A stretch of DNA of 64,000 nt. Source: Cyclobacteriaceae bacterium. GTDB lineage: Bacteria; Bacteroidota; Bacteroidia; Cytophagales; Cyclobacteriaceae. Below are positions 1 through 64,000 of this stretch, one piece after another. The notes under the pieces were generated by a model. That model saw nothing but the letters and a program-made list of their open reading frames with translations. It was not told the origin of the DNA and ran no database searches. The stretch spans positions 3,816,268-3,880,267 of the forward strand of contig OZ271831.1 of the NCBI GenBank assembly GCA_965601455.1, written 5' to 3'. Positions within the stretch are counted from its first letter, which is position 1. Each line of letters starts with the position of its first letter. Made by a program: the position numbers and the translations under genes.

Positions 1-562
1 CACGAACCTCAAGTTCTTCCTCCGGTAAAGCCAATATCGATACTTCATTCACTCCCGACAGCTTCTCAATTTCATCTTGTATCGCTTCGGCCTCATCTTT
101 CATTTCACGAAAGGTTCGTTCGGTACTCAACAAAGCCAATTGATGAATGCTGACAGATTTATTTGGTTCGAATTTTCGTATTTGGAGATCATACATCTCG
201 TCAGGTAAAGTCGGCTCAATCGCTTTAACCTCCCGGATGATCTCGTCGTATTTATCATCTACATCAATACCGAAAGTCGCTTCAACCTGGATGATTGTTA
301 ACCCTTCTTCGATAACGGTTATGATGTGATCAATGTCATCCAATTTATCCAGTTCATCTTCTAATGGATTTACAATTAGCTCCTCCATGTCCTCCGGTGA
401 AGTACCTGGATAAACGGCTACGATAGTGTAGAACGGAAACTTGGGATTTGGATCTTCACTCCTGGGCATCTGCATAATTGAGGAGATGCCTATAAAAGTG
501 GCCATGACTATCAGTATAAGTACAAACTGATAGTTCTTTATGGATAATTCGGGTAGTTTCAT
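1..562 (-). CDS. Efflux RND transporter permease subunit (AcrB/CzcA-like). Only the N-terminal ~187 codons are present; the gene runs off the left edge.
   Basis: Not in the ORF track because there is no stop in the window. Manual minus-strand translation from the ATG at 560-562 gives MKLPELSIKNYQFVLILIVMATFIGISSIMQMPRSEDPNPKFPFYTIVAVYPGTSPEDMEELIVNPLEDEL. This is the typical TM1 plus first periplasmic loop of RND pumps. It lies 6 nt downstream of the adaptor gene, in TolC-MFP-RND order. Confidence 0.8.
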   Translation of the reverse strand, partial: MKLPELSIKNYQFVLILIVMATFIGISSIMQMPRSEDPNPKFPFYTIVAVYPGTSPEDMEELIVNPLEDELDKLDDIDHIITVIEEGLTIIQVEATFGIDVDDKYDEIIREVKAIEPTLPDEMYDLQIRKFEPNKSVSIHQLALLSTERTFREMKDEAEAIQDEIEKLSGVNEVSILALPEEELEVR

Positions 563-568
563 CTTCGA

Positions 569-1597
569 TTATTTTAAAGCTTCAAAAGAATCTCCAACTC
601 GTAGGTAGTCGGCGCCTTCCGTTAATACACTCATTGATTCGGTGTCCGAAGCTGTTACCGTAAAGAAATCGTCTCCAATCACCTCTGGTTTTAACTGACG
701 GGCCGATACTTTGTCCTTTACCGGTTCAAAAACAACCACCTCTTCACCAACTACCTGTCGAATAGCCTGGATAGGTACTTTGAAGTATGGCTGTACGGTT
801 GTTGGAAGTATTTTGGCTCTTGCGAAAAATCCACTTCTTAGTGTTCGTGGATTCTGGGAAATGGCCAATTCCACTTCAAATGTTCCTGTCACAGGATGTC
901 CATTTGCAGCAATTTTCGAGATGGTTGCTTCAAATGGCACATTTGGATAGGCATCCATTTGAACCTCAGCAGGATCTCCTAAACTGACTTTCACAACATC
1001 GCGGTCACTAAGCGTGACTCTTATGACCTTACCGGCGTTGGTTTCCAATGTGAAAACGGGTGTGCCCGGATTGATGAGCTCTCCAGCCTCCACATATTTC
1101 TTCAGAATACGTCCATTGAAAGGCACGATAATCTGGCTGTAGGATCTGTTAAACTCAGCAATTGCCAATGCTGATTGGGCTACCTGTAACCCGGTTTCCA
1201 GATCCTGTACGGCCTGCAACGTGGCAGCTGAATCCGCTCTTAAATTTTCAAACCGATTCAGATCTCTTTCCAGCTTTTCGACCTGTGCGGATGCCTGATC
1301 CACCTGAGCATCAATTTCCGATAGGAATAGACTGGCAAGTACCTGTCCTTCCTTTACGTAATCTCCTTCATCGACAGAGATCTCTGCGATTACTCCTCCG
1401 ATTTTGAAGGAAAGGTTGACTTCTTCTAAAGGTGCAAGTTTACCTGAAGTAAGAATCGGCAAAGGATCCGTGATAGGTTCTAAGGCCACTGTCCTGGCCT
1501 TTTTTGTTATTTGAACGTCGGATTGCTCCGTCACATATTCGGGTTTGCAAGCCATCACACCCAGTGCGATTACTGCTATTTTCCAATTAATTTCCAT
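569..1597 (-). CDS. Efflux RND transporter periplasmic adaptor subunit (HlyD/MFP family), lipoprotein
   Basis: Track ORF 569-1648. It has biotinyl-lipoyl-like and coiled-coil hairpin segments (GDYVKEGQVLASL..., QVEKLERDLNRFENL) and a beta-barrel C-terminus. I prefer the ATG at 1597 (MEINWKIAVIALGVMAC lipobox), which removes the overlap with the TolC stop at 1605. Confidence 0.85.
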   Translation of the reverse strand: MEINWKIAVIALGVMACKPEYVTEQSDVQITKKARTVALEPITDPLPILTSGKLAPLEEVNLSFKIGGVIAEISVDEGDYVKEGQVLASLFLSEIDAQVDQASAQVEKLERDLNRFENLRADSAATLQAVQDLETGLQVAQSALAIAEFNRSYSQIIVPFNGRILKKYVEAGELINPGTPVFTLETNAGKVIRVTLSDRDVVKVSLGDPAEVQMDAYPNVPFEATISKIAANGHPVTGTFEVELAISQNPRTLRSGFFARAKILPTTVQPYFKVPIQAIRQVVGEEVVVFEPVKDKVSARQLKPEVIGDDFFTVTASDTESMSVLTEGADYLRVGDSFEALK

Positions 1598-1604
1598 TGT
1601 ACGA

Positions 1605-2945
1605 TTATTTGATTGCTCTTGCACGATCCCATGATGCTTTTCGTGCAAGCAATTGATATTTTGATATGTTAAATGCGATTTGTTCCTGAAGTAGACTGGT
1701 CTGTGCTTCAGTCCATTCGATCAAGAGTGCCTGGTTTTGGCGGTACTTTCTCGATGTTATGTCGAAGTATGACGAAGCCGCCTGTACAGCTTTTTCTCTT
1801 GCCATCATCTGCTGGCTTGCTGCCTGATAAGCAGCTGCCGTATTGACCTCCTCGAGCTCAATACTCCTTCTTAATTGAGCAAGTTGACTATCGACAATAT
1901 AGGCATCTACCTGTGCCTGTTGGTTGGCATACTTCTTTCTTCCACCTGAGAAGATATTCCAGGAAAGACTAAAATTGATTAACCAGTAATCTTGTTGGTC
2001 ATCGAAGGTGTAATCAAATCCCTGGTATCCTACATCCGCTACAGCATTGATTGACGGCAAGAATTGATTACCATTTGTCCTTCTCACATTAAGTTTCTGA
2101 GCAGATTTTGCTGCCAGCAATTGTAAGGTTTCAGGTCTTTGTTCTTTGTAAATGACATCTGCTATCGACTCATCAGTAGCGGTCTCTATGAGCGTATCAT
2201 CTACTTCGATGGCTGTTTCTGACGGACGGTCAAGTAGAAAGTTGAAATAGGCTTGCGACGAAATTACCTGTGAATAGGCTTGTGCCCGGTCGGCAACAAG
2301 CTGCTGCAACTGATACTCGGATCGATATAATTCATCCCTCGTTACCAGATCTTGCCTGACCCTACTTTCATTGAAGGATACCAGGGTTCTTACGGCTTCA
2401 ATATTTGCTTCAAGAATTTCCACCTGTTCATTTGACATCAAGTAGTTGTAATAGGCATGCTTTACTTCTTCAATTAGGTCCAGTTCCTGAATAGCTACCG
2501 CCTGACTTGCAGCCTCACTTAGCTCCTCCTGTATCTTCTTACCGTAATAGATATCATAGTTGAAAACCGGTTGAATCAGTCTTACCCTTGTATCATGAAA
2601 TCGATTGGGTAGAAACTGCTCATTTACGTTCTCAATGGTTGGAAACTGATCGGATTCCGTCAGCTGATTAAGGGTATTGTACACTGGATTGAGTAAGTCC
2701 CCGACCGGAAACTGAATCAATCGTCCCCCATCAGCAAGCGTATAACTGGCTTCAAAGGCCACACTCGGCATATACAGCGCTATAGCTTCCTTTAATTTGG
2801 ATTGCTGCTTTTGCAGCTCCAGCTGCGTGAGCTTCCTCTCCTGGTTTTGACTTAATGCCTCCTGGATGTAGCCTTCCAGGATCGGCTGAGCTGACAAGCA
2901 ACCGCTCACCAGTAAAAGTCCTGATATGATAATTGATTTAAACAT
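1605..2945 (-). CDS. TolC family outer membrane efflux protein
   Basis: 446 aa with a signal/lipobox (LLLVSGC). It shows a duplicated alpha-helical/beta-barrel OEP repeat pattern and is the first gene of the efflux operon. Confidence 0.85.
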   Translation of the reverse strand: MFKSIIISGLLLVSGCLSAQPILEGYIQEALSQNQERKLTQLELQKQQSKLKEAIALYMPSVAFEASYTLADGGRLIQFPVGDLLNPVYNTLNQLTESDQFPTIENVNEQFLPNRFHDTRVRLIQPVFNYDIYYGKKIQEELSEAASQAVAIQELDLIEEVKHAYYNYLMSNEQVEILEANIEAVRTLVSFNESRVRQDLVTRDELYRSEYQLQQLVADRAQAYSQVISSQAYFNFLLDRPSETAIEVDDTLIETATDESIADVIYKEQRPETLQLLAAKSAQKLNVRRTNGNQFLPSINAVADVGYQGFDYTFDDQQDYWLINFSLSWNIFSGGRKKYANQQAQVDAYIVDSQLAQLRRSIELEEVNTAAAYQAASQQMMAREKAVQAASSYFDITSRKYRQNQALLIEWTEAQTSLLQEQIAFNISKYQLLARKASWDRARAIK

Positions 2946-2970
2946 CTTCGTATTAATTACATTGTATTTT

Positions 2971-2992
2971 TAATAAACACTGTTTAGTATTA
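2971..2992. promoter_or_regulatory. Operator-like dyad upstream of tolC (TAAACAcTGTTTA core)
   Basis: There is a perfect 6-1-6 palindrome at 2974-2986. The 16-nt core taaacactgtttagta matches 3644-3659 at 14/16. It lies between the tetR stop and the tolC start. Confidence 0.35.
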
Positions 2993-3005
2993 GATAAAAA
3001 AATTT

Positions 3006-3620
3006 TTATAGTTTATTCATGATTAACCCAAGTGATTCAACCGCTTCATTTACTAATTCATCTTGTCTCTCCTCGGGATACATATCCATTCTACCTCTTA
3101 TCTGGAAGGAAGCGAGACCATGAACGGTAGACCAAATCATTAAGGAAAGCGCTTCGGCATCATGACCCTGGAAGTGACCGGCATCCATGCACTGCTGAAC
3201 CGTACTGGTCAGAACATCATGACTTCTCTTTCCACTTTCGAATGACTCCTCATCATTGTGATGTGATTCTAACGGGGTTTTACTAATGAACATTAAATCA
3301 TAATATGCTTCATTTTCCAGCGCAAAACGCATGTAAACTCGACCGAGCTCTTTCATCCTTTCCAATGGATCTGCGATGGTCATCACTTTCGATAGGTACT
3401 GAAAAAACAAACCAAAGGCCCTTTCCATGATCATATAGAATATCTCATTCTTATCCTTGAAATGTAGATAAATAGTCGCGGGGCTGTATTCAATTCTATC
3501 CGCTATCATCCGAATGCTCGTTTTCTCCACACCTACTTGAAGAAATAAATCCGTAGCAGCGGCCAGGATCTTTTCTTTTAGTACTTCTTTTTCCCTTTGT
3601 TTTCTCTCGCTTATACCCAT
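3006..3620 (-). CDS. TetR/AcrR family transcriptional regulator
   Basis: The N-terminal HTH (ILAAATDLFLQVGVEKTSIRMIADRIEYSPATIYLHFKDKNEIF) is a classic TetR_N signature. It sits directly upstream of the efflux genes. Confidence 0.9.
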   Translation of the reverse strand: MGISERKQREKEVLKEKILAAATDLFLQVGVEKTSIRMIADRIEYSPATIYLHFKDKNEIFYMIMERAFGLFFQYLSKVMTIADPLERMKELGRVYMRFALENEAYYDLMFISKTPLESHHNDEESFESGKRSHDVLTSTVQQCMDAGHFQGHDAEALSLMIWSTVHGLASFQIRGRMDMYPEERQDELVNEAVESLGLIMNKL

Positions 3621-3638
3621 TTAATAAACACTAATTGA

Positions 3639-3661
3639 TTTACTAAACGCTGTTCAGTAAA
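3639..3661. promoter_or_regulatory. Operator-like dyad upstream of tetR (TTTACTaAAC-gct-GTTcAGTAAA)
   Basis: This is a 10-3-10 inverted repeat with one mismatch. It shares a 14/16 core with 2974-2989. An exact 12-mer, ttaataaacact, is also shared between 2970-2981 and 3621-3632. Confidence 0.35.
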
Positions 3662-3952
3662 ATTGGTTCCATTGGACGATGATTTTTTTTCCTTCCCAAA
3701 CTAACCTAAAAAATTGTTGATGTTAAATCCTTGAAAAAGCCTACCAAGATCCGCATCAGATGCCACTAGCAAAGCAGTTTTCCAAAACGTAAACAAATGT
3801 TATCGTTTACAAGGAAGTAGCCTGCGCAATTTTGCCATGAATTAATTACAAAGTTATGGCAATACCACCCTCTTCACTCTATTTCATTATGACGATAAGC
3901 ACGAATGAGCATCATAATCAAATCGGTTTAGAAAACACTAATCCTCAATAAA

Positions 3953-4717
3953 ATGCAGCTTCTATTGGAATTAAAGGCGAAGAATGAGTTGCTGTTCTAT
4001 TTCGGCATTTTCAACTTTCTTTTAACCGGAATATTTATTGCATTGAGTCAATTCACTTCCATCGAGGTTGCAGGAACTAATGCATGGTATAAACCAATTA
4101 AGTTTGCGATATCCATTGGAACATATAGCTGGACCATCGCCTGGCTAATGCGATACCTTCCGGGAGAATCCTTTAGTATGACCGTCAGTTGGATTATCAT
4201 CATCATGCTCGGATTCGAGATCCTGTATATCGGGTTGCAGGCAGGGCGTGGGCAATTATCACACTATAATTTATCCACTCCTTTTTACAGTGGATTGTAT
4301 GCGCTTATGGCCATGGCAGCCACAGTAGTTTCCTTTATCACTCTGATCCTTGCCGTTCGTTTCTTCCAAACTCCATTACCTGACCTACCGATTTACTACC
4401 TATGGTCAATTAGAATTGGTCTATTACTCTTCTTCATCTTTTCGATGGAAGGGTTTGTGATGGGATCTAACCTTTCGCATACCATTGGAGCTGATCACGG
4501 AGGCAAAGTGATCCCATTTCTAAACTGGAGTAGACAATACGGAGATCCTCGTGTAGCCCATTTTTTTGGTATGCATGCACTCCAGGTCTTGCCATTAGCT
4601 TCCTACTATCTCTTGAAAAATACGAAACTGACTCTGGGTCTGGCCGTGATTTACACACTAATTGCTGTATACGTCTTGGTTCAGGCTCTTTATGGAAAAC
4701 CATTTATTAAAGCATAA
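3953..4717 (+). CDS. Multi-pass integral membrane protein, function unknown
   Basis: 254 aa with about 7-8 hydrophobic helices. I recognise no catalytic motif. Confidence 0.5.
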   Translation: MQLLLELKAKNELLFYFGIFNFLLTGIFIALSQFTSIEVAGTNAWYKPIKFAISIGTYSWTIAWLMRYLPGESFSMTVSWIIIIMLGFEILYIGLQAGRGQLSHYNLSTPFYSGLYALMAMAATVVSFITLILAVRFFQTPLPDLPIYYLWSIRIGLLLFFIFSMEGFVMGSNLSHTIGADHGGKVIPFLNWSRQYGDPRVAHFFGMHALQVLPLASYYLLKNTKLTLGLAVIYTLIAVYVLVQALYGKPFIKA

Positions 4718-4735
4718 TCCACAACAACGAAAAAC

Positions 4736-5263
4736 ATGAAATACAAATACACAAAGGTCACCATCAATGCGCTACAGCTAATCATACCTGCATTGCTATT
4801 AACGAGTTGCTACTCGGTGAAAAAATCAGTCGAATCCAGCTATCCATTATCGAAAGAAATAAACTGGCCATCAGAGTACAGACCAGAAGAATCTAAATTC
4901 TTCGTCCACAATGAAATCGATATAGATGCAGATCCCGAGACCGTTTGGAATGTACTGATCAATGCCGGAGAATGGGAGGATTATTACGAGGGTGCCACAA
5001 ATCTTGTTTTGTTAGACAATATTGATGGTCAACTAAATGAAAACTCAGTTTTCACCTGGAATACTATGGGATTGGACTTCACTTCCACCGTAAAAGAGTT
5101 CGAACCACCTTATCGATTGGCCTGGGAATCCAATAAGAACATCATTGATGGTTGGCATGCCTGGTTAATTATCCCAACTGATTCAGGTTCCAAGCTAATT
5201 ACCAGTGAAGCTCAGCATGGATTTATGACTTTGCCACAAAAAATGTTTGTTCCCAAGAAGTGA
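4736..5263 (+). CDS. SRPBCC (START/polyketide-cyclase-like) family lipoprotein, apparently truncated by an in-frame TGA
   Basis: It has a lipobox (LLLTSC) and an SRPBCC-like core (PETVWNVLINAGEWEDYYEG...YRLAWES...WHAWLIIP). The same frame continues after the TGA at 5261 for 18 more sense codons (see findings). Confidence 0.6.
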   Translation: MKYKYTKVTINALQLIIPALLLTSCYSVKKSVESSYPLSKEINWPSEYRPEESKFFVHNEIDIDADPETVWNVLINAGEWEDYYEGATNLVLLDNIDGQLNENSVFTWNTMGLDFTSTVKEFEPPYRLAWESNKNIIDGWHAWLIIPTDSGSKLITSEAQHGFMTLPQKMFVPKK

Positions 5264-5398
5264 AAGGGTCTTCATGATATTTGGCTAGCGGAAATCAAAC
5301 GTAAATCGGAAAGCCAATGAAATTAAGAAGAACAATAAATTGTTACTACCTGGAATGACTGTTATTAAGCATCAACGTCCAAGTAATATAAACTGAAC

Positions 5399-6301
5399 AT
5401 GAACCTATTTCCTGAATTACCATTAGAAAAATGGGAAGAGTCAAAGATCACCTTACATCTATGGCTTCAAATTGTTGGCAAAATCAAACTAGACCTGATG
5501 CCCAAAAGAAATCATTGGTGGAATATTACGTTACGGTTGAATCCGAAAGGACTTTCGACCGGTCCGATTCCAGCTCCTGATCAACATGGTTCATTCCAAA
5601 TTGATTTCAACTTCAAGGATCATAGACTTGATATCCATACCAGCTGGGGTGATGATCTATCTTTCACTTTGTCGGAGGGTTTAAGTGTAGCTCAGTTTCA
5701 TCAAAAACTATTCGCCCAATTGGCAAGTTTAAATATTCATCCTACAATTCAGCCAATACCCTATGATCATCCATGCGACGAGCCTTTCCATGAATGTGAA
5801 ACACACAACAGCTATGACCCAGTTTATGTGGAGCGATTTTGGCAAATTCTTATTCAGGTCGATAGTGTTTTCAAGGAATTTGCCGGAGGATTCCTTGGTA
5901 AGGTTAGTCCATCACAATTGTACTGGCACCACATGGATCTGGCGGTCACCAGGTTTTCCGGACGAAGGGGTCCAGCGTTGCCTGAAGAATCCACAAAGGC
6001 CGATAAAGAAGCTTACTCTCATGAAGTAATCAGCGCAGGATTTTGGGCTGGGGATGAACAAGTTCGTGGCCCGGCCTTTTATTGCTACACGTATCCATCA
6101 CCTGATCATCTTGATAATGAACCGCTACTCCCAAAGAGTGCCCAATGGGTCGACAGCAATGTTAGTCCAATGGCATTATTGATGTACGACGATCTCATTA
6201 AAGAAGACAATCCAAAGAAAGCACTTATGGACTTTCTCCAATCTTCCTATGATGCAGGTGCTCGATTAGCCAATTGGTCAGGGGATCTACTCTTGAAATA
6301 G
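5399..6301 (+). CDS. DUF5996-like conserved hypothetical protein
   Basis: 300 aa. The N-terminus (W..SK.TLHLWLQIVGKIKL) resembles the DUF5996 family as I recall it. No signal peptide. Confidence 0.5.
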   Translation: MNLFPELPLEKWEESKITLHLWLQIVGKIKLDLMPKRNHWWNITLRLNPKGLSTGPIPAPDQHGSFQIDFNFKDHRLDIHTSWGDDLSFTLSEGLSVAQFHQKLFAQLASLNIHPTIQPIPYDHPCDEPFHECETHNSYDPVYVERFWQILIQVDSVFKEFAGGFLGKVSPSQLYWHHMDLAVTRFSGRRGPALPEESTKADKEAYSHEVISAGFWAGDEQVRGPAFYCYTYPSPDHLDNEPLLPKSAQWVDSNVSPMALLMYDDLIKEDNPKKALMDFLQSSYDAGARLANWSGDLLLK

Positions 6302-6306
6302 GATGT

Positions 6307-7311
6307 CTACCTTACGAGATTACTGCTGAGAACGATTTTTCGTATTTCGTTTTCAAAATGATAGATTATGTCCGCGTTCTTGGGAAAGCCATCCATGTGG
6401 TAGATATTCTCCCAAACAATAACGTCAACATTCTTCTCTGGAACGAAGAACTTGATGGATACGAAGCCAAAACCTCGTCCTCCATGCCCCAGATGTTTCA
6501 CCGGATGCCGATCGTGTATTCTCAGGCCGTATCCATAACCCAGGGTATCGTAGTCAAAAGCCGCATGCGGTCCTTCATTTGTTGAAGTGGTCATCAACAG
6601 GTAATTGTCAGGATTCAGAATTTTGCCACCGTGTAATGCTTTGTCCCAAGTATTCAAATCAGTAGCAGTGGATACCATCCCCCCTGCCGGAAGAAAATCC
6701 CTCCAGGTATCATTCGTATGTCCAAATCGACTAAAATCCACTTTGTTCAATTCGCCTTCTAACAGCGAGTGGCCATCTACCAAACCTTCATTGTTTCCTT
6801 CAACTTCATAGCAGTAACTGCTGACCATTCCGAGTTCTTCAAATAGGTTATTTGCGTTCTCGGCAAAAGAGACTCCAGATACTTCGTGGATTATTCTTCC
6901 CATGATACCATACCCAGGATTACTGTAATGATATCCCTCCCCCGGCTTAAACAATAGTGGTTCGTTCAAACCCACTATACCCGAAGACATATTCAGAAGT
7001 TGGTGAATGGTGACGGAATCGGCCCACGTCTGATCAAACCCCGGCAGGTACTCATTTATCGTGTAATCGAGGTCTAGATTTCCTCTTTCAACTTGTCTTA
7101 ATGCCAATACAGCGGTAACCTGCTTACTGTTAGACATTATTCTAAATCGATCCTCAATCGATATAGGTTTCTTTTCTATAAAATCTGAATAACCGAATTC
7201 TTTCTGATATAGAATTTCTTCGTCTTTTGATATGAGAATGACCCCATTAAAAATACGAGGTTCGGTGGTCTTAATCAGACTATCGATTTTCGCTGAATAG
7301 TCATCCGACAA
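6307..7311 (-). CDS. Serine hydrolase, beta-lactamase/transpeptidase fold (class C-like)
   Basis: It carries an SxxK motif (SNSK), YSN and HGG motifs. The track start is a TTG with no signal peptide. The in-frame upstream sequence encodes a lipoprotein signal peptide starting at ATT 7393-7395 (see findings). Confidence 0.8.
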   Translation of the reverse strand: MSDDYSAKIDSLIKTTEPRIFNGVILISKDEEILYQKEFGYSDFIEKKPISIEDRFRIMSNSKQVTAVLALRQVERGNLDLDYTINEYLPGFDQTWADSVTIHQLLNMSSGIVGLNEPLLFKPGEGYHYSNPGYGIMGRIIHEVSGVSFAENANNLFEELGMVSSYCYEVEGNNEGLVDGHSLLEGELNKVDFSRFGHTNDTWRDFLPAGGMVSTATDLNTWDKALHGGKILNPDNYLLMTTSTNEGPHAAFDYDTLGYGYGLRIHDRHPVKHLGHGGRGFGFVSIKFFVPEKNVDVIVWENIYHMDGFPKNADIIYHFENEIRKIVLSSNLVR

Positions 7312-7550
7312 TTGGCTTGTCTTCTCTTCCTTTTCACTTCGACATCCCCAGAAGACAAGTGAAAATAAAAGTATGGGCAGAGTAAATTTCGTAATTGGCT
7401 TAGCTTTTTGAGTTGAGAATTTTTGACATTCACTTCGAGATCGCTCCCTGGTAATTGCAACGTTATGAAAGTCCGATCATCAACATCTTGATGACTGATT
7501 TAGCTGATATAACGGAGAAAGAGTATTAGGGTTATACCGCTGTGCATGGA

Positions 7551-7877
7551 CTAATCGAGTTTTACCAAATGGGTCATCCTTATCAGGTGAAAAATGTGTG
7601 AAACAATAAGACAGCCTACGATAACAATGATTGATAGTGGACCAATCTTCGGGAGGTCTAATGAGTAACCAAAAATGGTAAACCCAATACCAAACCGGCT
7701 AATCAAATAAGCACCCACACCAAAAAAGGCAATTACTGAAAAGATTAGTAAGTTCAGCCTCAACTGAATCTGTTTGATCTGCTTTTTTCTAAGGCTTTCC
7801 ATCAGTTGATCCATGAAATCATCTGAGGTATTGACCAAACTCTCTTTGAGTAGCTCTTTTAGCTTGTCTTCATTCAT
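7551..7877 (-). CDS. Small membrane protein, putative anti-sigma partner of the upstream ECF sigma factor
   Basis: 108 aa with a soluble N-terminal helix and then 2-3 TM segments. Its start overlaps the sigma gene stop by 4 nt (ATGA). Confidence 0.45.
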   Translation of the reverse strand: MNEDKLKELLKESLVNTSDDFMDQLMESLRKKQIKQIQLRLNLLIFSVIAFFGVGAYLISRFGIGFTIFGYSLDLPKIGPLSIIVIVGCLIVSHIFHLIRMTHLVKLD

Positions 7878-8431
7878 AAGTCTTCAATTTCTTTCCCAAA
7901 TTGTTCTTGTAAAATATGGGCCAGGTTCTTTCTAGCCCTATGTAGCGTTACTTTCACCTTGGATAGACTAAAGGAAGTAACTTTCGACACTTCCTCCATT
8001 TTTAATTCTGAGAGGTAGAATAGCCGCAATACCAAAGCCTCATGCGGCTTCATAACTGCTAGTGCACTTTGTATGATTGTTCTTTTGTCAGTCAATTCCG
8101 ATTGTTTTGAGAGGTCATAATCCACCAAATCAATATTTTCGATATCAACATCACGCCTCTTTCTTTTGCGCAACTCATTGTAGCAATGATTCACCACTAT
8201 CCGGTACAACCATGTATAAAAAGGCGACTGGTATTTAAAGGCCCGAATTTTTTCAAACACACGGATAAATGCCTCCTGCAGAACATCTTCGGCTAGTGCG
8301 TGATCCTTTAGTAGGCTTACCGCTAATGTCATCGCCTGATCTTTGTACTTATCAATCAATAATCTGAAAGCATCCTGATCCTCTTTCTTGACCCGTTCAA
8401 TTAATAACCTATCGTGTTCTTCGTTTGTCAA
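7874..8431 (-). CDS. RNA polymerase ECF-type sigma-70 factor
   Basis: Region 2 (DVLQEAFIRVFEKIRAFKYQSPFYTWLYRIVVNHCYNELRKRKR) and region 4 (ALVLRLFYLSELKMEEVSKVTSFSLSKVKVTLHRARKNL) are both present. Confidence 0.9.
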   Translation of the reverse strand: MTNEEHDRLLIERVKKEDQDAFRLLIDKYKDQAMTLAVSLLKDHALAEDVLQEAFIRVFEKIRAFKYQSPFYTWLYRIVVNHCYNELRKRKRRDVDIENIDLVDYDLSKQSELTDKRTIIQSALAVMKPHEALVLRLFYLSELKMEEVSKVTSFSLSKVKVTLHRARKNLAHILQEQFGKEIEDL

Positions 8432-8557
8432 GGAAAATCTTATTGTAAAATGATCGTATTGGATTGCACTTTGAGGTAATATCTAGGTACGTAAGAAGGA
8501 GCTTCCCAAGGTCCTGGCTTAGAAGACACCTTCAAAATCTTATGGTATTTAGCCTTT

Positions 8558-8878
8558 CTACTGCTTTGATTTAGAGGCTATCATCAATCCAACAGCACCA
8601 GATATGAGCACCACTCCCCAACCCAGCAGGTCAAGTGTATTTTCCTCAAAATCCAATAGGGATAAACCACCGGTTATCAGTAATCCAACGCCAAGACCCA
8701 CAACTACATAAGCGACATCCTTTTTTGTAATTCCTTGCCCGGACTTCTCCCTGGAAATTCCTTTTTCAACAAGCATTTTCCTGATGAGGTAAGTATATCT
8801 GGCAATGAAGTAAGTAATAACTACAAAGCCAGTTACGATGATTAGTCCTCCAAGTATTTCATTTATTGACTGTTCCAT
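8558..8878 (-). CDS. Small membrane protein, function unknown
   Basis: 106 aa with three hydrophobic, glycine-rich helices. Confidence 0.4.
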   Translation of the reverse strand: MEQSINEILGGLIIVTGFVVITYFIARYTYLIRKMLVEKGISREKSGQGITKKDVAYVVVGLGVGLLITGGLSLLDFEENTLDLLGWGVVLISGAVGLMIASKSKQ

Positions 8879-8889
8879 AATCGTCGAAT

Positions 8890-9972
8890 TTAAATTTGCT
8901 CTCCTAATATTTGACTTAATCCCTGAATTAAGGGTAGCATATCTCCTGAGTTCGTGAAAAAGACAATGCCATATTCACGTTCAGGTAGAAACATGGTATA
9001 AGCCTGAAAATCGTGGTTATTTCCGGTATGTAGATGCATGAGTCCATTCGCTGACTCTTTCTGGGCGAACCCTAGACCCCAACCGGTTTGACCAGTCTCC
9101 TGAAATAACTTACTACTCGAATCAAAGCGATTATGAGTATCCAGCATTTCGTCAAATGCTGTGTTCGACAGACCCTGTCTTTTCAACATCGCCTGAATGA
9201 AAAGCGCATATTCTCCAGCTTCAGAGTGGACACTGGAAAAAGAATTGAATGTTTTTCCACTCCATCCCCCTAGTCCATTATCAGTTGGCTTACCGTCTTT
9301 ATGTCCGTATACTTTGTTTGCCTCTAAATATTCATTCCAAAGGAAGGAAGTGTGATCCATTCCCAGTGGTTTTGCAACGTTTTCCTCAAAAATTGCATTG
9401 AACTTGTCTCTCCACTGAACTCCATTTTCAATCCCAATAATTGCAGTCAGGTACTGATAGGCCTCACCCGAGTATGAGAAGCCATCCCCTGGTTCATGAG
9501 ACAGGCTAATTACTTGACCATTTGCATGGTTGGGGAAACCTGTACTATGTGACAATACCATTCTGGGAGTGATGGTCTTATACCATTCCCGGGATGCACT
9601 ATCAATGGCCGGGTGAGGAAAATACTCATGAAGCGTTTTGTCCAAATCCAGTAGCCCATCGTCGACCATCTTCATCGCGAAATAGGCAAATATGGGTTTA
9701 GAAAGAGAGGCTCCTTCGAAAATACTCTGTTTGTTAACAGGATCATTGGTTTCAAGGTTTTGAACACCAAACACTTTGTGGTAGGCGATTTCATTATCGT
9801 TAATAATGGCAATTGATAGCCCTGGCACTCCTATGGAATCCATTAGGTATTCGATTCGTTTGTCTAGTTTTTTGACCTTAACTGTCGATCCATCTACTGA
9901 TTTAATTGTCTTCTGAGCGGTCGCAGAATATGTTAGGAATAGTAGTAGTATAACTCTCGTATACAATTTCAT
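8890..9972 (-). CDS. Serine hydrolase, beta-lactamase family, secreted
   Basis: It has SxxK (ASLSKP), a YSG/YxN-like motif and HTG. I prefer the ATG at 9972 (MKLYTRVILLLFLTYSATAQ signal peptide) over the track's GTG at 10017. Confidence 0.8.
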   Translation of the reverse strand: MKLYTRVILLLFLTYSATAQKTIKSVDGSTVKVKKLDKRIEYLMDSIGVPGLSIAIINDNEIAYHKVFGVQNLETNDPVNKQSIFEGASLSKPIFAYFAMKMVDDGLLDLDKTLHEYFPHPAIDSASREWYKTITPRMVLSHSTGFPNHANGQVISLSHEPGDGFSYSGEAYQYLTAIIGIENGVQWRDKFNAIFEENVAKPLGMDHTSFLWNEYLEANKVYGHKDGKPTDNGLGGWSGKTFNSFSSVHSEAGEYALFIQAMLKRQGLSNTAFDEMLDTHNRFDSSSKLFQETGQTGWGLGFAQKESANGLMHLHTGNNHDFQAYTMFLPEREYGIVFFTNSGDMLPLIQGLSQILGEQI

Positions 9973-10248
9973 GATCTTTCGATTTTTAAATTCAACATCC
10001 TTCTTTCGTGAATTCACGGAGCTTGGACACCGAAGCGAATGAAAAGGTTACAGCTTCAGACAGAATTTTTAGAAAAACACAATTGGACTTAAGAGATTGA
10101 TTATTGATTGAGCACGGGATCTGATTTCCATTGGATTGAAGGCCAAGTAGCGTATTCAATTACGTAGAATGCCCCGGAGATATTTTCGAAAGTATTGCTT
10201 GATTTGACAATCGACTATAATTGAAATACGTATATCGACAGAGAAATA

Positions 10249-11109
10249 GTGACTGTAATGCTAGAAACCTACGTAAGAAAAGTTCTCACACTCTGCTGGC
10301 CCCTTTTATCCGCACTCTTTTTCATCTCATGTGTTGGCGAAAAGGAGGATATACCTTTCATTGACACGCTTCAGTTACCAAGGGAAATTTTTATATTGAA
10401 TGCTGGAATCGGATATTCTAACGGTGAGGAAATAGTAATAGGTGATTCCACCGTAATTACAGTGAACTATCGTGACGAAAAAATACGTTCAGTCACGTTA
10501 GAAAGACGAGGAATTGACTCGGACGATTTTGGTGCTTTTAGTCGCTCGTACGTGTTAAACATCGATACTGAGTACAATAATCGGGAACTTTATAAAATGA
10601 ATCTTTCTGCATTTGATGGTGAACAGAAAGTTCGAATTAGCTACGAAGGAGGTAAACCCTCAATAGTACAAACGTCTATCCAAGGCATCTCCCAGGAATT
10701 CATCATTGAAAAAAGATACTTCTACGATTCCGAAGAAAATCTGACTTCCATAGAGGAATGGAGGAATGATTTCAATGCCGATCTCAGTTTGGACCTTTGG
10801 GAGAGTACTATCCTTACATACCAGGATGGCAATGTAACTGGTATATCCAGGTTTGATGGAAGAAACGGTCAATTGGTGCAGGAAAGCGTACTTACATATG
10901 ACTCAACAAGCAATCCACTTAAAGGTAGACTCGGTCTTTTATTGCCCCCCTTTAATGATTATATCCCCTTGGAGTTTTTCTTAAGTTCTCACCTCGTCAA
11001 GAATTCTGACTTGAATTGTGCGGATCTCGGTTATGAACAAGCTGAAAATGAACTTCAGATATACAGAGATGACTGTTACCGCAAGGAGCAATTTATTTTT
11101 AGATTTTGA
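10249..11109 (+). CDS. Hypothetical lipoprotein
   Basis: It has a lipobox (LFFISC). I recognise no domain. Confidence 0.4.
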   Translation: MTVMLETYVRKVLTLCWPLLSALFFISCVGEKEDIPFIDTLQLPREIFILNAGIGYSNGEEIVIGDSTVITVNYRDEKIRSVTLERRGIDSDDFGAFSRSYVLNIDTEYNNRELYKMNLSAFDGEQKVRISYEGGKPSIVQTSIQGISQEFIIEKRYFYDSEENLTSIEEWRNDFNADLSLDLWESTILTYQDGNVTGISRFDGRNGQLVQESVLTYDSTSNPLKGRLGLLLPPFNDYIPLEFFLSSHLVKNSDLNCADLGYEQAENELQIYRDDCYRKEQFIFRF

Positions 11110-11166
11110 TAATTGAATGTGACTGAAAAAGACAGTGTGTGAGGTTTTCATGGGATAAAAGCATCA

Positions 11167-12195
11167 TCATTCTTCATTTTCTACGCTGCGAACAATTCTA
11201 TTATAAACCCTTTCCAATTGAATCCAGAAACTACGCTTTCCACTGGTGTTCACAAACTGGATAATCACGGCATCCATATCAGCATGATACCGGGCAATGC
11301 TGGTATAGCCCGGTAACCAGCCGGTATGCTCATACTCGTAAATAGTTGAATAGAGAGCTTGCTCTTCCTCCGTAAATAAGGTTCCATCAATTAGTGACCT
11401 CAGAAATGATCCAACGTCCTCCGCTGTTGCCACCATCGATCCACCAGGAAGCTTGTGATCCCAGCTTTTTAGACTGGGTCCCCACTCTTTTAGATATCCC
11501 TCCATCACTGCAGTAGAATCAACCTGGCTGTAAAGGCCAAAAGTGTTTTTCAAGCCAAGTGGAATAAGTATCTCCTCCTTGATATACTGATGATGAGAAT
11601 AGCCAATTACCCTTTCTATTGCTTCAGCGATCAATAAATAATTGGTATTCGAATACTTGTACTTCTTATTAGGTTCAAAATCAGCGGGTTTATCAAAAAC
11701 CAATGCCGCAACGGTGAGATAATCATCATCCGTATCTTCCTCAAAACCGGGTTCATCCCGGTATCCACGGATACCACTTCGATGTTGAAGCATCATTCTC
11801 AACGTTATTTCATCCGCATATTCAATTCTTCCCCTAACTTCAGGAATCAGCTCCGCTAGTGTACTCTCCAGCGATAATTGTTCACTGACGACAAGTTTCG
11901 CTGCTGCTGCTGCAATGTACAGTTTACTAATACTCGCAATCTTGAAGAGTGAACGGGGGTTAGCCGGTATTTGCTCCTCCCGGTTATTGAAGCCAGCGCT
12001 ATAAAAGGATGATTTCCCTGCCTTATTCACATACACAATCATGCCGTCAAATCCACCTTCTATGGCCTTCTGCATTTCCTCCTGAACACTACCCGGGATG
12101 TAAAAAGGATTGTTCGTGCAGCCTGATAGTGAAAAGCAAACCAGTAATATCAAAGGGATTCCCCGGATAAGGACATTTCTTATTCGCATAGTCAT
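11167..12195 (-). CDS. Serine hydrolase, beta-lactamase family, lipoprotein
   Basis: It has a lipobox (FSLSGC), SxxK (ASISKL) and YSN. Confidence 0.8.
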   Translation of the reverse strand: MTMRIRNVLIRGIPLILLVCFSLSGCTNNPFYIPGSVQEEMQKAIEGGFDGMIVYVNKAGKSSFYSAGFNNREEQIPANPRSLFKIASISKLYIAAAAAKLVVSEQLSLESTLAELIPEVRGRIEYADEITLRMMLQHRSGIRGYRDEPGFEEDTDDDYLTVAALVFDKPADFEPNKKYKYSNTNYLLIAEAIERVIGYSHHQYIKEEILIPLGLKNTFGLYSQVDSTAVMEGYLKEWGPSLKSWDHKLPGGSMVATAEDVGSFLRSLIDGTLFTEEEQALYSTIYEYEHTGWLPGYTSIARYHADMDAVIIQFVNTSGKRSFWIQLERVYNRIVRSVENEE

Positions 12196-12245
12196 GCATT
12201 TAATATGGCTAAAGGTACCTGGTTATGTTTTAATCCACTCTTAAA

Positions 12246-13820
12246 TCAGTTCTTCCGCACGGGCAAAGGAATTCCACCAACATCCGCACCAACATCCCGT
12301 GGCTCGGCAAACCAGGCGAGCTTCCCTAATGTGGTCAATCCTGCTGGTAAGTTAATAGCATCCGGATGGGTCTCCATTAACTGAAGAAGCATCGCCTCTC
12401 GCAGTTCAACTGCTACTTCTGTGTTTTGAAGAATCTTGTTTTCGGTTTCACCAGGATCATTAGTTAAATCAAAGAGCCATTCCTGTATTCCCGAAGGTTC
12501 ATTTCCAGTCTTATACTCCAGGCCCAAATCTCTTTTCCCGGTATGAAATACATATTTCCATTCATCTGAGACCATCATTAGGAGATTGTCCTCGAGATAT
12601 TCGGCAAACACATATTCTCGATGATCCCCGGCGCCGATCGTTATTGAATTCCAATGAGAAATACCCGTAGACCCTTTCATCCTATCTACTCCTAATGCGT
12701 CTACCAGGGTACCGGCCAAATCTGTCATGGAGAAAAGGGATTGGGAAACACCTGCCTTGATGGTAGAACCATTAAATAAAAGCGGAACCGAAATGGATTG
12801 TTCCCACATGGTATGCTTCTCTAAGCGACCATGATCATATAATAGGTACCCATTGTCAGACGCATATACTACAAGTGTATTATCGGTGAGTCCAAGATCC
12901 TTCAGAGCTGCAAATAGCTTGCCCAGAGAGGAATCCAGGTATTCAACAGAAGTGAGGTAAGATGCAATCGCACCCTTCTTTTCTCCCGGGGAGAATTGCT
13001 TAAATATTTCCGGAATCCATCTTTCATCTAAAGTAGAATGAGAAGGGATCTCGATTCTTGAGGTATCTATCCGATTGACAAATTCAACAGGAAAATCAAA
13101 TGGTGCATGCGGTTCATGAGGAGCATACCATAGGAAAAATCGGTTGTCCTTGTTTCGATGTAGGAACTGAATCGCCTGATCATTCAGAAACGTTCCACGG
13201 CAATCTTTTTCGTAACAGTCAGCTGGTAAATAGGACGTATTCCAAATTGAGTGGAAGTCTCGGGATTCATAGTCAGCTTGTGTAGCAATCTTTTCGGGAA
13301 TCGATTCTTTTTGGATCTTTCTTCTGTAGTCACCGGTATCAATTATGGTATCGAATCCGAAGGTGGGTAAGTTGTCTTCATAAATATCTCCCCATATCCA
13401 GGAATTGAAATGACTTTTACCAATCAATCCGGTACGAAATTCATGATCCTTGAGGTGTTCCGCGATGGTCTGATTGTTCACATCATTAAATGGAGTAAAA
13501 AGCAAGCTGACTCCCGTTGCATGAGGAAGTTTCCCGGTTAACATGCTTTGCCTTGACGCATTGCAAATCGGTGAATTGCAATAAGCTCTTGAGAAGCTAA
13601 GACTGCTACGAAATAGACTATCGAGGTTTGGGGTCTGTACTAAATCATGATTCCTAAAACCTGATGCGTATTTGCTATGATCATCGGCGAGGATAACTAA
13701 AACATTAGAGTAGGTAAAGGGTTTCTCCGTAGACTCCTCTAGAGCACAGCTCGCTAACATAATAACAAGCATTAGGAATAAGAGACTACTCTTTATGTTA
13801 TTCTTTAAAATGCCAGACAT
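12246..13820 (-). CDS. Sulfatase (arylsulfatase/formylglycine-dependent family), lipoprotein
   Basis: It has a lipobox (MLASC), NVLVILADD, the active-site region SPICNASRQSMLTGK and GKSH. The motif is C-N-A-S-R rather than CxPxR (see findings). Confidence 0.85.
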   Translation of the reverse strand: MSGILKNNIKSSLLFLMLVIMLASCALEESTEKPFTYSNVLVILADDHSKYASGFRNHDLVQTPNLDSLFRSSLSFSRAYCNSPICNASRQSMLTGKLPHATGVSLLFTPFNDVNNQTIAEHLKDHEFRTGLIGKSHFNSWIWGDIYEDNLPTFGFDTIIDTGDYRRKIQKESIPEKIATQADYESRDFHSIWNTSYLPADCYEKDCRGTFLNDQAIQFLHRNKDNRFFLWYAPHEPHAPFDFPVEFVNRIDTSRIEIPSHSTLDERWIPEIFKQFSPGEKKGAIASYLTSVEYLDSSLGKLFAALKDLGLTDNTLVVYASDNGYLLYDHGRLEKHTMWEQSISVPLLFNGSTIKAGVSQSLFSMTDLAGTLVDALGVDRMKGSTGISHWNSITIGAGDHREYVFAEYLEDNLLMMVSDEWKYVFHTGKRDLGLEYKTGNEPSGIQEWLFDLTNDPGETENKILQNTEVAVELREAMLLQLMETHPDAINLPAGLTTLGKLAWFAEPRDVGADVGGIPLPVRKN

Positions 13821-13830
13821 GGAGAAGTCG

Positions 13831-14514
13831 TCAATTTTCTTCCTCAGGCCGTATCCCGAAAATGAAAAGGTAACCGATCATCCAAAACTCTCCTATTGTT
13901 GCCGGAATAGTGAAATAATCAGCAAAGGAGTTTTCAGGCACCAGGTAAATAATCACCACACTGATCACATAACCGACTCCACCCAGAATTAACGTCCTTC
14001 CCAGCCATACTGGCATTCTATTGGAACTAGTCACAATATATCCCAGTGGAATTAACCAAAGACCAAAGAAAATACCTCCAACGCCCCAGGCATTAGTCGA
14101 TAAGCTACTCAGTAGCTCTATTAGCATGACTTTGTCGTACACTGTTTCGGAGGCATTGGCAATTCCAATAGCAGAACCCATTGCAATCGCGCTGATCATG
14201 ATCACCACCGCATTTACCATCCCCCAGATTCCAACTGCCCAAGCAGCCCATTCGTTAACACCTCTGAATAATTTATAAAACCAGAAAGCCGTGAGAGCTT
14301 GAGACAGTATTACACCGAATTCAAGTAACAGTCTCGTTCTGGCCAGAGACTCCTGCTCAATCAGGTTCGATAGGGTTTTGTTAGGATCGGCATCAAATAT
14401 CTGAGAATGAAAAACCAGAAACCCTAGAATACCAGTAATGGCCATCATTAAATACCAAAATCCCGCTAATCTGGCCGTTACCATCAATTGCTTTTGATCT
14501 TCGTAACCCAACAT
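13831..14514 (-). CDS. DUF4386-like integral membrane protein
   Basis: 227 aa with about 6 TM helices. The N-terminal ARLAGFWYLMMAITGILGF pattern resembles DUF4386 as I recall it. Confidence 0.45.
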   Translation of the reverse strand: MLGYEDQKQLMVTARLAGFWYLMMAITGILGFLVFHSQIFDADPNKTLSNLIEQESLARTRLLLEFGVILSQALTAFWFYKLFRGVNEWAAWAVGIWGMVNAVVIMISAIAMGSAIGIANASETVYDKVMLIELLSSLSTNAWGVGGIFFGLWLIPLGYIVTSSNRMPVWLGRTLILGGVGYVISVVIIYLVPENSFADYFTIPATIGEFWMIGYLFIFGIRPEEEN

Positions 14515-14756
14515 ATGATACTTTCTCTTTTGAATTATTCTATGGCTATGTTACGATTTAAAGCCGAATATCTCTAATAACTACCTTCGATTTTTCAGCT
14601 CTGAAAGCCTAATCCACCATTTCCCATCAACTTCCAAAAAGCATTCGTGCATTAAAAATGTTTAAAAATGATTGGATTTTGAAAACAAGAGGAATAACAA
14701 TCCGTTTTCAGTAACATTTGACTTTAACATCTAGATCAAAACTCAAAAGACCACAC

Positions 14757-15329
14757 ATGAACTATTCAAAAATCATCGCCTTAATCTTATTTATTTCGCT
14801 TCAGAATCAAGTGTCGGCACAAACTGCCACCATTGAATACAATCTCAATGGAAGGGATTTAAGTGAAACCTCGAATAACCCTTTTAAAAAATACATCGGA
14901 GAATGGACCTTGAAAAACGACGACTGGACGCAGGATTGGGGTTATGGTATCGATTCCATCAAAATTCCAGGGCATCACACCATCACTCAACAGCTCAATA
15001 CAGACAACAGCCTACTTTCCATCATCGACGGACCAGAACCCAATGGACATATTTTTTGGTCCTACAATCCAAATACAGGAGAAGTGTATCATTTATCCAG
15101 CTTCGGAACCATAAGAGCCGGAAATGGGCAGGGAACAGTCAACGGAAATGGAGATGTCCAACTGAAAATAAAATTTGAGGGAGAACCGGAGGATACCTAT
15201 CGAATCTACAATTACCGGTGGATCAATGAGGATGAATATCATATGAAGTCCGTGCAGTTTAGAGAAGATGATCAACCAACCGGACTTTTTTACGAGGGGA
15301 CGTTCGTACGAATCGGTTACAACGAATAG
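14757..15329 (+). CDS. Secreted hypothetical protein
   Basis: The internal ATG at 14757 gives the signal peptide MNYSKIIALILFISLQNQVSAQ. The track start at 14718 is a TTG. Confidence 0.4.
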   Translation: MNYSKIIALILFISLQNQVSAQTATIEYNLNGRDLSETSNNPFKKYIGEWTLKNDDWTQDWGYGIDSIKIPGHHTITQQLNTDNSLLSIIDGPEPNGHIFWSYNPNTGEVYHLSSFGTIRAGNGQGTVNGNGDVQLKIKFEGEPEDTYRIYNYRWINEDEYHMKSVQFREDDQPTGLFYEGTFVRIGYNE

Positions 15330-15412
15330 TAATAAATCGTTATTGAGAATCTTAGTCCGGATATTTACTACCTTATTTTCAAAATTCAAGTATCCTTAGA
15401 AGCTGTAAACGT

Positions 15413-15439
15413 AAAAAAGCAGCCTTCTCCAAAGGCTGC
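15413..15439 (-). terminator. Rho-independent terminator downstream of the adhesin gene
   Basis: The minus strand reads gcagcctt-tggag-aaggctgc followed by tttttt. Confidence 0.6.
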
Positions 15440-15482
15440 TTCTCGTTGCTGCAGAAATGGATGTAACACCCAAATTCTTTGA

Positions 15483-18400
15483 TCACTCGATGACCAGCTT
15501 TCGAGTAATTATACCTTTTACATCCTCGTACTTTACCAGGTAAATTCCTTTTGAAAAACCGCTGACATCTATGACATTAGACTTATCCGCTGATTGCTCC
15601 ACCAGGGTTTTACCCTGTAAGTCCACCACCTGAATGACACCATTGCCACCTGGTGTATGAATAGTCAGGAAGGTGTTTGCTGGATTAGGGAAAAGAACCA
15701 AAGTCAATGATTCTTCAATGCCCAATACTGTTTCTATTGTTAATTCTCCATCAATCAAAATGTATTCATACAAGTCATCCACACCTTCTTCCCAGGTGAT
15801 CGGATAGGTACCAATAGTGCTTTCAGAGTTGGCATCGGTAATCAGCGTGGGAGGATTGTCTAGTACAGACTCACTTTCACCTAGTTTAAAGCCAGTCACC
15901 TCGTAGGTCAATGTTGGAATCTCTTCCCCTTCTGTGATGATCAGGTCATCCGCAGTGAAGGTCAGCGGAGCTTTTGTTACAGTGAATTTTTGACTGACAG
16001 GTACGGCTGGATTAAATAAATCATCACCTATCTGGGTTGCAATCACTGTGTAATTGCCAATTCCTTGGACAGTTAGTACTCCATCGGTGATCGAACCAAC
16101 GCCTTCATTCAATTCATACGTTATATCCAGATCGCTGGTGACCGTAGCAGCTAGTGTTACCAGGTCACCATACCTTACATCATCTGGACTTTCAAAGCTG
16201 ATTTCTTGATTACTTTTTGCACTATTTATGACTTCAAAAGTCAAGGTTATCGTATCTGCAGAATTGAAGTTCTGATTACCTGGTTGAGTAGCTGCTACCC
16301 TATAAGTACCCACAGCATTCAAGGTAAGGGTGTTACCGGAAATCGATCCATCTCCACCAATTAATACATAATCCAGGGACAATCCGGATGAGACGCTTCC
16401 TGCCAAGGTCAAGGTATTTCCCTCAGCCAGATCGACCGAATCCTGAAGCTCAAATGCTATGATTTGATCTGCCTTCAGTATGGTTAAAGTATCATCCTGT
16501 AGTGTCACCTGGTAGTTGCCTTGTCGGTTATCTGGATCAATAAGCCCCGCAGTAATCACATACTTACCAGCATCTGAATTGGCGGTGGCCGACGTATTGA
16601 ATGATCCTTCGATAGCATCATTATTGGTGATACCCAATATCGATCCATCCAGGGTCGGAATAGCCTCACCATAGTTAATCGTCTTGGAATTTGCGGTAAT
16701 AATCAGAGTAGCTTGATTAACTGTTAGCGTACCAGCGTTCACTAACGTATCATAATTTCCTAGTTTATTGTCCGGATCCGAAAGTGTGGCGGTGATGTCA
16801 AAGACTCCTGAAGAGCTACCATCGGCGGCGGTAGCATAACTAGCGTTAATATTTTCACCGTTTACTACACCAAGTATTGTGCCGTCCAAAGTCGGAATGG
16901 ATTCTCCGTAGGTTATGGATTTGTCATTCGGAGTAACACTTAATAGAGCATTTTGGATGGTGATAGTACCGTCGATGTAGGTTATATCGTAATTTGAATC
17001 TGTTGTCCCGGTCACGGTAATCGGATAAGATCCTGCTGTAGTGAAATTATCAACCATGGTGGATACGGTAATGGTAGCAGATAAATCATTTTCAGATTCA
17101 CCATTGACAAAACCCGAGTAAGAAACCGATAAATCCGGACTAGAACCATAGGTCATGGTCTGATCCGGCATTGTGGCGGTGAGTGGTGCTTTCGACACTA
17201 CTATTTGCGAAAGGGCATTCGCTCCTGCTATGCAAGTAGCTCGGTCCGCGGCCGCAGATTGAACAAAGAAACCATCTGTTATTGCCAAACTCGGAACGAA
17301 AACCAATCCTGCTAGACCTTCCGCAAGAGTAATATAATCTCCCTCATTGATCCTTGTAACCCCATCGTTTTTAAACAAAGATCCAAATCCAATGTCCGGG
17401 AAATAAAAATGATTGGCCACCATATCCGTTGGATCGGGTGAAATCATTATGTTGGTGGCTGTGGATCCGTAAATTGTATTGAAGTCAGAAACTATAGGGG
17501 TTTTGGTTTCATCAGGTTCGCTGACTACCACATTCGACCAAATAATACGTTCACAGCCATTTTCATCCTGGGCGGTAATGTCATAAGTGCCCGCTAATAG
17601 ACCCGTGATTGGGGAAGGAGCAAAATTTGAACCATCAATGCTGAATCCTATTATTCCTATACCTCCAGTTGCCGAGATGGTAATTGAACCGCTTGCCTCT
17701 CCATTGCAAATGGCATCAGTCACCACCCCAACGTCAAGTGTCAGTTGATCAGGTTCTTCCACGTCAATTGTACTGGAAACCACACATCCATTAGCATCTC
17801 TTATATACCCCGTATAGCTTCCAGTCGATAAGCCGCTAAACGTACTATTCGATACATAAGTGCTACCATCGATGCTGTACTCATAGGGTGCCACTCCTCC
17901 GGAACCGGTCAAGTCTATCTGCCCGTTTGATTCACCAAAACACTGATTGTCTATCCTAGTCATAGACAAGTTAAGGTCGGAACCTGTGACAGTTAATGTA
18001 ACGGTCGAATCCAAACCACTGGCACTTGCCGTGAACGTTTCGACGTAAGTACCCGGTGCTGTAATAGTCTGGGTACCGAAAGAAATGGAACCTGCTGGAC
18101 AAAGCTGCATGCTTGAGCTCTCCGTGTAGGAGAGGTCAAAATACCGAACGACACCCCCGCGTGTCTCTGCCCGGGAAGCAATTAACAATTTACTACCTTC
18201 CAAAGCGATATTATTCCCAAAAAATGCCCCATCAGGCAAGTATTGAAAGCCATCTATTTCAATGCTTTCACCAGTTGCGTCGTTAATAATTTGCACCACT
18301 CCAACCGGAAGTGAATTTCCTGACGTAGGTCCAACTGATGAACCACTACCGTGAACCATCAACCGGTTTTGGATCTGCAATCCATTGAAGTCAGCATGTC

Positions 18401-19376
18401 CGCTAAAACCAGAATTCAAATAGTAACTGGGAAACTGCCGGAGAATGACTTCGTTCGTATTGATATTGGTCGACCAATTTTGGTTCTCCCTTTCGAATAC
18501 ATACGCTGACATGCTGTTTGCAGTACTGTATGTAACCACTAGATCTCCATCAGATACTAATCCTCCACCGAAAGAAAGTCCGGCTGCGCGATCAGAACCG
18601 AGCAGTATCAAATCCTCCGCTGTTGAATTGGCCCATATGCCAGATACGGGTCTGTCATAAATATGCAAGGTGCCAGCATTGGATCCGGTTAACGCGGAGG
18701 CTGCAATAAAATCATCACCCAAAATCGCTGAAAATCCTAAAAAATCGGCAATTCCTACATTTGTACTGTACAACTCTGCGCGAAGAAAAGCGCTTGACCA
18801 TGATGCACCTGATTTTTCATAGACATACATCTTTCCACCATTGGCAACAGTACCTGCATCTTCATATGGGGCACTCACAAGGATTTCAGAGCCATTAAAA
18901 TCGACATTTATGCCAAATGCGGAGGCATTCGACGAATTTACCGGAGCAGGAGAAGTCAGCTTTATGGTCTCGGTCATATTTGTCCACCCAGCTACCGGCT
19001 TTTCGAAAATGTAGGCACCCTGAAGAGCAAAATCGACAGCTCCATTTCCTACTACCACTACATCTCCAACAAATGCGACAGAAGTCCCAAATTTTTTATC
19101 GGTAGCGGCATCACTCGCTGTCAATTTGGCAACCTCCACCCATTGATTTGCACCACTTAATTCAAACACATAGACCGCCCCACTGACGCCATTGTGCCTG
19201 GGGGCGGAAATCGCTACAAAATCACCGCTTATGGCCATATCATATCCAAAATTGTCGGTATTTCCTGTGCCATTCGGAGTATCGCTTCCGCGAAAAGTTT
19301 GCAACTCGGACAACGTTTGACTGTATGCTGAAAGTGAAAAGCAAAGCGACAGAGTAGCGAGCATAATTCTAGTCAT
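15483..19376 (-). CDS. Large secreted cell-surface repeat protein (adhesin-like) with a T9SS C-terminal sorting domain
   Basis: The N-terminus has FG-GAP/beta-propeller-like repeats. SprB-type repeats follow (CFGESNGQIDLTGSGGVAPYEYSIDGSTY, CNGEASGSITISATGG). There are four MBG-like repeats (L..TA/TP.....YGE.IPTL.G...G..N.....). The C-terminus is a Por/T9SS sorting domain (LVLFPNPANTFLTIHT...GIYLVKY...KLVIE). I prefer the ATG at 19376 (MTRIMLATLSLCFSLSAYSQ). Confidence 0.85.
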   Translation of the reverse strand: MTRIMLATLSLCFSLSAYSQTLSELQTFRGSDTPNGTGNTDNFGYDMAISGDFVAISAPRHNGVSGAVYVFELSGANQWVEVAKLTASDAATDKKFGTSVAFVGDVVVVGNGAVDFALQGAYIFEKPVAGWTNMTETIKLTSPAPVNSSNASAFGINVDFNGSEILVSAPYEDAGTVANGGKMYVYEKSGASWSSAFLRAELYSTNVGIADFLGFSAILGDDFIAASALTGSNAGTLHIYDRPVSGIWANSTAEDLILLGSDRAAGLSFGGGLVSDGDLVVTYSTANSMSAYVFERENQNWSTNINTNEVILRQFPSYYLNSGFSGHADFNGLQIQNRLMVHGSGSSVGPTSGNSLPVGVVQIINDATGESIEIDGFQYLPDGAFFGNNIALEGSKLLIASRAETRGGVVRYFDLSYTESSSMQLCPAGSISFGTQTITAPGTYVETFTASASGLDSTVTLTVTGSDLNLSMTRIDNQCFGESNGQIDLTGSGGVAPYEYSIDGSTYVSNSTFSGLSTGSYTGYIRDANGCVVSSTIDVEEPDQLTLDVGVVTDAICNGEASGSITISATGGIGIIGFSIDGSNFAPSPITGLLAGTYDITAQDENGCERIIWSNVVVSEPDETKTPIVSDFNTIYGSTATNIMISPDPTDMVANHFYFPDIGFGSLFKNDGVTRINEGDYITLAEGLAGLVFVPSLAITDGFFVQSAAADRATCIAGANALSQIVVSKAPLTATMPDQTMTYGSSPDLSVSYSGFVNGESENDLSATITVSTMVDNFTTAGSYPITVTGTTDSNYDITYIDGTITIQNALLSVTPNDKSITYGESIPTLDGTILGVVNGENINASYATAADGSSSGVFDITATLSDPDNKLGNYDTLVNAGTLTVNQATLIITANSKTINYGEAIPTLDGSILGITNNDAIEGSFNTSATANSDAGKYVITAGLIDPDNRQGNYQVTLQDDTLTILKADQIIAFELQDSVDLAEGNTLTLAGSVSSGLSLDYVLIGGDGSISGNTLTLNAVGTYRVAATQPGNQNFNSADTITLTFEVINSAKSNQEISFESPDDVRYGDLVTLAATVTSDLDITYELNEGVGSITDGVLTVQGIGNYTVIATQIGDDLFNPAVPVSQKFTVTKAPLTFTADDLIITEGEEIPTLTYEVTGFKLGESESVLDNPPTLITDANSESTIGTYPITWEEGVDDLYEYILIDGELTIETVLGIEESLTLVLFPNPANTFLTIHTPGGNGVIQVVDLQGKTLVEQSADKSNVIDVSGFSKGIYLVKYEDVKGIITRKLVIE

Positions 19377-19485
19377 GATACAATTTTTTATAAGCAAATT
19401 GCAATGAACCCTTTTGACAGAATCGCTACTTTAATAAGCGCTGGGGTACTTCTAATGAACGCATGGTTCACTTTAAGGAAATACC

Positions 19486-20229
19486 TTAATGCAAACCCAG
19501 CTGGTCAAGACTCCGCATGAATTGCTCTTTCTTACGCTGTGAAATTCCCACTTCGGCCCCATCAGACATTAAAACCGACCCTCCATCAGATTTTAAAACC
19601 TGGTGAACATGAGTGAGGTTAATCATATGTGATTTATGAATACGAATGAATCCAAAAGGAGATAATAGATCTTCATAGTACCCCATGGTTTTTGAGATAA
19701 TAACTTTCTCCTTTTCGGTATAAAAGATCGTGTAGCTCTGATCCGACTCACAACGGATGATTTCATTGATCTTAAAAATGTAAATCTTGTCTTGCGTTTT
19801 GAGGATCAGCTGTTGATCCTGGTCTTCGGCTGCCAGGTTGGCTTTTAGTGTATCCACCGACACCCGATCATGTGATGAAAGTGTATTTTGTACCTTCTCA
19901 ATCGCCTCTTGTAGTGCACTAAACTTAATGGGCTTGAGTAGGTAATCCACGGCACTAAATTTGAAGGCATTCAAGGCGAATTCCTGGTGCGCAGTGACAA
20001 ATACAATTTTGAAAGAAATTTCATCGAAAAGGTCGAGGAGTTGAAAGGAATTTTGATGTCCAAGTTTGATATCCATCAGGACTAATTCCGGATGAGATTC
20101 CAAAATTGCATCATATGCTGTTTGAACATTCCCTGCCGACCCAACTACTTCTACCGGTAGCTCTTTCAGCATCTCAATCATTCCTGCCAGAACATTTCGC
20201 TCATCCTCAACTACAAATACCTTCATCAT
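19486..20229 (-). CDS. LytTR/AlgR family response regulator
   Basis: It has a receiver domain (VFVVEDE...LVLMDIKL) and a LytTR DNA-binding domain (FIRIHKSHMINLTHV). The ATG at 20229 overlaps the kinase stop (ATGA). Confidence 0.9.
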   Translation of the reverse strand: MMKVFVVEDERNVLAGMIEMLKELPVEVVGSAGNVQTAYDAILESHPELVLMDIKLGHQNSFQLLDLFDEISFKIVFVTAHQEFALNAFKFSAVDYLLKPIKFSALQEAIEKVQNTLSSHDRVSVDTLKANLAAEDQDQQLILKTQDKIYIFKINEIIRCESDQSYTIFYTEKEKVIISKTMGYYEDLLSPFGFIRIHKSHMINLTHVHQVLKSDGGSVLMSDGAEVGISQRKKEQFMRSLDQLGLH

Positions 20230-22142
20230 ACCCACGTAATTAAAGGTAGCTCAAGTGTAACAATTACACCGTCCCCGGTTTTACGGTTTTCTACTGAGAC
20301 ATCTCCTGTCTGTGATTTCCGCCTGAATAGTATGGCTAATCGTTCCTGCGTTATCCGAATGGCTTTTGATCCTTGCTTGTATTCAATTTCATCCTGCAAC
20401 CCTTGGCCGTCATCCATGATCTCGATGATCAGCCTGTTATGCTTATCAGAAAGTTGAACTTTGATGTTGCCCTCGTTTCTTCCCTTGAAACCGTGCTCGT
20501 ACGCATTTTCCACAAAGGGTTGTAGCAGCATAGGAGGAAACTTTACGTTTGATGCGTCTTCCAGTTGATTTTGAATAACGTGGCTGATGTCTGGATAACG
20601 CATTTGTTGCACTTGAAAATACTTTTGCAAGGTTTCCAGTTCTTTTTCCAGTGTAATCCACTCCTGCGACGAGTAATCCAACACATCACGGGTGAGATCA
20701 CTAAATAAGCTTAAATACTCTGCTGCCTGATATTTATCTCCCTGAAATATGAAACTATGTATAGATGACAAAGCATTGAAAAGAAAATGGGGATTCATCT
20801 GTGATCGGAGTAACTGCTGTTCGATCTCTAACCTCTGTTCCGCTAGCTTCAGATTCCTTGACCGGTAATAGACATAGCCGGCTGCACTTGCTGCTAAAAT
20901 CAAAATCAAAGCTGCTATCCAAAAAAGGTTTTGTCTTTCCAATTTCAGATTGTTGATGAGCTGTTCTTTTTCAAGGTTAGTAATCTGCTGTTCCTTTTTC
21001 TCGGCTTCGTATTTGGCTTTCATCTCTTCTATCGTACGCTGTCGACTTTCATTCATGATGCTATCCTCGAGCACCCGAAGCATTTTCAATGTCTCAATGG
21101 CCTCCTGATATTGGTTGTTGTTTTGTTGAACCTCCGCCAAAAGCTCCAGGTAGTAAAGCTGATCCTGTTTCAACCCATAACGTTGAGACATTTGCAGACC
21201 CTCAACCACGATTTCAATAACCCGCTTCGGCCTATCCAATTGCAGATAGCAAAGAGCCAAAAGATAGCGACCTCTTACCTCAATAGTAGTTTGTTGATTA
21301 GATGCAGCCAACTCCAGGCAAGTCTCCAAATTCATGATGGCATCCTGGTAACTATTCACATTATACTCCAGGCTTGCCAGGTTATAGAGAACAAATGGCA
21401 ATCGCCTGTTTTCTCCAGTTTCGTCAGCTATCTCCGCGGCTTCTACCAGTAACTTCCTTGCAGAATCAATCTGATCGAGGTCAAGAAAGCTGGCGGCTAG
21501 GTTGGATCGGTCCAGTATTCTCAGATCATGATTTTTCATCTGATCTGCTAGTACAACAAGATCTTTTTCAATACTCAATGCACTACTGAAATCTTCCAGG
21601 GACGAATAGAGATTTGCCAGGTTTTGTAAAGCTCGATGCTTTCTGACAACGTTCTGTAAGTGATCCGCCAACTCTACCAGTGGCAAGCTAAAATTCATTG
21701 CAGAATCGTACTGGTTGATCCTTCGGTATGATATGGCAATGTTATGAGAGATATCAAAAAGACTTAAGGAGTCGTCGAACCTCCGAAGCATAGTTTTACC
21801 AAGGTTAATGGCCTCCTGGTAACGACTGTTTTTTCTCAAGTAGGTAACCTGAAGCGAGTATATCCGCTGAATCCAAGGATCAGTTGGGGTGCTTACTAAA
21901 GAAGAAGCAAGAGAGTCGATTTTTCTAGAAGCATCCTCTGGTTCAAGTAGATTCCAAGATCTTCCGAGAAAGTATAGCCAACGTGCATCTTCTATGGGGT
22001 TTTGATTGAGAATGCGTTGAATTGATTGAAAATCATTCAGCTGATCGTAGTACTCCAGCGAATCAGCATGCTGACCCTTCCCCAACAAAGGAAACAGTAT
22101 ACCCAGAACGAGTAATAGTATACCTGATCTCTTCAATCGCAT
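20226..22142 (-). CDS. Sensor histidine kinase (LytS/YehU-type His_kinase) with an N-terminal TPR sensor region
   Basis: It has a signal peptide, several TPR-like repeats, one TM (FWIAALILILAASAAGYVYY), an NPHFLFNALSSI H-box and an HATPase_c domain (MDDGQG). Confidence 0.85.
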   Translation of the reverse strand: MRLKRSGILLLVLGILFPLLGKGQHADSLEYYDQLNDFQSIQRILNQNPIEDARWLYFLGRSWNLLEPEDASRKIDSLASSLVSTPTDPWIQRIYSLQVTYLRKNSRYQEAINLGKTMLRRFDDSLSLFDISHNIAISYRRINQYDSAMNFSLPLVELADHLQNVVRKHRALQNLANLYSSLEDFSSALSIEKDLVVLADQMKNHDLRILDRSNLAASFLDLDQIDSARKLLVEAAEIADETGENRRLPFVLYNLASLEYNVNSYQDAIMNLETCLELAASNQQTTIEVRGRYLLALCYLQLDRPKRVIEIVVEGLQMSQRYGLKQDQLYYLELLAEVQQNNNQYQEAIETLKMLRVLEDSIMNESRQRTIEEMKAKYEAEKKEQQITNLEKEQLINNLKLERQNLFWIAALILILAASAAGYVYYRSRNLKLAEQRLEIEQQLLRSQMNPHFLFNALSSIHSFIFQGDKYQAAEYLSLFSDLTRDVLDYSSQEWITLEKELETLQKYFQVQQMRYPDISHVIQNQLEDASNVKFPPMLLQPFVENAYEHGFKGRNEGNIKVQLSDKHNRLIIEIMDDGQGLQDEIEYKQGSKAIRITQERLAILFRRKSQTGDVSVENRKTGDGVIVTLELPLITWV

Positions 22143-22266
22143 AGCGCAAATCAATTCAGTTTCTAGTTAAAACAAAACATCCAGATTTTTGATCGAATAG
22201 AGTTTCTTTAAGTACTTGACAAAGTCAACTACTTTTGATTTTGTTAAATACTAACAGAACCTACTC

Positions 22267-22740
22267 ATGAAGATACCGATCGATGAAATCACCATCCGAT
22301 CTGAAAGAAAAAAGGGAGATATCGGATTTATCACCGTCATGCATTGTCTTCATTACGATTACGGGTTAGAATTTGAAGTATATGTAGCAGAGCTCCTGGC
22401 AAACTTTTATGGATCGATGGACCCATCAAAAGAACGGATTTGGCTGGCGGAGTATAAAAATCAAATCGTAGGCTCGATTGCTTTGAAGAACGCCAACAAT
22501 CAGGCACAACTCAGGTATTTTTTGATCGATCCTGACTTTCGGGGAATGGGTTTGGGCAAACGGATGATGGATATGTTTATGCAGTTCCTGCAGGAGTGCA
22601 ACTATCGTTCTTCCTTCCTACTCACTGAAGCAACCCTCGATACAGCTATTCACCTATATGGAAGCTATGGTTATCGATATGTCTCCTCAAGTACGACGGA
22701 TTTCGGACTGGAGGAAAGGCGCTATGAATTGGAGCTCTAG
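22267..22740 (+). CDS. GNAT family N-acetyltransferase
   Basis: It has the acetyl-CoA binding motif QLRYFLIDPDFRGMGLGKRMM. Confidence 0.8.
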   Translation: MKIPIDEITIRSERKKGDIGFITVMHCLHYDYGLEFEVYVAELLANFYGSMDPSKERIWLAEYKNQIVGSIALKNANNQAQLRYFLIDPDFRGMGLGKRMMDMFMQFLQECNYRSSFLLTEATLDTAIHLYGSYGYRYVSSSTTDFGLEERRYELEL

Positions 22741-22785
22741 AGTGTTTGATGAATCGGAAACAGTCCTAGACATATTGAGAAAACA

Positions 22786-23760
22786 TTAAATCTTCACCTT
22801 GGCAAAATCCTGAACGACCTCCGCGGCAGATTGAATAGCGGTAATATTACCAACTCCTTTACCCGCTTGCCAGAATTTAACTGAATCGTCAAACGCGGTT
22901 TTGCTATAATTTTTGACTCCGCGATTCAGCAAATACATCCGGGCATACTTTTTCAACTTTGGCCGCCTTAACATGAAATTGATTATTGGGCCTGTTTTCA
23001 ACCCACCCCTCATAATATCATCCGTCTTAATTACCGAAGAATTATTACCCACGATTTTATTGGTCCAGACAATATCCTCCTCCTTCGCATCGACAATGGC
23101 TTGCTTATAGCTATCGGTGACTTTGCATTCGTGAGTAGCCAAAAACCTGGTCCCCATTTGGACGCCAGCATACCCCATCTCCAAAACTTTCTTATAGTCC
23201 TCAGTATCACCAACTCCACCCGCGCATATTAGCGGTATGTCAATGTCCCTTAATTCTTCAATAAACTGTTCCGCAGATTGAGCTCCGGTCTGACCACCAG
23301 CTCTCCAATTGATGCAGTTTAAACCATCCACGCCTGCATCGACCATGGCCAGCGCTATCTTCTTATTGGGAACATCATGATATACCCTAATACCATGCTC
23401 CTTTGCTCTTTTTACCACTTCATGCGGTTTACCCAGAGAAGTCAGAAAGAACTTTACATCCTCCTCGATCGCGATTTCCATCCACACTTTCATCTGCTCA
23501 TGGTACTTCTTATTCGCACCTCCGAAAATGGTGAAATTGACTCCAAACGGCTTGTCGGTAAGTCTTTTGATTAATTGCAATCCTTCTCTGAAATCATGGC
23601 CGTATAGCCAGGTCATAGTAACCGGTTGAACCACTCCGAAACCTCCGGCCTCTGAAACTGCGGCTACCAATTCCGGATTAGAACCCGGATACATAGGACC
23701 ACAGACGACAGGAACCGTAGCTCCCGTATCTTTTAGAAATAAGTCAGTTTTTGTTGTCAT
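22786..23760 (-). CDS. Nitronate monooxygenase / NMO-family flavin oxidoreductase (FabK-like)
   Basis: It shows TIM-barrel NMO motifs (PVVCGPM..., GGFGV, AGGVGD..., GVQMGTRF). Confidence 0.85.
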   Translation of the reverse strand: MTTKTDLFLKDTGATVPVVCGPMYPGSNPELVAAVSEAGGFGVVQPVTMTWLYGHDFREGLQLIKRLTDKPFGVNFTIFGGANKKYHEQMKVWMEIAIEEDVKFFLTSLGKPHEVVKRAKEHGIRVYHDVPNKKIALAMVDAGVDGLNCINWRAGGQTGAQSAEQFIEELRDIDIPLICAGGVGDTEDYKKVLEMGYAGVQMGTRFLATHECKVTDSYKQAIVDAKEEDIVWTNKIVGNNSSVIKTDDIMRGGLKTGPIINFMLRRPKLKKYARMYLLNRGVKNYSKTAFDDSVKFWQAGKGVGNITAIQSAAEVVQDFAKVKI

Positions 23761-24249
23761 AATACTCGTGCAGGTAAATTAGTCACAAGAATTCTTATGC
23801 CATGCTATTGACGATGTTTCACCCGCGATAGTCCTCGTTTATAACAGGTCTCTAGGACCGACGTCCAATAGTCCTAGTTCACAACGAGAACTGATTATTC
23901 GCTTGACTCCGATTGATTCCGGTCAAGCTCATCTTAGCTTACCAAAGCTACTTTGCCCTTCTCCTAATTCAATGCCTTAGTCTTTGAAATGAAATCATTT
24001 GATTAATTATTGATCAAAGAAATTATATCATTTGATACATAACGTAATTAATAAGCTTTTTGGTGTTGTTTATTGAGAAATGGAGTCTAAATTAGTTTGT
24101 ATTAATTATAACTGTTTTACTTATAAACAATATAATTATGATGATCAAATTAATTAGGAGGTAAATCTAGCAAACACATTGAGTTTGGTGTCGATTTCTC
24201 TTAAGAGTTGCACCAAGGAAAATGATATTTTAAACAAACCAAAACAACC

Positions 24250-25257
24250 ATGATGTCATTAAAAATCAGATCAATCTCTTTAATCATTTTGGCTTTCTTC
24301 TTTGTAAGCTCCTGTCAGGAGGATGCAATTGTGCCTGATTACACTGTGCTCCTTTCAGAGTCTATGGAATTCGATGACATATTTGAAATGATTGACTATG
24401 TAGAAAGTACAGAAGGTGAAGGGAGTCCTTCAAGTCGTATTGCTTCAAATATTAAATTTAAGTCCTACAATGAGGCCTATTTGGAAGCTTTACAGCAAAT
24501 CATTGAAGCAAAGACAATCGAATCTCATGATGAGCTGCTTGCAAAGTTCAAAGGGTTAGTAATATTAGAAGATAGTATTTACAAGCCCATAGTGCGTAAC
24601 TCTTTCTATGGCTCAATAATGAACCAAGATCGAATTTATTTGTCCTCTGGAATGGCCTATAAGGTTATGGACAACGAATTCATTGTTGAAACTAAGAAGC
24701 AGAATGTCGGTGATTTAATGTCTCTGAATTCAATAGAGAATCTGGATACTGAGAATTTCCGATTGATACAATATGGTGGAACAAGAAGTATTTCTGAATT
24801 AAATGGTGAAAGAGTCTCATCAAGTTGCTCTAATTACATGGAAGCTCAATACACTAAGAACAAAAGTGGCTGCAAAAATGACAGAAGAGTTCTTGTTTCG
24901 GCTGATTTGTATCGGATTGTTTCGGGCAGCTACACCTCTATCTATTCTGAAGTTAAAGTTTGGGGGAGGAAAAAAACTGCAATATTTTGCAATTGGGTAG
25001 ATTATTCGACCACGCTGAAACTTAGAAATGCAACTCATACCGTGACTTACTATGTTGGAACCGCTCCGGTTACCCAATCCCGCTTTTTTTACGATTACCA
25101 AAGTGAGGTGGATGAGCCTTCTGCAATTGGAAGATGGACGGTGCTACCTCCTACAACAGGTACTCCACTCATAATTGGTGAAAAATATGACTATGTACAT
25201 TCTGAAGCTTCCTCACGGGGTGTTGGAGATAACTGGGTGACCTTGCACTGCCCATAA
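24250..25257 (+). CDS. Hypothetical lipoprotein
   Basis: It has a lipobox (FFFVSSC) and no recognised domain. A ~490-bp AT-rich non-coding stretch precedes it. Confidence 0.4.
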   Translation: MMSLKIRSISLIILAFFFVSSCQEDAIVPDYTVLLSESMEFDDIFEMIDYVESTEGEGSPSSRIASNIKFKSYNEAYLEALQQIIEAKTIESHDELLAKFKGLVILEDSIYKPIVRNSFYGSIMNQDRIYLSSGMAYKVMDNEFIVETKKQNVGDLMSLNSIENLDTENFRLIQYGGTRSISELNGERVSSSCSNYMEAQYTKNKSGCKNDRRVLVSADLYRIVSGSYTSIYSEVKVWGRKKTAIFCNWVDYSTTLKLRNATHTVTYYVGTAPVTQSRFFYDYQSEVDEPSAIGRWTVLPPTTGTPLIIGEKYDYVHSEASSRGVGDNWVTLHCP

Positions 25258-25273
25258 TATTGTTTAGGGAGAT

Positions 25274-25303
25274 GCGTTTGCTCAGAAGAGCAAACGCTTT
25301 TTT
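25274..25303 (+). terminator. Rho-independent terminator
   Basis: gcgtttgctc-agaa-gagcaaacgc followed by tttttt. It ends 3 nt before the next ATG. Confidence 0.7.
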
Positions 25304-25305
25304 GT

Positions 25306-25959
25306 ATGTTCAAGTCGCTTACATGTATTTTCGTTTTAATCTGTTTTTTTCTGAACGCCGCACAATGTCAGAATAAATGGAGTTCAGAAAATCCAAAGTG
25401 GGGATACTCAGCAGTGCTCTCAGGCGGTATTTCAAGGTTCCACTTTTTCGATTATCCGCAAGTACCGGATTATAGAACTGTCGAAACAAGGGTTGAAATA
25501 AGAGCCATCAGGCACTTTAAAGTGTTTTCTATTGTGACGGGAATCGGCTATGGTGCCAAATTCAAGAGACCATCGTACTATGACAATAATACGATCACCG
25601 CTAAGTACATTGCAGTGAGCAGGAGAATTGATAATGCAATGAGTTCGTCCAATCAATATACGGTGTTTCTTCCTTTATTGTTGAGAGCTAATTTACGTGC
25701 CAGTAGATTTGGAGTTGAAGGAGGTCTTGTTTTTAGGAATTGGACACAAATAGGTTTATCGCCAGTCATGAGAGAAGAAGTTGGTTTGGCTTTATCTTTT
25801 AAATCAAGGTTGACCAACAAAGTGTATCTGAATATTGATTTTTTTCGTGGATTAACACACAGCAATGTTATTCCAGCAGGACAGGTCACTATTAGTAGTA
25901 ATCAAAATCCCAGTCGTGTTAATGAATATTTTCAATTTTCCATTGAGAAGAATTTTTGA
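25306..25959 (+). CDS. Putative outer-membrane beta-barrel protein
   Basis: It has a signal peptide and alternating hydrophobic beta-strand patterns ending in an aromatic residue (QFSIEKNF). Confidence 0.45.
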   Translation: MFKSLTCIFVLICFFLNAAQCQNKWSSENPKWGYSAVLSGGISRFHFFDYPQVPDYRTVETRVEIRAIRHFKVFSIVTGIGYGAKFKRPSYYDNNTITAKYIAVSRRIDNAMSSSNQYTVFLPLLLRANLRASRFGVEGGLVFRNWTQIGLSPVMREEVGLALSFKSRLTNKVYLNIDFFRGLTHSNVIPAGQVTISSNQNPSRVNEYFQFSIEKNF

Positions 25960-26231
25960 CATATAGTGATCAAGTTTAGATGAGAACAAAGATCAGTTAG
26001 ACGTAATTTAAGTCCTTCTCAGCCCTCTCCACCTCCCAATGGTAGTTCCCAAGCTGGGAGGGAGATCTTTGGAAAAACCGGATGGGACCTAATTCAAAAG
26101 CTCATAATATGACCCAATTGACACACTAGGTACAACTTTGGTACAAATTTTTGGAGGTTGTTGATGGTATTTCACGAAATGGGAGATTCCCTCTAACAGG
26201 TATAAAGTACACTTCGAGGGTAGAAAGCAAT

Positions 26232-26263
26232 AAAAAAGCCTGATTTTCCATCAAAACCAGGCT
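26232..26263 (-). terminator. Rho-independent terminator downstream of tRNA-Lys
   Basis: The minus strand has an 11-bp stem (agcctggtttt / aaaatcaggct, one mismatch) followed by tttttt. Confidence 0.7.
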
Positions 26264-26270
26264 TCATTCG

Positions 26271-26343
26271 TGATTCGACTGGGGCTCGAACCCAGGACCC
26301 TCTCCTTAAAAGGGAGATGCTCTACCAGCTGAGCTATCGAATC
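26271..26343 (-). tRNA. tRNA-Lys (anticodon UUU), 73 nt, CCA not encoded
   Basis: I folded the cloverleaf by hand. Acceptor stem GATTCGA/TCGAATC; D-stem GCTC/GAGC; anticodon stem TCTCC/GGAGA with loop CT-TTT-AA; T-arm CTGGG-TTCGAGC-CCCAG; discriminator A. Confidence 0.95.
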
Positions 26344-26437
26344 TAACCATTTAACAATTTTTATGCGGAGAATTGAATACCCTTCGCTAAAATTGAGGTG
26401 CAAAACTAGCGGTATCCGACACAATTTCAAAAAAGAA

Positions 26438-27133
26438 ATGAAGGTATTCTACTCACTATTATTTTCGGCCCTCATTTTCCCCTGTATTGCACAACCCATT
26501 TCCGAAGGAGATTCTCTTTTCTCTTCCGCACAATATACCCAGGCGATTGAAATATACGAAAGCATTTACCAGGAAGGTAAGGCCTCCCCGGCCATGCTAC
26601 TACGAATGGCGTTCATTGAAGAAGGACTGGATAACTATGCTACCGCACTCTATTATCTAAATCAGTATTATCAATTGACGGCTAATCGTGAGGTGTTGGA
26701 TAAAATGAGGGAAATTGCTGAAGACCAGGGACTGAGGGGCTACGAATATTCCGACTCAGAATTCTTTCGAAACATCATCCTAAGGTACAAAATGCTAATA
26801 CTTTCGAGTTTATCAGGCATCGCTTTGGGTTTGCTGATTTATATCCTTTACCTACGTCAAAAGAAATCACTGTCAATACAACCGCTGATCTTACAGTTTG
26901 TAATTGTCTTACTCATTGTACTGGTGACCAATAACTTTTTTACGGCCTCCAAAGCGATTATTAGTCAGAACCAGACTATCCTTATGAGTGGTCCTTCAGG
27001 TGGGTCCGAACCCATTGAAGTATTGGAGAGAGGACACAAAGTTTCTATCATGGAAGTCGACGAGGTATGGGTAAAAATCACCTGGTCTGACATTGAGGGT
27101 TATGTTCGCAAGAATCGTTTGATGTCCATATAG
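26438..27133 (+). CDS. TPR repeat / TM / SH3b-like domain protein
   Basis: The ATG at 26438 gives a signal peptide (MKVFYSLLFSALIFPCIAQ). TPR-like helices and two TM segments follow. The C-terminus is SH3-like (VWVKITWSDIEGYVRKNRL). The track start at 26363 would abut the tRNA. Confidence 0.55.
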   Translation: MKVFYSLLFSALIFPCIAQPISEGDSLFSSAQYTQAIEIYESIYQEGKASPAMLLRMAFIEEGLDNYATALYYLNQYYQLTANREVLDKMREIAEDQGLRGYEYSDSEFFRNIILRYKMLILSSLSGIALGLLIYILYLRQKKSLSIQPLILQFVIVLLIVLVTNNFFTASKAIISQNQTILMSGPSGGSEPIEVLERGHKVSIMEVDEVWVKITWSDIEGYVRKNRLMSI

Positions 27134-27149
27134 CCCTACCTTTGTATTC

Positions 27150-28547
27150 ATGAAAAAAGGGGAAGTAATTGAGCAACTCACATTAGATTCCATTTCCTCC
27201 GATGGAAGAGCCGTGGGCCGTATTGAAGGTCGAGTGGTGTTTGTGAAAGGAGCCGTTCCGGGCGACGTAGCTAAAGTCAAGATCACTGGAAAGGAAAAGC
27301 GCTTCCTGGTTGGATATGCTGAGGAAATTCTGACTCCTTCGGAGAACAGGATTGAACCGGTTTGTCAGCATTTTGGCACTTGCGGGGGATGTAAATGGCA
27401 GTCCTTAAGCTATGAAGCCCAACTCGAACAGAAAGCTTCTCATGTTAGAAGTAACCTGGAAAAAATCTCGGGAATGGATCTTCCGGAATTAGAACCCATT
27501 CTAGGAAGTGATGAGACTTACTTTTATCGAAACAAGCTGGAGTTCACCTTCAGTAACAATAGGTGGCTTACCAGAGAAGAAATTGAATCGGGTGGAACAT
27601 TCGAAAAGAATGCTCTGGGGTTTCATGTGCCTCGAATGTTTGATAAAATCCTCGAGATTGATACGTGCCATCTGCAAGAAGATCCATCAAATGAGATCAG
27701 AAACAAATTAAAGGAGTTTGCCTTACGGGAAAAGCTCACATTCTACGACATCCGAAATCATCACGGGCTGCTTCGAAATGTGATCATCCGAACCACCCGC
27801 CTGGGTGAAACCATGATCCTCATGCAGTTTGGGGAAAACAACAAAGAAGGGATCAATACGGTCATGCAATTTCTGGTTGATTCCTTTCCGAACGTTACGT
27901 CCTTCATGTACATCGTGAACACCAAGAAAAACGACTCCTACCAGGATCTCCCTGTCCATCCGTTTTTTGGTGAAGATTTTATCAAGGAAAAACTAGGGGG
28001 CCTGACCTATCGAATCGGACCAAAGTCCTTCTTTCAAACTAATTCTAAGCAAGCTGAAAAACTATATGAAAAGGTGAGAGAGCTTGCGAATATTCAGTCG
28101 GGAGAAGTTATATACGATCTATACACCGGAACTGGCACTATTGCCAACTACATGGCAGATACCGCCGAGAAGGTAATCGGTATCGAGTATGTTGAAGACG
28201 CAGTAGTGGATGCACGAATGAATGCTCAGGAAAATGGAATTACTAATACTGAGTTTCATGCCGGGGATATGAAAGACATTCTTTCAGATGATTTTATTGC
28301 CAGGAATGGAAAGCCGGATGTAATTATTACGGATCCACCTCGAGCTGGTATGCACAAGGATGTTGTTGAAGTTATTCTGTCCGCCCAACCCAACCGAATA
28401 GTTTACGTCAGTTGTAACCCGGCGACCCAAGCCAGAGACCTGGAATTAATGAAGGATTCGTATGAGGTGCAAGTCATACAACCGGTAGATATGTTTCCAC
28501 AAACCAGTCATGTGGAATGCGTGGCACTGTTGAAGTTGAGAAAATAA
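27150..28547 (+). CDS. rlmD: 23S rRNA (uracil-C5)-methyltransferase RlmD/RumA family
   Basis: It has a TRAM domain, the Fe-S cysteines CQHFGTCGGCKWQ, a SAM-binding motif (DLYTGTGTI) and the catalytic region (YVSCNPAT). Confidence 0.9.
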   Translation: MKKGEVIEQLTLDSISSDGRAVGRIEGRVVFVKGAVPGDVAKVKITGKEKRFLVGYAEEILTPSENRIEPVCQHFGTCGGCKWQSLSYEAQLEQKASHVRSNLEKISGMDLPELEPILGSDETYFYRNKLEFTFSNNRWLTREEIESGGTFEKNALGFHVPRMFDKILEIDTCHLQEDPSNEIRNKLKEFALREKLTFYDIRNHHGLLRNVIIRTTRLGETMILMQFGENNKEGINTVMQFLVDSFPNVTSFMYIVNTKKNDSYQDLPVHPFFGEDFIKEKLGGLTYRIGPKSFFQTNSKQAEKLYEKVRELANIQSGEVIYDLYTGTGTIANYMADTAEKVIGIEYVEDAVVDARMNAQENGITNTEFHAGDMKDILSDDFIARNGKPDVIITDPPRAGMHKDVVEVILSAQPNRIVYVSCNPATQARDLELMKDSYEVQVIQPVDMFPQTSHVECVALLKLRK

Positions 28548-28665
28548 TTCACCTGCGTAGCTCAGGACTAAAATACACACGGGCCCATAGATTGACTTTC
28601 AAGACAAATGGCAAACTTTATTGAATCCTGATTAACATTCTGTCGCTAATCCCTGTTAAGGAAAC

Positions 28666-30024
28666 GTGGAAACAATTGTAATTGCCGGAGCAACTGGATT
28701 TATTGGTCGTTGGTTTATCCATCAATTTCATAAGAAATACAAAATCATCGCCTTAAGTAGGAATACTGTTACCAGTGAAACATATCCAGAAGTAGAATGG
28801 CGGAATGTCGATCTCTATTCCCTTTCGAGTACAGTCGCAGCTCTAAAGGATGCGGATTACGGGCTTTACCTCGTACATTCGATGCAACCGTCAACCAGGC
28901 TTAATCAAGGTAGTTTTGAGGATACCGATCTCCTACTAGCCGACAATTTCGGCAGAGCTGCTGAGCAATGTTGCCTGAAGCAAATTGTCTTTATCGGTGG
29001 TATTCTACCAAAAGATGCATCCGATTACTCTACTCACCTACGGAGTAGGTACGAAACTGAATTAACTCTTGCGAGCAGATCGGTACCAGTCACGGCAATT
29101 CGGGCAGGAATTATTATTGGACCGGGAGGTTCGTCTTTCGATATCATTGAAAAATTGGTCAAAAGATTACCCATTATGGCATGTCCAGCATGGTGTAGGT
29201 CCCCTTCACAACCAATTGATGTTAATGACATGATGAGAGTACTTGAGGAATCTTTCGGCAATGAAAAAGTATTCCATAAGGCCATAGAAGTTGGAGGAAA
29301 AAACACACTTACGTACATGGAATTACTCAGGAAGACTTCGCTCATGATGAATCGAAAGCGACTCATTTTCTCTATTCCCTTTTTCACGTTGGGTTTTTCA
29401 AAGTTATGGGTTGCTCTTTTTTCAAGTAGTAGCAGAACATTTGTTTCCCCACTCATTGAAAGTTTGCGACATGATATGCGGATAAAAGCGCATCAACCGT
29501 ATGTTTTTGGTCCACCGGAGATCGATGTGGATGAAAGTATCAATAAGGCGCTAAATGACAAGGCTCCCATATTGCGAACAAAGACGTCATCAAAAGAGGA
29601 AAAAAACACGGTTAGAAGTGTGCAGCGACTAGCCAATCCCGGGAAAAAACCGGTCGCCTGGATTGCAGAAGCCTATCCTAAATGGTTATCTACCTTCTTT
29701 AGGTATGTTCTAAAAGCTCGTGATATAGATGATGAAATCAGCCTTGGGATATTGGGTATTCAGCTCTTAAGACTCAAATACATGGAAGAACGGAGTGACA
29801 AGGGAAGAAAGCTTTTCTATATCACCGGAGGCCTACTTGTGAAACGTGGGGATCATGGTTGGTTGGAGTTTAGATCGGTGCTAGATAACAAATATGTGAT
29901 CACTGCTATTCATGAATTCGTACCTGCCTTACCATGGTTTTTATATCGCAACACCCAAGCTATTGCCCATCTAATTGTCATGAACCGATTCAATAAATTT
30001 TTATCGAAGCAGCCCTCAGCATAA
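28666..30024 (+). CDS. NAD(P)-binding (atypical SDR/NmrA-like) domain protein with a DUF2867-like C-terminal domain
   Basis: GTG start. It has the Rossmann motif IVIAGATGFIGRW. The C-terminal half resembles DUF2867 as I recall it. Confidence 0.55.
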   Translation: METIVIAGATGFIGRWFIHQFHKKYKIIALSRNTVTSETYPEVEWRNVDLYSLSSTVAALKDADYGLYLVHSMQPSTRLNQGSFEDTDLLLADNFGRAAEQCCLKQIVFIGGILPKDASDYSTHLRSRYETELTLASRSVPVTAIRAGIIIGPGGSSFDIIEKLVKRLPIMACPAWCRSPSQPIDVNDMMRVLEESFGNEKVFHKAIEVGGKNTLTYMELLRKTSLMMNRKRLIFSIPFFTLGFSKLWVALFSSSSRTFVSPLIESLRHDMRIKAHQPYVFGPPEIDVDESINKALNDKAPILRTKTSSKEEKNTVRSVQRLANPGKKPVAWIAEAYPKWLSTFFRYVLKARDIDDEISLGILGIQLLRLKYMEERSDKGRKLFYITGGLLVKRGDHGWLEFRSVLDNKYVITAIHEFVPALPWFLYRNTQAIAHLIVMNRFNKFLSKQPSA

Positions 30025-30326
30025 TAAGAAAGATTCACAATTTCGTTCATATTCCTGAACACCTGCGGACATGAAGGAAGAGCTGCCGCATCCTTAACAA
30101 TCTTTAAATCAGAAGGTTATATACATAGGCATCTTATTTGTTAATGAGTTAGCTGTAAATGTTTCAAGGTAAGACCTAATTATGGGGTCAAACACAGAAG
30201 CCACCTGGATAATGTTGGATAATAATGCCCGGAAAATGGAGGACGAGCATATTCTTCTAGCTTTTCATCCATCGCTACATAGTGCTAGCAAAATATTCTT
30301 TCCAGCATACCTCCGAAAATAGTTTA

Positions 30327-32738
30327 ATGATAAGAAGCTACATTTCCATCGCCATTCGCCAGTTAATTAGAGGCAAAGGCTATTCGGTGTTAAATATTCT
30401 CAGTCTTTCGTTGGGAATGGCTGCATTTCTTGTCATTTATATTTGGACTTCTCATCAGAAGTCGATGGATGGTTTTCATGAGAACAAAGACCATCTCTAC
30501 AGTCTTTATTTCTCGGCAAAAGGTTCTGAAGATGCTCAAAGTGGGTATAAGATTCCACTAAACTATAAATCACCCAGTTGGAATATTAAGGAGAATTTTG
30601 CTGATCAACTAAAGGAATCAATTCCAGGTATTGCCAAGGCTACCGACTACCATTCACTGTATGCCCTGCCCTGGGGCTATCCAAGGACCTTCCAGGTTGG
30701 AGAGGAAAAACAAAAACTTGCCGGCACCGTGGTAGAAAATGATTTTCTCTCCATGTTTTCCATCAATTTATTATCCGGCCAGAAAATCGATGCACTTAAT
30801 TCCGCACGCAATATCTTGATATCGGCTAAAATGAGTAATCTCTTTTTTCCTGATGCTGAAACTGCCATTGGAAAAACAATCCGTTATGAGAACAAAATGG
30901 ATCTGGTTGTAGCCGGTGTCTTTGAAGACTTACCAAATAACAGTTCCTTGCAATTTGACTATTTGTTGAGTTGGAATCTTTTTGAACAGAACCAAATATA
31001 TCGATCTACAAATCATTGGCAGACATTCATCATGCTCGATGAAAACGCCAATCCTGACGCGGTGAATACGGAAATTCAAGACTTCCTTCATGCCAGATTG
31101 ACTGCACTTCCTGATATAGAAGTTTCACTGGGACTTATCCCCTTTCATCAGACCAATCTTTATACAGAGTTCGAGAACGGCAGGCCCTCAGGAGGTAAAG
31201 TGGAGTATTTACAACTTTTCTTGTTCGTAGGATTACTCATCTTAACTCTTGCCTGTATCAATTTTGCCGGAATATCGACGGCTCGATCGGTGAAAAGATC
31301 GAAAGAGGTAGGAGTAAGAAAGGCCATTGGATCAACAAAATTTCATTTGATCGGGCAATTTCTGACCGAAACGTTACTCCTATCCGGTATCGCCATGACG
31401 ATCTCACTTACTGTTGCATCGGTAGTGCTTCCACTACTCAATAGCATGCTGGAGTTGAGTATTGAATTCCCATATCAGGATTTTACATTTTGGATATTGG
31501 CGCTCTGCCTGGCTGTTGGAACAGGACTTCTCGCCGGAATATACCCGGCTTTCGTACTAGCTTCCCAAAGAGCGTTTGTTATCATTCGACGTGATTTTAG
31601 ACTTTCTCCCACGAATGTTCTTTTTCAAAAAGGTCTTGTGGTTTTCCAGTCTTTTCTATCACTGACCATGATAATTGGTGCCTTGATCGTTTATCAACAG
31701 ACTCATTATATCCAGGAAGGTGACCTTGGATACAACCGAGAGAATGTGGTTTACTTACCCGTGGAGGGAGAACTCATCACAAAATATGGGCTATTCAAAA
31801 CGGAGTTGGAAAAAATGCCAGGTATTTCAGGAGTAGATCGGTCTAGTGAAGCACCTCATTCCATGAATTTTGAAGTTGTCGATGCTATCAATTGGCAAGG
31901 AAAAGAACCAAATCAAAAAATTGGATTCTATCCGACTTCTGTCGGATATGATTATGTTGAAATGATGGGTTTACGTGTAGCCGAAGGCAGAAATTTCTCC
32001 AGAGCCATCCAAACTGATTCCTCAGCCTTTCTCATCAATAAACGAGCAGTTCAGGAAATGGGGATCGAAGATCCAATAGGAAAATGGATCTCAGCATGGA
32101 ATAAGAAGGGAAAAATCATTGGAATTCTGGAGGACTATCACATCAATTCCTTACATCAGCCAATCAAGCCTGTTATTATGGATGTTAAGGAAGACTTAAA
32201 TTTTGGAAACATCTTAGTCAAAACTGCTCCCAGTCAAACAACAATGGCCATCGAAAGCATCACAGAAATTTTCAGTCAAATCAATCCTGCCTACGCTTTA
32301 GATCTAAAATTCCTGGATTCAGAATATCAAAAAATGTACAAAAATGAGGTAGCGATATCTAAGTTATCCAGTGTGTTTACCTTCATTTCCATACTCATCT
32401 CTTGCTTTGGGATCATTGGTTTATCAATGACCTCCGCGGAGAAGAGAATGAAAGAAATTGGGATTAGAAAAGTATTAGGCGCCTCAGTCAAACAGCTTGT
32501 TCATTTATTCTCAGCACCATTTATCATATTGGTATTAATTGCAGCTGTTATCGCTATCCCCGTTTCATGGGTGATATTCTCTGAATGGCTCAGCAACTTT
32601 GCCTATCATATTGATTTAGCGTGGTACAATTTCGCAATTGCATCAGGGTTTTTATTGGCCTTAACCTTCCTTTCGATCAGTACCCAGGCTATACGGGCTG
32701 CAACCATCAATCCAGTTGAAACCATAAAATCCGAGTAG
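30327..32738 (+). CDS. ABC transporter permease, FtsX/MacB-like (two FtsX domains), with no adjacent ATPase
   Basis: The ATG at 30327 gives MIRSYISIAIRQLIRGKGYSVLNILSLSLGMAAF, the typical N-terminus of Bacteroidota ~800-aa FtsX-type permeases. Two 4-TM FtsX modules are separated by large periplasmic domains. Confidence 0.85.
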   Translation: MIRSYISIAIRQLIRGKGYSVLNILSLSLGMAAFLVIYIWTSHQKSMDGFHENKDHLYSLYFSAKGSEDAQSGYKIPLNYKSPSWNIKENFADQLKESIPGIAKATDYHSLYALPWGYPRTFQVGEEKQKLAGTVVENDFLSMFSINLLSGQKIDALNSARNILISAKMSNLFFPDAETAIGKTIRYENKMDLVVAGVFEDLPNNSSLQFDYLLSWNLFEQNQIYRSTNHWQTFIMLDENANPDAVNTEIQDFLHARLTALPDIEVSLGLIPFHQTNLYTEFENGRPSGGKVEYLQLFLFVGLLILTLACINFAGISTARSVKRSKEVGVRKAIGSTKFHLIGQFLTETLLLSGIAMTISLTVASVVLPLLNSMLELSIEFPYQDFTFWILALCLAVGTGLLAGIYPAFVLASQRAFVIIRRDFRLSPTNVLFQKGLVVFQSFLSLTMIIGALIVYQQTHYIQEGDLGYNRENVVYLPVEGELITKYGLFKTELEKMPGISGVDRSSEAPHSMNFEVVDAINWQGKEPNQKIGFYPTSVGYDYVEMMGLRVAEGRNFSRAIQTDSSAFLINKRAVQEMGIEDPIGKWISAWNKKGKIIGILEDYHINSLHQPIKPVIMDVKEDLNFGNILVKTAPSQTTMAIESITEIFSQINPAYALDLKFLDSEYQKMYKNEVAISKLSSVFTFISILISCFGIIGLSMTSAEKRMKEIGIRKVLGASVKQLVHLFSAPFIILVLIAAVIAIPVSWVIFSEWLSNFAYHIDLAWYNFAIASGFLLALTFLSISTQAIRAATINPVETIKSE

Positions 32739-32841
32739 AGTTTGGACGAAAAGTGCAATAGGTGATTGAGGGAGATACCTCTGGCTAATCGAAATCAGAT
32801 TTTATTATCTTTCCTGAAGCCAATTTCTTGACCTCACACCT

Positions 32842-34344
32842 ATGAAATCCAAATTACTATTCATTCTTTCTGTTTTTCTGGTTGTTTCCTGTTCCCAACA
32901 GCAAACAGAATCACCAGCCTCTCAAACCGATGACAGGGAACCCATTGTGGTCCGTGGTGACTCATTGGAATTAGATACGGACTATTCCCCGCCCCCGGGA
33001 GATCCCCTCTCTCATCACGCATCGGGTTTTGCGAAAATTTTATGTTCCGCTGTTTTTATTTCCGGCCTGGACTTTGATTTTGCGGCGGAGAATATCGGTT
33101 ACTTCTCTGCTCCCTATGAAGAGCGTTCCAAGTTCGTATCCAGGGAAGTAGACATGGATAACAAAGCTGTTCATGTAACACTTCCCAATGGAATGGTCCG
33201 AACGGCAAAGTATTTCGGAGACCAGGGATGCATTTGTCTCGGCGAAGGAAAAGAAGAACTAAACTTCACTCCAGTGGACATCTCACAAAATCTTCCAGAT
33301 GCCAAAACCACTCCATGGCCCATGGGGGATGCGGATGATGGAAAAGAATTTCCGGCCAACGTGGATGAAGTAAAGGTTCAAGAGGCTTTAGAAACCGCCT
33401 TTGCCAATCCTGAGGGAATGACAGCAGGATTGATTGTCACCTATAAAGGTCAAATAATTGGAGAAAAGTATAAGGAAGGAATCACAAAAGACACTCCTCT
33501 TGAAAGTTGGTCCATGGGTAAAAGTCTTACAGCTATGCTAATGGGTGTGCTTATTCAACAAGGGGTATATGAACTCTACCAAAATGCCCCCATCCCAGAA
33601 TGGCAGGAAAAACCCGATGATCCCAGGGCGAACATCCGTATTGCAGATATCTTAAGGATGTCATCAGGACTACGATTTAGAGCACCTCAAGATCCTGATT
33701 TTGATCCTGACCTTGGTTATCCGGATCATCTTTATGTTTACACTACCAGTGGCAACTCATTTAACTATTCGGCCACAAGACCTCAACAATGGGAACCGAA
33801 TACGGTCGGTCGATATAGAAACTGTGATCCTTCGCTAACGAATTACATGATTCGATTGGCTGTGGAAGGTCGTGGAGAAGAGTATCTTCAGTTTCCTCAA
33901 AAGCACTTATTTGATAAGATCGGAGTTCGAAACATGGTAATGGAGACCGATACGTACGGGAACCTTTTGTTGCAGGGGTATGAATTCGGTACACCGCGAG
34001 ATTGGGCTCGTCTGGGAAATCTTTGCTTAAATGATGGTATATGGAATGATGAGCGCATTCTTCCGGAAGGATTCGTTGACTTTGTCAGCAATGTAGCTCC
34101 TGCGTGGAAGGCCGATGTTCGTAACATCTATGGCGGTTTTTTCTGGATCAATGGCACTGGAAACTTCAATGTCCCAAAAGATGCTTATTTCATGGCTGGC
34201 GCCGGGGGACAGTTCACCATAATAGTTCCGTCGCATGACCTGGTCATTGTAAAGCTGAGCCATTACAAAGGCGCGAGAAAGAGCGGAGAGGATCTAAACA
34301 ATGCTTTGACTTTGCTGATGGAAGCTGTTCCGGCCAGTAGATAA
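32842..34344 (+). CDS. Serine hydrolase, beta-lactamase family, lipoprotein
   Basis: It has a lipobox (LVVSC) and SxxK (SMGKS). Confidence 0.75.
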   Translation: MKSKLLFILSVFLVVSCSQQQTESPASQTDDREPIVVRGDSLELDTDYSPPPGDPLSHHASGFAKILCSAVFISGLDFDFAAENIGYFSAPYEERSKFVSREVDMDNKAVHVTLPNGMVRTAKYFGDQGCICLGEGKEELNFTPVDISQNLPDAKTTPWPMGDADDGKEFPANVDEVKVQEALETAFANPEGMTAGLIVTYKGQIIGEKYKEGITKDTPLESWSMGKSLTAMLMGVLIQQGVYELYQNAPIPEWQEKPDDPRANIRIADILRMSSGLRFRAPQDPDFDPDLGYPDHLYVYTTSGNSFNYSATRPQQWEPNTVGRYRNCDPSLTNYMIRLAVEGRGEEYLQFPQKHLFDKIGVRNMVMETDTYGNLLLQGYEFGTPRDWARLGNLCLNDGIWNDERILPEGFVDFVSNVAPAWKADVRNIYGGFFWINGTGNFNVPKDAYFMAGAGGQFTIIVPSHDLVIVKLSHYKGARKSGEDLNNALTLLMEAVPASR

Positions 34345-34513
34345 TCGCCAACAGCAATCGATCCCGTATTCCCAATGGTCTCGATTTTTCCGATTCAAGG
34401 ATACAATCATCAACTGGTAAATACCTTTAAAAAGAAAGTTTAAAAAAAATTCCGGTAATCTGTAATAAATCATCGATTCCGGTAATCATAGATGAATACC
34501 TAAAGCTTCACTA

Positions 34514-35008
34514 GTGGAAGAATCCGAATTTGTCAACGAAATAACCAGCAACCAAGCTATTATTCATAAGGTGTGTAGAATGTATACACCTAAGGGAGAG
34601 CCCTACGATGACATCTTCCAGGAAATTCTTCTTCAGCTCTGGAAATCACAATCTAGTTACGACCCTAACCGAAATACCAAGTTTACCACATGGATGTACC
34701 GTGTTGCACTAAACACAGCCATCAATTCACTAAGAAAGTCGAAAAAGAATCTACAGCTGGAGCAAATCAATGAAGACCTCAATGTCTTGGAATCTGACGA
34801 AGACGATTCAGAAAGAAGTTTGGATCAGATGCACGCTGCCATTGACCAACTGGAAAAAGTTGAAAAGGGACTCATCCTTCTTTACCTGGACGACAGATCA
34901 TACAAAGAAATGGCGGAGATCATGGGGATCTCTGAGAGCAATATTGGAGTGAGAATTAACAGAATTAAGAAAAAGTTGAAATCAATAATGACCGAAAGCG
35001 ATGGATGA
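34514..35008 (+). CDS. RNA polymerase ECF-type sigma-70 factor
   Basis: GTG start. Region 2 (DIFQEILLQLWKSQSSYDPNRNTKFTTWMYRVALNTAINSLRK) and region 4 (LILLYLDDRSYKEMAEIMGISESNIGVRINRIKKKL) are both present. Confidence 0.85.
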   Translation: MEESEFVNEITSNQAIIHKVCRMYTPKGEPYDDIFQEILLQLWKSQSSYDPNRNTKFTTWMYRVALNTAINSLRKSKKNLQLEQINEDLNVLESDEDDSERSLDQMHAAIDQLEKVEKGLILLYLDDRSYKEMAEIMGISESNIGVRINRIKKKLKSIMTESDG

Positions 35009-35597
35009 ACTATTAGAAAACTACAGGAAAGAAAGATTCTCTGACCAAAAGATGGATTCTTATTCATCGCAGCATATTCAAAGTTTGATCAGAGAAGGGT
35101 CTGACAAAAGACTGGGAAAGATTAAACTCAATATTAAGATCGAACTGCTTTTGGCGGTTATCATCTCATTGGCAGTTTTCTTTTTCGTATGGTTAAATTT
35201 CATTGAAAGCTGGAAGTTGATCTATACTGCATTTATAGTTACGCTGACTTCCACTTTTTATTTCCTGCTGTACCGAAGAATCAAAGGTCTTTCATTTACA
35301 AAATCAGATGTAAAAACATCCTTACAACAGGCCATTGATTACCTGGAGTCAACATTTAAGTTGTACTACCGTATGACCGTTTTCGGTTTTCCCTCTCTCT
35401 ATTTCGGATTTCTCATCCCGGCGCACTACCTCAAATATGGCTCGTTTTCAGGCTTATTAGAGGAAAATATTTTGCTATTGCTCATAGGCCTGGGAATATC
35501 AATCACGTTACCTCCTACAACTCGCTGGATAATAAAATACGTCTATCAAAAACACATTGACGAGCTAAAAACCAATCTGAATATTTTAAAAAATTAA
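35001..35597 (+). CDS. Membrane protein, possible anti-sigma partner
   Basis: It overlaps the sigma gene by 8 nt. It has about 4 TM helices and no zinc-finger anti-sigma motif. Confidence 0.4.
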   Translation: MDELLENYRKERFSDQKMDSYSSQHIQSLIREGSDKRLGKIKLNIKIELLLAVIISLAVFFFVWLNFIESWKLIYTAFIVTLTSTFYFLLYRRIKGLSFTKSDVKTSLQQAIDYLESTFKLYYRMTVFGFPSLYFGFLIPAHYLKYGSFSGLLEENILLLLIGLGISITLPPTTRWIIKYVYQKHIDELKTNLNILKN

Positions 35598-35667
35598 GGT
35601 CCGTTGTAAGTTTTTTCCAAATCTGCTAATCATGGGGAAAACAAGGTTTAACTAAAAACAGAATACA

Positions 35668-37521
35668 ATGGAATTAAGGAAAGGGATAGGAGTGATTGGT
35701 CTTTTATTAGTCGCAACACTAAATACATTTTCCCAACAGACAGAACAATGGATGACATCCAAACTCGAAGGTAATCCAGTCGGATATTACTACATGAGTG
35801 AAGACACGGAAGGTGATATAACAACCTCGATACTGGAAACAAAGCTTGTTCTCAATAGGCTCAATAATAAGATTGAGATGATAACAGAGTCCAGTTACAC
35901 AGAGGACCTGAATGGCCTTCTACGGGTGGAACACATATTGAAAATTTCTGACCAGGAAACAAAAACCATGGCAGAGGTGATTGAAGGTGGACTAAAGGTC
36001 ATTTCAAGTGTGAATGGTGCCAATTTCGAGCAAATACTTGACAATGATCAGGTTTTATACGGCCCCTCGTCAATAAAGATTGCAACAGTCGACCATTTGA
36101 AAAACGTGGGTGACACCATCGAGTTTTCGTCTTATGTCCCGGAGTTCGGTAAGATACTTTCTACCAAAAGAGTGCTGGTATCAAAGAGTATGGATCGATT
36201 AGAGGTAAAGGACATGATTGAAGGTTTTCCGGAGATGATTTATCAGCTCGATCGATCAGGCAATATAATTCAGCTCGCTTCACGAACACCTTTTGGCATG
36301 ATGGAAACTTCAGTATCCTCCATGGAGACTGCAAAAAATGCAAGCGAAGGCACAATCCTACCGGATGAGATCTTTGATCAGACGATGGTCAGGAATAATG
36401 TACGGTTTGCGGATGCACGAGCCATAGATGAGTTGGTGATTAAGGTTTCAGGAAAAGACAAATCATTGGGCTTACCGAATTTGGAAGGTTCAAATCAAGA
36501 ATTAATTGAGAAAGCAGATGATTATGTCATCCTGAAGATTACCCGGCCGGAAGTAGACTTCCAGAACCTTTCAAATCCAAAGGAAAATCCTGAACTAGTG
36601 GAGTTTCTTGAACCCAACGCGTACATAACATCAAATAATGATGAAATTCAAGGTGTAGTTGAGGGTATTTCAACTGGTGATGTACTGGCGGATTGCCAGA
36701 ACTTACAAAACTGGGTATCGGAAAATATGAACTTTGATCTTGGAATTGTTTTGGCGCCGGCTTCAGAGGTCATTAAAAATAAGAAAGGTACCTGCAGCGA
36801 GTATACGACACTTCTGACTTCATTGTACAGGGCAAACAACATTCCAGCTCGGATGGCTATGGGATTCGTCTACATGAACGGTATTTGGGGTGGACATGCA
36901 TGGCCTGAAGTATATATAGATAACCAGTGGGTACCATTTGATGCGGCCATTCCAGGTAAGGAAGTTGCTGATGCTGCCCGACTGCGTTTTGCTTCATCCA
37001 GTCTGGCAGATGGACCTGGTGAACTGAATGGAAAAAGTGGCATTCAAATGTACGGAAATGCCATTATTGAGACACTCTCCTATAAAGTTGGAGACAGGGA
37101 ATATTTTCAAGAAAGTGATAAGCCTTACTTGATTGATGGACAGCAATACGTAAATAAAGGTCTTGGTTTAAGAATCTCAATTCCTTCTTCTTTTGGTTAT
37201 GAGGATCAGGACGACGTTTGGCCTGAATCTCGATTCCTCAGCGTAAAAGGTTCCTCCGATGAAAAAGTAACTTTCTATCAACGGAGCATTCTTCCGGGCC
37301 AGGTTTTATCCGAGGAAATGAAAAAAGCCGTGGCTGAAATAACAGACGGTGAAGTAAGGAAAAGAAAAGAAGAACTTCGGTCCGTCACAGCAGATGGGAA
37401 CGTACTCGTCCGAGCTATCACAATGGGAAATGAATTCGTCCTCATTAAATACGAAAGCGAAAATGCGGAGGAGCTTGCAAATAAAGTAGATATTGAATTC
37501 ACAGACTTCAATGCCTTATGA
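35668..37521 (+). CDS. Secreted transglutaminase-like (cysteine protease fold) domain protein
   Basis: It has a signal peptide and a Cys-His-Asp triad context (KGTCSEYTTLLTSLYRANNIPARMAMGF, GGHAWPEVY, WVPFDAA). Confidence 0.7.
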   Translation: MELRKGIGVIGLLLVATLNTFSQQTEQWMTSKLEGNPVGYYYMSEDTEGDITTSILETKLVLNRLNNKIEMITESSYTEDLNGLLRVEHILKISDQETKTMAEVIEGGLKVISSVNGANFEQILDNDQVLYGPSSIKIATVDHLKNVGDTIEFSSYVPEFGKILSTKRVLVSKSMDRLEVKDMIEGFPEMIYQLDRSGNIIQLASRTPFGMMETSVSSMETAKNASEGTILPDEIFDQTMVRNNVRFADARAIDELVIKVSGKDKSLGLPNLEGSNQELIEKADDYVILKITRPEVDFQNLSNPKENPELVEFLEPNAYITSNNDEIQGVVEGISTGDVLADCQNLQNWVSENMNFDLGIVLAPASEVIKNKKGTCSEYTTLLTSLYRANNIPARMAMGFVYMNGIWGGHAWPEVYIDNQWVPFDAAIPGKEVADAARLRFASSSLADGPGELNGKSGIQMYGNAIIETLSYKVGDREYFQESDKPYLIDGQQYVNKGLGLRISIPSSFGYEDQDDVWPESRFLSVKGSSDEKVTFYQRSILPGQVLSEEMKKAVAEITDGEVRKRKEELRSVTADGNVLVRAITMGNEFVLIKYESENAEELANKVDIEFTDFNAL

Positions 37522-37558
37522 TAAAAGCCAGTTATAGTATTAACTAAGACGACATCAA

Positions 37559-37588
37559 AAGGCAGGTATTATCCTGCCTTTTCTGTTT
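37559..37588 (+). terminator. Rho-independent terminator
   Basis: aaggcagg-tattat-cctgcctt followed by ttctgttt. Confidence 0.6.
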
Positions 37589-37682
37589 AAATGGTAATCA
37601 GAACGGCGTTCCTTTTGGACGAAGAATGATCTAGATTTGCATTCCCATAATTTTTTGGGACAGCTGATCAGAGTAGTAGAAA

Positions 37683-38045
37683 ATGCAAAACGATCCCGAA
37701 CTTAATCCTAAATTCCTTGGTACCATTTCCAGCGATTTCGTAAAGGTCGCTGACCTGTTGAAGGAAGCTGCTTACCAGGTTAAAAGGAGAGATATATCCG
37801 ATTTTCCAATTTTTCCAGTCTCTAAAACCGAGTTACCAATAGGCTCGATATTATATGAAAAGGGGAAAATGGAGAATGACTGGAATTACTACATCTCCTT
37901 TATGGAGGAATTTATCCAGCGTGAGATTATTACAAACGAGAGTGACTTCAAGGGCATATACAAAGATCCGGAAGAGTTCTGCTGCCTTTTTATCGTAGAG
38001 GAAGACTTCACAAATTTCCTGTTTATTCCTTATCCGGTGGATTAG
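37683..38045 (+). CDS. Hypothetical cytoplasmic protein
   Basis: 120-aa ORF with no recognised motif. Confidence 0.35.
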   Translation: MQNDPELNPKFLGTISSDFVKVADLLKEAAYQVKRRDISDFPIFPVSKTELPIGSILYEKGKMENDWNYYISFMEEFIQREIITNESDFKGIYKDPEEFCCLFIVEEDFTNFLFIPYPVD

Positions 38046-38112
38046 TTTTAGTTGAATAGAATGTTAGTGAGTGGTTAATTAGTTGATTGTAAAATGGACA
38101 GGTATAGAGTAA

Positions 38113-38454
38113 TCAATTATTCTGTTTCCTGTTCCTCAGGTAGGATATATATCCATTCAAAGTTTTGAGTAAATCAATGTTAAGGCCTTTTAGTCTTTCA
38201 TAATTCTCCGTTGAAATCATATTTTCATCCAACGCACAAGTCAAATGGTCAAAAGTCTCTACCAGGCTACCCCTAGCTTGACGACAAAACTGAATATTCT
38301 CTTGATAATGATATCTGCCATGTCCCTCAGCGATGTTTGCCGACACTGACCTTGAGGATCTGAGTAATTGATCAGTCAACCTATATCTCTCTTCTTTTGG
38401 CAAACTCTTTACCAATACGAAATTTCGTTTCGATAGTCCCTGGATTTGACCCAT
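38113..38454 (-). CDS. Four-helix-bundle protein (23S rRNA intervening-sequence protein family)
   Basis: SVSANIAEGHGRYHYQENIQFCRQARGSLVETFDHL is the family signature. Confidence 0.8.
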   Translation of the reverse strand: MGQIQGLSKRNFVLVKSLPKEERYRLTDQLLRSSRSVSANIAEGHGRYHYQENIQFCRQARGSLVETFDHLTCALDENMISTENYERLKGLNIDLLKTLNGYISYLRNRKQNN

Positions 38455-38563
38455 ACCTTCAAATTTTCAAGAGAATAGCCAGTCATCATTTTAAATTACA
38501 AATAACCCTTTAATCTCCCAAACGAATGGTGAACTAACTACTAACCATTTAACCACCAACTAA

Positions 38564-39139
38564 TCAACTACTCTTCTCCTTCCCTTCCACAGCCTTCTCC
38601 AGCTTATCAAACCACTCCCGACCGTACTTTCTTACCAGGGCCTCTTCCAGAAATTTGTAGACAGGTACCTTTAGTTGCTCCCCAAGATCACAAGCTGGAG
38701 AACATATCTCCCACTGATCGTAATTCAATGCATCATATCCATGAAGCTTAGTAATTCTGATGGGATATAAATGACAACTGACCGGCTTTCGAAAATCAGT
38801 CTTTCCATCTTTCCAGGCTTGCTCAATGGAACACTTTAATATGTCCTTTTCATCGCGATAAGCAAATACACATTCTCTCCCATTAATAGTTGTAGTCGAA
38901 AAATCGCCTTCTTCGTCCAAAATATAACCTCCCTCTTTCTCGAGAACCTCTAACGACTCCTTGGGTAGGTACTCTTTCACCATTTCCACAGCCTCTTCCA
39001 CCTTATCCAATTCATCCTCCTCCAAAGGCGCTCCCAAATCTCCTTCCACGCAACATGCTCCTTTGCATTTTGCTAAATCACATACGAAATGTTCTTCCTC
39101 CACTCCGGAAGACACCACCTTGTTTTCAACTACAATCAT
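38564..39139 (-). CDS. DUF3109 family protein (Cys-rich)
   Basis: It has the N-terminal FVCDLAKCKGACCVEGDLGAPL motif and conserved downstream cysteines. Confidence 0.7.
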   Translation of the reverse strand: MIVVENKVVSSGVEEEHFVCDLAKCKGACCVEGDLGAPLEEDELDKVEEAVEMVKEYLPKESLEVLEKEGGYILDEEGDFSTTTINGRECVFAYRDEKDILKCSIEQAWKDGKTDFRKPVSCHLYPIRITKLHGYDALNYDQWEICSPACDLGEQLKVPVYKFLEEALVRKYGREWFDKLEKAVEGKEKSS

Positions 39140-39230
39140 GTCGTAAATATAGCCGACCTGGAGGCATCCGCTACTGCATCAGTCAGCAGGATCTTTGCTT
39201 ATCCGTGTAATAAATATTACTTTCGCTTTC

Positions 39231-39593
39231 ATGCGTTACATTTTTGGCATATTCATTCTGGCATTTTGTTGTGATGCAAAATACATTCCTGAAGACGGAG
39301 TATATTCCGTAGCTGAGGAAATGCCAGAGTATGAAGCCGGAATGAAAGTCTTCGCCACACACATCGACAGTTTTGTCAAAACCTGTGAATACCAGCAAAA
39401 CGGTGACGTCTTTGTGTCCTTTGTCGTCAAGACCGATGGTCAACTGGACGACTTTCGGGTGGTTCGAAGTGTGGCCCATCCAAATGATTCTCTAGCTATT
39501 TATGCTATTAAATCCGCTCCTATGAAGTGGAAACCGGGAATTGATGATGGTCAGCCGGTAGAGGTGGAGATGGTCTACTCCGTAGAATTCTAA
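39231..39593 (+). CDS. TonB C-terminal domain-like (energy transducer TonB family) protein
   Basis: The ATG at 39231 gives a signal anchor (MRYIFGIFILAFCC). EEMPEYEAGMKVFATHI...VFVSFVVKTDGQLDDFRVVRS...KWKPG matches the TonB_C pattern. Confidence 0.6.
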   Translation: MRYIFGIFILAFCCDAKYIPEDGVYSVAEEMPEYEAGMKVFATHIDSFVKTCEYQQNGDVFVSFVVKTDGQLDDFRVVRSVAHPNDSLAIYAIKSAPMKWKPGIDDGQPVEVEMVYSVEF

Positions 39594-39695
39594 TTTTTTT
39601 TTCGCAAGTGTGAACCTTTCTGAGCCTCAGTCGTTATTTGATGGTGACTTATATGTAGGTACACATAATTAATTTAGAAAGAACAAAATAAGACG

Positions 39696-40289
39696 ATGTT
39701 AAAACTTGCACTAATTATTTTAACCCTTGGCAACACACCTGCTAATGATGCAGAGGTAGCCAACTACAGCGTAAACGTTACTGAGAGCGCTATCGAATGG
39801 AAAGGTGAAACTGTAGCTAAGTTTCACACAGGAACTGTTGACCTCAAAGAAGGTAATCTGGAAATGATAGATGGTAAACTGACTGGCGGATCTTTTGAAG
39901 TATCTATGGCTTCAATCAACTGTACTGATCTTGAAGGCGAGTGGAAAGGAAAATTAGAAGGACACCTTAAATCAGACGACTTCTTTGGAGTAGAAACATA
40001 CCCAACTGCTACTTTCGTAATGACTGAAGCCAAGCAGTTAGACGGTGGTAACTACGAGGTCACCGGTGACTTCACCGTAAAAGGTAAAACAGAAGTTATT
40101 ACTTTCAACACTGAGGTTACAGAGGCTGATGGTAACATCACAGCAGTATCCGAATTCACTTTTGACAGAGCCAAATTTGATGTACGATACGGATCAGACA
40201 ACTTCTTCGATAACCTGGGAGACAAAGCGATTTACAACGACATTCCGTTGAAGATTACGCTGAAAGCTGCAAGAAGCAACGATATCTAA
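39696..40289 (+). CDS. YceI family periplasmic protein
   Basis: IEWKGETVAKFHTGTVDLKEG...GHLKSDDFFGVETYPTATF is the typical YceI lipid/polyisoprenoid-binding domain. Confidence 0.85.
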   Translation: MLKLALIILTLGNTPANDAEVANYSVNVTESAIEWKGETVAKFHTGTVDLKEGNLEMIDGKLTGGSFEVSMASINCTDLEGEWKGKLEGHLKSDDFFGVETYPTATFVMTEAKQLDGGNYEVTGDFTVKGKTEVITFNTEVTEADGNITAVSEFTFDRAKFDVRYGSDNFFDNLGDKAIYNDIPLKITLKAARSNDI

Positions 40290-40325
40290 GGAGTCTAAAC
40301 AGCTATAAGACAGACATAAAGTAAA

Positions 40326-40352
40326 AGCCGGAGCATAGCTCTGGCTTTTTTT
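40326..40352 (+). terminator. Rho-independent terminator after yceI-like gene
   Basis: agccggagc-ata-gctctggct followed by tttttt. Confidence 0.6.
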
Positions 40353-40923
40353 ATTTATTCTGTAGCCTTTCAACTGGTATAACAAGGTCTTGCTTTGGAA
40401 TGAACTCTGGTATTCCACCTGGAAATCTACAATACATAATGTATTCCTTTTTCAATCTACCATAGCCTTTTATGATGGTAGATTGTCTACTCTTTTCAAT
40501 CCCGGCGGCCAATCCACCAGTTAATAAGGTCGCTGCACTTATCACAAGAAACCCGGGTTCTCCATGCATCATAGCTCCCAATAATGAGGGTGTTAATGCA
40601 ACCATTGTGAAACCCATAGTTTTCCTTGCCCTATTCTGGACCGGATGAATCTCATAATTCTTGATCTTTCTTTGATTCACCGATTTTATTCCATTCAATT
40701 CCATAACGCAAACTGAATCAGAGTCGAAACTGATTAACTCCCCTTTCACGATTACGTCCCCTAATGCAATTTCTATCCATGACCCGAACGTACTGTTTTC
40801 TATATAGGTATCGGACCGGCTTGAATGAACCGGCACTACCATATTATAATATTTAGCCTCCGGAGAGCAGCTAGATAGAGTGATGTATAGAAGTAGGGAT
40901 AACCTATTTATCCAAGTAATCAT
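40351..40923 (-). CDS. Hypothetical lipoprotein with a glycine-zipper-like membrane segment
   Basis: The ATG at 40923 gives MITWINRLSLLLYITLSSC (lipobox). A later segment reads GFTMVALTPSLLGAMMHGEPGFLVISAATLLTGGLAAG. Confidence 0.4.
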   Translation of the reverse strand: MITWINRLSLLLYITLSSCSPEAKYYNMVVPVHSSRSDTYIENSTFGSWIEIALGDVIVKGELISFDSDSVCVMELNGIKSVNQRKIKNYEIHPVQNRARKTMGFTMVALTPSLLGAMMHGEPGFLVISAATLLTGGLAAGIEKSRQSTIIKGYGRLKKEYIMYCRFPGGIPEFIPKQDLVIPVERLQNK

Positions 40924-42496
40924 CACTATTGAATTTACTTTTCCAGAACAAAGAATCCATCTTATCCTCAACTTTTACATAATCAGGAGTCATCAGTTTT
41001 AACCACTTGTTCGGATTGAATATTAGTGTTCTCACCATATTCTGATCTTCGCATTTTAACCATTCACTTCGCATCCACTCCACGTAATAGCCTTCAGAAC
41101 GTATAAATGGTGTTACACCACTGGGTAATTCAAAAACCAGTAATTGTGAGTCTCCGGGTTGGTTAACCTTATACAAGTCGTTGGAAGTGTATAACCGCAA
41201 GTCTTTTTCACTTGCTTCATAGTTTACCAAAACCTCTTTAGGGTAAATAATGCTGAAATCAAGAGGTGATACTATGGATGCCACCTGAACAGCATCTATT
41301 CTCCACAAACCTTTGGTAAAGGTCAATCTCACTCTTGAGAAGCTTCCGTCTCGTTCCACAGGTAATAAATGACTTTCTGAAGCAATTGGACCTTGTTCGT
41401 TAATTATGCCAATGCTGACCCATTGATTATCCATCCAAACACTTACTTCGATTCCCCCTAAAATATCATAGATGGTCTTCTGTGCGGATCGAACCCTCGG
41501 ATCAGATCGTTCATATTTCGCAATCCATTCACCTATCCTTGAACCCATCTGCCCCATAGCCTCATAAAAGAGAAATGTAGTCATGAGAGATTGCCTTTTG
41601 GTGACTATTACGCTACCAACTTGCCCGTCTTGCTCAGGGAATTCCAAAACGATAGATTCTCTGGTAGCCAGATGTATAGAGTCACTTTTACTTAGATATT
41701 CGCGCTTGTCTATTTTTTGAAGATGAGATAATTCAACTATACTACCACCATCAATACCAATGGCCATTGATGGTTTATTGGTGCCAAGAAACTGGCTTTC
41801 ACCCCAGTATACGTTAAGTTTTTGTGGATTATGCACGCCGAGGATCTCCACCTTTTTGATGTAGTGTGTTTCCATGGCTTCGTTTTTTACTTTGAGTAAA
41901 AGCTCACTGCCACCATCGACATAATTTGGTAGAGGATCGATATCCTCCTCTTCTAAAGAACGCGAAATACTTGATGAGAAACCCTCAGCTTGCAGTATCT
42001 CTTCCCCGTCATTCATTAGATAGAAAGTAGGGCATGAACCAAAACATGACTTTGGATTCATGATGCAATAGATTGCTCCTATACCTGTGAAGGTGGTTAA
42101 GGTCATTAGCATAGGCGAAATCAGGTTCCAGCCTTTGGTCTCATTAACCTCAATCAGGACAATATCATCGAAGTTTAGTGTGATGTTTTCCAAAGACCAT
42201 TTAGTGCCTCCAATTCTTGATCGATTAATCCCGAATTCATAGCCCTTACATATTAATTCCTGATTTTCATGATCAACCACTATCACCTCAGCTACATACA
42301 AGTGTCCTTTTCTATCATGAATTTTAACTTTATCCGGTTTATTAAGAGTATAGCTTTCTTGCCCAATCAGGGATTCAATCTCTTCAACTTCTACCACCGA
42401 TCGATTAACCGCTATTTTGTAGGTACAGGAGTAAACACTCCATATAAAAAAGGCTAAAAAAAGGCCAAAAAGGGAATATTTTGACCAATTAGACAT
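40904..42496 (-). CDS. Hypothetical lipoprotein (530 aa)
   Basis: It has a signal/lipobox (FIWSVYSC) and no recognised domain. Confidence 0.45.
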   Translation of the reverse strand: MSNWSKYSLFGLFLAFFIWSVYSCTYKIAVNRSVVEVEEIESLIGQESYTLNKPDKVKIHDRKGHLYVAEVIVVDHENQELICKGYEFGINRSRIGGTKWSLENITLNFDDIVLIEVNETKGWNLISPMLMTLTTFTGIGAIYCIMNPKSCFGSCPTFYLMNDGEEILQAEGFSSSISRSLEEEDIDPLPNYVDGGSELLLKVKNEAMETHYIKKVEILGVHNPQKLNVYWGESQFLGTNKPSMAIGIDGGSIVELSHLQKIDKREYLSKSDSIHLATRESIVLEFPEQDGQVGSVIVTKRQSLMTTFLFYEAMGQMGSRIGEWIAKYERSDPRVRSAQKTIYDILGGIEVSVWMDNQWVSIGIINEQGPIASESHLLPVERDGSFSRVRLTFTKGLWRIDAVQVASIVSPLDFSIIYPKEVLVNYEASEKDLRLYTSNDLYKVNQPGDSQLLVFELPSGVTPFIRSEGYYVEWMRSEWLKCEDQNMVRTLIFNPNKWLKLMTPDYVKVEDKMDSLFWKSKFNSDDYLDK

Positions 42497-42542
42497 ACTT
42501 TAAAATACTAAATTCTGGCCAAAAAAGCAAGGCTTGGAGCCC

Positions 42543-42590
42543 CTAGGAATGCATCCAACCCTGTGCTTGGAGCTCCACTGTGTCCCTTAA
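42543..42590 (-). pseudogene. Displaced remnant of the thiL 3' end (last ~15 codons plus stop)
   Basis: The minus-strand translation is LRDTVELQAQGWMHS*, against the intact thiL C-terminus QNVVELQAQGWKHFE*. At the DNA level, 42548-42578 matches 51032-51062 at 28/31. Confidence 0.6.
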
Positions 42591-42621
42591 TCAACCCATA
42601 ATTTGGTGCAATCCCCGATTA

Positions 42622-42659
42622 CCTAAAGTATCTGCGACAAATCCTAAAGTCTGTGCGAC
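42622..42659 (+). promoter_or_regulatory. Tandem direct repeat, 17 bp - 4 bp - 17 bp (CCTAAAGTATCTGCGAC aaat CCTAAAGTCTGTGCGAC); candidate AraC-type activator site
   Basis: The two 17-mers are 15/17 identical with a 21-bp period. The element ends 75 nt upstream of the ATG at 42735 and about 32 nt upstream of a TAnnTTTG-like box (tattttta, 42691-42698). The same architecture occurs at 50667-50704. Confidence 0.5.
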
Positions 42660-42734
42660 GTAATTCTTAGCGTTCCGCACTACCCCCACGTATTTTTACT
42701 AAGAGTAATTCGATCACTATTTCAGACTAAGTAA

Positions 42735-44846
42735 ATGATCGAACAAAAAGGTTTTGTCTTGACACAAGAAAATAATTTGCGTAATTTCATTGGGACCAAC
42801 CGGCCTCAACCACCGATGAATCATCCGGAAAAATCCGATCCTGCCAAAGATCATGGAAGTAATGATCCCGTTTCCATGGATGAAGTTTTTCTTGAAAAGA
42901 TCAAAAAGGCTATTGACGAAAACCTTGAAACCAGGAATTTTGGGGTAGACGAACTTGGGAAGGAAATCGGTATGAGCCGTTCGCAGATTCATCGAAAAAT
43001 GCAGGCTCTGGGTGACATCTCACCTTCCAAGTACATCAGAACAAGAAAACTACAAAAAGCTAGAGAATACTTGCAAAAAAACGTAGGCAACGTATCCGAA
43101 ATATCGTTCCGTCTTGGATTTAGTAGCCCAGCCTACTTTACACAAGTATACACCGCTGAATTTGGTTATCCTCCTAGTGAAGAAGAACGAATAAGTCCTG
43201 CGGAAGCAGCAAAACTAATTCTATCGAAAGACGGTAAAGGTTCCACGCGAAAACTGGCCGCGATCATGTTTACGGATATCGTCGGATATACTACGTTGAT
43301 GGGCAAGAACGAACAAAAAGGCCTCGAGATACTTCGCCAGAGTCGTGAAATCCAAAAACCATTAGTAGAAGCGAATGGAGGAAAATGGCTAAAGGAAATG
43401 GGGGATGGTGTGCTCACACAGTTCGATAGCGCATATGATTGTGTACTCTGTGCTCTGCGAATTCAAAGAGCCGCGACCATGGGATTCGAGGCTAAAATTC
43501 GAATAGGTATTCACCTGGGAGACATTACTATCGAAGGCGATGATGTTTTTGGTGACGGAGTTAACATAGCCTCAAGATTGCAGGACATTGCCGATCCGGG
43601 AGGTATCTACATCTCAGAATCTATTCAAAAGGCATTACGGGGTCGATCGGAAATCCAATACCAACACCTAGGTGAGATCCAGCTCAAAAACGTCGATTAC
43701 CTGGTTAACACTTTTTGCCTGGTTGATGAAAGTCTACCCTCCCCTGCCGCATCCAGAATTCAAAAACTACGTGCCTCCAGCATTCGCGACACACATGCCC
43801 CACTATCCAATGTAAATGATGAACTTATCTTGGAAGTTTTTGACGAATTGACCCGGGCCAAACCTTCTGTTAAACGCTACCTCGAGATCCTCGAAGAGGA
43901 GGAGGAAGAACCAGATATTCGGGAGCTGGCGGATCTCATCATTAGAAACTATCCATGGATTATTGGTGTGGAACTCCGTAGGCTATTCTCAGGATCACTG
44001 CGGGCATTGGATAAGGACCGATTAGAACAAATACTCACTACCATCCACCGCTCCTTACAGTTCTTAGCCTATCTCTTAATCATTGAGCTCTACGAAAGAA
44101 TACTGGATGGCTCGATATCCGTCAACCCTGATTTTCAGACCAATTTCAAATCTCGATTCCTGGAACTTTCACATGACGACTATCTGTGGATTATCGCCGA
44201 GACAAACCAGGTAATGAAGGGAATTGACAGGTTCATTCCTGAGCTCTCGGAAAATATTGATGAACAGTTTATCCAAGGACTGGAATTGGAAATCCCAAAA
44301 CGGGACTATACCGGTGGGTTTAAGATAGAATTGAATGAAGAGGAACTGGCAAAAAAATGCTTCGAATACCAGGAAGTACTCACCTTCATTTTAAAACGAC
44401 TGGCTGTCCTTACTCCTTATAAGCTTGTCACTATCAAAGAGATTAAAGTATTAAAGACCCGAAGGGAAAAGGCCCTGTTTGAGCATTGGATGGATATTCT
44501 GAGCAACAACAATTCGGATTTCCGCTCCAAGGAAGAAACATTCGATTCATTCTCGGACAGCAATTCCGTTTTGCTCATGAAAAGTCTGAAACGACCAGAC
44601 CATTTCCTGAATTTATCGCCATTTATTATCGATACTCGGGGTGAATCAATGGATTCGCGGGAAAAGTTTGATCTTAAAAAAGACATATTCGTTTGTGAAG
44701 GACTGGCAAATAACAGCCTTAGATACGTAGGGACCGAAATAGCGGAAGAATGTGATCTTGGAAGCCTAAGCAACTATCAAAAACTGGTAGAGGAATTTCG
44801 GGACATCACGAACCTTGATGGAAGCGCGAAAGGAGGTGAATCATGA
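42735..44846 (+). CDS. AraC-type HTH + class III adenylate/guanylate cyclase domain + C-terminal alpha-helical domain of unknown function
   Basis: The HTH spans about aa 48-147 (GMSRSQIHRKMQALGDISPSKYIRTRKLQKAREYL...ISFRLGFSSPAYFTQVYTAEFGYPPSE). The cyclase spans about aa 173-330 (AAIMFTDIVGYTTLMG, WLKEMGDGVL, IRIGIHLGDI, DDVFGDGVNIASRL). The remaining ~340 aa are helical with no recognised family. Confidence 0.85.
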   Translation: MIEQKGFVLTQENNLRNFIGTNRPQPPMNHPEKSDPAKDHGSNDPVSMDEVFLEKIKKAIDENLETRNFGVDELGKEIGMSRSQIHRKMQALGDISPSKYIRTRKLQKAREYLQKNVGNVSEISFRLGFSSPAYFTQVYTAEFGYPPSEEERISPAEAAKLILSKDGKGSTRKLAAIMFTDIVGYTTLMGKNEQKGLEILRQSREIQKPLVEANGGKWLKEMGDGVLTQFDSAYDCVLCALRIQRAATMGFEAKIRIGIHLGDITIEGDDVFGDGVNIASRLQDIADPGGIYISESIQKALRGRSEIQYQHLGEIQLKNVDYLVNTFCLVDESLPSPAASRIQKLRASSIRDTHAPLSNVNDELILEVFDELTRAKPSVKRYLEILEEEEEEPDIRELADLIIRNYPWIIGVELRRLFSGSLRALDKDRLEQILTTIHRSLQFLAYLLIIELYERILDGSISVNPDFQTNFKSRFLELSHDDYLWIIAETNQVMKGIDRFIPELSENIDEQFIQGLELEIPKRDYTGGFKIELNEEELAKKCFEYQEVLTFILKRLAVLTPYKLVTIKEIKVLKTRREKALFEHWMDILSNNNSDFRSKEETFDSFSDSNSVLLMKSLKRPDHFLNLSPFIIDTRGESMDSREKFDLKKDIFVCEGLANNSLRYVGTEIAEECDLGSLSNYQKLVEEFRDITNLDGSAKGGES

Positions 44847-47737
44847 CTGCTCAGTCTCCATTCAAATTTCTTGATAGTTATACCGAACAGGATCGTGAGA
44901 TATTTTTTGGAAGAGACCAGGAAATTGAGGAAGTCTACAAGAAAGTGTTCCAGGGTCAGACCCTTTTCATCTACGGCGAATCCGGGACCGGCAAATCAAG
45001 TTTGATCAGTTGTGGGCTGGCTAATCGATTCAAGAAATCCGATTGGTTACCCGTTCATGTCCGTCGTGGGGAAAATATCAATGAATCTCTAACACGTGAA
45101 ATAAAGAAAACCGGTTTGACAGACATAAGCCTCAATGGAGACTCAAGGAATAACCTGTTCAAACTTACAAGATCCCTCTATCTGGATTTCTTCAAACCCA
45201 TCTATTTCATTTTTGATCAATTTGAGGAATTATATCTGCTGGGAGATAAAGAGGAATGGGAAGAATTCGTGGGTGGCATTAAAGCACTTTCCGAAAAGGA
45301 ATTGAATGTTCATTTCATCTTTATCATCCGCTCAGAATACCTGCATTTTCTATCCGAATTCGAATACGAGTTACCGGAAATCTTTAACAATAAGATTCGC
45401 GTGGAGAAAATCACTCGAACAAAAGCCAGGGAGTGCATTGAAGGACCGTGCAATGTATTTGACATAGAACTTGAAAAGGACTTCACGGATCAACTTTTTG
45501 ATAAGCTAAGCCCTGACAGCATAGAAGTAGAGCTTACCTATTTGCAGGTTTACCTGGATCGCGTGTATAAGCTTGCAAGTTCTAAAGCCGAGGACGATAA
45601 GGTGGTTTTCTCCAATTCTCTACTGGAGGATATTGGACTCGTGAGTGACGTACTATCTGATTTTCTGGATGAGCAAATTGAGGAAATGCCCAATCAGGAA
45701 TCTGCTCTAAACACACTAAAGGCATTTGTTACGGTTGATGGTACCAAGAAACAGGTGAACACTGAGGAGGTTGTCAGCTTTGCCCAGTCCATAGGGAAGA
45801 GTTTAAATGAGGTACAAGCACAGCAGGTAATCAATGAGTTGCTTGAGAGAAGAATTCTTAAGGAGATTCCGGACCTCAAAAAATTTGAACTTCGGCACGA
45901 TGCGCTTGCCCTGAAGATATATGAGAAGATCACTATTCGTGAACGTGAACTGATCGAGGTTAAGCAATTCCTGGAATATGGACTGGCAGAGTATCAAAAA
46001 CGGAAATTCCTACTTAACGATAAAGACCTGGCATACATCGAACCTCATTTGCCTCAACTCAACCTGAGAGGGGAAATAAAGGAGTTTGTGGACGAAAGCA
46101 TGGATCAGGCCGGCAGAAAGCGAAGAATTCGAAAGCGTGTTATAGCGATTGTTGCCATTATAATTATCCTCCTGATCACCTCTGTAATCGGATTTATACT
46201 TGCCCAACAGCAACGTGAGCAAGCGTTACTCCAAAAAGAAATCGCTGAAGAAAATGCGTATGAGGCAGAAGAGCAGAAAAAGCTCGCAGAAATCAATGCC
46301 TCTTTGGCTGTAGAAGCCCAGGATGAGGCCGAAAAAAATGCCGAAGAAGCTTCCAGGCAGGCATTCATAGCCCAGGAAAATGAACAACTCGCAAAGGAAC
46401 AGGCATCAATCGCAGAACAACAAAGGAGTCTGGCTCAAGAGCAACGAGTAGAAGCAGAATCACAAAGAGAACAGGCTATTGAGCAACGACAAATAGCCGA
46501 AAATCAGCGCCGAAGAGCGGAAGAACAAACAGTAATTGCCCAGGAAGCCCTGCAACAAATAGAGAAATTAAGGATTCTATCAAATGCTGTAAGCCTGGCT
46601 AATAAGTCTATTGCTTTACGACAGGAACCTTTGAAAAGTCAACTGGCCCTTCAAGCCTATTCATTTTACTCTTCTCAGCCTGTCGAGGGCAGAAACTCTT
46701 CAATACTAAATGCCCTGCACTTCGCCATGAAAAGTCAATTTGGGCCCGAGTACAACGTACTTCAGGGACATACGGGTAGAATCAATCAGATTCACTTATC
46801 GAATAATGACTTTTTCTCCCTGGAAGATGCGGGCAAACTACTTCAGTGGACGATGGCTGACGGGAAATTTGAGAGCCACGAGTTCATGAAAATTGAGGAG
46901 ACTTCCGGGATCAGCCGTAGGGTAAACGCATTATCCGAAAATAACGAGGGTCACTTTCTGGTCAGTACAGGATCTAATCTCTTTTGGTACATTCGAGAGG
47001 AGGTATTAACTCCCATCGAACTCAAGCAATTTAAGGGAACAGTTATCAAAATTCTTCCGGGCGATTCGATATGGACCATTTTATCCAGTGATCAGATCGT
47101 CACCCTATCCATTAATGACGACAATTCTTTAAACACCAGGTACCGACAGTTCGAAACTCAAATTGTAGATGCAGCTCGATTCAATGATGAATACTTGCTT
47201 CTTAGCCAGGAAGGGGTAAGTATTTACGACCGAACAAGGGACTCAGTTCGCAATACCAACTATACTCTGGAACCATTTCCAACCAAGATCGCATACTCAG
47301 CTAAAAGAAATGAAGTGGCTATTGGGAACGGCGAAGGACAGGTAATCCTATACAATCCGGATGACCAACAAATCATTGAACGGTTTCCCGGACATACATC
47401 CATCATTTCTGTACTGCAATTCTCAGACACTGACAACAAGCTCATATCAGCGGGATTTGATCGAGTAGTCAATATCTGGGACCTGGAAGACTTTGGCCAG
47501 GAACCGCTTCAATTCGCGGATCATGATCAGTTTGTCACTGCCGTTGGATACAGTTTGGTCAATCAGTTAATCGTGGTTGGTGAAATAGACGGAACCTTAA
47601 ACTACTATAACCTGGACTCCGATGTGTCCTACAAGCGTTTATGCCAATCGGTTGACGAAGCGATGAATGCTGCAACCTGGGAAAGGTATGTCGGAAATGA
47701 ATTTGAATATAACCCCTATAAATGCGAAGAAAAATGA
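44843..47737 (+). CDS. STAND-class P-loop NTPase (nSTAND1-like) - single TM - long coiled coil - WD40 beta-propeller
   Basis: The N-terminus is SPFKFLDSYTEQDREIFFGRDQEIEEV, with Walker A GESGTGKSS and Walker B IYFIFDQFEEL. A winged-helix-like FELRHDALALKIY follows. A basic cluster RKRRIRKR precedes the TM helix VIAIVAIIIILLITSVIGFILA (aa 433-454). An ~125-aa Q/E/A-rich coiled coil comes next. WD40 blades include GHTGRINQIH...LLQW and GHTSIISVLQFSDTDNKLISAGFDRVVNIWDL. The start overlaps the upstream stop (ATGA). Confidence 0.8.
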   Translation: MTAQSPFKFLDSYTEQDREIFFGRDQEIEEVYKKVFQGQTLFIYGESGTGKSSLISCGLANRFKKSDWLPVHVRRGENINESLTREIKKTGLTDISLNGDSRNNLFKLTRSLYLDFFKPIYFIFDQFEELYLLGDKEEWEEFVGGIKALSEKELNVHFIFIIRSEYLHFLSEFEYELPEIFNNKIRVEKITRTKARECIEGPCNVFDIELEKDFTDQLFDKLSPDSIEVELTYLQVYLDRVYKLASSKAEDDKVVFSNSLLEDIGLVSDVLSDFLDEQIEEMPNQESALNTLKAFVTVDGTKKQVNTEEVVSFAQSIGKSLNEVQAQQVINELLERRILKEIPDLKKFELRHDALALKIYEKITIRERELIEVKQFLEYGLAEYQKRKFLLNDKDLAYIEPHLPQLNLRGEIKEFVDESMDQAGRKRRIRKRVIAIVAIIIILLITSVIGFILAQQQREQALLQKEIAEENAYEAEEQKKLAEINASLAVEAQDEAEKNAEEASRQAFIAQENEQLAKEQASIAEQQRSLAQEQRVEAESQREQAIEQRQIAENQRRRAEEQTVIAQEALQQIEKLRILSNAVSLANKSIALRQEPLKSQLALQAYSFYSSQPVEGRNSSILNALHFAMKSQFGPEYNVLQGHTGRINQIHLSNNDFFSLEDAGKLLQWTMADGKFESHEFMKIEETSGISRRVNALSENNEGHFLVSTGSNLFWYIREEVLTPIELKQFKGTVIKILPGDSIWTILSSDQIVTLSINDDNSLNTRYRQFETQIVDAARFNDEYLLLSQEGVSIYDRTRDSVRNTNYTLEPFPTKIAYSAKRNEVAIGNGEGQVILYNPDDQQIIERFPGHTSIISVLQFSDTDNKLISAGFDRVVNIWDLEDFGQEPLQFADHDQFVTAVGYSLVNQLIVVGEIDGTLNYYNLDSDVSYKRLCQSVDEAMNAATWERYVGNEFEYNPYKCEEK

Positions 47738-48768
47738 GAAAATCATCTATCGTTCCCATTTTAATCATCTTACTGGTTCTGGTAGCTAATCCAGCAAAGT
47801 CCCAATGCGGAAAAAACCTGGAGGACGCTAGACGAGCGTATTACAATGGAGATTTCAGATCAGTGGAATCTTTGCTTGAAGACTGCTTGGAAACATTCTC
47901 GGACGAAGAGAAAATCGAAGCATACAAGCTTTTAACCAACATGTATCTCCTTTGGAATAACCAGGAAAAAGCTGATCAATCAATGTTCAGGTTTTTGGAA
48001 TTGAATCCATACTATACCTTGAGGGAGAGCGACCTGGTAGAATTCCAGGAACTGCATAAGGAGTACAAGGTAAAGACCCGGTTCACATACGGATTCAGTG
48101 TTGGATACCTGCATTCGGATTACATCATCATGCAACATCAGAGCCTGGCAGGAACCACTGAGGAGCCAGCGGATTACAAGGAATTTCCGGGGATTATCGT
48201 AGGAGTCACCGGTGATTATCGCTTGTATAAAGATTTCTATGCAAATGTCGGCCTCTTGTATTCACGAAGGAGCATGAGGCAGCAGGAAGAGATTCTCGAA
48301 TACCAAAAGGTAGCCAGCTTCGAGAAAGACCATTTCCTAAACATCCCCCTCCAAATTCGATACATCGCAGATTTTCGTACCATAAAGCCTTTTTTGGGAG
48401 GGGGTTATGGTGCACACATTCTGTTGCAATCCCAGGGAGATATTGATCGGATTCCACTAGAACCCGATTTTCCTAGTATTGTAGGAATAGCCGAGCAGAC
48501 CACTGACTATAACCTCACCAAACAAAGGCGAAAGTTGACGCATAATTGGAATGCCAGTACAGGTGTAATTATCGACTTCAATCAGTTTCTGGTAGAATTA
48601 AAAGCTACCTATCAATTGGGCATTAACAATGAAATCAACAGGAATTACTGGCTGAAGAATACGGAATTAACCGAAGTCTATGCCTTCGTCTCTGATGACT
48701 ATCGGATTGATAGTTACCTGTTTACGATCTCCCTATTAAGAAATATTTCTAACCCCATAAAGAATTGA
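47722..48768 (+). CDS. Secreted TPR-like N-domain + outer-membrane beta-barrel (PorT/OMP_b-brl-like) protein
   Basis: It has a signal peptide (IVPILIILLVLVANPAKSQ). A TPR-like segment follows (ARRAYYNGDFRSVESLLEDCLE...AYKLLTNMYLLWNNQEKADQSMFRFLELNPYY). The rest shows amphipathic beta-strands (FTYGFSVGY, IIVGVTGDYRL, ANVGLLYSR, LNIPLQIRYIA, PFLGGGYGAHILL, FLVELKATYQLGI). An alternative ATG at 47734 gives an ATGA overlap with the upstream stop. Confidence 0.55.
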   Translation: MRRKMRKSSIVPILIILLVLVANPAKSQCGKNLEDARRAYYNGDFRSVESLLEDCLETFSDEEKIEAYKLLTNMYLLWNNQEKADQSMFRFLELNPYYTLRESDLVEFQELHKEYKVKTRFTYGFSVGYLHSDYIIMQHQSLAGTTEEPADYKEFPGIIVGVTGDYRLYKDFYANVGLLYSRRSMRQQEEILEYQKVASFEKDHFLNIPLQIRYIADFRTIKPFLGGGYGAHILLQSQGDIDRIPLEPDFPSIVGIAEQTTDYNLTKQRRKLTHNWNASTGVIIDFNQFLVELKATYQLGINNEINRNYWLKNTELTEVYAFVSDDYRIDSYLFTISLLRNISNPIKN

Positions 48769-48770
48769 TC

Positions 48771-50090
48771 ATGAAAAAGTACATGTACCTATTCTTACTG
48801 ATTTTACTAGTTTCCTGTATTGAAGAATTAGATCCGGTAAATACTAGTTTTGAAAAATTCTACGGATATAACCTTTCATCAGATGACAGTGGATTACTGA
48901 AGCTGGAAAATGGAAACCTTCTGGTTTACGGATCTGCCATACGAACTTCCATGTCAACGTCAGTAACTGACGAAACATTTGCCAGATTATCTACTCTCGC
49001 TCAGGATGCGGAAATGCCATTCTTTATAGAAGTAGATGAAAATGGCAATGAAATCAGGAAAGCCATGTTCCCATTGGGGAATTTCGACTATTCACATAAC
49101 TTCTATGAATTATTTGGGGTTGAAAGTTTAAATACCGAACTGGCTTGGTTTAAGAAAGTAATCCAACTCAATGATGGTTCATTGATGGCGATCACGTCGG
49201 TAGTAACAAACAATTTTTTTTGGGTAGAGGATATAGTACTGATCATTTCTCCAGAGGATTTTCAGGTGAAGGAGCTTTACCTTATGCATAACTCTGAGAC
49301 TGAATTTGTTGAAACTGAATTTGTCCATCGCGGGATTGAAAAATGTCTCAAAAAAGATGATGGCTCAGTACTGTGCTTAACCGATAGTGAATACTATCCT
49401 CCTTACGAGGGAGGATATCGAAAATTCTATTCAATTATTGAATTTGCAGAAGACGGACAAATTAATCGAATATTCGATTTCGACAATGATCTCTCTGGTG
49501 CTTTCTTCATGGACTTCGTTATTGAAAATGAAGGAAATATTACATTGATTCATGGAAATTTCACCAATCCGAACCTCACTTTTGTCAAGGAAATTAACAT
49601 AAATACAGGGAATATACTCAGTGAAAATTCCGTTGAAATCCCTGCCAATTACGATTTCATCCTTAGAGCAAATCACCTCCTCTTACGAACAGAAAATGGG
49701 TATGCAATTCATGCACAAGATCGTGATACGTTTTCTCCGTTATACCTCTTCGACAATTCCTTTACATTATTGGATTCAACCAACTACATAAATAAGCAGG
49801 GAGTTGATGATGTGTGTTACATAAATGGGTTTATCCCTCTCAAGGACGGTGGATTTTGTAGTCTAGGCTACCCTTGCGAAGGGAACTCCGTTATCACAAA
49901 GTTGGACCAAGAAGGAAAAATTTTATGGGAGTTCTATGAAGCTCATAATAACCTGGATGGAAATCTAACCGGGCATTTGATGGAAACTGAAGACGGAGGA
50001 ATACTTCATTTATCCACAAAAAATTTCAACAATTCCGGCGCAAAACTGAGACTTCTTAAATTGGATAGGAATGGAAAAATTAGCAATTAA
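48771..50090 (+). CDS. Hypothetical lipoprotein, possibly beta-propeller-like
   Basis: The ATG at 48771 gives MKKYMYLFLLILLVSC (lipobox). DG-hydrophobic strand motifs recur (NDGSLMAITS, DDGSVLCLTDS, KDGGFCSLGY, EDGGILHLST). Confidence 0.45.
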   Translation: MKKYMYLFLLILLVSCIEELDPVNTSFEKFYGYNLSSDDSGLLKLENGNLLVYGSAIRTSMSTSVTDETFARLSTLAQDAEMPFFIEVDENGNEIRKAMFPLGNFDYSHNFYELFGVESLNTELAWFKKVIQLNDGSLMAITSVVTNNFFWVEDIVLIISPEDFQVKELYLMHNSETEFVETEFVHRGIEKCLKKDDGSVLCLTDSEYYPPYEGGYRKFYSIIEFAEDGQINRIFDFDNDLSGAFFMDFVIENEGNITLIHGNFTNPNLTFVKEININTGNILSENSVEIPANYDFILRANHLLLRTENGYAIHAQDRDTFSPLYLFDNSFTLLDSTNYINKQGVDDVCYINGFIPLKDGGFCSLGYPCEGNSVITKLDQEGKILWEFYEAHNNLDGNLTGHLMETEDGGILHLSTKNFNNSGAKLRLLKLDRNGKISN

Positions 50091-50595
50091 ACTAGTACTC
50101 GTGACTTCTCTTGTATTGAGTTTTGGATGTGACACAAAACTGGATTTAGAAAGAGAACCACTGAACCCATTGCATAATAATTGGCAATTCAATTTCATTC
50201 GAATTGATGATGAATGGCATAGTTTCGTAAATGAAGATTTTGAACCACCCCTATTCGATGAATTGTGGATTGGATGGTATTGGGTTGAATACAATGAAGA
50301 TAACTTTTACGACTTTAGAACAGATCTTTTACCAACTGAATATGGTACCAATGAAAACTATCAACCTGGATACGGGACTTATCAATATTTTCCGGAGGAA
50401 ATGCTATTAATCCATAATCCAGGAATGCCGTATGAAGTTTCCTACAATATCATTGAACTGAGTGATACAATGTTTATCAGGGAATATGAACGAATTATTC
50501 AGGTGGAAAACTTTGATAGTATTCCCATTGGGACTTCCGTTACTTATAGGGAGGTTTTGATTCCAAGAGAAATATACTATTCCGAAGAAGAGTGA
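50071..50595 (+). CDS. Hypothetical small lipoprotein
   Basis: MEKLAIKLVLVTSLVLSFGC (lipobox). It overlaps the upstream gene by 20 nt and is rich in aromatic and acidic residues. Confidence 0.45.
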   Translation: MEKLAIKLVLVTSLVLSFGCDTKLDLEREPLNPLHNNWQFNFIRIDDEWHSFVNEDFEPPLFDELWIGWYWVEYNEDNFYDFRTDLLPTEYGTNENYQPGYGTYQYFPEEMLLIHNPGMPYEVSYNIIELSDTMFIREYERIIQVENFDSIPIGTSVTYREVLIPREIYYSEEE

Positions 50596-50666
50596 ACGTT
50601 TAAAATCCTCTCCGTTTGAGAAGTTTTATTGCAGGTCCAAAAACAGCGTCGCATCCTACTCATATT

Positions 50667-50704
50667 CCTAAAACACATGCGACAAATCCTTAAATCCATG
50701 CGAC
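50667..50704 (+). promoter_or_regulatory. Second copy of the 17-4-17 direct-repeat motif (CCTAAAACACATGCGAC aaat CCTTAAATCCATGCGAC)
   Basis: It matches 42622-42659 at 30/38, with an identical aaat spacer and a similar 3' flank (GTGATTTT vs GTAATTCT). It lies 42-57 nt upstream of the small lipoprotein gene's candidate start codons. Confidence 0.5.
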
Positions 50705-50746
50705 GTGATTTTCGGTTTTCATCTGACATTCATCGTTCAATTAACC

Positions 50747-50968
50747 ATGAACCAAACAAAAATGAAAACGATGAAAACTTATTCAATTCTACTAACGGCG
50801 ATTCTTACTCTTGGACTTTTTTCTTGTGAACTGGATGATGCTGATATTCAGCGTGAAGATCCTACGGACAACCTTTCTTTCAATGCCTCAGACCGCGTAA
50901 GTGACCAGGACGATTCAGATGACATAAAAGCTAACAGCGGTGGTCATGTCGAAGGGAACTACAAGTGA
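50747..50968 (+). CDS. Small acidic lipoprotein (about 68-73 aa)
   Basis: MNQTKMKTMKTYSILLTAILTLGLFSC (lipobox) is followed by a D/E/S-rich tail. The start could also be the ATG at 50762. The track's GTG at 50705 lies inside the repeat motif. Confidence 0.4.
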   Translation: MNQTKMKTMKTYSILLTAILTLGLFSCELDDADIQREDPTDNLSFNASDRVSDQDDSDDIKANSGGHVEGNYK

Positions 50969-50988
50969 AAACGAGGGTCTCAACCGGC

Positions 50989-51026
50989 AAAAGCTCGAAT
51001 TTCTTAAGAAATTCGAGCTTTTTTTA
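50989..51026. terminator. Bidirectional terminator: 17-bp perfect palindrome abutting the thiL stop
   Basis: aaaagctcgaatttctt|aagaaattcgagctttt, with a T7 run on the plus strand and T4 on the minus strand. Confidence 0.7.
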
Positions 51027-52061
51027 TTCAAAATGTTTCCAACCCTGCGCTTGGAGCTCCACCACATTCTGACTGCGAGTAACCATCACTTTCCCCTTTT
51101 CTTTCGGGTGCATGTAGCCTATGGTATGAATATCCGGATGATTCTTAAGCTTCTCAAAGTCATCCTGATGAATAGTGAATAGCAACTCGTAATCCTCTCC
51201 CCCATTCAACGCAGCAGCATTGGGATCGATCTGGAACTCTGCTGCAGTCTCAAAAGCCTGCTTGTCGATAGGTAGCTTATCTTCATAGATACTCACTCCA
51301 AGATCAGAGTTCTTACAAATATGGAAGACATCGGATACTAATCCGTCGGATACATCAATCATTGAAGTCGGTTTTACACCTAAATCCTTTAACTCATGAA
51401 TGATATCCATACGTGCATTCGGACGAAGTTGTCTGCCCACTATGTAATTATACTCCTCAAGCTTTGGTTGCATTTCGGGATTGGCCAGGAACTCTTGCTT
51501 TTCTCTCTCAAGTACTTGCAAACCCATATATGCAGCACCTAAATCGCCAGTTACGCATAATATATCTCCATCCTTTGCCCCATTTCTATAAACAATGTCT
51601 TTTTCCACCGCGTAGCCAATGATCGATATGGAAATGACCAAACCAGCTGCAGAAGCGGTAGTGTCCCCCCCGACGATATCAAGATTATAGTTTTTTGCTG
51701 CAGCTTGAATACCTTCATATAGCAACTCCACAGCCTCAACGCTAAAGCGGTTGGATAAACCCAGGTTCACTGTGACCTGATGCGGAATTCCATTCATGGC
51801 TGCTATATCAGATACATTCACCGCTATGGATTTGTATCCGAGGTGTTGCAGTGGCATATACGATAAATCAAAATGTATGCCTTCTAATAACATATCAGAG
51901 CTAATCAGCATCAGCTGACCTTCTTGTCCGCCCAATACCGCCGCATCATCTCCGACACCTTTTATAGTATTGGGTGACTTCGTGGTTATCCCTTTGGAAA
52001 GTCTTTCAATCAATCCAAATTCACCCAAATCGGAGATTTCCGTTCGTTTTTCTTCGCTCAT
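51024..52061 (-). CDS. thiL: Thiamine-monophosphate kinase
   Basis: It has AIR-synthase-related fold motifs (GEFGLIERL, GVGDDAAVL, LISSDMLLEGIHF, GGDTT). Confidence 0.9.
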   Translation of the reverse strand: MSEEKRTEISDLGEFGLIERLSKGITTKSPNTIKGVGDDAAVLGGQEGQLMLISSDMLLEGIHFDLSYMPLQHLGYKSIAVNVSDIAAMNGIPHQVTVNLGLSNRFSVEAVELLYEGIQAAAKNYNLDIVGGDTTASAAGLVISISIIGYAVEKDIVYRNGAKDGDILCVTGDLGAAYMGLQVLEREKQEFLANPEMQPKLEEYNYIVGRQLRPNARMDIIHELKDLGVKPTSMIDVSDGLVSDVFHICKNSDLGVSIYEDKLPIDKQAFETAAEFQIDPNAAALNGGEDYELLFTIHQDDFEKLKNHPDIHTIGYMHPKEKGKVMVTRSQNVVELQAQGWKHFE

Positions 52062-52465
52062 TGTTTCTTAATTTCCTGACATAGTTCAACAAGGACTCCA
52101 TTCGTGGATTTGGGATGTATAAAACAGATCAGTTTATTGTCTGCTCCTTCTTTTGGTAAGTCATTGATCAGCTCAAATCCCTCTGCTTGTAGTCGCTCCA
52201 TTTCTTCATGAATATCCTCTACTTCAAAGGCAATATGATGAATACCCTCTCCGCGTTTTTGAATGAATTTCGAAATTGCACTATTCTCGGCTCCCGCTTG
52301 TAGGAACTCCACTTTTGTGTTCCCCACATCAAAGAAAGAAGTTGTTACTTGCTCGCTGACTACCTCTTCTCTTTTGTAAGACTCCCGACCAAACAGTCTT
52401 TTATACAAGTCTTCGACCTCCTTAAGGTCTTTTACTGCAATACCGATATGTTCTAACCGTACCAT
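52058..52465 (-). CDS. mce: Methylmalonyl-CoA epimerase (VOC/glyoxalase family)
   Basis: LEHIGIAVKDL...GEGIHHIAFEVEDI...NGVLVELCQ. It overlaps thiL by 4 nt. Confidence 0.85.
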   Translation of the reverse strand: MVRLEHIGIAVKDLKEVEDLYKRLFGRESYKREEVVSEQVTTSFFDVGNTKVEFLQAGAENSAISKFIQKRGEGIHHIAFEVEDIHEEMERLQAEGFELINDLPKEGADNKLICFIHPKSTNGVLVELCQEIKKQ

Positions 52466-52543
52466 TGATTAGCGGATTATGTTTTAATTTCGCAAAGATG
52501 TCGAAACTTTTAGCAAGCCTAAAGAGTTGAACACCTGACAAAA

Positions 52544-52951
52544 ATGGAGATACGATCTGACGTCCACGTAGAATCAGCAAAAATCCAGAATGAGATAATG
52601 GACTTTCTGGGTTTGCGTAGCAATGAGCTGGTATTTGAATACAGCCCAGCGGAAGGAAAAATAAAGCTCGATTTGATTACTATTAATCCGAGACACAATC
52701 AATCGTTCCTTTTTAAGTCAGAAATTGGTTTCGACAAAACTGATGTCTTAAATAAGATGTTAGAGTATGTGAAGACCCACAAGGAAAAAGAAGGCTCATT
52801 CACTATCCAATGGACAGCCAGGGGAATGGGTGAATTACAGACTTCGTATTTTCGGGCCAAGAGTATTTATGATGCTCTTGATAAACTGTATTACGGCCGG
52901 GATATGAACAACATCACGGTCTTTAGTGTGGTACTTAACCCCATTGCATAA
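52544..52951 (+). CDS. Hypothetical protein
   Basis: 135 aa with no recognised motif. Its stop overlaps the next start (TAATG). Confidence 0.4.
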   Translation: MEIRSDVHVESAKIQNEIMDFLGLRSNELVFEYSPAEGKIKLDLITINPRHNQSFLFKSEIGFDKTDVLNKMLEYVKTHKEKEGSFTIQWTARGMGELQTSYFRAKSIYDALDKLYYGRDMNNITVFSVVLNPIA

Positions 52952-53277
52952 TGATTAGTGTTACAGATAAGGCAAAAGAAAGAATAGTTGAACTTAGAAA
53001 AGAAGAAGGGCACGGAATGGATTACAATGTCCGTGTATCGGTAAAAGGTGGAGGTTGTTCTGGTCTGATGTACGACCTCGATTTTGACAATGCAATTTCC
53101 GATGGAGACGATGTATTTGAAGACAAAGGAGTAAAAATCATTGTTGATAAAAGGAGTCTTCTGTACTTGCTTGGAACAACCCTGGAATTCTCTGATGGAT
53201 TAAATGGTAAAGGTTTTCAATTCATCAATCCGAATGCCTCAAGAACTTGCGGCTGTGGAGAAAGCTTTGCGGTCTAA
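52951..53277 (+). CDS. Iron-sulfur cluster insertion/assembly accessory protein (HesB/IscA/ErpA family)
   Basis: It has [11 protein letters not shown] and the C-terminal CGCGESF motif. Confidence 0.9.
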
Positions 53278-53300
53278 ATAAGTTACGAAAACGTTTTAAA

Positions 53301-53331
53301 AGGCCCTCAGGAGTTCCTGAGGGCCTTTTTT
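53301..53331 (+). terminator. Rho-independent terminator
   Basis: aggccctcagg-agtt-cctgagggcct followed by tttttt. Confidence 0.8.
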
Positions 53332-53501
53332 ATTTCCTTTCTCCTTTCACCGAACTATTTAAACCTTTAATTCCCGTACAATCACTGTCTATTCCGGTTC
53401 AATCCAAGTTGTCCCGCCTGATACTTGAAAAATATTCTCTGACTAAGGTCGCTTATACATTTGTAATTGTTATTAAACCGCAAACAACGACCACAGTGCA
53501 A

Positions 53502-55721
53502 ATGCCAGAGAAGAAACAAACCAACAGCAAAGGCTTTCAAAAGAAAGTCTTTAGATGGGGTGTAGGAAACCGGATAAGTGCCGGGTTCTTTTCCCTGATC
53601 ATCATTATTGCTATTAGTGGGGTATATACTTCGACCACGCTCAATAGTAGTATCCGGACGCTCAACCGGATTTCAGAAGAAGTGAATCCAACACTGGAGC
53701 TTCTTAATCAATTTGGTGAAACCATCAAGGATGCCAAGACCTATACTGTTAACTGGGTCTACGTAAGGACCTACCAGAAAGACAAACAAAACCTTCGGGA
53801 AATCCATGCAAGCGTCTACCCGTCTCAGAAGGCAGATCTATTGGAGGTAATCAATAATAACCCTTCAGATAGTTCACTCGCTACTATTGCCGGTATGATG
53901 GACGAGTTTGAGGGCATTTTGGCTGATCAAACTACCATAATGGAATCCCTGTCCAGTGCGATAAACTACGAGGATCCAATGATGCTTTTCATTTGTGAGG
54001 ATCTCGTTGAAAACAGTGTAATACCTACCTCAGATGACCTGCTAAGCCAATTAAATGAAGTGATAAGCATTCAAAATGCAGCTTCTGAAGAAACAAAAGC
54101 TGGTATGCTAGGTTCGTTTCAGCGCACACAATTGATTATACTGATCTTTGGTATTGCAGGAGCTCTCCTTGGACTGGTCATATCCATCATTCTGACCAGG
54201 GGCATCACAACTCCCGTAAACCGCCTGCACAATAAGATCGAACAAATCAGAAAAGGAATTATCCCGGAGGAAATAGAAGACAAATCAAAAGATGAAATTG
54301 GTGAAATGAGCCGTGGAATCAACGCCCTAATTAAGGGATTCCGGTCAACATCTGAATTTGCAAGAGAGATAGGAGTTGGAAACCTGGAAACCGACTACGA
54401 GGCCCTCAGTGAAGACGATGTCCTGGGTCATTCACTTCTATCCATGCGAGATAATCTTAAAAAGGTATTAGGTGAGACTAACACAGTAGTCAGACAGGCC
54501 GGTGAAGAAGGTCAACTTGAGTCCAGGATTGATTTAGCCGGGAAGACAGGGGCTTGGCACAAATTGGGCCAGGCAATAAACAACCTGCTCAACTCTATTG
54601 TCACTCCGATCATGGAGGTCAACAGAATCATGAATCATATTGCACAGGGAGATCTAAGCCACAATTACGAATCTGAGGCAAAAGGAGAAATTCAGACTCT
54701 TGTGACCAATATGAACATGGCAATTGAAAATCTTAATGCACTTCTTCATAGCATAGCCGAAAATGCAGGCATCGTGGGCGAATCCTCCACGGAGATGCTT
54801 AACGGCAGCGCCGAGATGAGTGCGAATACTGGTGAAATTGCTTCCGCAATCAGTCAAATGAGTATCGGAGCACAGAACCAGGTTGGTAAAGTGGACGAAT
54901 CGTCGAGTTTTGTTGAGGCCATTGGAAATTCATCTAGAGAGATGGAATCCAAAGCAACATCAATTAAAGATGCTGCCAGCTCCAGTGTGGAAAGTAGTGA
55001 GAAAGGCAAGGAGCGAGTAGAAAATGTTGTGGCAAATATGGAAGAGATTTCATTTGCGGCCTCAAAAACTCACGAGTCGATATCCATTCTGACTGAAAGA
55101 TCAGGAGAAATTGAAAGAGTCCTAGGTGTCATTACTGACATCTCTTCTCAGACCAACCTACTTGCCTTGAACGCGGCTATCGAAGCGGCACAGGCCGGCG
55201 ATGCCGGTAGAGGTTTCGCAGTGGTTGCGGAGGAAATCAGGAAACTGGCAGAGGACTCAAGAAAATCAGCGAAAGAAATTGAGAAACTGGTAGGCGACGT
55301 ACAAAGTGATACAAAAGAAGCCAGCAACGCCATCGAAACTATGAACAATAGTGTTTCCATTGGTAGTACAGCTTCGAAGGAAGCGGCAGAGGCCTTTAAT
55401 GAAATCCTGCAGTCTACAAGCGAAACACTGGAGCTTTCAGAAGAGATCGTTTCCAGTGCTAAACAGCAAATTGATAACTCAAATAATATTGCAAGCATCA
55501 CGGAAAGCATCGTGGTGATCGCCGAACAGACGGCTACCGGAACTGAGGAGATTGCAAGCTCAGCCTCCGAATTATCCAACGGTATGCAGAACTATAACAC
55601 CAAGTCCAAGCAGTTAACGATGGTCGCATCGTCCTTGAACGAAAGTGTATCCAAGTTCAAGCTGTCTACTTCACAGAAAGAAGTGAATGGTCAGGAACTT
55701 GATGAATTTGAATTAGTATAA
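53502..55721 (+). CDS. Methyl-accepting chemotaxis protein-type transducer (periplasmic sensor, 2 TM, two HAMP-like modules, MCP signalling domain)
   Basis: The ATG at 53502 ([12 protein letters not shown]...) lies downstream of the terminator. TM1 is [15 protein letters not shown] and TM2 is [21 protein letters not shown]. The HAMP module reads [14 protein letters not shown]...[14 protein letters not shown]. The signalling hairpin is [37 protein letters not shown]. Confidence 0.85.
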
Positions 55722-55754
55722 GAAAACCATCCAGATTTAAACTGTTAAAATAAA

Positions 55755-56243
55755 ATGCAACGAAAACTCTTAATAGTCAGTCTTTTTGCCCTCCTGTCAA
55801 CGCAGTTTGTAAATGCGCAGGAAGCAAAATTTAAGGCGCTGTTTCTGATGAAGTTTTGCGAATACATTGAATGGCCAAACGGAAACTCCAATCTAGTTAT
55901 TGGGGTGATGGGAGGAAACGATGTGAACGGAGAACTCCAGGCTTTTGCAGCGCAGAAGTCAAACGTCCAGGTAGTGGACGTAAAAACTAGTGAAGATGCA
56001 GCGAAATGCAACATTGTATTCGTCGCTGGTAACATGTCTAAAAATGTTAGTAGCGTAGCGCAAACCATAGGTAAGAATAGTACTCTACTAGTTGCCGACG
56101 ACGACAAAAAGGTCAAAGAAGGTGCGGATATCGGCTTTTACCTTGAGGATAACAAACTACGTTTTGTAATCAAGAAAGCCAATATCGAATCCAAGAATAT
56201 GCTACCTAGCTCAAAGCTTCTGGCGCTGGGTAAGGCTATCTAA
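55755..56243 (+). CDS. YfiR/DUF4154 family periplasmic protein
   Basis: It has a signal peptide. KFKALFLMKFCEYIEWP...LVIGVMG...NIVFVAG...LLVADD...IGFYLEDNKLRFVI...A is the pattern typical of DUF4154. Confidence 0.7.
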   Translation: MQRKLLIVSLFALLSTQFVNAQEAKFKALFLMKFCEYIEWPNGNSNLVIGVMGGNDVNGELQAFAAQKSNVQVVDVKTSEDAAKCNIVFVAGNMSKNVSSVAQTIGKNSTLLVADDDKKVKEGADIGFYLEDNKLRFVIKKANIESKNMLPSSKLLALGKAI

Positions 56244-56323
56244 AATCAAGTACAAATATCAACTTCTAAAACAGGCCTAATGGCCTGAACGGTAGCCCTT
56301 TGCCTAAAAAACCAATCAAAATT

Positions 56324-58363
56324 ATGAAAAAGCTCATTACACTTTTAGCTCTAATTGCCTGGGTTTCTTTCGAATCCCAAGCCCAAGAGGTCAACTCAGA
56401 CGATATGTTTGACCTTACCCTGGAGGAACTAATGAATATATCAGTAGAGTCTTCAACCAAGTCTCAAATGAACATTCAAAGAGCCCCCTCAGTGATCAGG
56501 GTTTATACACAGGAAGATTTTCAGAAATTCGGTTTCGTAGATCTCCAGGATGTTCTTATGTCCATTCCAGGAACTCAAATTCAACAATACAGAGCTGGAC
56601 ATCAGCTTACATGGATTCGGGGAGTACAAGCACGATATAATAATAAAGTGCTCTTACTCATTGATGGTGTTCCTATGAGAGACAGTTACTATGGAAATTT
56701 TAATATTGATGAGATGATCCCGATCGAAATGATCGAAAGAGTAGAGGTTATTAATGGACCAGGTTCAGTACTATACGGAGCCAACAGTTTCTCAGGAGTT
56801 ATAAGCGTAAAAACTAAAGACGCTGGAAAACAAGTAGGCGTTGATTACGGATCCTTTAACAGCATTTCCGCTCACGGTGAATTCAGTACTGGAGGCCTCT
56901 ATGGTCATGCAGGGGCATTTTCTACCAATGGTTTTGAACCAGAACTTAAGTCTAATGGACTTGCCAGAGACATTCCGCAGAATGGTCAGAATGTTTATGG
57001 CTATCTGAAATACAAATCAGAAGACCTTCAGGCAACCTTTGGTGTGATGGACTACGAGTATAACTACAAATACCGATCAACAGATAAGGATTATTCCTTC
57101 GAAAGAATGCCGATTTTTGGATCACTCAAATACGGATTAGATGTCGGTGAGAATGGAAGACTTAATGCAAACGCGTATATAAACGAGTTTAAGTTCACAC
57201 GAAACAAAATCAAATTCCTTAACGATGTCACTGATACACTTAAGGAAATGTCTACAAATCCACTTGACACCCGCATCATTGGAACTGACATAGAGTTCTC
57301 TCAAATCGCGGGAAATCATAATATTATTGCTGGCTTGTCACTTCAGCGCGACATGGCTGTCAATGTAAAGGAAGTAATCACTTTCGATGAAGGTGATGAA
57401 GTAAGAGTGGTCGAGCAAACCCTCCTGGATAACAACATTGCCAGGGACTTCACCGGTCTATTCGTGCAAGACGTATGGAACGTAAGTTCTAACTGGAGTT
57501 TAACCGGAGGATTGAGGTATGATATCTTGTCTGATTTCGACAATCAATTCAATTACCGACTAGGTATTACCGGAAACCTGACGTCAAACATCTACACAAA
57601 ACTTTTGTATGGAACGGCTTACAGAGTACCAGCCTATCGAGAATACATCGATGCAGAGGCACCGAATGCTAATTTGACACCAGAGAATCTAGCTACTGGT
57701 GAATTCCAAATCGGCTATTTGATGGATAGAGCCGACATCAACATAACATTATATAACAACAACTATTCTGATTTCATATCGGAGATTGTCGTTGATTCAA
57801 TCTTTGAAGACGGCGCATTCAGAGTCGTGGATGATGAAATGGCCTTTAACTTTAATTCAAGAAACATTACCGGAATCGAGCTTAACTCCAGGTTAAAACC
57901 TACAGATAGACTTACGCTGGACGGAGGTATTTCATTCCTGCTAAGTGCCACTTCAGAGTTTGGTAACCTGGACGCTAGTGTTTATACCAACGATGTAGTA
58001 CCACAGGGTAAAGTAGATATCGATTTCCTTAGTAATACCACAGGATATATTCTTTTCAACTACCAGTTGAACGATCGTTACAATGTAGGCTTTAACACGT
58101 ACTACTTCAGTGACAGAGGTGTGCCTTCCAACTATCAGGACGACGTACCGGCAGCTAATAGAAATTTAGATAACGCAAATGGTTTCCTGAAGACTGATGT
58201 TGTGGTAAATGCCAATCCTTTTGGAAATATGATCTTCAACCTGAAGTTAGCTAATGTATTTAATAACCAGTTTTACAGCCCTCCCTTCGGTGGTAGCGAT
58301 GGCTTCGATGCTGAATGGCCAGGCTTCAATTTCAGGCTTGCAGCCGTCTATCGATTCAATTAA
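56324..58363 (+). CDS. TonB-dependent receptor
   Basis: The ATG at 56324 gives MKKLITLLALIAWVSFESQAQ. It has an N-terminal LTLEELMNISVESSTK extension, a plug domain (IERVEVINGPGSVLYGANSFSGVISV) and a C-terminal beta-barrel ending YRF. Confidence 0.8.
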   Translation: MKKLITLLALIAWVSFESQAQEVNSDDMFDLTLEELMNISVESSTKSQMNIQRAPSVIRVYTQEDFQKFGFVDLQDVLMSIPGTQIQQYRAGHQLTWIRGVQARYNNKVLLLIDGVPMRDSYYGNFNIDEMIPIEMIERVEVINGPGSVLYGANSFSGVISVKTKDAGKQVGVDYGSFNSISAHGEFSTGGLYGHAGAFSTNGFEPELKSNGLARDIPQNGQNVYGYLKYKSEDLQATFGVMDYEYNYKYRSTDKDYSFERMPIFGSLKYGLDVGENGRLNANAYINEFKFTRNKIKFLNDVTDTLKEMSTNPLDTRIIGTDIEFSQIAGNHNIIAGLSLQRDMAVNVKEVITFDEGDEVRVVEQTLLDNNIARDFTGLFVQDVWNVSSNWSLTGGLRYDILSDFDNQFNYRLGITGNLTSNIYTKLLYGTAYRVPAYREYIDAEAPNANLTPENLATGEFQIGYLMDRADINITLYNNNYSDFISEIVVDSIFEDGAFRVVDDEMAFNFNSRNITGIELNSRLKPTDRLTLDGGISFLLSATSEFGNLDASVYTNDVVPQGKVDIDFLSNTTGYILFNYQLNDRYNVGFNTYYFSDRGVPSNYQDDVPAANRNLDNANGFLKTDVVVNANPFGNMIFNLKLANVFNNQFYSPPFGGSDGFDAEWPGFNFRLAAVYRFN

Positions 58364-58470
58364 GGAATCAATAATTACATAACAAGAAAAAGAAAAAGAC
58401 AAATAAATTAAGGGCTCCTGGTCACTGACCGATCATACCAGGTATCCCAACCATTAACTCATAAATTATC

Positions 58471-60885
58471 ATGAACACGCATTTAAAAGCGGCATTGTCA
58501 GTAGTGCTAGCTGCATGGATGACTAGTGCCTTTGCTCAGGAAGATGGAGACGTTTTATCTCTGTCCTTAGAAGACCTAATGGGAATGGAAATCACTTCTG
58601 TTTCGAAGAAGTCTGAGAGATTGCAGGACGTAGCTTCTTCAATCTACGTATTCACGTCAGAAGACCTGATGAAAACGGGAGCCACTTCCCTACATGAGGT
58701 ACTTAGAAATGTACCCGGGTACTGGGGAACACAGGACGAGTACTCTTCGGTTGAACTGTCTGTTCGCAATTCCAGAACAGCAAACAACATCAACGGAACG
58801 GTATTGTTTTTACTTGATGGAACCCCCATGCAGGATCTCATGTCCTCATCGTTCAACTTCAGAAACTTCGACCTGCCTTTGGATGAGATCGATCGTATCG
58901 AGGTTATCAGAGGATCAGGAGGAACTATCTACGGTGCAAACTCTGCAACTGGTGTAATCAACATCTTTACCAAGAATCCTGAAAAGTATGACGGCATTAA
59001 TGTTAGAGCTGAAGGTGCAACACCAGGATACCTTTCTGTAAGTGCGAGAGCAGGTGGAAAAGTAGGTGAAAACCTTTCAATCTCAGGCTACGGAAAAGTG
59101 AGAAATTTCACGGGTTTCGATTCCTTCGCAGGAAAAAATGACAATGGAGAATCGCTTGGAATCAATTCCAGATTCACGGAGGATTATGAAACTACATCGA
59201 TGATCAGTACGGGTCTGAAAGCTGTTTACAACTTTAACGAGAACGCAAAGTTCTCCGTTAACACGCACTTCAACACGTTACAGACCGTAGATTATACTTC
59301 TACTTATGAAGATGACGCGTTGGACATTTTCACAGCTACAATTGTTGGCGACCAGTTATTCCAAAATGACATCAACGATCGCCGGTTTGTAGGAAACATT
59401 CGATTTGATCAGAACTTTGGTGAAAATCATAGTTTGTTCGCGAGGGTCTCAACCAATAGTGAAAATGCTTTCAACCGTCTCGGCGGTGGTTTTTACACCA
59501 ACAATACATTCTACGATTTTGAAATCCAGGATAATATTGGCCTCGGTTCATTCAACGACTTAAGTTTCGGATTTAATTACCGAATTGTTCAGTTCGATAT
59601 CTATGATATCAATTCAAATACGGTAATCAATTTTACTGATCCTCAGGCGCAGGAATCCCTAACCGGAGCATTTGTACAGGATCGTGTTCGATTGCTAGAT
59701 GATAAATTGAATATCACACTTGGTATGAAAACAGAAAACTTCTCGCTGGTTAATGATAAGTACTATTGGTCACCAATGGCTAAGGTATCATTCATACCCA
59801 CAAGCAACCTGACTCTATGGGGTGGATTTACCCAATCGTACACAACTCCGGGTTTCAGTAACACAAATATTGAGCTCTTCCTGTTCCAAACGGCTCCAAG
59901 AGAAACATGGTTAGCAGCAGCTCAGTTTGGAGTCTATGATGCATTTTATGATACCTACCTTGAAATAGCAGAAGGACAAACAAGTACCCCTGAAGAGGCC
60001 GCAGCACTGGCCGATCAGTTAACAACTGATTTCCTTTCTAGTTCGCTGGCTACGGATCTTATTAACTCAACTGCTGATGGCCTTGAAAGAAGCAATCCGA
60101 ATTATGCGGTAAGAAATGGATCTAACACAGTTCCAACAAAATATCAAGCGTTTGAATTTGGTGCAAGAACCAGTGTAAGTAATATCCTGACCGTGGAAAC
60201 AAACCTTTTCTACAACATCATTTCCGATGGAATCGCTACACAGAGTTTCGATGAAGTTTCTGAATACCTTGAATCTCCCTTACAGCCAGGAAGGTTAGCT
60301 TTGTACTATCAGTACGGAAACTATGTTCAGGGAATAAGCCAGGGAGCTGAGTCAATGATCAGATGGATCCCTTCGTCAAGATTGAATTTCGAATTTTCGC
60401 ATACCTGGGTTGAAACTTCGTGGGAATACCAGGAAAACCCTGACTTCGACATCAACAACAGGCATCTCCTTTCTGAAGAGGAGCTGGATCGTACACCTGG
60501 TACACCTTATACTCCAAAGCATGTGTTCCGATTCAGAGGTATAGCTGATCTTGGTAATAATCTGAATGTAAGCGCTACATTCATCCAGTCAGGCAAATTT
60601 GCCACTGAATCACGATACCGTTTCGATGAGGAGAGATACGAAAATATTATTGGCAGCAGGTTGGAAGCGACTCCTTCTACTCTTATCGCCAAGAACACTA
60701 CTCGTACAATCTTAAGTCTACGAGTAGAAAAGGGCTTAATGGATAACAAACTTTCTGTTTATGCTTTTGGAAATGACCTTCTTAACGATGGAATTTTCGA
60801 AAGAACTAACCAGGTTTTCAACACCACTGTTAGTCAAATAGGCAGAATGTACGGCATTGGCTTGAACTACCAATTGGGAAATTAG
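58471..60885 (+). CDS. TonB-dependent receptor (paralogous type)
   Basis: It has a signal peptide, an LSLEDLMGMEITSVSKK extension, a plug domain (IDRIEVIRGSGGTIYGANSATGVINI) and a barrel ending with aromatic-rich strands. Confidence 0.8.
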   Translation: MNTHLKAALSVVLAAWMTSAFAQEDGDVLSLSLEDLMGMEITSVSKKSERLQDVASSIYVFTSEDLMKTGATSLHEVLRNVPGYWGTQDEYSSVELSVRNSRTANNINGTVLFLLDGTPMQDLMSSSFNFRNFDLPLDEIDRIEVIRGSGGTIYGANSATGVINIFTKNPEKYDGINVRAEGATPGYLSVSARAGGKVGENLSISGYGKVRNFTGFDSFAGKNDNGESLGINSRFTEDYETTSMISTGLKAVYNFNENAKFSVNTHFNTLQTVDYTSTYEDDALDIFTATIVGDQLFQNDINDRRFVGNIRFDQNFGENHSLFARVSTNSENAFNRLGGGFYTNNTFYDFEIQDNIGLGSFNDLSFGFNYRIVQFDIYDINSNTVINFTDPQAQESLTGAFVQDRVRLLDDKLNITLGMKTENFSLVNDKYYWSPMAKVSFIPTSNLTLWGGFTQSYTTPGFSNTNIELFLFQTAPRETWLAAAQFGVYDAFYDTYLEIAEGQTSTPEEAAALADQLTTDFLSSSLATDLINSTADGLERSNPNYAVRNGSNTVPTKYQAFEFGARTSVSNILTVETNLFYNIISDGIATQSFDEVSEYLESPLQPGRLALYYQYGNYVQGISQGAESMIRWIPSSRLNFEFSHTWVETSWEYQENPDFDINNRHLLSEEELDRTPGTPYTPKHVFRFRGIADLGNNLNVSATFIQSGKFATESRYRFDEERYENIIGSRLEATPSTLIAKNTTRTILSLRVEKGLMDNKLSVYAFGNDLLNDGIFERTNQVFNTTVSQIGRMYGIGLNYQLGN

Positions 60886-60912
60886 ATACTGTGTTAATTT
60901 GGGTTTGATGGG

Positions 60913-60948
60913 GCCGTCCTCTGATTCGTCAGAGGCGGCTCTTTTTTT
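60913..60948. terminator. Terminator hairpin between convergent genes
   Basis: gccgtcctctga-ttcg-tcagaggcggc (one bulge) followed by tcttttttt. Confidence 0.6.
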
Positions 60949-61534
60949 ATTCTTCCTTCTCCAACAGAACCTTCGTAATTCTGTTCAATTCATTTACTTT
61001 TTCAAAGAATCCCCCCTTTAGTTGGTCCCGAATGCCTTTAAGGTTCTGAAGCAACTCATCGGTATCTTCCGGAAGCTCTTCTTCCAGCATCTCTCGAAAT
61101 CGTTTGGCAAAAGTGGGAGACTTCCCATTTGTACTGATACCAATTTTCAAATCGCCTTTCTTTACCGTGGATCCAAGATAGAAATCACACAAGCCCGGTG
61201 TGTCAGCCACATTCGTTAATATGTTCCGGTCTGAAGCTAATTTTTTGAACTGCTTATGCAATTCCGGATTATCTGTTGCCAGTAACAACAAGTCAATACC
61301 ATCCAGGTCCTCATGCTTTACTGCTCTCTTCATTAATTTAATTGTATGATGACGACTCGAAAGGTCCTGGATCTCTTCCCTGATCTCCGGTGCAATTATC
61401 GTCACCTTAGCACACGGGTCATTCTTAAGAAGTGCCTCTAGCTTTTCTAATCCTACATTTCCACCACCTACCAAAAGGATCTGGATCTGATCTAATTTCA
61501 TGAAGACCGGAAATAACGAGTTACCCTGAATCAT
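60947..61534 (-). CDS. Precorrin-2 dehydrogenase / sirohydrochlorin ferrochelatase (CysG N-terminal-type, siroheme synthesis)
   Basis: It has the Rossmann motif ILLVGGGNVGLEKLEALL and is about 195 aa. It overlaps cobA by 4 nt. Confidence 0.85.
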   Translation of the reverse strand: MIQGNSLFPVFMKLDQIQILLVGGGNVGLEKLEALLKNDPCAKVTIIAPEIREEIQDLSSRHHTIKLMKRAVKHEDLDGIDLLLLATDNPELHKQFKKLASDRNILTNVADTPGLCDFYLGSTVKKGDLKIGISTNGKSPTFAKRFREMLEEELPEDTDELLQNLKGIRDQLKGGFFEKVNELNRITKVLLEKEE

Positions 61535-62283
61535 GCTACTTCTTTTGATAACATGGAAATTACCTCACTCGAAAATGCGTGTTTAGCCCCTTCTCCGAAA
61601 ATCAAAAGTGCTGGTGCCCGTGTTTCTGAAGCTTTCGATTCCTCAACAATAGAGTCCACAGTGCCCTTAACTAAAGTACTATTCCGCAGAGAACCGCTAC
61701 CGATGATGGCAACAGGAAGGTCCCCTCTCCCTTCATTTTTGAAGCGCTCGACAATCTGCGGAAGCTTCTTATACCCCATGAAGATTACAGTAGTGGCTGA
61801 ATACTTGGCCGCTAAGTCTATGTCTCCACTCAGGGTACCTTTTGAGGTAGTTGCTGTGACCACAGAAAAGCTCTGATTTATGCCACGGCATGTGAGCGGT
61901 ATCCCGAAAAGTCCTGGAAGCATGAGACTGCTAATTCCTATCACAACCTCCGTTTCAATACCATGGGACTGAGCATATTCTATTTCCTCAAATCCACGAG
62001 CAAAAACAAAAGGGTCACCTCCTTTTAACCGAACGACGTGGCCATGCTGATGGGCATTTTCCACGATCAATTGATGAATAGTATCTTGTGATACACTTGC
62101 CTGACCGGCGCGCTTCCCAACAGGAATGTGATGAGCATCGGGTGCATGAGATAATAAATCAGGATGAGTTAATGCATCGTACAACACAACATCGGCTGAT
62201 TGCAAAGCCTTTATTCCTTTAAGGGTGATGAGGTCCGGGTCCCCCGGACCTGCACCAACTAATGTCAACTTCGGATAAATCAT
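61531..62283 (-). CDS. cobA: Uroporphyrinogen-III C-methyltransferase (SUMT)
   Basis: LVGAGPGDPDLITLKG...ADVVLYD...VVRLKGGDPFVF is the TP-methylase signature. Confidence 0.9.
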   Translation of the reverse strand: MIYPKLTLVGAGPGDPDLITLKGIKALQSADVVLYDALTHPDLLSHAPDAHHIPVGKRAGQASVSQDTIHQLIVENAHQHGHVVRLKGGDPFVFARGFEEIEYAQSHGIETEVVIGISSLMLPGLFGIPLTCRGINQSFSVVTATTSKGTLSGDIDLAAKYSATTVIFMGYKKLPQIVERFKNEGRGDLPVAIIGSGSLRNSTLVKGTVDSIVEESKASETRAPALLIFGEGAKHAFSSEVISMLSKEVA

Positions 62284-64000
62284 GCCTTGTAGTAATTACT
62301 TACAACCGCTTTTTCCATCTTGTCCTTTCGGTTTGACCGATAGTCAAGTGCTGCCTGTAGAAATCGAGCAGCAGTTTCCAGGTAGTCATATGCAAAAGCC
62401 TCGGAAGGTGTTTGAACGTTTATTATATTCACATTTTCAGCGAAAGAATATCCTACCTCTATTTTACCGGACTCAATGAAATGATTTTCGAAGTCAGTTA
62501 TTATTCGATTGTGGGTATTGCAGTGAACATCAGCATCGAGTAATAATGCTTTGGCCGCAATAACAAAAGAGTGATAACCATAATAAATCGAATCTGACCA
62601 TCTCTGTTCAACAAATGCTTCTCTCGCTTTGTCTAACCTGTCCCGGGAATCCAGAAGAACAGTCTCAACGAGGTCCAGGGTCACCCCTGCGCATTCACCA
62701 ACGCCAATGGCTGGAATAAACTCCACTTCTCTACCCCAATCCAAATACTCCTCTTCGATCACCGTGCTTAAATCAGCCAGTTTCTTGAGCAAATCATAGA
62801 AATAGATTTTCCCCTGTTGGCGATAATACTCATTGAAATATTGATCGTCGGATGCATGATCTTCATAATCATCCAGCAACAGTCGAACAGCATCTGGTAT
62901 CCTTCTGGTAGGAAGTTTAATGACTTTCTCAGCGATGTATCCCTTACCATCCGGATCAACGCCTCCCCCAATCACCACTTGCATGGCGGGTAAAACCTTA
63001 CCCAGATATTTGATGCTGCTTCCATGAAATCCAATATTGGCCACCATATGCTGACCGCAGGAGTTCATGCAGCCACTAATCTTTATTTTGATCTGATTTT
63101 CATCAATCAGTTCAGGATATTCTTGTCGAACCAAGTCTTCAAGCTCGGTCGATAGCGCTGTGCTGTTGGTGACTCCAAGATTACAGGTATCGGTGCCAGG
63201 GCAGGCGGTAATATCGACTAAGGAATCAAACCCGGGTTCCGCAAAACCTATTTTTTCCAGCTCAGCGTATATATTCGGCAGGTTCTCGTATCGGACGAAT
63301 TTGATTAAAAGACCCTGGTTTACTGTTAGTCTAATATCCTTAGCGGCGTATTTATCAACTAAATCCGAGATTGCCCGTGCATCTTTACTTGTCAAATTAC
63401 CTAAAGGAACACGGACCTTGATAGCGTAATAGCCCTTTTGCTTTTGTTCAAATACATTGATATGCTTCCAACTTTCAAACTTCCGAATGTCCTTAATCGG
63501 TAGGGCTGGAAAGTGATTCAAGATCGGGGAGTGTAACTCTTTCTCCTCCGCTGCAATAGGAAAAGACTTGAATGGTAGTGCATTCCTTTGCTCTTCAACT
63601 AAGGTCAGGAACCCGTCCAGGCCAATACCTTTGGATGGTTCAATCAGGTATTTAAGGCGCGCTTTGTGTCTTCTTTCTCTTTCCCCATATCGATCAAAAA
63701 CTCTCAAGCTGCTTTCAATGAAAGGAATCAATTGATCAGCGGCTAGAAACTCATAAGCCTGCACTCCCATAAAAGCCTGCGCTCCTAGTCCTCCTCCAAC
63801 GAGTACACGAAATCCATGAATACCATCCTTAACTTTTGGGATGAATCCAAAATCATGAATGTAGGTGAATGCCTTATCCAGGTCGCTGGAAGAAAAAGCT
63901 ATCTTTATTTTTCTTCCCATATCCTGACATATGGGATTTCTTAGAAAATATTCTGTTACCGCCCGCGCATAGGGCGAGATATCAAACGGTTCATCCGGAT
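62280..64000 (-). CDS. Sulfite/nitrite reductase hemoprotein (siroheme-4Fe4S, ferredoxin-type) with a C-terminal helical extension. The N-terminus lies beyond the right edge.
   Basis: The frame stays open upstream of the track's Met at 63920 (..PDEPFDISPYARAVTEYFLRNPICQDMGRKIKIAFSSS). It has Cys cluster motifs (ITACPGTDTCNLGV, SGCMNSCGQH). It overlaps cobA by 4 nt (ATGA). Confidence 0.85.
   Translation of the reverse strand, partial: PDEPFDISPYARAVTEYFLRNPICQDMGRKIKIAFSSSDLDKAFTYIHDFGFIPKVKDGIHGFRVLVGGGLGAQAFMGVQAYEFLAADQLIPFIESSLRVFDRYGERERRHKARLKYLIEPSKGIGLDGFLTLVEEQRNALPFKSFPIAAEEKELHSPILNHFPALPIKDIRKFESWKHINVFEQKQKGYYAIKVRVPLGNLTSKDARAISDLVDKYAAKDIRLTVNQGLLIKFVRYENLPNIYAELEKIGFAEPGFDSLVDITACPGTDTCNLGVTNSTALSTELEDLVRQEYPELIDENQIKIKISGCMNSCGQHMVANIGFHGSSIKYLGKVLPAMQVVIGGGVDPDGKGYIAEKVIKLPTRRIPDAVRLLLDDYEDHASDDQYFNEYYRQQGKIYFYDLLKKLADLSTVIEEEYLDWGREVEFIPAIGVGECAGVTLDLVETVLLDSRDRLDKAREAFVEQRWSDSIYYGYHSFVIAAKALLLDADVHCNTHNRIITDFENHFIESGKIEVGYSFAENVNIINVQTPSEAFAYDYLETAARFLQAALDYRSNRKDKMEKAVVSNYYKA

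Follow-up and report, generated by a model that had tools for sequence, protein, structure and literature searches.

Islands flanked by att-like repeats are usually taken as the footprints of integrases, and several described systems carry cargo at the 3′ ends of conserved genes. CIMEs at the 3′ end of fda in Streptococcus thermophilus/salivarius lie between attL/attR-type direct repeats, are without integration and transfer genes, and have an att site in common with a known mobilising ICE family. Phage 21 and e14, inserted in icd of E. coli, bring a homeologous gene 3′ end with them: the gene itself is kept whole, while at the far junction there remains an orphan 3′ piece whose differences are mainly synonymous. 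Both encode their own integrase beside the att site. Tycheposons and similar islands place cargo at conserved 3′ ends with partial att repeats, some of them without a recombinase, although they use common hot spots, close to which tyrosine recombinases can be recognised.

Insertion that dispenses with an element-encoded recombinase has also been described. In homology-facilitated illegitimate recombination (HFIR) during DNA uptake, foreign DNA is integrated via a one-sided homologous anchor (PMC3240628); transformation can also produce duplications through alternative pairing (PMC3784515). The locus reported here lies in a 64-kb stretch of DNA (the window, meaning the whole stretch that was analysed) and contains an operon that was also detected elsewhere, at loci that are not related. 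Duplicated gene tails bracket it in two cases; it encodes no recombinase, its ends are not conserved and its composition is native.

Two thiL tails around an operon cassette

A 31-nt direct repeat (42548–42578 and 51032–51062, 28/31 identical, spacing 8484 nt) brackets a cassette segment of 8.45 kb, 42579–51031, which consists of one compact plus-strand operon and a small lipoprotein gene between minus-strand flanks. Alignment and ORF layout agreed with the earlier note on both the repeat pair and the switch of strand. The 25-nt core of the repeat occurs only twice in the window (≤3 mismatches; 0 in 100 dinucleotide shuffles), and local alignment of the two flanks scored 47, against a shuffle maximum of 26. 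The 31-mer is not dispersed, a possibility that had been raised: its sole further exact match among 92 fetched loci was the thiL end of Ekhidna sp. To15. To judge from these matches, the repeat is conserved thiL tail rather than a dispersed repeat.

The thiL-proximal copy (51032–51062, minus strand) is what the earlier note took it for, the real 3′ end of the thiamine gene thiL (51024–52061, minus strand), which encodes a 345-aa AIRS/AIRS_C protein. It covers the last codons of the intact gene (VELQAQGWKH), which then continues with F, E and a stop, giving a C-terminal HFE versus the HF of 27/27 relatives. The other copy (42548–42578, minus strand) reads ..LRDTVELQAQGWMHS and a stop, or VELQAQGWMHS and a stop when joined with 42543–42547. 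The earlier reading of it as an orphaned thiL tail was upheld, the in-register stop falling at the canonical position at which all 27 relatives end (AQGW, then K, R or T, then HF). The repeat itself ends 5–8 nt short of the two stops. The proximal tail, together with 13 nt beyond its stop, matched that of one relative, L023, at 28/29 positions. The orphan tail is followed by a putative intrinsic terminator (42521–42568, minus strand), in which the orphan coding tail supplies the 5′ arm, TAG lies in the loop and a T tract comes after the 3′ arm; folded with its downstream sequence, it gave a stem of ~15 bp (−11.4 kcal/mol), equalled by 7/200 shuffles. A hairpin and T-run had been placed at about 42520–42540: both exist, but that interval is only part of the larger stem, which spans 42525–42568. 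On the thiL side, a predicted bidirectional terminator (50989–51022, perfect 15-bp stem) is common to gene L (T7 side) and thiL (T4 side). The two tails look like alternative versions of a thiL end that differ in both stop and terminator, and a carried homeologous tail would fit such a pair better than simple target-site duplication.

Insert and orphan tail were absent from 27/27 relatives, with no second thiL tail in any of them, the comparison being at family level (closest thiL 74–76% identical). A lineage-specific insertion at the thiL 3′ end had been proposed and this result supports it, but the empty site differed from the one predicted: instead of a homolog of 40904–42496, relatives have a convergent YceI gene, directly abutting thiL and homologous to the YceI-like gene D of the window (39696–40289, plus strand). 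On this gene order, the ancestral empty site is thiL/YceI gene. Genes E–L had no homolog within 10 kb of thiL in 49 genome loci screened (one genome per species, excluding 31 metagenome thiL loci), and a Pfam scan of the ten neighbours immediately downstream of thiL detected no recombinase. Neither this absence nor that of a second thiL tail in the 27 relatives resembles a tycheposon site.

We lean, if only slightly, towards a Campbell-type insertion at the thiL tail by an enzyme not encoded in the element, be it host homologous recombination or an integrase in trans. Segment 42579–51031 would be a horizontally acquired, self-contained operon cassette, carried beside a homeologous thiL tail on circular or circularised DNA. 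A single Campbell-type crossover at the last ~31 nt of the resident thiL, catalysed either by the host, through homologous or short-homology recombination, or in trans by a tyrosine integrase (CIME-like), would produce intact thiL, the cassette, and an orphan thiL tail on the old terminator with the old downstream genes, F and E. We infer a circular intermediate, the kind of enzyme and the direction in which events ran, and, from the position of the orphan alone, the order of the F–E and cassette insertions; either tail could be the host-derived one and the other imported. Against a Campbell-type crossover, a 31-nt homology of 90% identity is a poor RecA substrate, and no circular form, thiL-adjacent cassette donor or conspecific empty site was found in the genomes examined. 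The insert now looks effectively fixed, because the longest perfect run left between the copies is only 14 nt and there is no recombinase.

Cassette genes and the search for a recombinase

The operon begins with a tandem operator pair (42622–42659, plus strand) made up of two half-sites of 17 nt, CCTAAAGTnnnTGCGAC, with a spacing of 21 nt. The pair precedes G by ~75 nt and is conserved upstream of G orthologs at the other loci examined. All genes of the cassette are on the plus strand. G (42735–44846, 703 aa) combines an AraC-type HTH, a class III nucleotide cyclase and a conserved C-terminal domain of ~380 aa, predicted to be helical in its confidently modelled core; in the PDB, the G model matched cyclases only. 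H (44843–47737, 964 aa), whose start overlaps the G stop, consists of an nSTAND1 NTPase, a low-complexity linker and a WD40 β-propeller. I (47722–48768, 348 aa) is secreted and has a PorT-like outer-membrane β-barrel; its N-domain is short and helical and weakly matches Csm6-6H and TssQ. J (48765–50090, 441 aa) is a fast-diverging lipoprotein of repeated ‘DG(S/G)-hydrophobic’ strands, propeller-like, with one distant homolog only among 5.8 billion proteins, and K (50071–50595, 174 aa) is a small lipoprotein. A second operator pair (50667–50704, plus strand), with identical 17-nt half-sites and 21-nt spacing, lies upstream of L, a small lipoprotein gene present in the window's cassette alone (50747–50968; probable ATG 50747, within the listed ORF 50705–50968). 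The cassette, carrying its own operators and terminator, is by its sequence self-contained.

The cargo is a conserved uncharacterised module of signalling and envelope genes, which joins an adenylyl-type cyclase with AraC-HTH and a STAND-WD40 switch to an outer-membrane barrel and lipoproteins that evolve fast. As in nSTAND operons (Pfam PF20703, nSTAND1), the nSTAND1-WD40 protein H is operonic with a cyclase and fast-evolving surface proteins; unlike nSTAND conflict operons, the cassette had no PADLOC defence-system match beyond a weak cyclase match. As far as the literature was searched, no described system joins an AraC-HTH cyclase to an outer-membrane barrel, lipoproteins and a conserved tandem operator, and the clear operator of the cargo yields a directly testable regulatory hypothesis.

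No ORF in 40351–50968 matched an integrase in Pfam, NCBIfam, PHROGs or PADLOC. The same four libraries gave no transposase or excisionase in the bracket, as the earlier note had it, and no relaxase or phage gene in the insert; nor was a transposase or integrase present in the window within ~12 kb on either side. IMG/VR held no contig with the thiL tail or the cassette and no thiL-targeting element, and PLSDB no plasmid with a G ortholog. A search for intI or an integron array found neither, and the repeats showed no significant secondary structure. Non-coding gaps within the bracket measure 156, 152 and 63 nt (total <400 nt), and its margins are only 43 nt between the orphan repeat and the operator (left) and 63 nt between the L stop and the other repeat copy (right), making loss of a recombinase gene without trace impossible. 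A comparison of island and flanks had been suggested, and the insert proved native-like in composition, not foreign: its tetranucleotide distance ranked 13 among 80 windows, and its GC, 0.414, was typical of the window (0.40–0.43).

Cassette copies at other loci

A check for recurrence of the cargo, at thiL or elsewhere, had also been suggested. The cassette was detected in eight other contigs, at unrelated sites and each time with a different neighbourhood. G-H-I-(J,K) formed a conserved unit in L081–L090, with G at 53–64% amino acid identity to the window protein, and none of the eight contigs had an integrase within reach. In L083 the cassette was bracketed by a perfect 45-nt direct repeat (spacing 8519 nt), unrelated to the 31-nt repeat of the window, which overlaps the stop codon of a methyltransferase gene and ends 34 nt beyond the stop. 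No bracketing repeat was found in L081, L082, L085, L086, L089 or L090, several of which are truncated; among copies with examinable flanks two only, those of the window and L083, were bracketed. Operator aside, there were neither conserved ends nor a common att across the copies, and the element ends of the window and L083 were unrelated beyond the operator. On inspection of the sequence, both repeats contain a GTTRRRY-like heptamer, which bears on an integron origin but lies in opposite orientation relative to the cassette and was therefore treated as chance.

The earlier note had called the footprint classic site-specific integration. Such an origin, an integrase-borne genomic island inserted site-specifically at the thiL 3′ end that later lost its integrase and excisionase by deletion, is unlikely. 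It would explain why an att-like direct repeat overlaps a conserved gene at its 3′ end, why that end is regenerated and why relatives are without the insert, and the 14-nt perfect run could be its core. Nevertheless, none of the genes expected of it appeared in the four libraries, its bracket has hardly any non-coding space, its composition is native-like, and IMG/VR and PLSDB held nothing of it. Moreover, the tight brackets of the window and L083 would require two clean integrase deletions, the eight other contigs are equally without an integrase within reach, and related elements share neither att core or arms nor target gene. An insertion that is anchored in homology and needs no recombinase accounts for the footprint no less well than an integrase. 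Like CIMEs, the cassette lies at the 3′ end of a housekeeping gene between direct repeats of the attL/attR type and has no integration or transfer genes, but no cognate ICE or integrase is known for it, its repeats are fully different between the two bracketed copies and its ends are not conserved.

Some IS elements, those of the IS1634/IS1549 type, make long, variable duplications, and two bracketed copies at different loci, with unrelated target-derived repeats (31 and 45 nt), might be seen as target-site duplications that arose when a non-autonomous element was moved in trans by a transposase. This is most improbable: terminal inverted repeats are lacking (left end against reverse complement of right end scored 18–19, within shuffle range), as are conserved termini, the sequence past the proximal repeat resembles native thiL flank rather than an element end, the two lengths are not those of a fixed-length duplication, and the ~12 kb on either side in the window contain no transposase.

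Very unlikely, too, is a replicative or break-repair insertion, in which microhomology template switching or end-joining at a break in the thiL terminator hairpin would have been followed by upstream re-priming that duplicated the target. The junction does fall in the loop of the orphan terminator hairpin, duplication lengths vary and element ends are not conserved, and the L082 cassette adjoins a 5′-truncated FtsX fragment, a sign of illegitimate joining. However, no clear junction microhomology was visible by eye in the window or L083, and the proximal tail, with its own thiL-type stop and flank, would be left unexplained.

The F–E module and a duplicated DHDPS gene tail

Beyond the orphan tail lies a window-specific two-gene module, F–E (40351–42496, minus strand), comprising F (40904–42496, minus strand), a 530-aa lipoprotein or membrane protein, and E (40351–40971, minus strand), a small membrane lipoprotein. 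Since E and F are also window-specific, the variable block extends to ~10.7 kb, with D at its far edge. The F–E pair is also conserved in L091 and L092. In L091, a different genome and a different module from the window cassette, the F–E homolog lies between two copies of a DHDPS gene's 3′ end, a 654-nt duplication that stops at the DHDPS stop codon, and there is no integrase inside.

This module raises the question of whether the orphan tail came with it, as the end of a donor thiL upstream of F–E, the cassette having been inserted separately between thiL and that block. Orphan, terminator and F are indeed contiguous (27 nt from T-run to F start), and a duplicated gene tail accompanies the L091 module as well. 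In L023, the native thiL/YceI terminator is similar to both the proximal tail and the D/E terminator of the window, a likeness hinting that the whole 10.7 kb sits inside one ancestral terminator. We nevertheless regard a separate arrival as very doubtful: it would demand two independent insertions at one spot, none of the 49 genome loci screened shows thiL–F–E synteny (0/49 with an E–L homolog within 10 kb of thiL), and L083 is a case in which the repeats bracket the cassette itself.

The order intact gene, insert, orphan 3′ fragment was found in the window, L083 and L091, and the repeat ends near the stop in all three. Variable repeats (31, 45 and 654 nt) and unconserved ends fit the Campbell-type/HFIR class, although HFIR, in the form described, usually deletes recipient DNA and uses anchors much longer than 31 nt, whereas the window shows a duplication of 31 nt. 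It is also conceivable, but quite unlikely, that G-H-I-J-K belongs to a class of mobile operons which, in Cytophagia-type Bacteroidota, do without a recombinase and are inserted at stop/terminator regions of unrelated genes with long, variable tail duplications (31, 45 and up to hundreds of nt), either by a dedicated, unrecognised pathway (encoded by the host, or performed by a protein of the cassette, for instance the DNA-binding G) or by systematic short-homology Campbell insertion. Were capture at gene ends, anchored in homology and independent of a recombinase, a general process, it would have built part of the ‘flexible genome’ of these Bacteroidota, and att-like repeats alone would over-call integrative elements.

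The two L091 repeat copies were 87% identical, with dN/dS 0.12 and dS 0.48. Because this identity is accompanied by so low a dN/dS, the copies are, as far as their sequences tell, homeologous and diverged under purifying selection. The pattern is that of phage 21 and e14 in icd, seen also in miniature in the window, where, unlike those elements, the cassette has no integrase of its own.

The duplicated thiL end and the window-specific block

The pair of 31-mers reported in the earlier note was present at 42548–42578 and 51032–51062, both on the minus strand, and matched at 28/31 positions. With ≤3 mismatches allowed, the 25-nt core was found at exactly two sites in the 64-kb window (0 in 100 shuffles), and local alignment of flank against flank gave a score of 47, versus a shuffle maximum of 26. 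The right-hand copy (the proximal tail) is indeed the end of thiL, which encodes a 345-aa AIRS/AIRS_C protein. Minus-strand translation of the left-hand copy (the orphan tail) gave ..TVELQAQGWMHS*, its stop at the same position as that of 27/27 family-level relatives (..AQGW[K/R/T]HF*), and together with the downstream sequence it folds into a ~15-bp hairpin with TAG in the loop, followed by a T tract. Given the in-position stop, the hairpin and the T tract, the description of this copy as an orphaned thiL terminus, complete with its terminator, stands; no other structure was seen when the repeats were folded.

The nearest relatives of this thiL, from Ekhidna, Marinoscillum and MAGs of Cyclobacteriaceae and Roseivirgaceae, were 74–76% identical, and a metagenome scan for thiL yielded none closer. 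Synteny was kept on the 5′ side of thiL (glyoxalase, then genes O and P), and downstream, in eight genomes, thiL adjoins a convergent YceI gene (equivalent to window gene D, 39696–40289), then a DUF3109 gene. No homolog of any of genes E–L was detected within 10 kb of thiL in 49 genome loci, nor was a second thiL tail (≤9 mismatches in 36 nt) found in 27 relatives. The window-specific block is therefore ~10.7 kb long (40290–51023), comprising the F-E module (F, 40904–42496; E, 40351–40971; both minus strand), the orphan tail and a cassette of genes G–L. An empty site with thiL directly beside the homolog of 40904–42496 had been anticipated, but in the relatives thiL adjoins YceI; given the evolutionary distance of these relatives, a thiL-F-E intermediate state may nevertheless have existed.

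In other relatives the same gap between thiL and YceI is filled by unrelated ordinary genes, and this convergent spacer is therefore a generally permissive spot; a Pfam scan of the genes directly downstream of thiL in relatives returned ordinary genes and no recombinases. The insert carries no foreign signature, its GC and tetranucleotide composition being unremarkable (tetranucleotide rank 13 of 80), a comparison the earlier note had called for. Beyond the block, a small protein (113 aa) of family PF05635 (‘23S rRNA-intervening sequence protein’) is encoded at 38113–38454 (−), between the DUF3109 gene and a sigma-70/transglutaminase block, and is without counterpart in the relatives’ thiL loci.

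Over the 33 nt in which they overlap, the two tails show 5 mismatches, 4/5 of them in the last 8 nt, and past the overlap their stops and terminators differ. The intact thiL of the window ends HFE*, one residue longer than in all relatives compared, an ending explicable by a single T deletion on comparison with a relative’s thiL locus (L023), which the proximal tail, including 13 nt beyond its stop, matches at 28/29 positions. Because of the differing stops and terminators and this match to L023, the tails resemble two variant thiL ends and not a freshly duplicated host stretch, and fit an insert that brought its own thiL tail. A long target duplication made by a transposase acting in trans sits poorly with two such versions, and a search of the literature on long target duplications found nothing specific; template switching is a further rival. 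Both the sequence after the thiL stop (51015–51045) and the terminator between D and E (40322–40357) are similar to the one terminator that L023 has between thiL and YceI (11015–11080), with ‘GAATAAA..AAAAAGC(C)’ in common. This likeness, the best among 27 comparisons and in A-rich sequence, is weak evidence, and hints that the whole 10.7-kb block lies inside one ancestral bidirectional terminator.

Genes and probable tandem operators of the cassette

The segment 42579–51031 lies, as had been noted, on the plus strand; it is a tight operon in which consecutive genes overlap at start and stop codons. G (42735–44846, +) encodes an AraC-type HTH, a class III nucleotide cyclase and, at the C terminus, a conserved domain of ~380 aa, predicted to be helical in its confidently modelled core and without a match in a fold search. 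It is followed, on the same strand, by H (44843–47737), an nSTAND1 NTPase with a WD40 propeller; I (47722–48768), with a signal peptide, a small helical domain and a PorT-like outer-membrane barrel; the lipoproteins J (48765–50090) and K (50071–50595); and L (50747–50968), a small lipoprotein promoted separately. A perfect bidirectional terminator (50989–51022) closes the unit. The cyclase motifs of G (F-x-D, K-x-x-G-D-G, R-x-G-x-H-x-G and G-x-x-V-N-x-A-x-R) showed no variation in 17 orthologs, which, by the general features of class III cyclases, points to catalytic activity, probably that of an adenylyl cyclase. PADLOC matched the cassette to no system apart from a weak PycC-type cyclase match, and nothing specific was found in the literature on nSTAND1-cyclase operons; G-H-I-J-K is a conserved, uncharacterised module.

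A second repeat, unmentioned in the earlier note, lies at 42622–42665 and 50667–50710. It consists of four 17-nt half-sites (CCTWAAnnnnnTGCGAC), arranged as two pairs with 21-nt spacing, one upstream of G (42622–42659) and one upstream of L (50667–50704). These four were the only half-site matches in the window (0.39 expected), and the tandem pair was kept upstream of every examined G ortholog (9787–9824 in L081, 9862–9899 in L082 and 3736–3773 in L083, three cassette loci from elsewhere), its half-sites occurring in two sequence variants, CCTAAAGTnnnTGCGAC and CCTATAATCnTTGCAAC. The geometry is AraC-type, and the tandem half-sites are probably the operator of G’s own HTH, so that G would regulate itself and L.

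The cassette at other sites

Full-length orthologs of G were 53–65% identical to it. The G-H-I-(J,K) unit was recovered from eight other contigs, all distinct (fetched as ten loci, L081–L090, with one G identical in three of them), answering the earlier suggestion that the cargo be sought elsewhere; each contig offered a different neighbourhood, none with thiL or an integrase. Identity to the window proteins was 53–64% for G, 46–50% for H, 23–42% for I, 22–30% for J and 28–37% for K: the cytoplasmic parts (G, H) are well conserved and the envelope parts (J, K) evolve fast. J is an orphan protein with only one distant homolog, and is therefore useless for genomic context. Tests for conserved element ends beyond the operator and for terminal inverted repeats were both negative.

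In L083, taken from contig Ga0247387_10011424 of JGI sample 3300022562, the cassette lies between perfect 45-nt direct repeats (3432–3476 and 11951–11995), spaced 8519 nt apart versus 8484 in the window. On the left, the repeat takes in the final 11 nt of a methyltransferase gene and 34 nt downstream; it is unrelated in sequence to the repeat of thiL. Both repeats contain a GTTGGRT heptamer, but it faces opposite ways with respect to the cassette and was dismissed for that reason. The same cargo thus recurs with different gene-tail duplications, and it is this, with an uncharacterised cassette and its predicted operator, that gives the locus its interest.

Flanking repeats in L081 were rejected as a third bracket, belonging to a dispersed REP-like family of at least 3 copies (GGTGCTCYGCRCC hairpin core; 7803–7848, 9481–9570 and 21526–21612). 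In that locus the envelope triad (I, J, K) occurs twice in tandem, the genes at 17834–20791 included, behind one G-H pair, the duplicated I genes being 80% identical over a 300-nt stretch (14993–15292 versus 17884–18183), and duplication appears to be enlarging the surface-protein portion of the cassette; a tandem array of 61-nt period (20922–21287) lies directly downstream of the cassette. No bracket was seen in L082, where the cassette adjoins a 5′-truncated FtsX permease fragment (9234–9707); its H gene (12070–14951) and the ACR_tran genes upstream are fragmented, whether through pseudogenisation or because the long-read assembly is rich in frameshifts. The flanks of L085, L086, L089 and L090, on contigs several of which are truncated, showed no significant bracket, and a weak 23-nt match in L089 was rejected, being within shuffle range and of the wrong topology.

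Recombinases and the mode of insertion

The earlier statement that no integrase, transposase or excisionase lies inside was borne out: four HMM libraries found none of these in genes E–L, nor a relaxase or phage gene. Non-coding gaps within the bracket total <400 nt, and a structure and fold search for a hidden recombinase domain in G gave cyclase matches only. No recombinase occurs within ~12 kb to either side, and the only tRNA is 16 kb distant. Searches of IMG/VR with H, a G profile, thiL and the 24-mer gave no matches, and among PLSDB plasmids there was no G ortholog, the matches being partial, confined to the cyclase/HTH region (≤41% of G) and almost all from unrelated genera. That the element encodes an integrase is excluded. 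For a decayed island, its integrase once present and then lost, clean loss would be needed twice, and each time the bracket would have to close exactly round the same cassette.

Unknown lipoproteins related to F form a widespread family. In GCA_024644235.1 (locus L091) an F-E-like pair and one further gene have a full DHDPS gene on one side and, on the other, an orphan 3′ copy of its last 654 nt; the duplicated stretches (4945–5598 and 8894–9546) end at the stop codon, with no integrase or recombinase inside this bracket. The copies share 87% nt identity (dS 0.48, dN/dS 0.12); the orphan was rejected as a decaying duplicate in favour of a homeologous gene end under purifying selection, which presumably diverged in another genome. 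For the window, a rival account has the orphan tail arriving with F-E.

If a circle bearing a copy of a gene’s end integrated in Campbell fashion, an intact gene, the insert and an orphan tail would result, and a site-specific integrase and homologous recombination would each yield this topology. Repeats of 31, 45 and 654 nt, at unrelated targets and with unconserved ends, argue for a homology-anchored process or enzymes acting in trans. Of the site-specific integration at the thiL 3′ end first proposed, the insertion at the tail is real and mediation by an integrase is unsupported; the insert is an att-flanked, recombinase-free island or an insertion-duplication. With moderate confidence, we favour insertion of the Campbell type at the thiL tail, by an enzyme whose gene lies outside the element; host recombination and a trans-acting integrase are about equally probable as that enzyme. 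CIME-like status is possible, and further candidates are host-mediated insertion-duplication and HFIR-type events, as outlined in PMC3240628 and PMC3784515. As the longest perfect run between the copies is only 14 nt, the insert is now effectively fixed. The T-run of the orphan terminator lies 27 nt from the F start codon (window 42497–42528), leaving F-E with hardly any space for its own promoter; the module may formerly have been transcribed by read-through from thiL and may today rely on the divergent promoter region of G.

What the first reader, a model, noticed from the sequence alone, without database searches (positions are those of the whole stretch)
42735..50595. Translationally coupled five-gene operon spanning cytoplasm to outer membrane: candidate uncharacterised signalling or conflict module
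The gene junctions are -4 nt (ATGA, 44843-44846), -4 or -16 nt (ATGA at 47734-47737), +2 nt, and -20 nt. This implies co-translation and probably fixed stoichiometry. The predicted locations form a series:
- a cytoplasmic DNA-binding cyclase
- an inner-membrane STAND NTPase with a periplasmic propeller
- an outer-membrane barrel with a periplasmic TPR domain
- two lipoproteins

STAND NTPases with WD40 or TPR sensors are the hallmark of NTP-dependent conflict and immunity systems and of signal-integrating switches. I do not know of a described system that couples one to an AraC-cyclase and to dedicated envelope proteins. Its location on an inserted island strengthens the accessory or defence-like interpretation.
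Basis: inference. Interest (0 to 1): 0.8.

Follow-up and report, generated by a model that had tools for sequence, protein, structure and literature searches.

The report
Envelope-spanning STAND NTPase signalling operon
This is a real, conserved and mobile gene cluster of Bacteroidota, not described in the literature I could search, in which a membrane-anchored STAND ATPase with a periplasmic propeller appears to link its own outer-membrane proteins to a cytoplasmic partner carrying a DNA-binding domain and a cyclic-nucleotide cyclase.

Summary

The genes co-occur. All five fully readable related loci keep A-B-C plus two lipoprotein genes, in different genomic flanks.

The last ~350 residues of A (the "CTD") belong to a family with no Pfam, PDB or Foldseek match. 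In 70 of 78 Bacteroidota loci the CTD gene lies just upstream of a membrane-anchored nSTAND1 NTPase gene. Relatives carry CHAT protease, TIR or AraC domains, or nothing, in front of the CTD. One sister five-gene system has TIR in place of the cyclase.

The outer-membrane barrel C follows only the ~965-aa WD40 type of NTPase (31/33 against 0/17).

A 21-bp-phased direct repeat upstream of A recurs before a sixth small lipoprotein gene. It is a candidate operator for A's own AraC domain.

A 25-bp duplication of a neighbouring gene's 3' end brackets the cluster, and relatives lack it.

Best reading: an NTP-gated trans-envelope sensor, probably for envelope surveillance, with cNMP and transcriptional outputs. 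No function has been tested. It is a new variant of STAND systems.

The parts
42554..42578 (.). Left copy of a 25-bp direct repeat (TCCAACCCTGTGCTTGGAGCTCCAC). On the - strand it reads as a duplicated end of the AIRS-family gene (VELQAQGWMHS*). It looks like an att-type boundary.
   Evidence: There are only two copies in 64 kb and none is expected by chance. Reading frame checked by hand.
42622..42659 (+). Candidate operator O_A: two 17-bp units, CCTAAAGTnnnTGCGAC, with starts 21 bp apart, about 76-113 nt upstream of A's ATG.
   Evidence: Every AraC-bearing orthologue has an equivalent 21-bp-phased direct repeat whose sequence drifts with the protein.
42735..44846 (+). Gene A (703 aa). AraC-type HTH at residues 76-149 (42960-43181). 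Class III cyclase at 175-319 (43257-43691). New conserved C-terminal domain, the 'CTD', at about 355-703 (43797-44843).
44843..47737 (+). Gene B (964 aa). Cytoplasmic nSTAND1 NTPase at residues 6-356. TM helix at about 437-458 (46151-46216). Glu/Ala/Gln-rich predicted long helix at 461-575 (46223-46567). WD40 propeller region at 576-964 (46568-47734), predicted to be periplasmic.
   Evidence: In related loci the TM helix is present in 55 of 57 B proteins.
47734..48768 (+). Gene C (344 aa from ATG 47734; an alternative ATG lies at 47722). Signal peptide, four-helix TPR-like periplasmic N-domain, then a small outer-membrane beta-barrel.
   Evidence: Foldseek matches to OmpW, OmpA-TM, Ail and OmpX; E about 1e-7, probability 1.0.
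48771..50090 (+). Gene D (439 aa). Lipoprotein (LLVSC|IEELD) with beta-propeller-type repeats. The acidic motif after the Cys resembles the Bacteroidota lipoprotein export signal.
   Evidence: (CylK propeller repeats, E 7e-4). Export signal from PMC5080379.
50071..50595 (+). Gene E (174 aa). Small lipoprotein of an unnamed family with conserved NYQP.FG.W and LIHN motifs.
50667..50704 (+). Candidate operator O_F: a second pair of the same 17-bp unit (CCTAAAAcacaTGCGAC, CCTTAAAtccaTGCGAC), again 21 bp apart.
   Evidence: These four units are the only matches in the window at 2 or fewer mismatches.
50747..50968 (+). Gene F (73 aa). Small acidic lipoprotein (LGLFSC|ELDDAD) that probably belongs to the same regulon. 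It was not found in the related loci examined.
50989..51022 (+). Intrinsic terminator (perfect 17-bp arms, then a T run) that closes the cluster.
51038..51062 (.). Right copy of the 25-bp direct repeat, lying inside the true 3' end of the AIRS-family gene (51024-52061, - strand).

Best explanation
**What it is.** The cluster is an accessory, NTP-gated trans-envelope sensing module. Its conserved core is the pair formed by the CTD-bearing protein (A) and the membrane-anchored nSTAND1 NTPase (B).

**Proposed mechanism (inferred).**
1. B sits in the inner membrane with its NTPase in the cytoplasm.
2. A long helical stalk carries its WD40 propeller into the periplasm.
3. There the propeller meets the periplasmic TPR-like domain of the small outer-membrane barrel C.
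4. C works with the lipoproteins D (a beta-propeller, probably surface-exposed) and E.
5. An event at the surface or in the periplasm changes the propeller.
6. B then switches nucleotide state and oligomerises, as STAND proteins do.
7. This acts on A through its CTD.
8. Bringing A molecules together would form the obligate-dimer active site of the class III cyclase, producing cAMP or another cNMP.
9. It would also place two AraC domains on the 21-bp-phased direct repeat.
10. That would activate the operon itself and the small lipoprotein gene F.

**Likely role (inferred).** Sister systems carry TIR or CHAT where this one carries the cyclase. The cue is therefore most likely an attack on the envelope by a phage or competitor rather than a nutrient.

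**Shown here.**
- The domain content of the genes.
- The gene linkage and its specificity.
- The operator-like repeats.
- The accessory status of the cluster.
For: **1. The CTD gene and the nSTAND1 gene are tightly linked.**
- An nSTAND1 gene follows the CTD gene in 70 of 78 loci, and within 130 bp in 61 of them.
- The same holds for CHAT-CTD and AraC-CTD.

**2. B spans the membrane with its C-terminus outside.**
- B has intact Walker A and B motifs.
- The TM helix is preceded by RKRRIRKR.
- A TM helix at residues 400-520 occurs in 55 of 57 relatives.

**3. C is tied to one type of B.**
- C-like genes follow the ~965-aa WD40 type of B in 31 of 33 loci.
- They follow other B types in 0 of 17 loci.
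- C is a small outer-membrane barrel with a helical N-domain.

**4. The five genes travel together.**
- The five-gene set is kept in L001, L002, L003, L004 and L088, each in different flanks.

**5. The outputs are interchangeable.**
- Outputs seen in front of the CTD are AraC-cyclase, TIR-AraC (DVFISYRHND motif), AraC alone, CHAT (70 of the top 150 representatives) or none.
- In loci where the CTD protein stands alone, a TPR-cyclase gene ends the operon.

**6. The cyclase looks catalytically intact.**
- It keeps both metal-binding Asp (FTD, GDG), the Lys, and the Asn and Arg of VNIASR.

**7. There is a candidate operator.**
- Operator-like repeats lie upstream of A in every AraC-bearing orthologue.
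- The repeat occurs a second time before F.

**8. The envelope-facing parts evolve much faster.**
- Against L001, identities of the cytoplasmic parts are HTH 74%, cyclase 73%, NTPase 67% and CTD 61%.
- Identities of the envelope parts are WD40 27%, C 32-44%, D 23-27% and E 33-37%.
Against: - No physical contact between any pair of these proteins was tested.
- No multimer modelling was available.
- The CTD has no known fold or function. It could be an effector rather than an adaptor.
- No cNMP receptor or downstream effector is encoded in the cluster.
- The 103 genes upstream of related loci show no enrichment for defence genes. They are mostly metabolic or housekeeping.
- No PADLOC system model matches.
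- One orthologue (P0020) has degenerate cyclase motifs, so catalysis is not always retained.
- Periplasmic placement of the propeller rests on the charge rule and on the secreted partners, not on experiment.
- Binding of A to the direct repeats is inferred only from their position and conservation.
Confidence: 0.55

Rival explanations
1. The hardware is the same but the purpose is benign. It would be a trans-envelope regulatory sensor for an environmental or nutritional cue such as a surface polymer, surface contact or osmotic state. It would be analogous to the SusC-like/anti-sigma/ECF-sigma and hybrid two-component systems that Bacteroidota use with AraC outputs. It would have no role in immunity.
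For: - The outputs in this lineage are regulatory: an AraC HTH with an autoregulatory-looking operator and a cyclase.
- A TPR-cyclase gene sits in the operons of loci with a standalone CTD protein.
- A TPR-SpoIIE (PP2C) phosphatase gene lies divergently upstream in 7 Bacteroidales loci.
- There is no defence-island context.
- The cyclase domain is 60-68% identical to the large Bacteroidota family of receptor-type cyclases.
Against: - CHAT protease is the most common fusion partner of the CTD.
- TIR replaces the cyclase in a sister five-gene system.
- nSTAND1 is otherwise known from predicted conflict systems (PMC8195603).
- The envelope-facing parts diverge very fast.
- B genes occur as tandem paralogues and the C-D-E set is duplicated in L001.
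- The cluster is accessory and sits in a variable genomic slot.
Confidence: 0.28
2. The CTD is itself the latent effector, for example a toxin or a proteolytically licensed module. B would be its NTP-dependent regulator. The AraC and cyclase parts would be secondary additions in this lineage. The system would act by growth arrest or cell death.
For: - Most CTD proteins stand alone with no other output domain.
- CHAT-CTD fusions resemble the protease-effector modules described in bioRxiv 10.1101/2025.11.14.688446.
- The CTD has many invariant polar residues, including E, R, H, D-S-N, D-T and K-K-D.
Against: - The CTD matches no known toxin, pore-former or enzyme by sequence or fold.
- It has no hydrophobic helices.
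- It tolerates fusion to regulatory domains.
- Nothing shows that it is cleaved.
Confidence: 0.12
3. The cluster is an envelope biogenesis or secretion accessory, for example related to type IX secretion or gliding. B would act as an energising ATPase and A as its local regulator.
For: - C has weak, sub-threshold hits to PorT/SprT (28 bits against a cut-off of 125) and to TssQ (27 against 65).
- A periplasmic WD40 domain is known in the T9SS protein PorE (PMC7192894, listed).
Against: - These hits reflect only generic barrel and TPR features.
- No T9SS, T6SS or Lol/Bam genes are linked to the cluster.
- STAND NTPases are switches, not motors.
- The cluster is absent from close relatives, which does not fit a core envelope function.
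Confidence: 0.04
4. The five genes are adjacent by chance and are functionally unrelated.
For: None beyond the fact that short gene overlaps are common.
Against: - The gene order is conserved across unrelated flanks down to 38% identity of A.
- C is linked to the WD40 type of B in 31 of 33 loci and to other types in 0 of 17.
Confidence: 0.01

Closest known systems
nSTAND1-centred predicted conflict systems (Kaur, Iyer, Burroughs, Aravind 2021, PMC8195603; Pfam PF20703)
   Same: - B is a clear member of the nSTAND1 NTPase clade and carries C-terminal repeat domains.
- Relatives of its partner protein carry the effector types typical of these systems: caspase/CHAT, TIR and cNMP cyclase.
   Different: - In the described systems the effector or an EAD adaptor is fused to the N-terminus of the NTPase, and the sensor (FGS, TPR, WD40) is cytoplasmic.
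- Here the NTPase has no N-terminal domain.
- The effector sits on a separate protein joined through a new ~350-residue domain.
- The sensor lies beyond a TM helix.
- Dedicated outer-membrane proteins are part of the operon.
Avs and other NLR-like antiviral STAND proteins
   Same: The logic is the same: a repeat-domain sensor, a STAND NTPase switch, and an effector activated on oligomerisation.
   Different: - Avs proteins are single cytoplasmic polypeptides that bind phage proteins inside the cell.
- No PADLOC Avs model matches B.
- The sensor here is extracytoplasmic.
- The output includes transcription.
MalT-type STAND transcription activators
   Same: A STAND NTPase gates a DNA-binding output in response to a signal, with autoregulated target promoters.
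   Different: - MalT carries its LuxR-type HTH on the same soluble polypeptide.
- Here the HTH is AraC-type and sits on a partner protein.
- The NTPase is membrane-anchored.
Trans-envelope signalling of the FecA-FecR-FecI and SusC-like/anti-sigma/ECF-sigma type
   Same: An outer-membrane protein passes a signal through a periplasm-spanning inner-membrane protein to a cytoplasmic transcription factor that controls its own locus.
   Different: - There is no homology to these systems.
- There is no TonB box, anti-sigma factor or sigma factor.
- The transducer is an NTPase.
- The barrel has 8-10 strands, not 22.
Pycsar and other cyclase-based defence signalling
   Same: A class III-type cyclase is the signal generator, and there is a weak PycC profile hit.
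   Different: - Pycsar is a two-gene system: a cyclase plus an effector with a cNMP-binding domain.
- No such effector is present here.
- The cyclase is closest to the Bacteroidota receptor cyclases and to Ma1120 and Rv1900c-type adenylyl cyclases.
Bacteroidota receptor cyclases (class III cyclase / TolB-like / TPR, ~680 aa)
   Same: The cyclase domain of A is 60-68% identical to theirs. Both types appear to couple a cytoplasmic cyclase to an extracytoplasmic sensor.
   Different: - Those proteins are single polypeptides.
- Here the sensor and the cyclase are on different proteins, joined by the CTD and a STAND switch.

Membership tests
nSTAND1 STAND NTPase (PF20703) | Profile match above the curated threshold | tested here: met
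   132.4 bits against a cut-off of 27.1, covering residues 6-356 and profile positions 1-341 of 379.
nSTAND1 STAND NTPase (PF20703) | Intact Walker A and Walker B motifs | tested here: met
   GESGTGKS at residues 45-52 and YFIFDQFE at 121-128. Both are invariant in 12 orthologues.
nSTAND1 conflict systems as described (PMC8195603) | An effector or EAD fused to the N-terminus of the NTPase, with a matching EAD on the effector proteins | tested here: not met
   - B begins directly with the NTPase module.
- No EAD family was hit in A or B.
- Profile-profile comparison of the CTD with B's N-terminal 430 residues gave no match.
Class III nucleotidyl cyclase (PF00211) | Profile match and catalytic residues (two metal Asp, substrate Lys, transition-state Asn and Arg) | tested here: met
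   - 51 bits against a cut-off of 21.9.
- FTD, KEMGDG and GVNIASR are aligned with Ma1120, Rv1900c and 3mr7.
- Activity and nucleotide specificity cannot be tested here.
AraC/XylS transcription factors | Double-HTH domain | tested here: met
   HTH_18 at 60.4 bits against a cut-off of 33.6, and HTH_AraC at 32 against 26.6.
AraC/XylS transcription factors | Binding to bipartite direct-repeat sites next to the regulated promoter | tested here: inconclusive
   - 17-bp units phased at 21 bp lie upstream of A in all AraC-bearing orthologues and before F.
- Binding itself was not tested.
Pycsar | A cyclase gene adjacent to an effector with a cyclic-nucleotide-binding domain | tested here: not met
   - there is no cNMP-binding protein in or beside the cluster.
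- The PycC hit is only 29 bits.
Avs / known PADLOC defence systems | A match to system-specific profiles | tested here: not met
   B has only a 16.8-bit P-loop hit to mad8, and C, D and E have nothing relevant.
EACC1 two-gene system (PMC7159879) | A small single-TM EACC1 protein next to a caspase-fused protein | tested here: not met
   - One search gives the definition.
- The CTD is a soluble ~350-residue domain, made of a helical part and a beta part, with no TM helix.
Small outer-membrane beta-barrels (OMP_b-brl_2 / OmpW-OmpA-OmpX fold) | Signal peptide, profile match and barrel fold | tested here: met
   - 35.2 bits against a cut-off of 27.
- model pLDDT 77. Top Foldseek hits are OmpW, the OmpA TM domain, Ail and OmpX, at probability 1.0.
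Surface-exposed Bacteroidota lipoproteins | A lipobox Cys followed by an acidic export signal (C-X-K-(D/E)2, SDDDD or SDDFE; PMC5080379) | tested here: inconclusive
   - D has CIEELD, its orthologues have CLDDFE, CSDDNL and CVEEVPD, and F has CELDDAD. E is less clear.
- Localisation was not tested.
Genomic island / integrative element | Flanking direct repeats, absence from relatives, an integrase, and atypical composition | tested here: inconclusive
   - Met: a 25-bp duplication of a gene's 3' end.
- Met: absence from syntenic relatives.
- Not met: there is no integrase and the GC content is flat.

The most novel reading that the evidence does not exclude
This would be the first NLR-like (STAND) receptor family that surveys the outside of the cytoplasm rather than its interior.
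- A periplasmic WD40 sensor would be docked to its own outer-membrane barrel and to fast-evolving, surface-exposed lipoproteins.
- Together they would detect phage or competitor attack at the envelope.
- The NTPase would pass the signal across the inner membrane.
- A previously unknown adaptor domain would then switch on interchangeable outputs: TIR, CHAT, cNMP cyclase or an AraC transcription factor.
- This would be a bacterial 'outside-in' innate immune receptor with a transcriptional arm.
Probability: 0.3. Interest if true: 0.85.

Novelty: new variant of a known kind. Interest (0 to 1): 0.7.

Why it matters
STAND/NLR-like proteins are understood as cytoplasmic sensors. This family places the sensor domain beyond the inner membrane and gives it dedicated outer-membrane partners. 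It would therefore extend the STAND switch to signalling across the envelope.

It also defines a new, widespread domain, the CTD:
- It has 424 representative clusters.
- At least 215 Bacteroidota genome loci encode it.
- It couples STAND NTPases to CHAT, TIR, cyclase or AraC outputs.
- It offers a handle for finding further systems.

The candidate operator and the small regulon make the system directly testable:
- Reporter fusions could be used to screen for the inducing cue.
- The cyclase and TIR variants allow a side-by-side test of whether second-messenger output is used for defence or for regulation.

cAMP-type signalling in Bacteroidota is poorly understood, and this cluster links it to a defined input device.

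Tried and rejected
**The CTD matched nothing**
- Pfam, NCBIfam and PADLOC gave no hit on the CTD.
- A profile search of PDB sequences found nothing, even at E<=10.
- Foldseek of a good model (pLDDT 79, pTM 0.82) found nothing in PDB or BFVD. The best E-values were 0.046 and 0.057, with TM-scores below 0.25.
- EACC1 was considered and rejected, because it is a small single-TM domain.
- Pepco and the other protease-linked modules were considered. No family hit supports them.
- A homotypic EAD-like link between the CTD and B was tested by hhalign and rejected.

**Searches on D, E and C gave little**
- The word-index homologue search found only D itself.
- The same search found only two relatives for C.

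**Database limits**
- The window's own A protein is not on record for contig look-up.
- The cluster look-up returned no name for the organism. It is inferred to be in or near Cyclobacteriaceae from how its closest homologues are labelled.

**Other negative results**
- The defence-island test on 103 upstream neighbours showed no enrichment.
- Rfam found only tRNA-Lys.
- The sigma-70 promoter scan was uninformative, with fewer hits than in shuffled sequence. Bacteroidota use a different promoter consensus.
- Gene F was not found in other loci.


Full report
**1. Observation**

The region holds five + strand ORFs:
- A, 42735-44846
- B, 44843-47737
- C, 47722 or 47734 to 48768
- D, 48771-50090
- E, 50071-50595

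- A/B share ATGA (-4 nt).
- C starts at an ATG 16 or 4 nt before B's stop.
- D's ATG lies 2 nt after C's stop.
- E's ATG lies 20 nt before D's stop.

Overlaps of this size are common in operons. On their own they show only that the genes are probably co-transcribed. No terminator-like site on the + strand lies at any of the gene junctions; the only strong one, a perfect 17-bp hairpin, is at 50989-51022.

**2. Domain content**

*Protein A*
- It has an AraC-type HTH (HTH_18, residues 76-149) and a class III cyclase domain (175-319).
- The cyclase keeps both metal-binding Asp (FTD, GDG), the substrate Lys, and the Asn and Arg of GVNIASR.
- These residues align with Ma1120, Rv1900c and 3mr7.

*Protein B*
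- It is a clear nSTAND1 NTPase (132 bits).
- It has Walker A GESGTGKS and Walker B YFIFDQFE.
- A single hydrophobic helix lies at about residues 437-458, preceded by RKRRIRKR.
- A 115-residue stretch follows that is 60% Glu/Ala/Gln.
- WD40 repeats come next.
- The charge distribution places the NTPase in the cytoplasm and the propeller outside it. This is an inference from the positive-inside rule.

*Protein C*
- It has a signal peptide and an OMP_b-brl_2 match.
- An AlphaFold model (pLDDT 77, from only three sequences) shows a four-helix TPR-like N-domain and a barrel.
- The best Foldseek matches are OmpW, the OmpA TM domain, Ail and OmpX, at probability 1.0.

*Proteins D and E*
- Both have lipoprotein signal peptides and no family match.
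- A profile of D and its orthologues hits the beta-propeller repeats of CylK (E 7e-4, six repeated stretches).

**3.

Full-length relatives of A (38-65% identity) exist in about 20 sequence clusters. A few are labelled Cyclobacteriaceae. Every related contig long enough to judge keeps the set:

| Locus | Gene order |
|---|---|
| L001 | A-B-C-D-E, then a second C-D-E set |
| L002 | A-B-C-E-D (frameshifted assembly) |
| L003 | A-B-C-D plus another lipoprotein |
| L004 | A-B-C-D-E |
| L088 | A'-B-C-D-E |

The flanking genes differ in each case:
- L001 is flanked by Fic and a Y-family polymerase.
- L002 is flanked by RND efflux genes.
- The window is flanked by YceI and an AIRS-family gene.

Chance adjacency is excluded.

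**4.

Residues ~355-703 of A are the most informative part. They carry strongly conserved motifs:
- PW.IGVELRRLFSG
- YKLVTIKEIKV
- F.H
- SDSN.VLL.K
- LNLSP.IIDT
- KKDIF

This domain has no match anywhere I could look:
- It has no Pfam, NCBIfam or PADLOC match.
- It has no PDB sequence match.
- A confident model (pLDDT 79, pTM 0.82) shows a helical part followed by a beta-rich part.
- That model has no Foldseek match in PDB or BFVD.

An exhaustive HMMER search found 424 representative clusters. Among the best 150:
- 70 have a CHAT protease domain in front of the CTD.
- 37 are standalone ~345-residue proteins, plus 27 fragments.
- 6 are AraC-CTD.
- 4 are AraC-cyclase-CTD.
- One giant protein combines caspase, CHAT and the CTD.

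A scan of species-representative genomes found 215 loci. The best 80, nearly all labelled Bacteroidota, were analysed.

**5. The core is a gene pair**

Findings from the 80 analysed loci:
- The CTD gene is followed by a B-type nSTAND1 gene in 70 of the 78 loci with room for one.
- In 61 of those the gap is 130 bp or less.
- Of the 57 B proteins of at least 480 residues, 55 have a hydrophobic helix at residue 400-520, whatever follows it.

CHAT-CTD genes (L007, L090, L091) and AraC-CTD genes (L092, L093) are also followed by nSTAND1 genes.

The conserved unit is thus a CTD protein plus a membrane-anchored nSTAND1. The window's A is a CTD protein that has gained AraC and cyclase domains. A profile-profile comparison shows no shared domain between the CTD and B's cytoplasmic part. 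The coupling is therefore not of the homotypic EAD type described for other STAND conflict systems.

**6. The envelope genes belong to one subtype**
- Among complete B proteins, 35 are of the ~940-990-residue TM, coiled-coil and WD40 type.
- A C-like barrel gene follows 31 of the 33 with room for one.
- It follows none of the 17 B proteins with other C-terminal regions.
- Lipoprotein genes follow C in many loci. They belong to different, fast-changing families.
- D and E as such were recognised only in the AraC-type loci.

Identities between the window and L001:

| Part | Identity |
|---|---|
| HTH | 74% |
| Cyclase | 73% |
| NTPase | 67% |
| CTD | 61% |
| WD40 region | 27% |
| C | 32-44% |
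| D | 23-27% |
| E | 33-37% |

- D, its orthologues and F carry acidic residues right after the lipidated Cys: CIEELD, CLDDFE, CSDDNL and CELDDAD.
- This resembles the experimentally defined Bacteroidota lipoprotein export signal, C-X-K-(D/E)2, SDDDD or SDDFE (PMC5080379).
- Surface exposure is plausible but untested.

**7. Outputs**
- In L088 the same five-gene system has a TIR domain in front of AraC-CTD instead of a cyclase. It carries the canonical DVFISYRHND start, and all five proteins are homologous to the window's.
- In the Cyclobacteriaceae, Chryseolinea and Chitinophagales loci with a standalone CTD, the operon ends with a 684-residue TPR-cyclase gene.
- In 7 Bacteroidales loci a TPR-SpoIIE (PP2C) phosphatase gene lies divergently upstream.
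- One orthologue (P0020) has two cyclase-like domains with degenerate metal-binding motifs.
- A cyclase is therefore linked to the system in two independent ways.
- It can be exchanged for TIR or CHAT. Such swapping of outputs is typical of conflict systems (PMC7159879, PMC8195603).

**8. Candidate operator and sixth gene**
- Upstream of A lie two 17-bp units, CCTAAAGTnnnTGCGAC, with starts 21 bp apart (42622-42659).
- Every AraC-bearing orthologue has an equivalent pair whose sequence drifts with the protein:
  - L002: CCTAAAGT...TGCGAC
  - L001 and L003: CCTATAAT...TGCAAC
  - L004, L088 and L092: AACCTATGTTG...
- In the 64-kb window the unit occurs only four times at two or fewer mismatches.
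- The other two copies form a second pair at 50667-50704, just before a 73-residue acidic lipoprotein gene (F, 50747-50968).
- F is followed by the strong terminator.
- Bipartite direct repeats phased by two helical turns are typical of AraC/XylS sites. This comparison rests on my own knowledge.
- The simplest reading is that A regulates its own operon and F. Binding was not tested.
- F was not found in other loci.

**9. Island question**

In favour of insertion:
- A 25-bp direct repeat (24 of 25 identical) lies at 42554-42578 and 51038-51062.
- It brackets exactly the operator, genes A-F and the terminator, a span of 8.48 kb.
- No such match is expected by chance.
- The right copy is inside the 3' end of the AIRS-family gene.
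- The left copy reads as a duplicated gene end, VELQAQGW followed by a new stop.
- Relatives at 70-74% AIRS identity keep the order FeS-g52544-glyoxalase-AIRS ... YceI-DUF3109.
- They have only 56 bp to 2.1 kb between AIRS and YceI, against 10.7 kb here.
- None of them has the cluster.

Against a classical island:
- There is no integrase.
- The GC content is flat at 0.40-0.43.
- The only tRNA is 16 kb away.

The cluster is accessory and was probably inserted at this site.

**10. Defence or regulation?**

For defence:
- The CTD is fused to CHAT and TIR in relatives.
- The NTPase belongs to the nSTAND1 clade.
- The envelope-facing parts diverge rapidly.
- Tandem B paralogues and duplicated CTD genes occur in some loci.
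- The cluster is accessory.

Against defence:
- No PADLOC system model matches.
- Among 103 genes just upstream of related loci there is no enrichment of defence genes.
- The outputs in this lineage are regulatory.

I rank an envelope-surveillance role first and a benign regulatory sensor second. The proposed relay is the same under both.

**11. Prior description**
- Full-text searches for nSTAND1, for EACC1, and for STAND with periplasmic WD40 in Bacteroidetes found no description of this arrangement.
- The two Aravind-group papers describe nSTAND1 with N-terminal effectors and cytoplasmic sensors, and membrane-associated two-gene systems of a different kind.
- The library does not cover subscription journals, so absence is not proof.

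**12. Verdict**
- It is a new variant of STAND-based signalling or conflict systems. Its distinguishing features are:
  - a new adaptor-like domain;
  - a membrane-anchored NTPase with an extracytoplasmic sensor;
  - a dedicated outer-membrane barrel;
  - interchangeable outputs.
- All functional statements are inferences from sequence, predicted structure and gene context.

Noticed in passing
window 42554-42578 and 51038-51062: A 25-bp direct repeat (24 of 25 identical) brackets the cluster. The right copy is the true 3' end of the AIRS-family gene and the left copy is a duplicated gene end. Syntenic relatives lack the intervening 8.5 kb.
   Followed up: yes
window 42622-42659 and 50667-50704: Two pairs of a 17-bp unit (CCTAAAGTnnnTGCGAC type), phased at 21 bp, are the only four copies in the window. 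Equivalent repeats lie upstream of every AraC-bearing orthologue. They are a candidate operator for A.
   Followed up: yes
window 50747-50968: A 73-residue acidic lipoprotein gene (F) lies behind the second operator-like pair and before a strong terminator. It was not found in related loci.
   Followed up: partly
window 40351-42496 (- strand): Two overlapping ORFs (206 and 530 aa) with no Pfam match lie between the cluster and YceI. They are also absent from the syntenic relatives, so the AIRS-YceI gap is a variable slot holding more than one insert.
   Followed up: no
window 44826-44842: A strong Shine-Dalgarno-like AGGAGG sits 7 nt before B's ATG, inside the end of A. This is unusual for Bacteroidota, which mostly do not use such sites.
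   Followed up: no
L001 17834-20791: A second complete C-D-E set follows the first in this related operon. The outward-facing components are duplicated while A and B are single.
   Followed up: partly
L009-L020, e.g. L012 18761-20815: Loci with a standalone CTD protein in Cyclobacteriaceae, Chryseolinea and Chitinophagales MAGs end with a 684-residue TPR plus class III cyclase gene. It comes after one or two ~630-residue lipoprotein genes that have no family.
   Followed up: partly
L026, L032, L038, L041, L050, L061, L067 (about 7900-9900, - strand): A ~615-residue TPR-SpoIIE (PP2C phosphatase) gene lies divergently upstream of the CTD gene in seven Bacteroidales loci. It may be another output of the system.
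   Followed up: no
L004 703-3273 (P0020): This orthologue of A has two cyclase-like domains, one on each side of the HTH. Both have degenerate metal-binding motifs, so they are probably non-catalytic.
   Followed up: partly
L085, L039, L040, L056, L069; L029, L055, L086, L087: Some loci have two to five membrane nSTAND1 genes in or near tandem (L085, L039, L040, L056, L069). Others have two CTD genes, in tandem or, in L029, divergent (L029, L055, L086, L087). This suggests local paralogue expansion.
   Followed up: no
P0261 (2089 aa; no locus fetched): A giant protein combines caspase, a weak TIR hit, the CTD, CHAT and a Fib_succ_major domain.
   Followed up: no
L006 11632-17185: A cyclase-CTD protein without an HTH lies next to a split system on the opposite strand: nSTAND1 (331 aa), a TPR protein, an unknown protein, a WD40 protein (551 aa) and an ECF sigma factor gene.
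   Followed up: no
window 34514-37521: An ECF sigma factor gene is followed by an unknown 198-residue ORF and a 617-residue transglutaminase-like protein. This may be a sigma/anti-sigma unit.
   Followed up: no
window 53247-55721: An 824-residue methyl-accepting chemotaxis protein with several HAMP domains lies next to two TonB-dependent receptor genes (56300-60885).
   Followed up: no

Follow-up and report, generated by a model that had tools for sequence, protein, structure and literature searches.

The window, a stretch of 64,000 nucleotides from a Cyclobacteriaceae bacterium (contig OZ271831.1), encodes a protein that joins an AraC-type DNA-binding domain to a class III nucleotide cyclase, which raises the question of whether a single polypeptide writes a second messenger and acts at promoters by itself or serves a larger machinery. 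The first-pass annotation had proposed a one-component design, but a third conserved domain of ~340 amino acids links the protein to a translationally coupled nSTAND1 NTPase gene, and the protein probably does not act alone but forms the output subunit of a sensing system that spans the envelope and is so far uncharacterised. The open reading frame (ORF) is real, and the joining of the AraC helix-turn-helix (HTH) to the cyclase stands, with both Pfam domains of the 703-aa protein scoring above their curated cut-offs. In the orthologue alignment a methionine occupies residue 28 in 11 of 19 sequences, making a start at 42816 instead of 42735 possible, in which case every residue number would shift by −27. 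All three modules lie in a single chain that contains no transmembrane (TM) segment. In the AlphaFold model the pLDDT drops below 50 at residues 153–170 and 347–358, suggesting three cytoplasmic modules connected via flexible linkers. Table 1 lists the features of the locus.

Table 1. Features of the locus, with positions in the window.
Feature	Position	Strand	Remarks
17-4-17 direct repeat CCTAAAGTATCTGCGAC-AAAT-CCTAAAGTCTGTGCGAC	42622..42659	+	candidate AraC box
AraC-HTH, class III cyclase and nSTAND1-partner C-domain ORF	42735..44846	+	703 aa
Bipartite AraC/XylS (MarA-like) DNA-binding domain	42882..43184	+	aa ~50-150; HTH_18, RamA/SoxS/MarA profiles
Class III cyclase homology domain	43245..43739	+	aa ~171-335; Pfam, phmmer, structure superposition
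C-domain	43809..44843	+	aa ~359-703; helical bundle and beta-rich subdomain; putative partner of nSTAND1 NTPases
nSTAND1 NTPase	44843..47737	+	964 aa; single TM (~aa 427-457), Q/E-rich coiled coil, WD40 propeller
Outer-membrane (OM) beta-barrel protein (OMP_b-brl_2)	47722..48768	+	348 aa; signal peptide
Lipoprotein-like protein	48765..50090	+	441 aa; no Pfam family
Lipoprotein-like protein	50071..50595	+	174 aa; no Pfam family
Second double box	50667..50704	+	upstream of small lipoprotein ORF
Acidic lipoprotein-like ORF	50747..50968	+	73 aa; downstream of second box, putative regulon member; sequence read directly

The DNA-binding part was matched by HTH_18 at residues 76–149 (Pfam, E = 2.1e-16, above the curated cut-off), and the RamA, SoxS and MarA profiles of NCBIfam span the whole bipartite AraC domain (residues ~52–149), residues 52–149 matching positions 6–102 of the 108 in the RamA profile. 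The HTH is thus of the AraC type, and Pfam gave no LuxR/GerE match in the 703-aa protein. Mean identity among 16 close orthologues is 73% for the HTH versus 7% for the linker that follows it. In AraC-family regulators the DNA-binding domain normally comes with a ligand-binding domain that dimerises, and in the usual AraC/XylS layout it lies at the C-terminus behind this companion; here the HTH occupies residues ~50–150 of 703.

The cyclase domain was recognised by Guanylate_cyc (PF00211) at residues 175–319 (E = 1.8e-13, 51 bits versus a cut-off of 21.9) and matched by phmmer to the solved cyclases 3mr7 (E = 5e-27), Ma1120 and Rv1900c, and Foldseek superimposed the cyclase part of the AlphaFold model on Ma1120 with a target-normalised TM-score of 0.91 and an rmsd of 1.7 Å. 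The six catalytic residues listed by the first-pass annotation, D181, K220, D224, D270, N277 and R281, are exact in number and context, and alignment to solved cyclases puts them where class III enzymes have their metal-binding, adenine-specifying and transition-state residues. The metal-binding pair, D181 (FTDIVGYT) and D224 (KEMGDG), corresponds to the FTDI and the GDG motif in both 3mr7 and Ma1120; in the phmmer alignment K220 and D270 stand opposite K101 and D157 of Ma1120, and N277 and R281 opposite its position 164 and R168. The substrate-specifying and transition-state positions of Ma1120 have been mapped experimentally, and mutagenesis has shown K101 and D157 to set its ATP preference (PMC4215837). 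The equivalence of the two Lys/Asp pairs, and their retention in the orthologues, agrees with the earlier prediction of an ATP-type enzyme.

Of 19 full-length orthologues, 18 retain the complete hexad and one, P0020, has lost it; N277 is invariant and R281 is present in 18 of the 19 sequences. Mean orthologue identity is 72% for the cyclase domain versus 7% for the adjacent linker, which together with the intact hexad argues for purifying selection on the cyclase. From these comparisons we infer an intact-looking adenylate cyclase with a complete catalytic hexad, similar to Ma1120 and Rv1900c. It shares with Ma1120, Rv1900c (LipJ) and 3mr7 the catalytic fold, both metal-binding Asp residues, the adenine-specifying Lys/Asp and the Arg of the transition state, and it has the canonical Asn (N277) that is replaced by Ala in Ma1120. 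Unlike in these enzymes, the cyclase domain is flanked by the AraC domain and the C-domain, without an alpha/beta-hydrolase or other known regulatory module. The enzyme had been distinguished from Pycsar cyclases, and rightly so: the match to PycC is weak and generic (E = 1e-7, 29 bits), and instead of the adjacent gene for a cNMP-binding effector typical of Pycsar, we found by Pfam no cNMP-binding domain in the five proteins of the operon or in the flanking genes.

It is nevertheless conceivable that the cyclase domain is mainly a dimerisation or nucleotide-sensing companion that replaces AraC's own N-terminal domain, cAMP being negligible or incidental and transcription the only output. The customary pairing in AraC regulators would suit such a role, as would a direct-repeat box, which needs two DNA-binding domains, and the loss of the hexad in P0020. 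In addition, a genome of the same genus (L095) harbours the same five-gene operon without a cyclase, its first gene coding for an AraC HTH followed by a C-domain. A mere scaffold, however, needs no metal or transition-state residues of the kind conserved here, and oligomerisation can, as the cyclase-less variant indicates, already be supplied by the C-domain or by the STAND protein, so that we regard a pure companion role as rather unlikely. The L095 operon also indicates that cAMP is dispensable for the system, whose cyclase could then be accessory.

The fusion of an AraC domain to a cyclase had been considered unusual, but its rarity is not supported: both domains, followed by a variety of modules at the C-terminus, are present in 24 of the 120 best database matches. 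The same genome encodes a second AraC-cyclase protein (868 aa) with TM, TolB-like and TPR parts, in which Gln/Glu take the place of the Lys/Asp pair. AraC-cyclase fusions recur in Bacteroidota and the fusion alone is not unique; a literature search on such fusions found nothing specific. The cyclase domain is ~65% identical to the very large family of Bacteroidota cyclase-TolB-like-TPR receptor cyclases, where P0022, P0039 and the 868-aa paralogue also start with an AraC HTH. These receptor cyclases carry a TM segment and a periplasmic TolB-like/TPR sensor within the chain, whereas the present protein has a soluble C-domain and would delegate sensing to the separate STAND protein. A contig search with the orthologue alignment, keyed on the cyclase motifs, returned only cyclase-domain paralogues; none of its 80 best loci was a full-length orthologue. 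The stretch is contained in four sequencing runs, all from one sample, with no RNA run among them.

Class III cyclase and HTH also share one protein in the mycobacterial CHD+LuxR proteins (Rv0386, Rv1358, Rv2488c), in which the two are separated by a STAND-type ATPase and TPR repeats. Their ATPase belongs to the same polypeptide, whereas the STAND NTPase of the window is encoded by its own gene, spans the membrane and would be reached through an adaptor-like domain. The CHD+LuxR proteins are a precedent for a cyclase fused to an HTH (PMC3466318), but their HTH is LuxR-type and C-terminal while that of the present protein is AraC-type and N-terminal, which places it outside this group.

The C-domain, soluble and ~340 aa in length, matched no Pfam family. 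Its model is confident (pLDDT 88.5, pTM 0.90), and Foldseek found nothing significant for its fold in the PDB (best E 0.13) or BFVD (best E 0.13). At E ≤ 1e-3 we collected 424 C-domain representatives, in which the domain stands alone, after an AraC HTH only or, most often, after CHAT/caspase proteases (CHAT in 58, Peptidase_C14 in 3 and AraC-HTH in 8 of 80 longer proteins), a distribution that suggests a mobile module. The occurrence is patchy: besides the genome of the window, 2 of 60 relatives were found to have the domain. The C-domain is not the most conserved part of the protein, as its mean orthologue identity is 58% versus 72–73% for cyclase and HTH. It is not EACC1 either, a ~100-aa single-TM domain.

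Of 12 distinct loci, 10 have an nSTAND1 gene directly next to the C-domain gene (the window, L001–L004, L095, L089, the P0368 locus, L096 and L097, with L098 duplicating L097). In the two others the C-domain gene adjoins EACC1 (L094) or the closest nSTAND1 gene is 5 kb away (L088). The adjacent NTPase gene that characterises nSTAND1-associated systems is found here, and the pairing is kept in orthologues as well as in other C-domain architectures. Two C-domain proteins are nSTAND1-positive, and the one inspected, P0158, is N-terminally truncated and hints weakly at a Rosetta-stone fusion of C-domain and nSTAND1. Gene adjacency and this one truncated fusion suggest that C-domain and STAND protein may contact each other.

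The cyclase gene is the first of a conserved five-gene operon and is translationally coupled, the nSTAND1 start overlapping its stop by 4 nt; the nSTAND1 domain in this overlapping downstream gene was identified by Pfam with E = 4.2e-38. According to topology prediction, the WD40 propeller is periplasmic and carried by a coiled-coil stalk. The operon is conserved in L001–L004 while the upstream flanks differ, and cyclase gene and nSTAND1 gene are kept as a pair in all four orthologous loci. With three modules in one TM-free polypeptide and candidate boxes upstream of its own gene, the protein might still be a self-sufficient regulator, sensing a ligand, producing cAMP and binding promoters without any help from its neighbours. 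This is quite improbable in view of the 4-nt overlap and the preserved pairing, and also since the C-domain tracks nSTAND1 whatever its N-terminal fusion.

The association with nSTAND1 raises the alternative of an anti-phage or conflict system, in which a cyclic nucleotide would be the alarm that leads to growth arrest or death by Pycsar/CBASS logic, the cyclase having replaced a caspase/CHAT effector. nSTAND1 was defined in counter-invader systems (PMC8195603), and Kaur et al. (PMC7159879) have described conflict systems of this kind where a cNMP cyclase has displaced the caspase. The C-domain, mostly fused to CHAT/caspase and once found beside EACC1, is homologous to the domain after the caspase in the EACC1-linked L094 protein and to that after CHAT in the nSTAND1-linked L096 and L097 proteins. 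The patchy distribution, the weak PycC match and the duplicated thiL end that brackets the operon would fit such a system, too; no empty site proving an insertion of the operon at thiL was found, the left-flank gene being missing in two congeners and ~1 Mb from thiL in a third.

Compared with the EACC1-caspase/nSTAND1 conflict systems (Kaur, Burroughs, Iyer, Aravind 2020, 2021), however, the window lacks EACC1 and a protease, and the N-terminal module is an AraC HTH with a cyclase. EACC1 and caspase/CHAT had no match in the operon or in the genes upstream of it, so that of the two-gene system, a 5' EACC1 gene with a caspase-superfamily protease, only the C-domain is in common (L094). The operon encodes no nuclease, pore-former or protease beside lacking a cNMP-binding effector, and PADLOC gave no system-level match. 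Furthermore, the STAND protein is membrane-anchored and followed by genes for envelope proteins, and a sensor predicted to be periplasmic, with a dedicated OM barrel and lipoproteins, is unlike the cytosolic Avs-type sensors. A self-activating AraC circuit also better suits adaptive signalling than suicide. Taken together, a defence function appears unlikely. The island encodes no cAMP receptor, and at least 13 cNMP-binding proteins are encoded elsewhere in the genome. An apparent fusion of a cNMP-binding domain to nSTAND1 elsewhere in the genome was ruled out, the two being separate genes ~1.7 kb apart.

The 17-4-17 direct repeats noted in the first-pass annotation proved to be real. They precede the cyclase gene in the window and are conserved ahead of its orthologues in L001–L003, with related repeats in the same 21-bp register upstream of the orthologues in L004 and L095. 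The first box ends 31 nt upstream of a −7-like TATTTTTA. Searching the 5.03-Mb genome with 4 mismatches allowed gave exactly two copies of the double box, both in this island. AraC binds araI1-araI2, two 17-bp direct-repeat half-sites 4 bp apart (21-bp register) that abut the promoter. The repeats found here have the same half-site geometry and are candidate binding sites for the AraC domain, but the half-site sequence is unrelated to that of araI1-araI2 and the DNA-binding domain is N-terminal.

On balance, we consider it somewhat probable that the STAND receptor clusters the AraC-cyclase protein and thereby activates both the synthesis of cAMP and autoregulation through the AraC domain. An envelope signal perceived by the WD40 or OM components would lead to NTP-dependent oligomerisation of the STAND protein, and docking of C-domains on the oligomer would gather copies of the AraC-cyclase protein. 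Clustering would turn on cAMP synthesis and promoter binding alike, because class III active sites need a dimer and two 17-bp half-sites need two AraC domains. The responding promoters would be that of the operon itself, giving positive feedback, and that of the small lipoprotein gene at the right end of the island, while cAMP might act on some of the cNMP-binding proteins encoded elsewhere.

More speculatively, the locus may represent an NLR-like (STAND) trans-envelope receptor with a non-lethal output, an unnamed adaptor coupling nSTAND1 oligomerisation to interchangeable proximity-activated outputs, caspase/CHAT in sister systems and AraC plus adenylate cyclase here, so that one sensing event would rewire a private two-promoter regulon and emit cAMP; we hold this broader picture only tentatively. 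If true, it would provide a tractable case of a STAND/NLR-type NTPase that drives transcription and second-messenger signalling rather than cell death, and the congener's operon, which lacks the cyclase, would be a ready natural control. The C-domain would be a new adaptor domain with no match to a Pfam family or to a solved or predicted viral fold, on which the effector head can be exchanged (AraC with or without a cyclase, caspase/CHAT, or no head at all). It would also give a first function to the recurrent AraC-cyclase fusions of Bacteroidota, so far annotated only as 'adenylate/guanylate cyclase domain-containing protein'.

The 703-residue protein carries HTH_18 at residues 76-149 (E = 2.1e-16) and Guanylate_cyc at residues 175-319 (E = 1.8e-13), both above the curated Pfam thresholds. 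The NCBIfam profiles RamA, SoxS and MarA cover residues ~52-149, indicating a complete bipartite DNA-binding domain. A Met is found at residue 28 in 11 of the 19 sequences of the orthologue alignment, so that the real start of the protein may be at 42816. The residues that the first-pass annotation had assigned to catalysis are located where it placed them: the metal-binding D181 in AIMFTDIVGYT, K220 of the adenine-specifying pair and the second metal ligand D224 in KWLKEMGDG, D270 of the same pair in EGDDVFGDG, and the transition-state residues N277 and R281 in VNIASRL. Searching PDB sequences with phmmer matched the protein to the cyclase structures 3mr7 (E = 5.4e-27), Ma1120 (E = 7e-15) and Rv1900c (E = 5e-14), with no gaps around the catalytic positions in the alignments. 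In Ma1120, mutagenesis mapped the substrate-specifying residues to K101 and D157 and the transition-state positions to 164 and R168, position 164 being Ala in Ma1120 and Asn in most cyclases (PMC4215837). Counted along the alignment, K220 corresponds to K101, D270 to D157, N277 to position 164 and R281 to R168. In an AlphaFold2 model of the full-length protein (mean pLDDT 75.7), the cyclase part superimposes on Ma1120 with a target-normalised TM-score of 0.91-0.92 and an rmsd of 1.7-2.1 Å. Residue equivalences and superposition thus place the listed residues at catalytic positions, and every detail of the observed fusion of an AraC HTH with a canonical class III cyclase is confirmed. Judged by its sequence, the protein is best grouped with the class III adenylate cyclases and has an AraC-type DNA-binding domain in addition.

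Among 5.8 billion protein clusters searched, ~20 full-length relatives with 38-65% identity were recovered, nearly all of them metagenomic; one partial relative bears a Cyclobacteriaceae annotation. The full set of six catalytic residues is retained in 18 of 19 aligned sequences, the sole exception being the clearly degenerate relative P0020 with G/N/N/N/N/K at these positions. Comparison of 16 close orthologues with the window protein gave mean identities of 73% for the HTH, 72% for the cyclase, 58% for the C-terminal region, 7% for the linker (residues 151-170) and 17% for the first 46 residues. The similar values for cyclase and HTH indicate that purifying selection on the cyclase is as strong as on the DNA-binding domain, which favours retained catalysis. 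In some relatives (P0020, P0021 and P0134) a catalytically degenerate, cyclase-like extra domain precedes the AraC-HTH (columns 1-200 of the orthologue alignment), and the resulting chain of degenerate cyclase, HTH, cyclase and C-terminal domain could act as a pseudo-heterodimer, like mammalian C1/C2.

The fusion, described as unusual in the first-pass annotation, is only moderately so: 24 of the best 120 matches to the whole protein contain HTH_18 together with Guanylate_cyc, with TPR and PEGA plus FGE-sulfatase among the modules found C-terminally, and the same genome encodes a second such protein, 868 aa long, that also has TM, TolB-like and TPR parts (contig C1:1588003-1590609). This paralogue retains the metal Asp and the Asn/Arg residues and has Gln/Glu at the Lys/Asp substrate positions, suggesting that its substrate preference may differ. 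Mycobacterial CHD+LuxR proteins likewise combine a cyclase with a DNA-binding HTH (PMC3466318); no paper describing AraC-cyclase fusions was found in the literature.

Residues ~320-703 match no family in Pfam, NCBIfam or PADLOC. Searched exhaustively with HMMER, 1.84 billion representatives yielded 424 proteins with this C-terminal domain of ~340 aa (C-domain) at E ≤ 1e-3, and 189 at E ≤ 1e-10. The commonest close relatives consist of the C-domain alone (~348 aa), are all annotated 'hypothetical' and, where the source is named, come from Bacteroidota; in its other settings the domain follows an AraC-HTH only, an AraC-HTH and a cyclase, or caspase-like proteases. Partner domains in the 80 longer representatives are CHAT (58), HTH_18 (8), Peptidase_C14 (3), nSTAND1 (2) and Guanylate_cyc (1). 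An AlphaFold2 model of the domain only, computed from 79 sequences, has high confidence (pLDDT 88.5, pTM 0.90) and comprises a helical bundle followed by a β-rich subdomain, for which Foldseek returned nothing significant from the PDB (best E 0.13, TM < 0.4) or BFVD. We rejected EACC1 as its identity, since EACC1 is small and has a single TM segment (PMC7159879).

The cyclase gene ends in a 4-nt overlap with the start of a gene for a 964-aa protein, which begins with an nSTAND1 NTPase (residues 6-356, E = 4.2e-38) followed, in order, by one hydrophobic segment (residues ~427-457), a Q/E-rich stretch and a WD40 propeller. Three more overlapping genes downstream encode a signal-peptide outer-membrane barrel (OMP_b-brl_2) and two lipoprotein-like proteins without any assigned Pfam family. 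An nSTAND1-WD40 gene lies directly 3' of the cyclase gene in all four orthologous metagenomic loci, and an OM-barrel-like gene comes next in the three contigs of sufficient length; the upstream flanks of the four loci are unrelated to each other. The C-domain tracks nSTAND1 whatever head is fused in front, the two genes being adjacent in 10 of 12 distinct loci (L097 and L098 taken as one). A lone C-domain gene is located directly upstream of nSTAND1-WD40 at L089 and directly downstream at the P0368 locus, a CHAT-C-domain gene precedes nSTAND1 at L096 and L097/L098, and an AraC-C-domain gene does so in a same-genus genome. The exceptions are L088, with nSTAND1 5 kb away, and L094 in genome G058, where 72 kb separate the nearest nSTAND1 from a caspase-C-domain gene. 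Immediately upstream of the latter is an EACC1 gene (PF19953, E = 2.5e-14, 10220-10588), making L094 an example of the two-gene system of Kaur et al., its variable C-terminal part being the C-domain of the window protein. Gene linkage to nSTAND1 argues against a stand-alone one-component regulator, the design originally proposed. The residues support the chemistry predicted in the first-pass annotation, whose view of the context was wrong; by its gene context, the protein is best filed as embedded in an uncharacterised nSTAND1-partner system.

In some nSTAND1 proteins near lone C-domain genes the WD40 part is replaced by the third and fourth domains of GldM (L088, 13062-15044), and another locus (P0368) has a nearby gene that matches GldL_N faintly, which may point to a connection with gliding or T9SS-type periplasmic modules. 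At least 13 proteins elsewhere in the genome have a cNMP-binding domain above the Pfam cut-off; Pfam detected none in the ~8.5-kb island that contains the operon. A short cyclase-domain frame is broken by an in-frame stop (VNVT*RIA) and thus is probably a pseudogene; ~300 nt downstream lies a gene for a cNMP-binding protein (402-aa frame), the two features being located at C1:364757-365293 and 365578-365820. The genome also contains a second nSTAND1 match, which is much stronger (337 bits, in a 1096-aa frame) and lies ~1.7 kb from the gene for a polytopic membrane protein of 1098 aa that carries a cNMP-binding domain at its C-terminus, the two being located at C1:3436295-3437554 and 3439213-3442509; a cNMP-binding-nSTAND1 fusion was rejected as these are separate genes.

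The same-genus genome G002 harbours a homologous five-gene operon encoding proteins of 497, 958, 351, 432 and 194 aa, ~1 Mb from thiL. The STAND protein is 37% identical to its window counterpart over the full length, the barrel is likewise 37% identical and the two lipoproteins are 29% identical each; the first gene product shares 37% in the HTH and 39% in the C-domain and lacks the cyclase. The basic architecture therefore seems to be an AraC-HTH joined to a C-domain, and the cyclase an optional addition inserted between the two. That such an operon exists would suit a cyclase serving only as a dimerising or ATP-sensing companion domain, a role against which the intact set of catalytic residues speaks. 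The HTH-plus-cyclase part of the window protein shows greater similarity to AraC-cyclase-TolB-TPR proteins (48% with P0022 over 41% of the query), which suggests module exchange with this large Bacteroidota family.

Features of the island and its right border
Feature	Position	Strand	Remark
AraC-HTH, class III cyclase and C-domain ORF	42735..44846	+	703 aa
Candidate double box CCTAAAGTATCTGCGAC-AAAT-CCTAAAGTCTGTGCGAC	42622-42659		upstream of cyclase gene
Second double-box copy	50667-50704		ahead of 73-aa ORF, right end of same island
Acidic lipoprotein-like ORF	50747-50968		73 aa, downstream of second box
thiL	51024..52061	minus	

Each of the four orthologous loci contains a direct repeat whose 21-bp register matches that of the candidate double box; the motif is clearly related to that of the window in three (CCTATAATCTTTGCAAC, CCTAAAGTATTTGCGAC and CCTATAAACCTTGCAAC) and more divergent in L004 and the cyclase-less operon (L095). 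In the window and L001-L003 a T-rich stretch (ATTCT, ATTTTT or ATTTCT) directly follows the proximal half-site and, by direct reading, a CGT(A)TTT-type -7-like element begins ~24-33 nt after the repeat, a script flagging this element only in the window (31 nt) and L001 (28 nt). With up to four substitutions allowed the double box is found exactly twice in the 5.03-Mb genome, and since both copies lie in the island the putative regulon would be island-private. No equivalent of the second box was found in the fetched flanks of L001-L003. A 25-nt stretch of the thiL 3' end is duplicated upstream of the operon (42554-42578 and 51038-51062, 24/25 identical), the copies flanking the whole island in a way reminiscent of an att footprint. 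There is no recombinase, and gene order past thiL is not maintained in three congeners, leaving no demonstrable empty site. Directly upstream of the island, two overlapping minus-strand genes (530 and 206 aa, 40351-42496) could not be assigned to any family, whether in Pfam, PADLOC or elsewhere, and only one of three congeners has the 530-aa gene.

Caspases and class III cyclases function in dimeric form or when brought into proximity, and STAND NTPases oligomerise when activated. The heads carried by the C-domain, i.e. caspase/CHAT, cyclase and an AraC DNA-binding domain facing two half-sites, are all modules working in this manner. In the simplest reading, which as a whole we infer from architecture and linkage, the C-domain would dock on the activated nSTAND1 oligomer and cluster the heads, switching on cAMP synthesis and binding to both boxes in the window system, and box binding would result in positive autoregulation. 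An envelope location for stimulus sensing is suggested by the one TM of the nSTAND1 protein, followed by coiled coil and WD40, and by the OM barrel and lipoproteins that are co-translated. This envelope layout and the lack of an effector speak against the operon being a defence system with a cNMP alarm, as might be proposed from the conflict-system pedigree of nSTAND1, CHAT and EACC1 and from the patchy distribution of the C-domain (the window's genome and 2 of 60 relatives). The system would offer a testable example both of a STAND output that is non-lethal and of a new adaptor domain.
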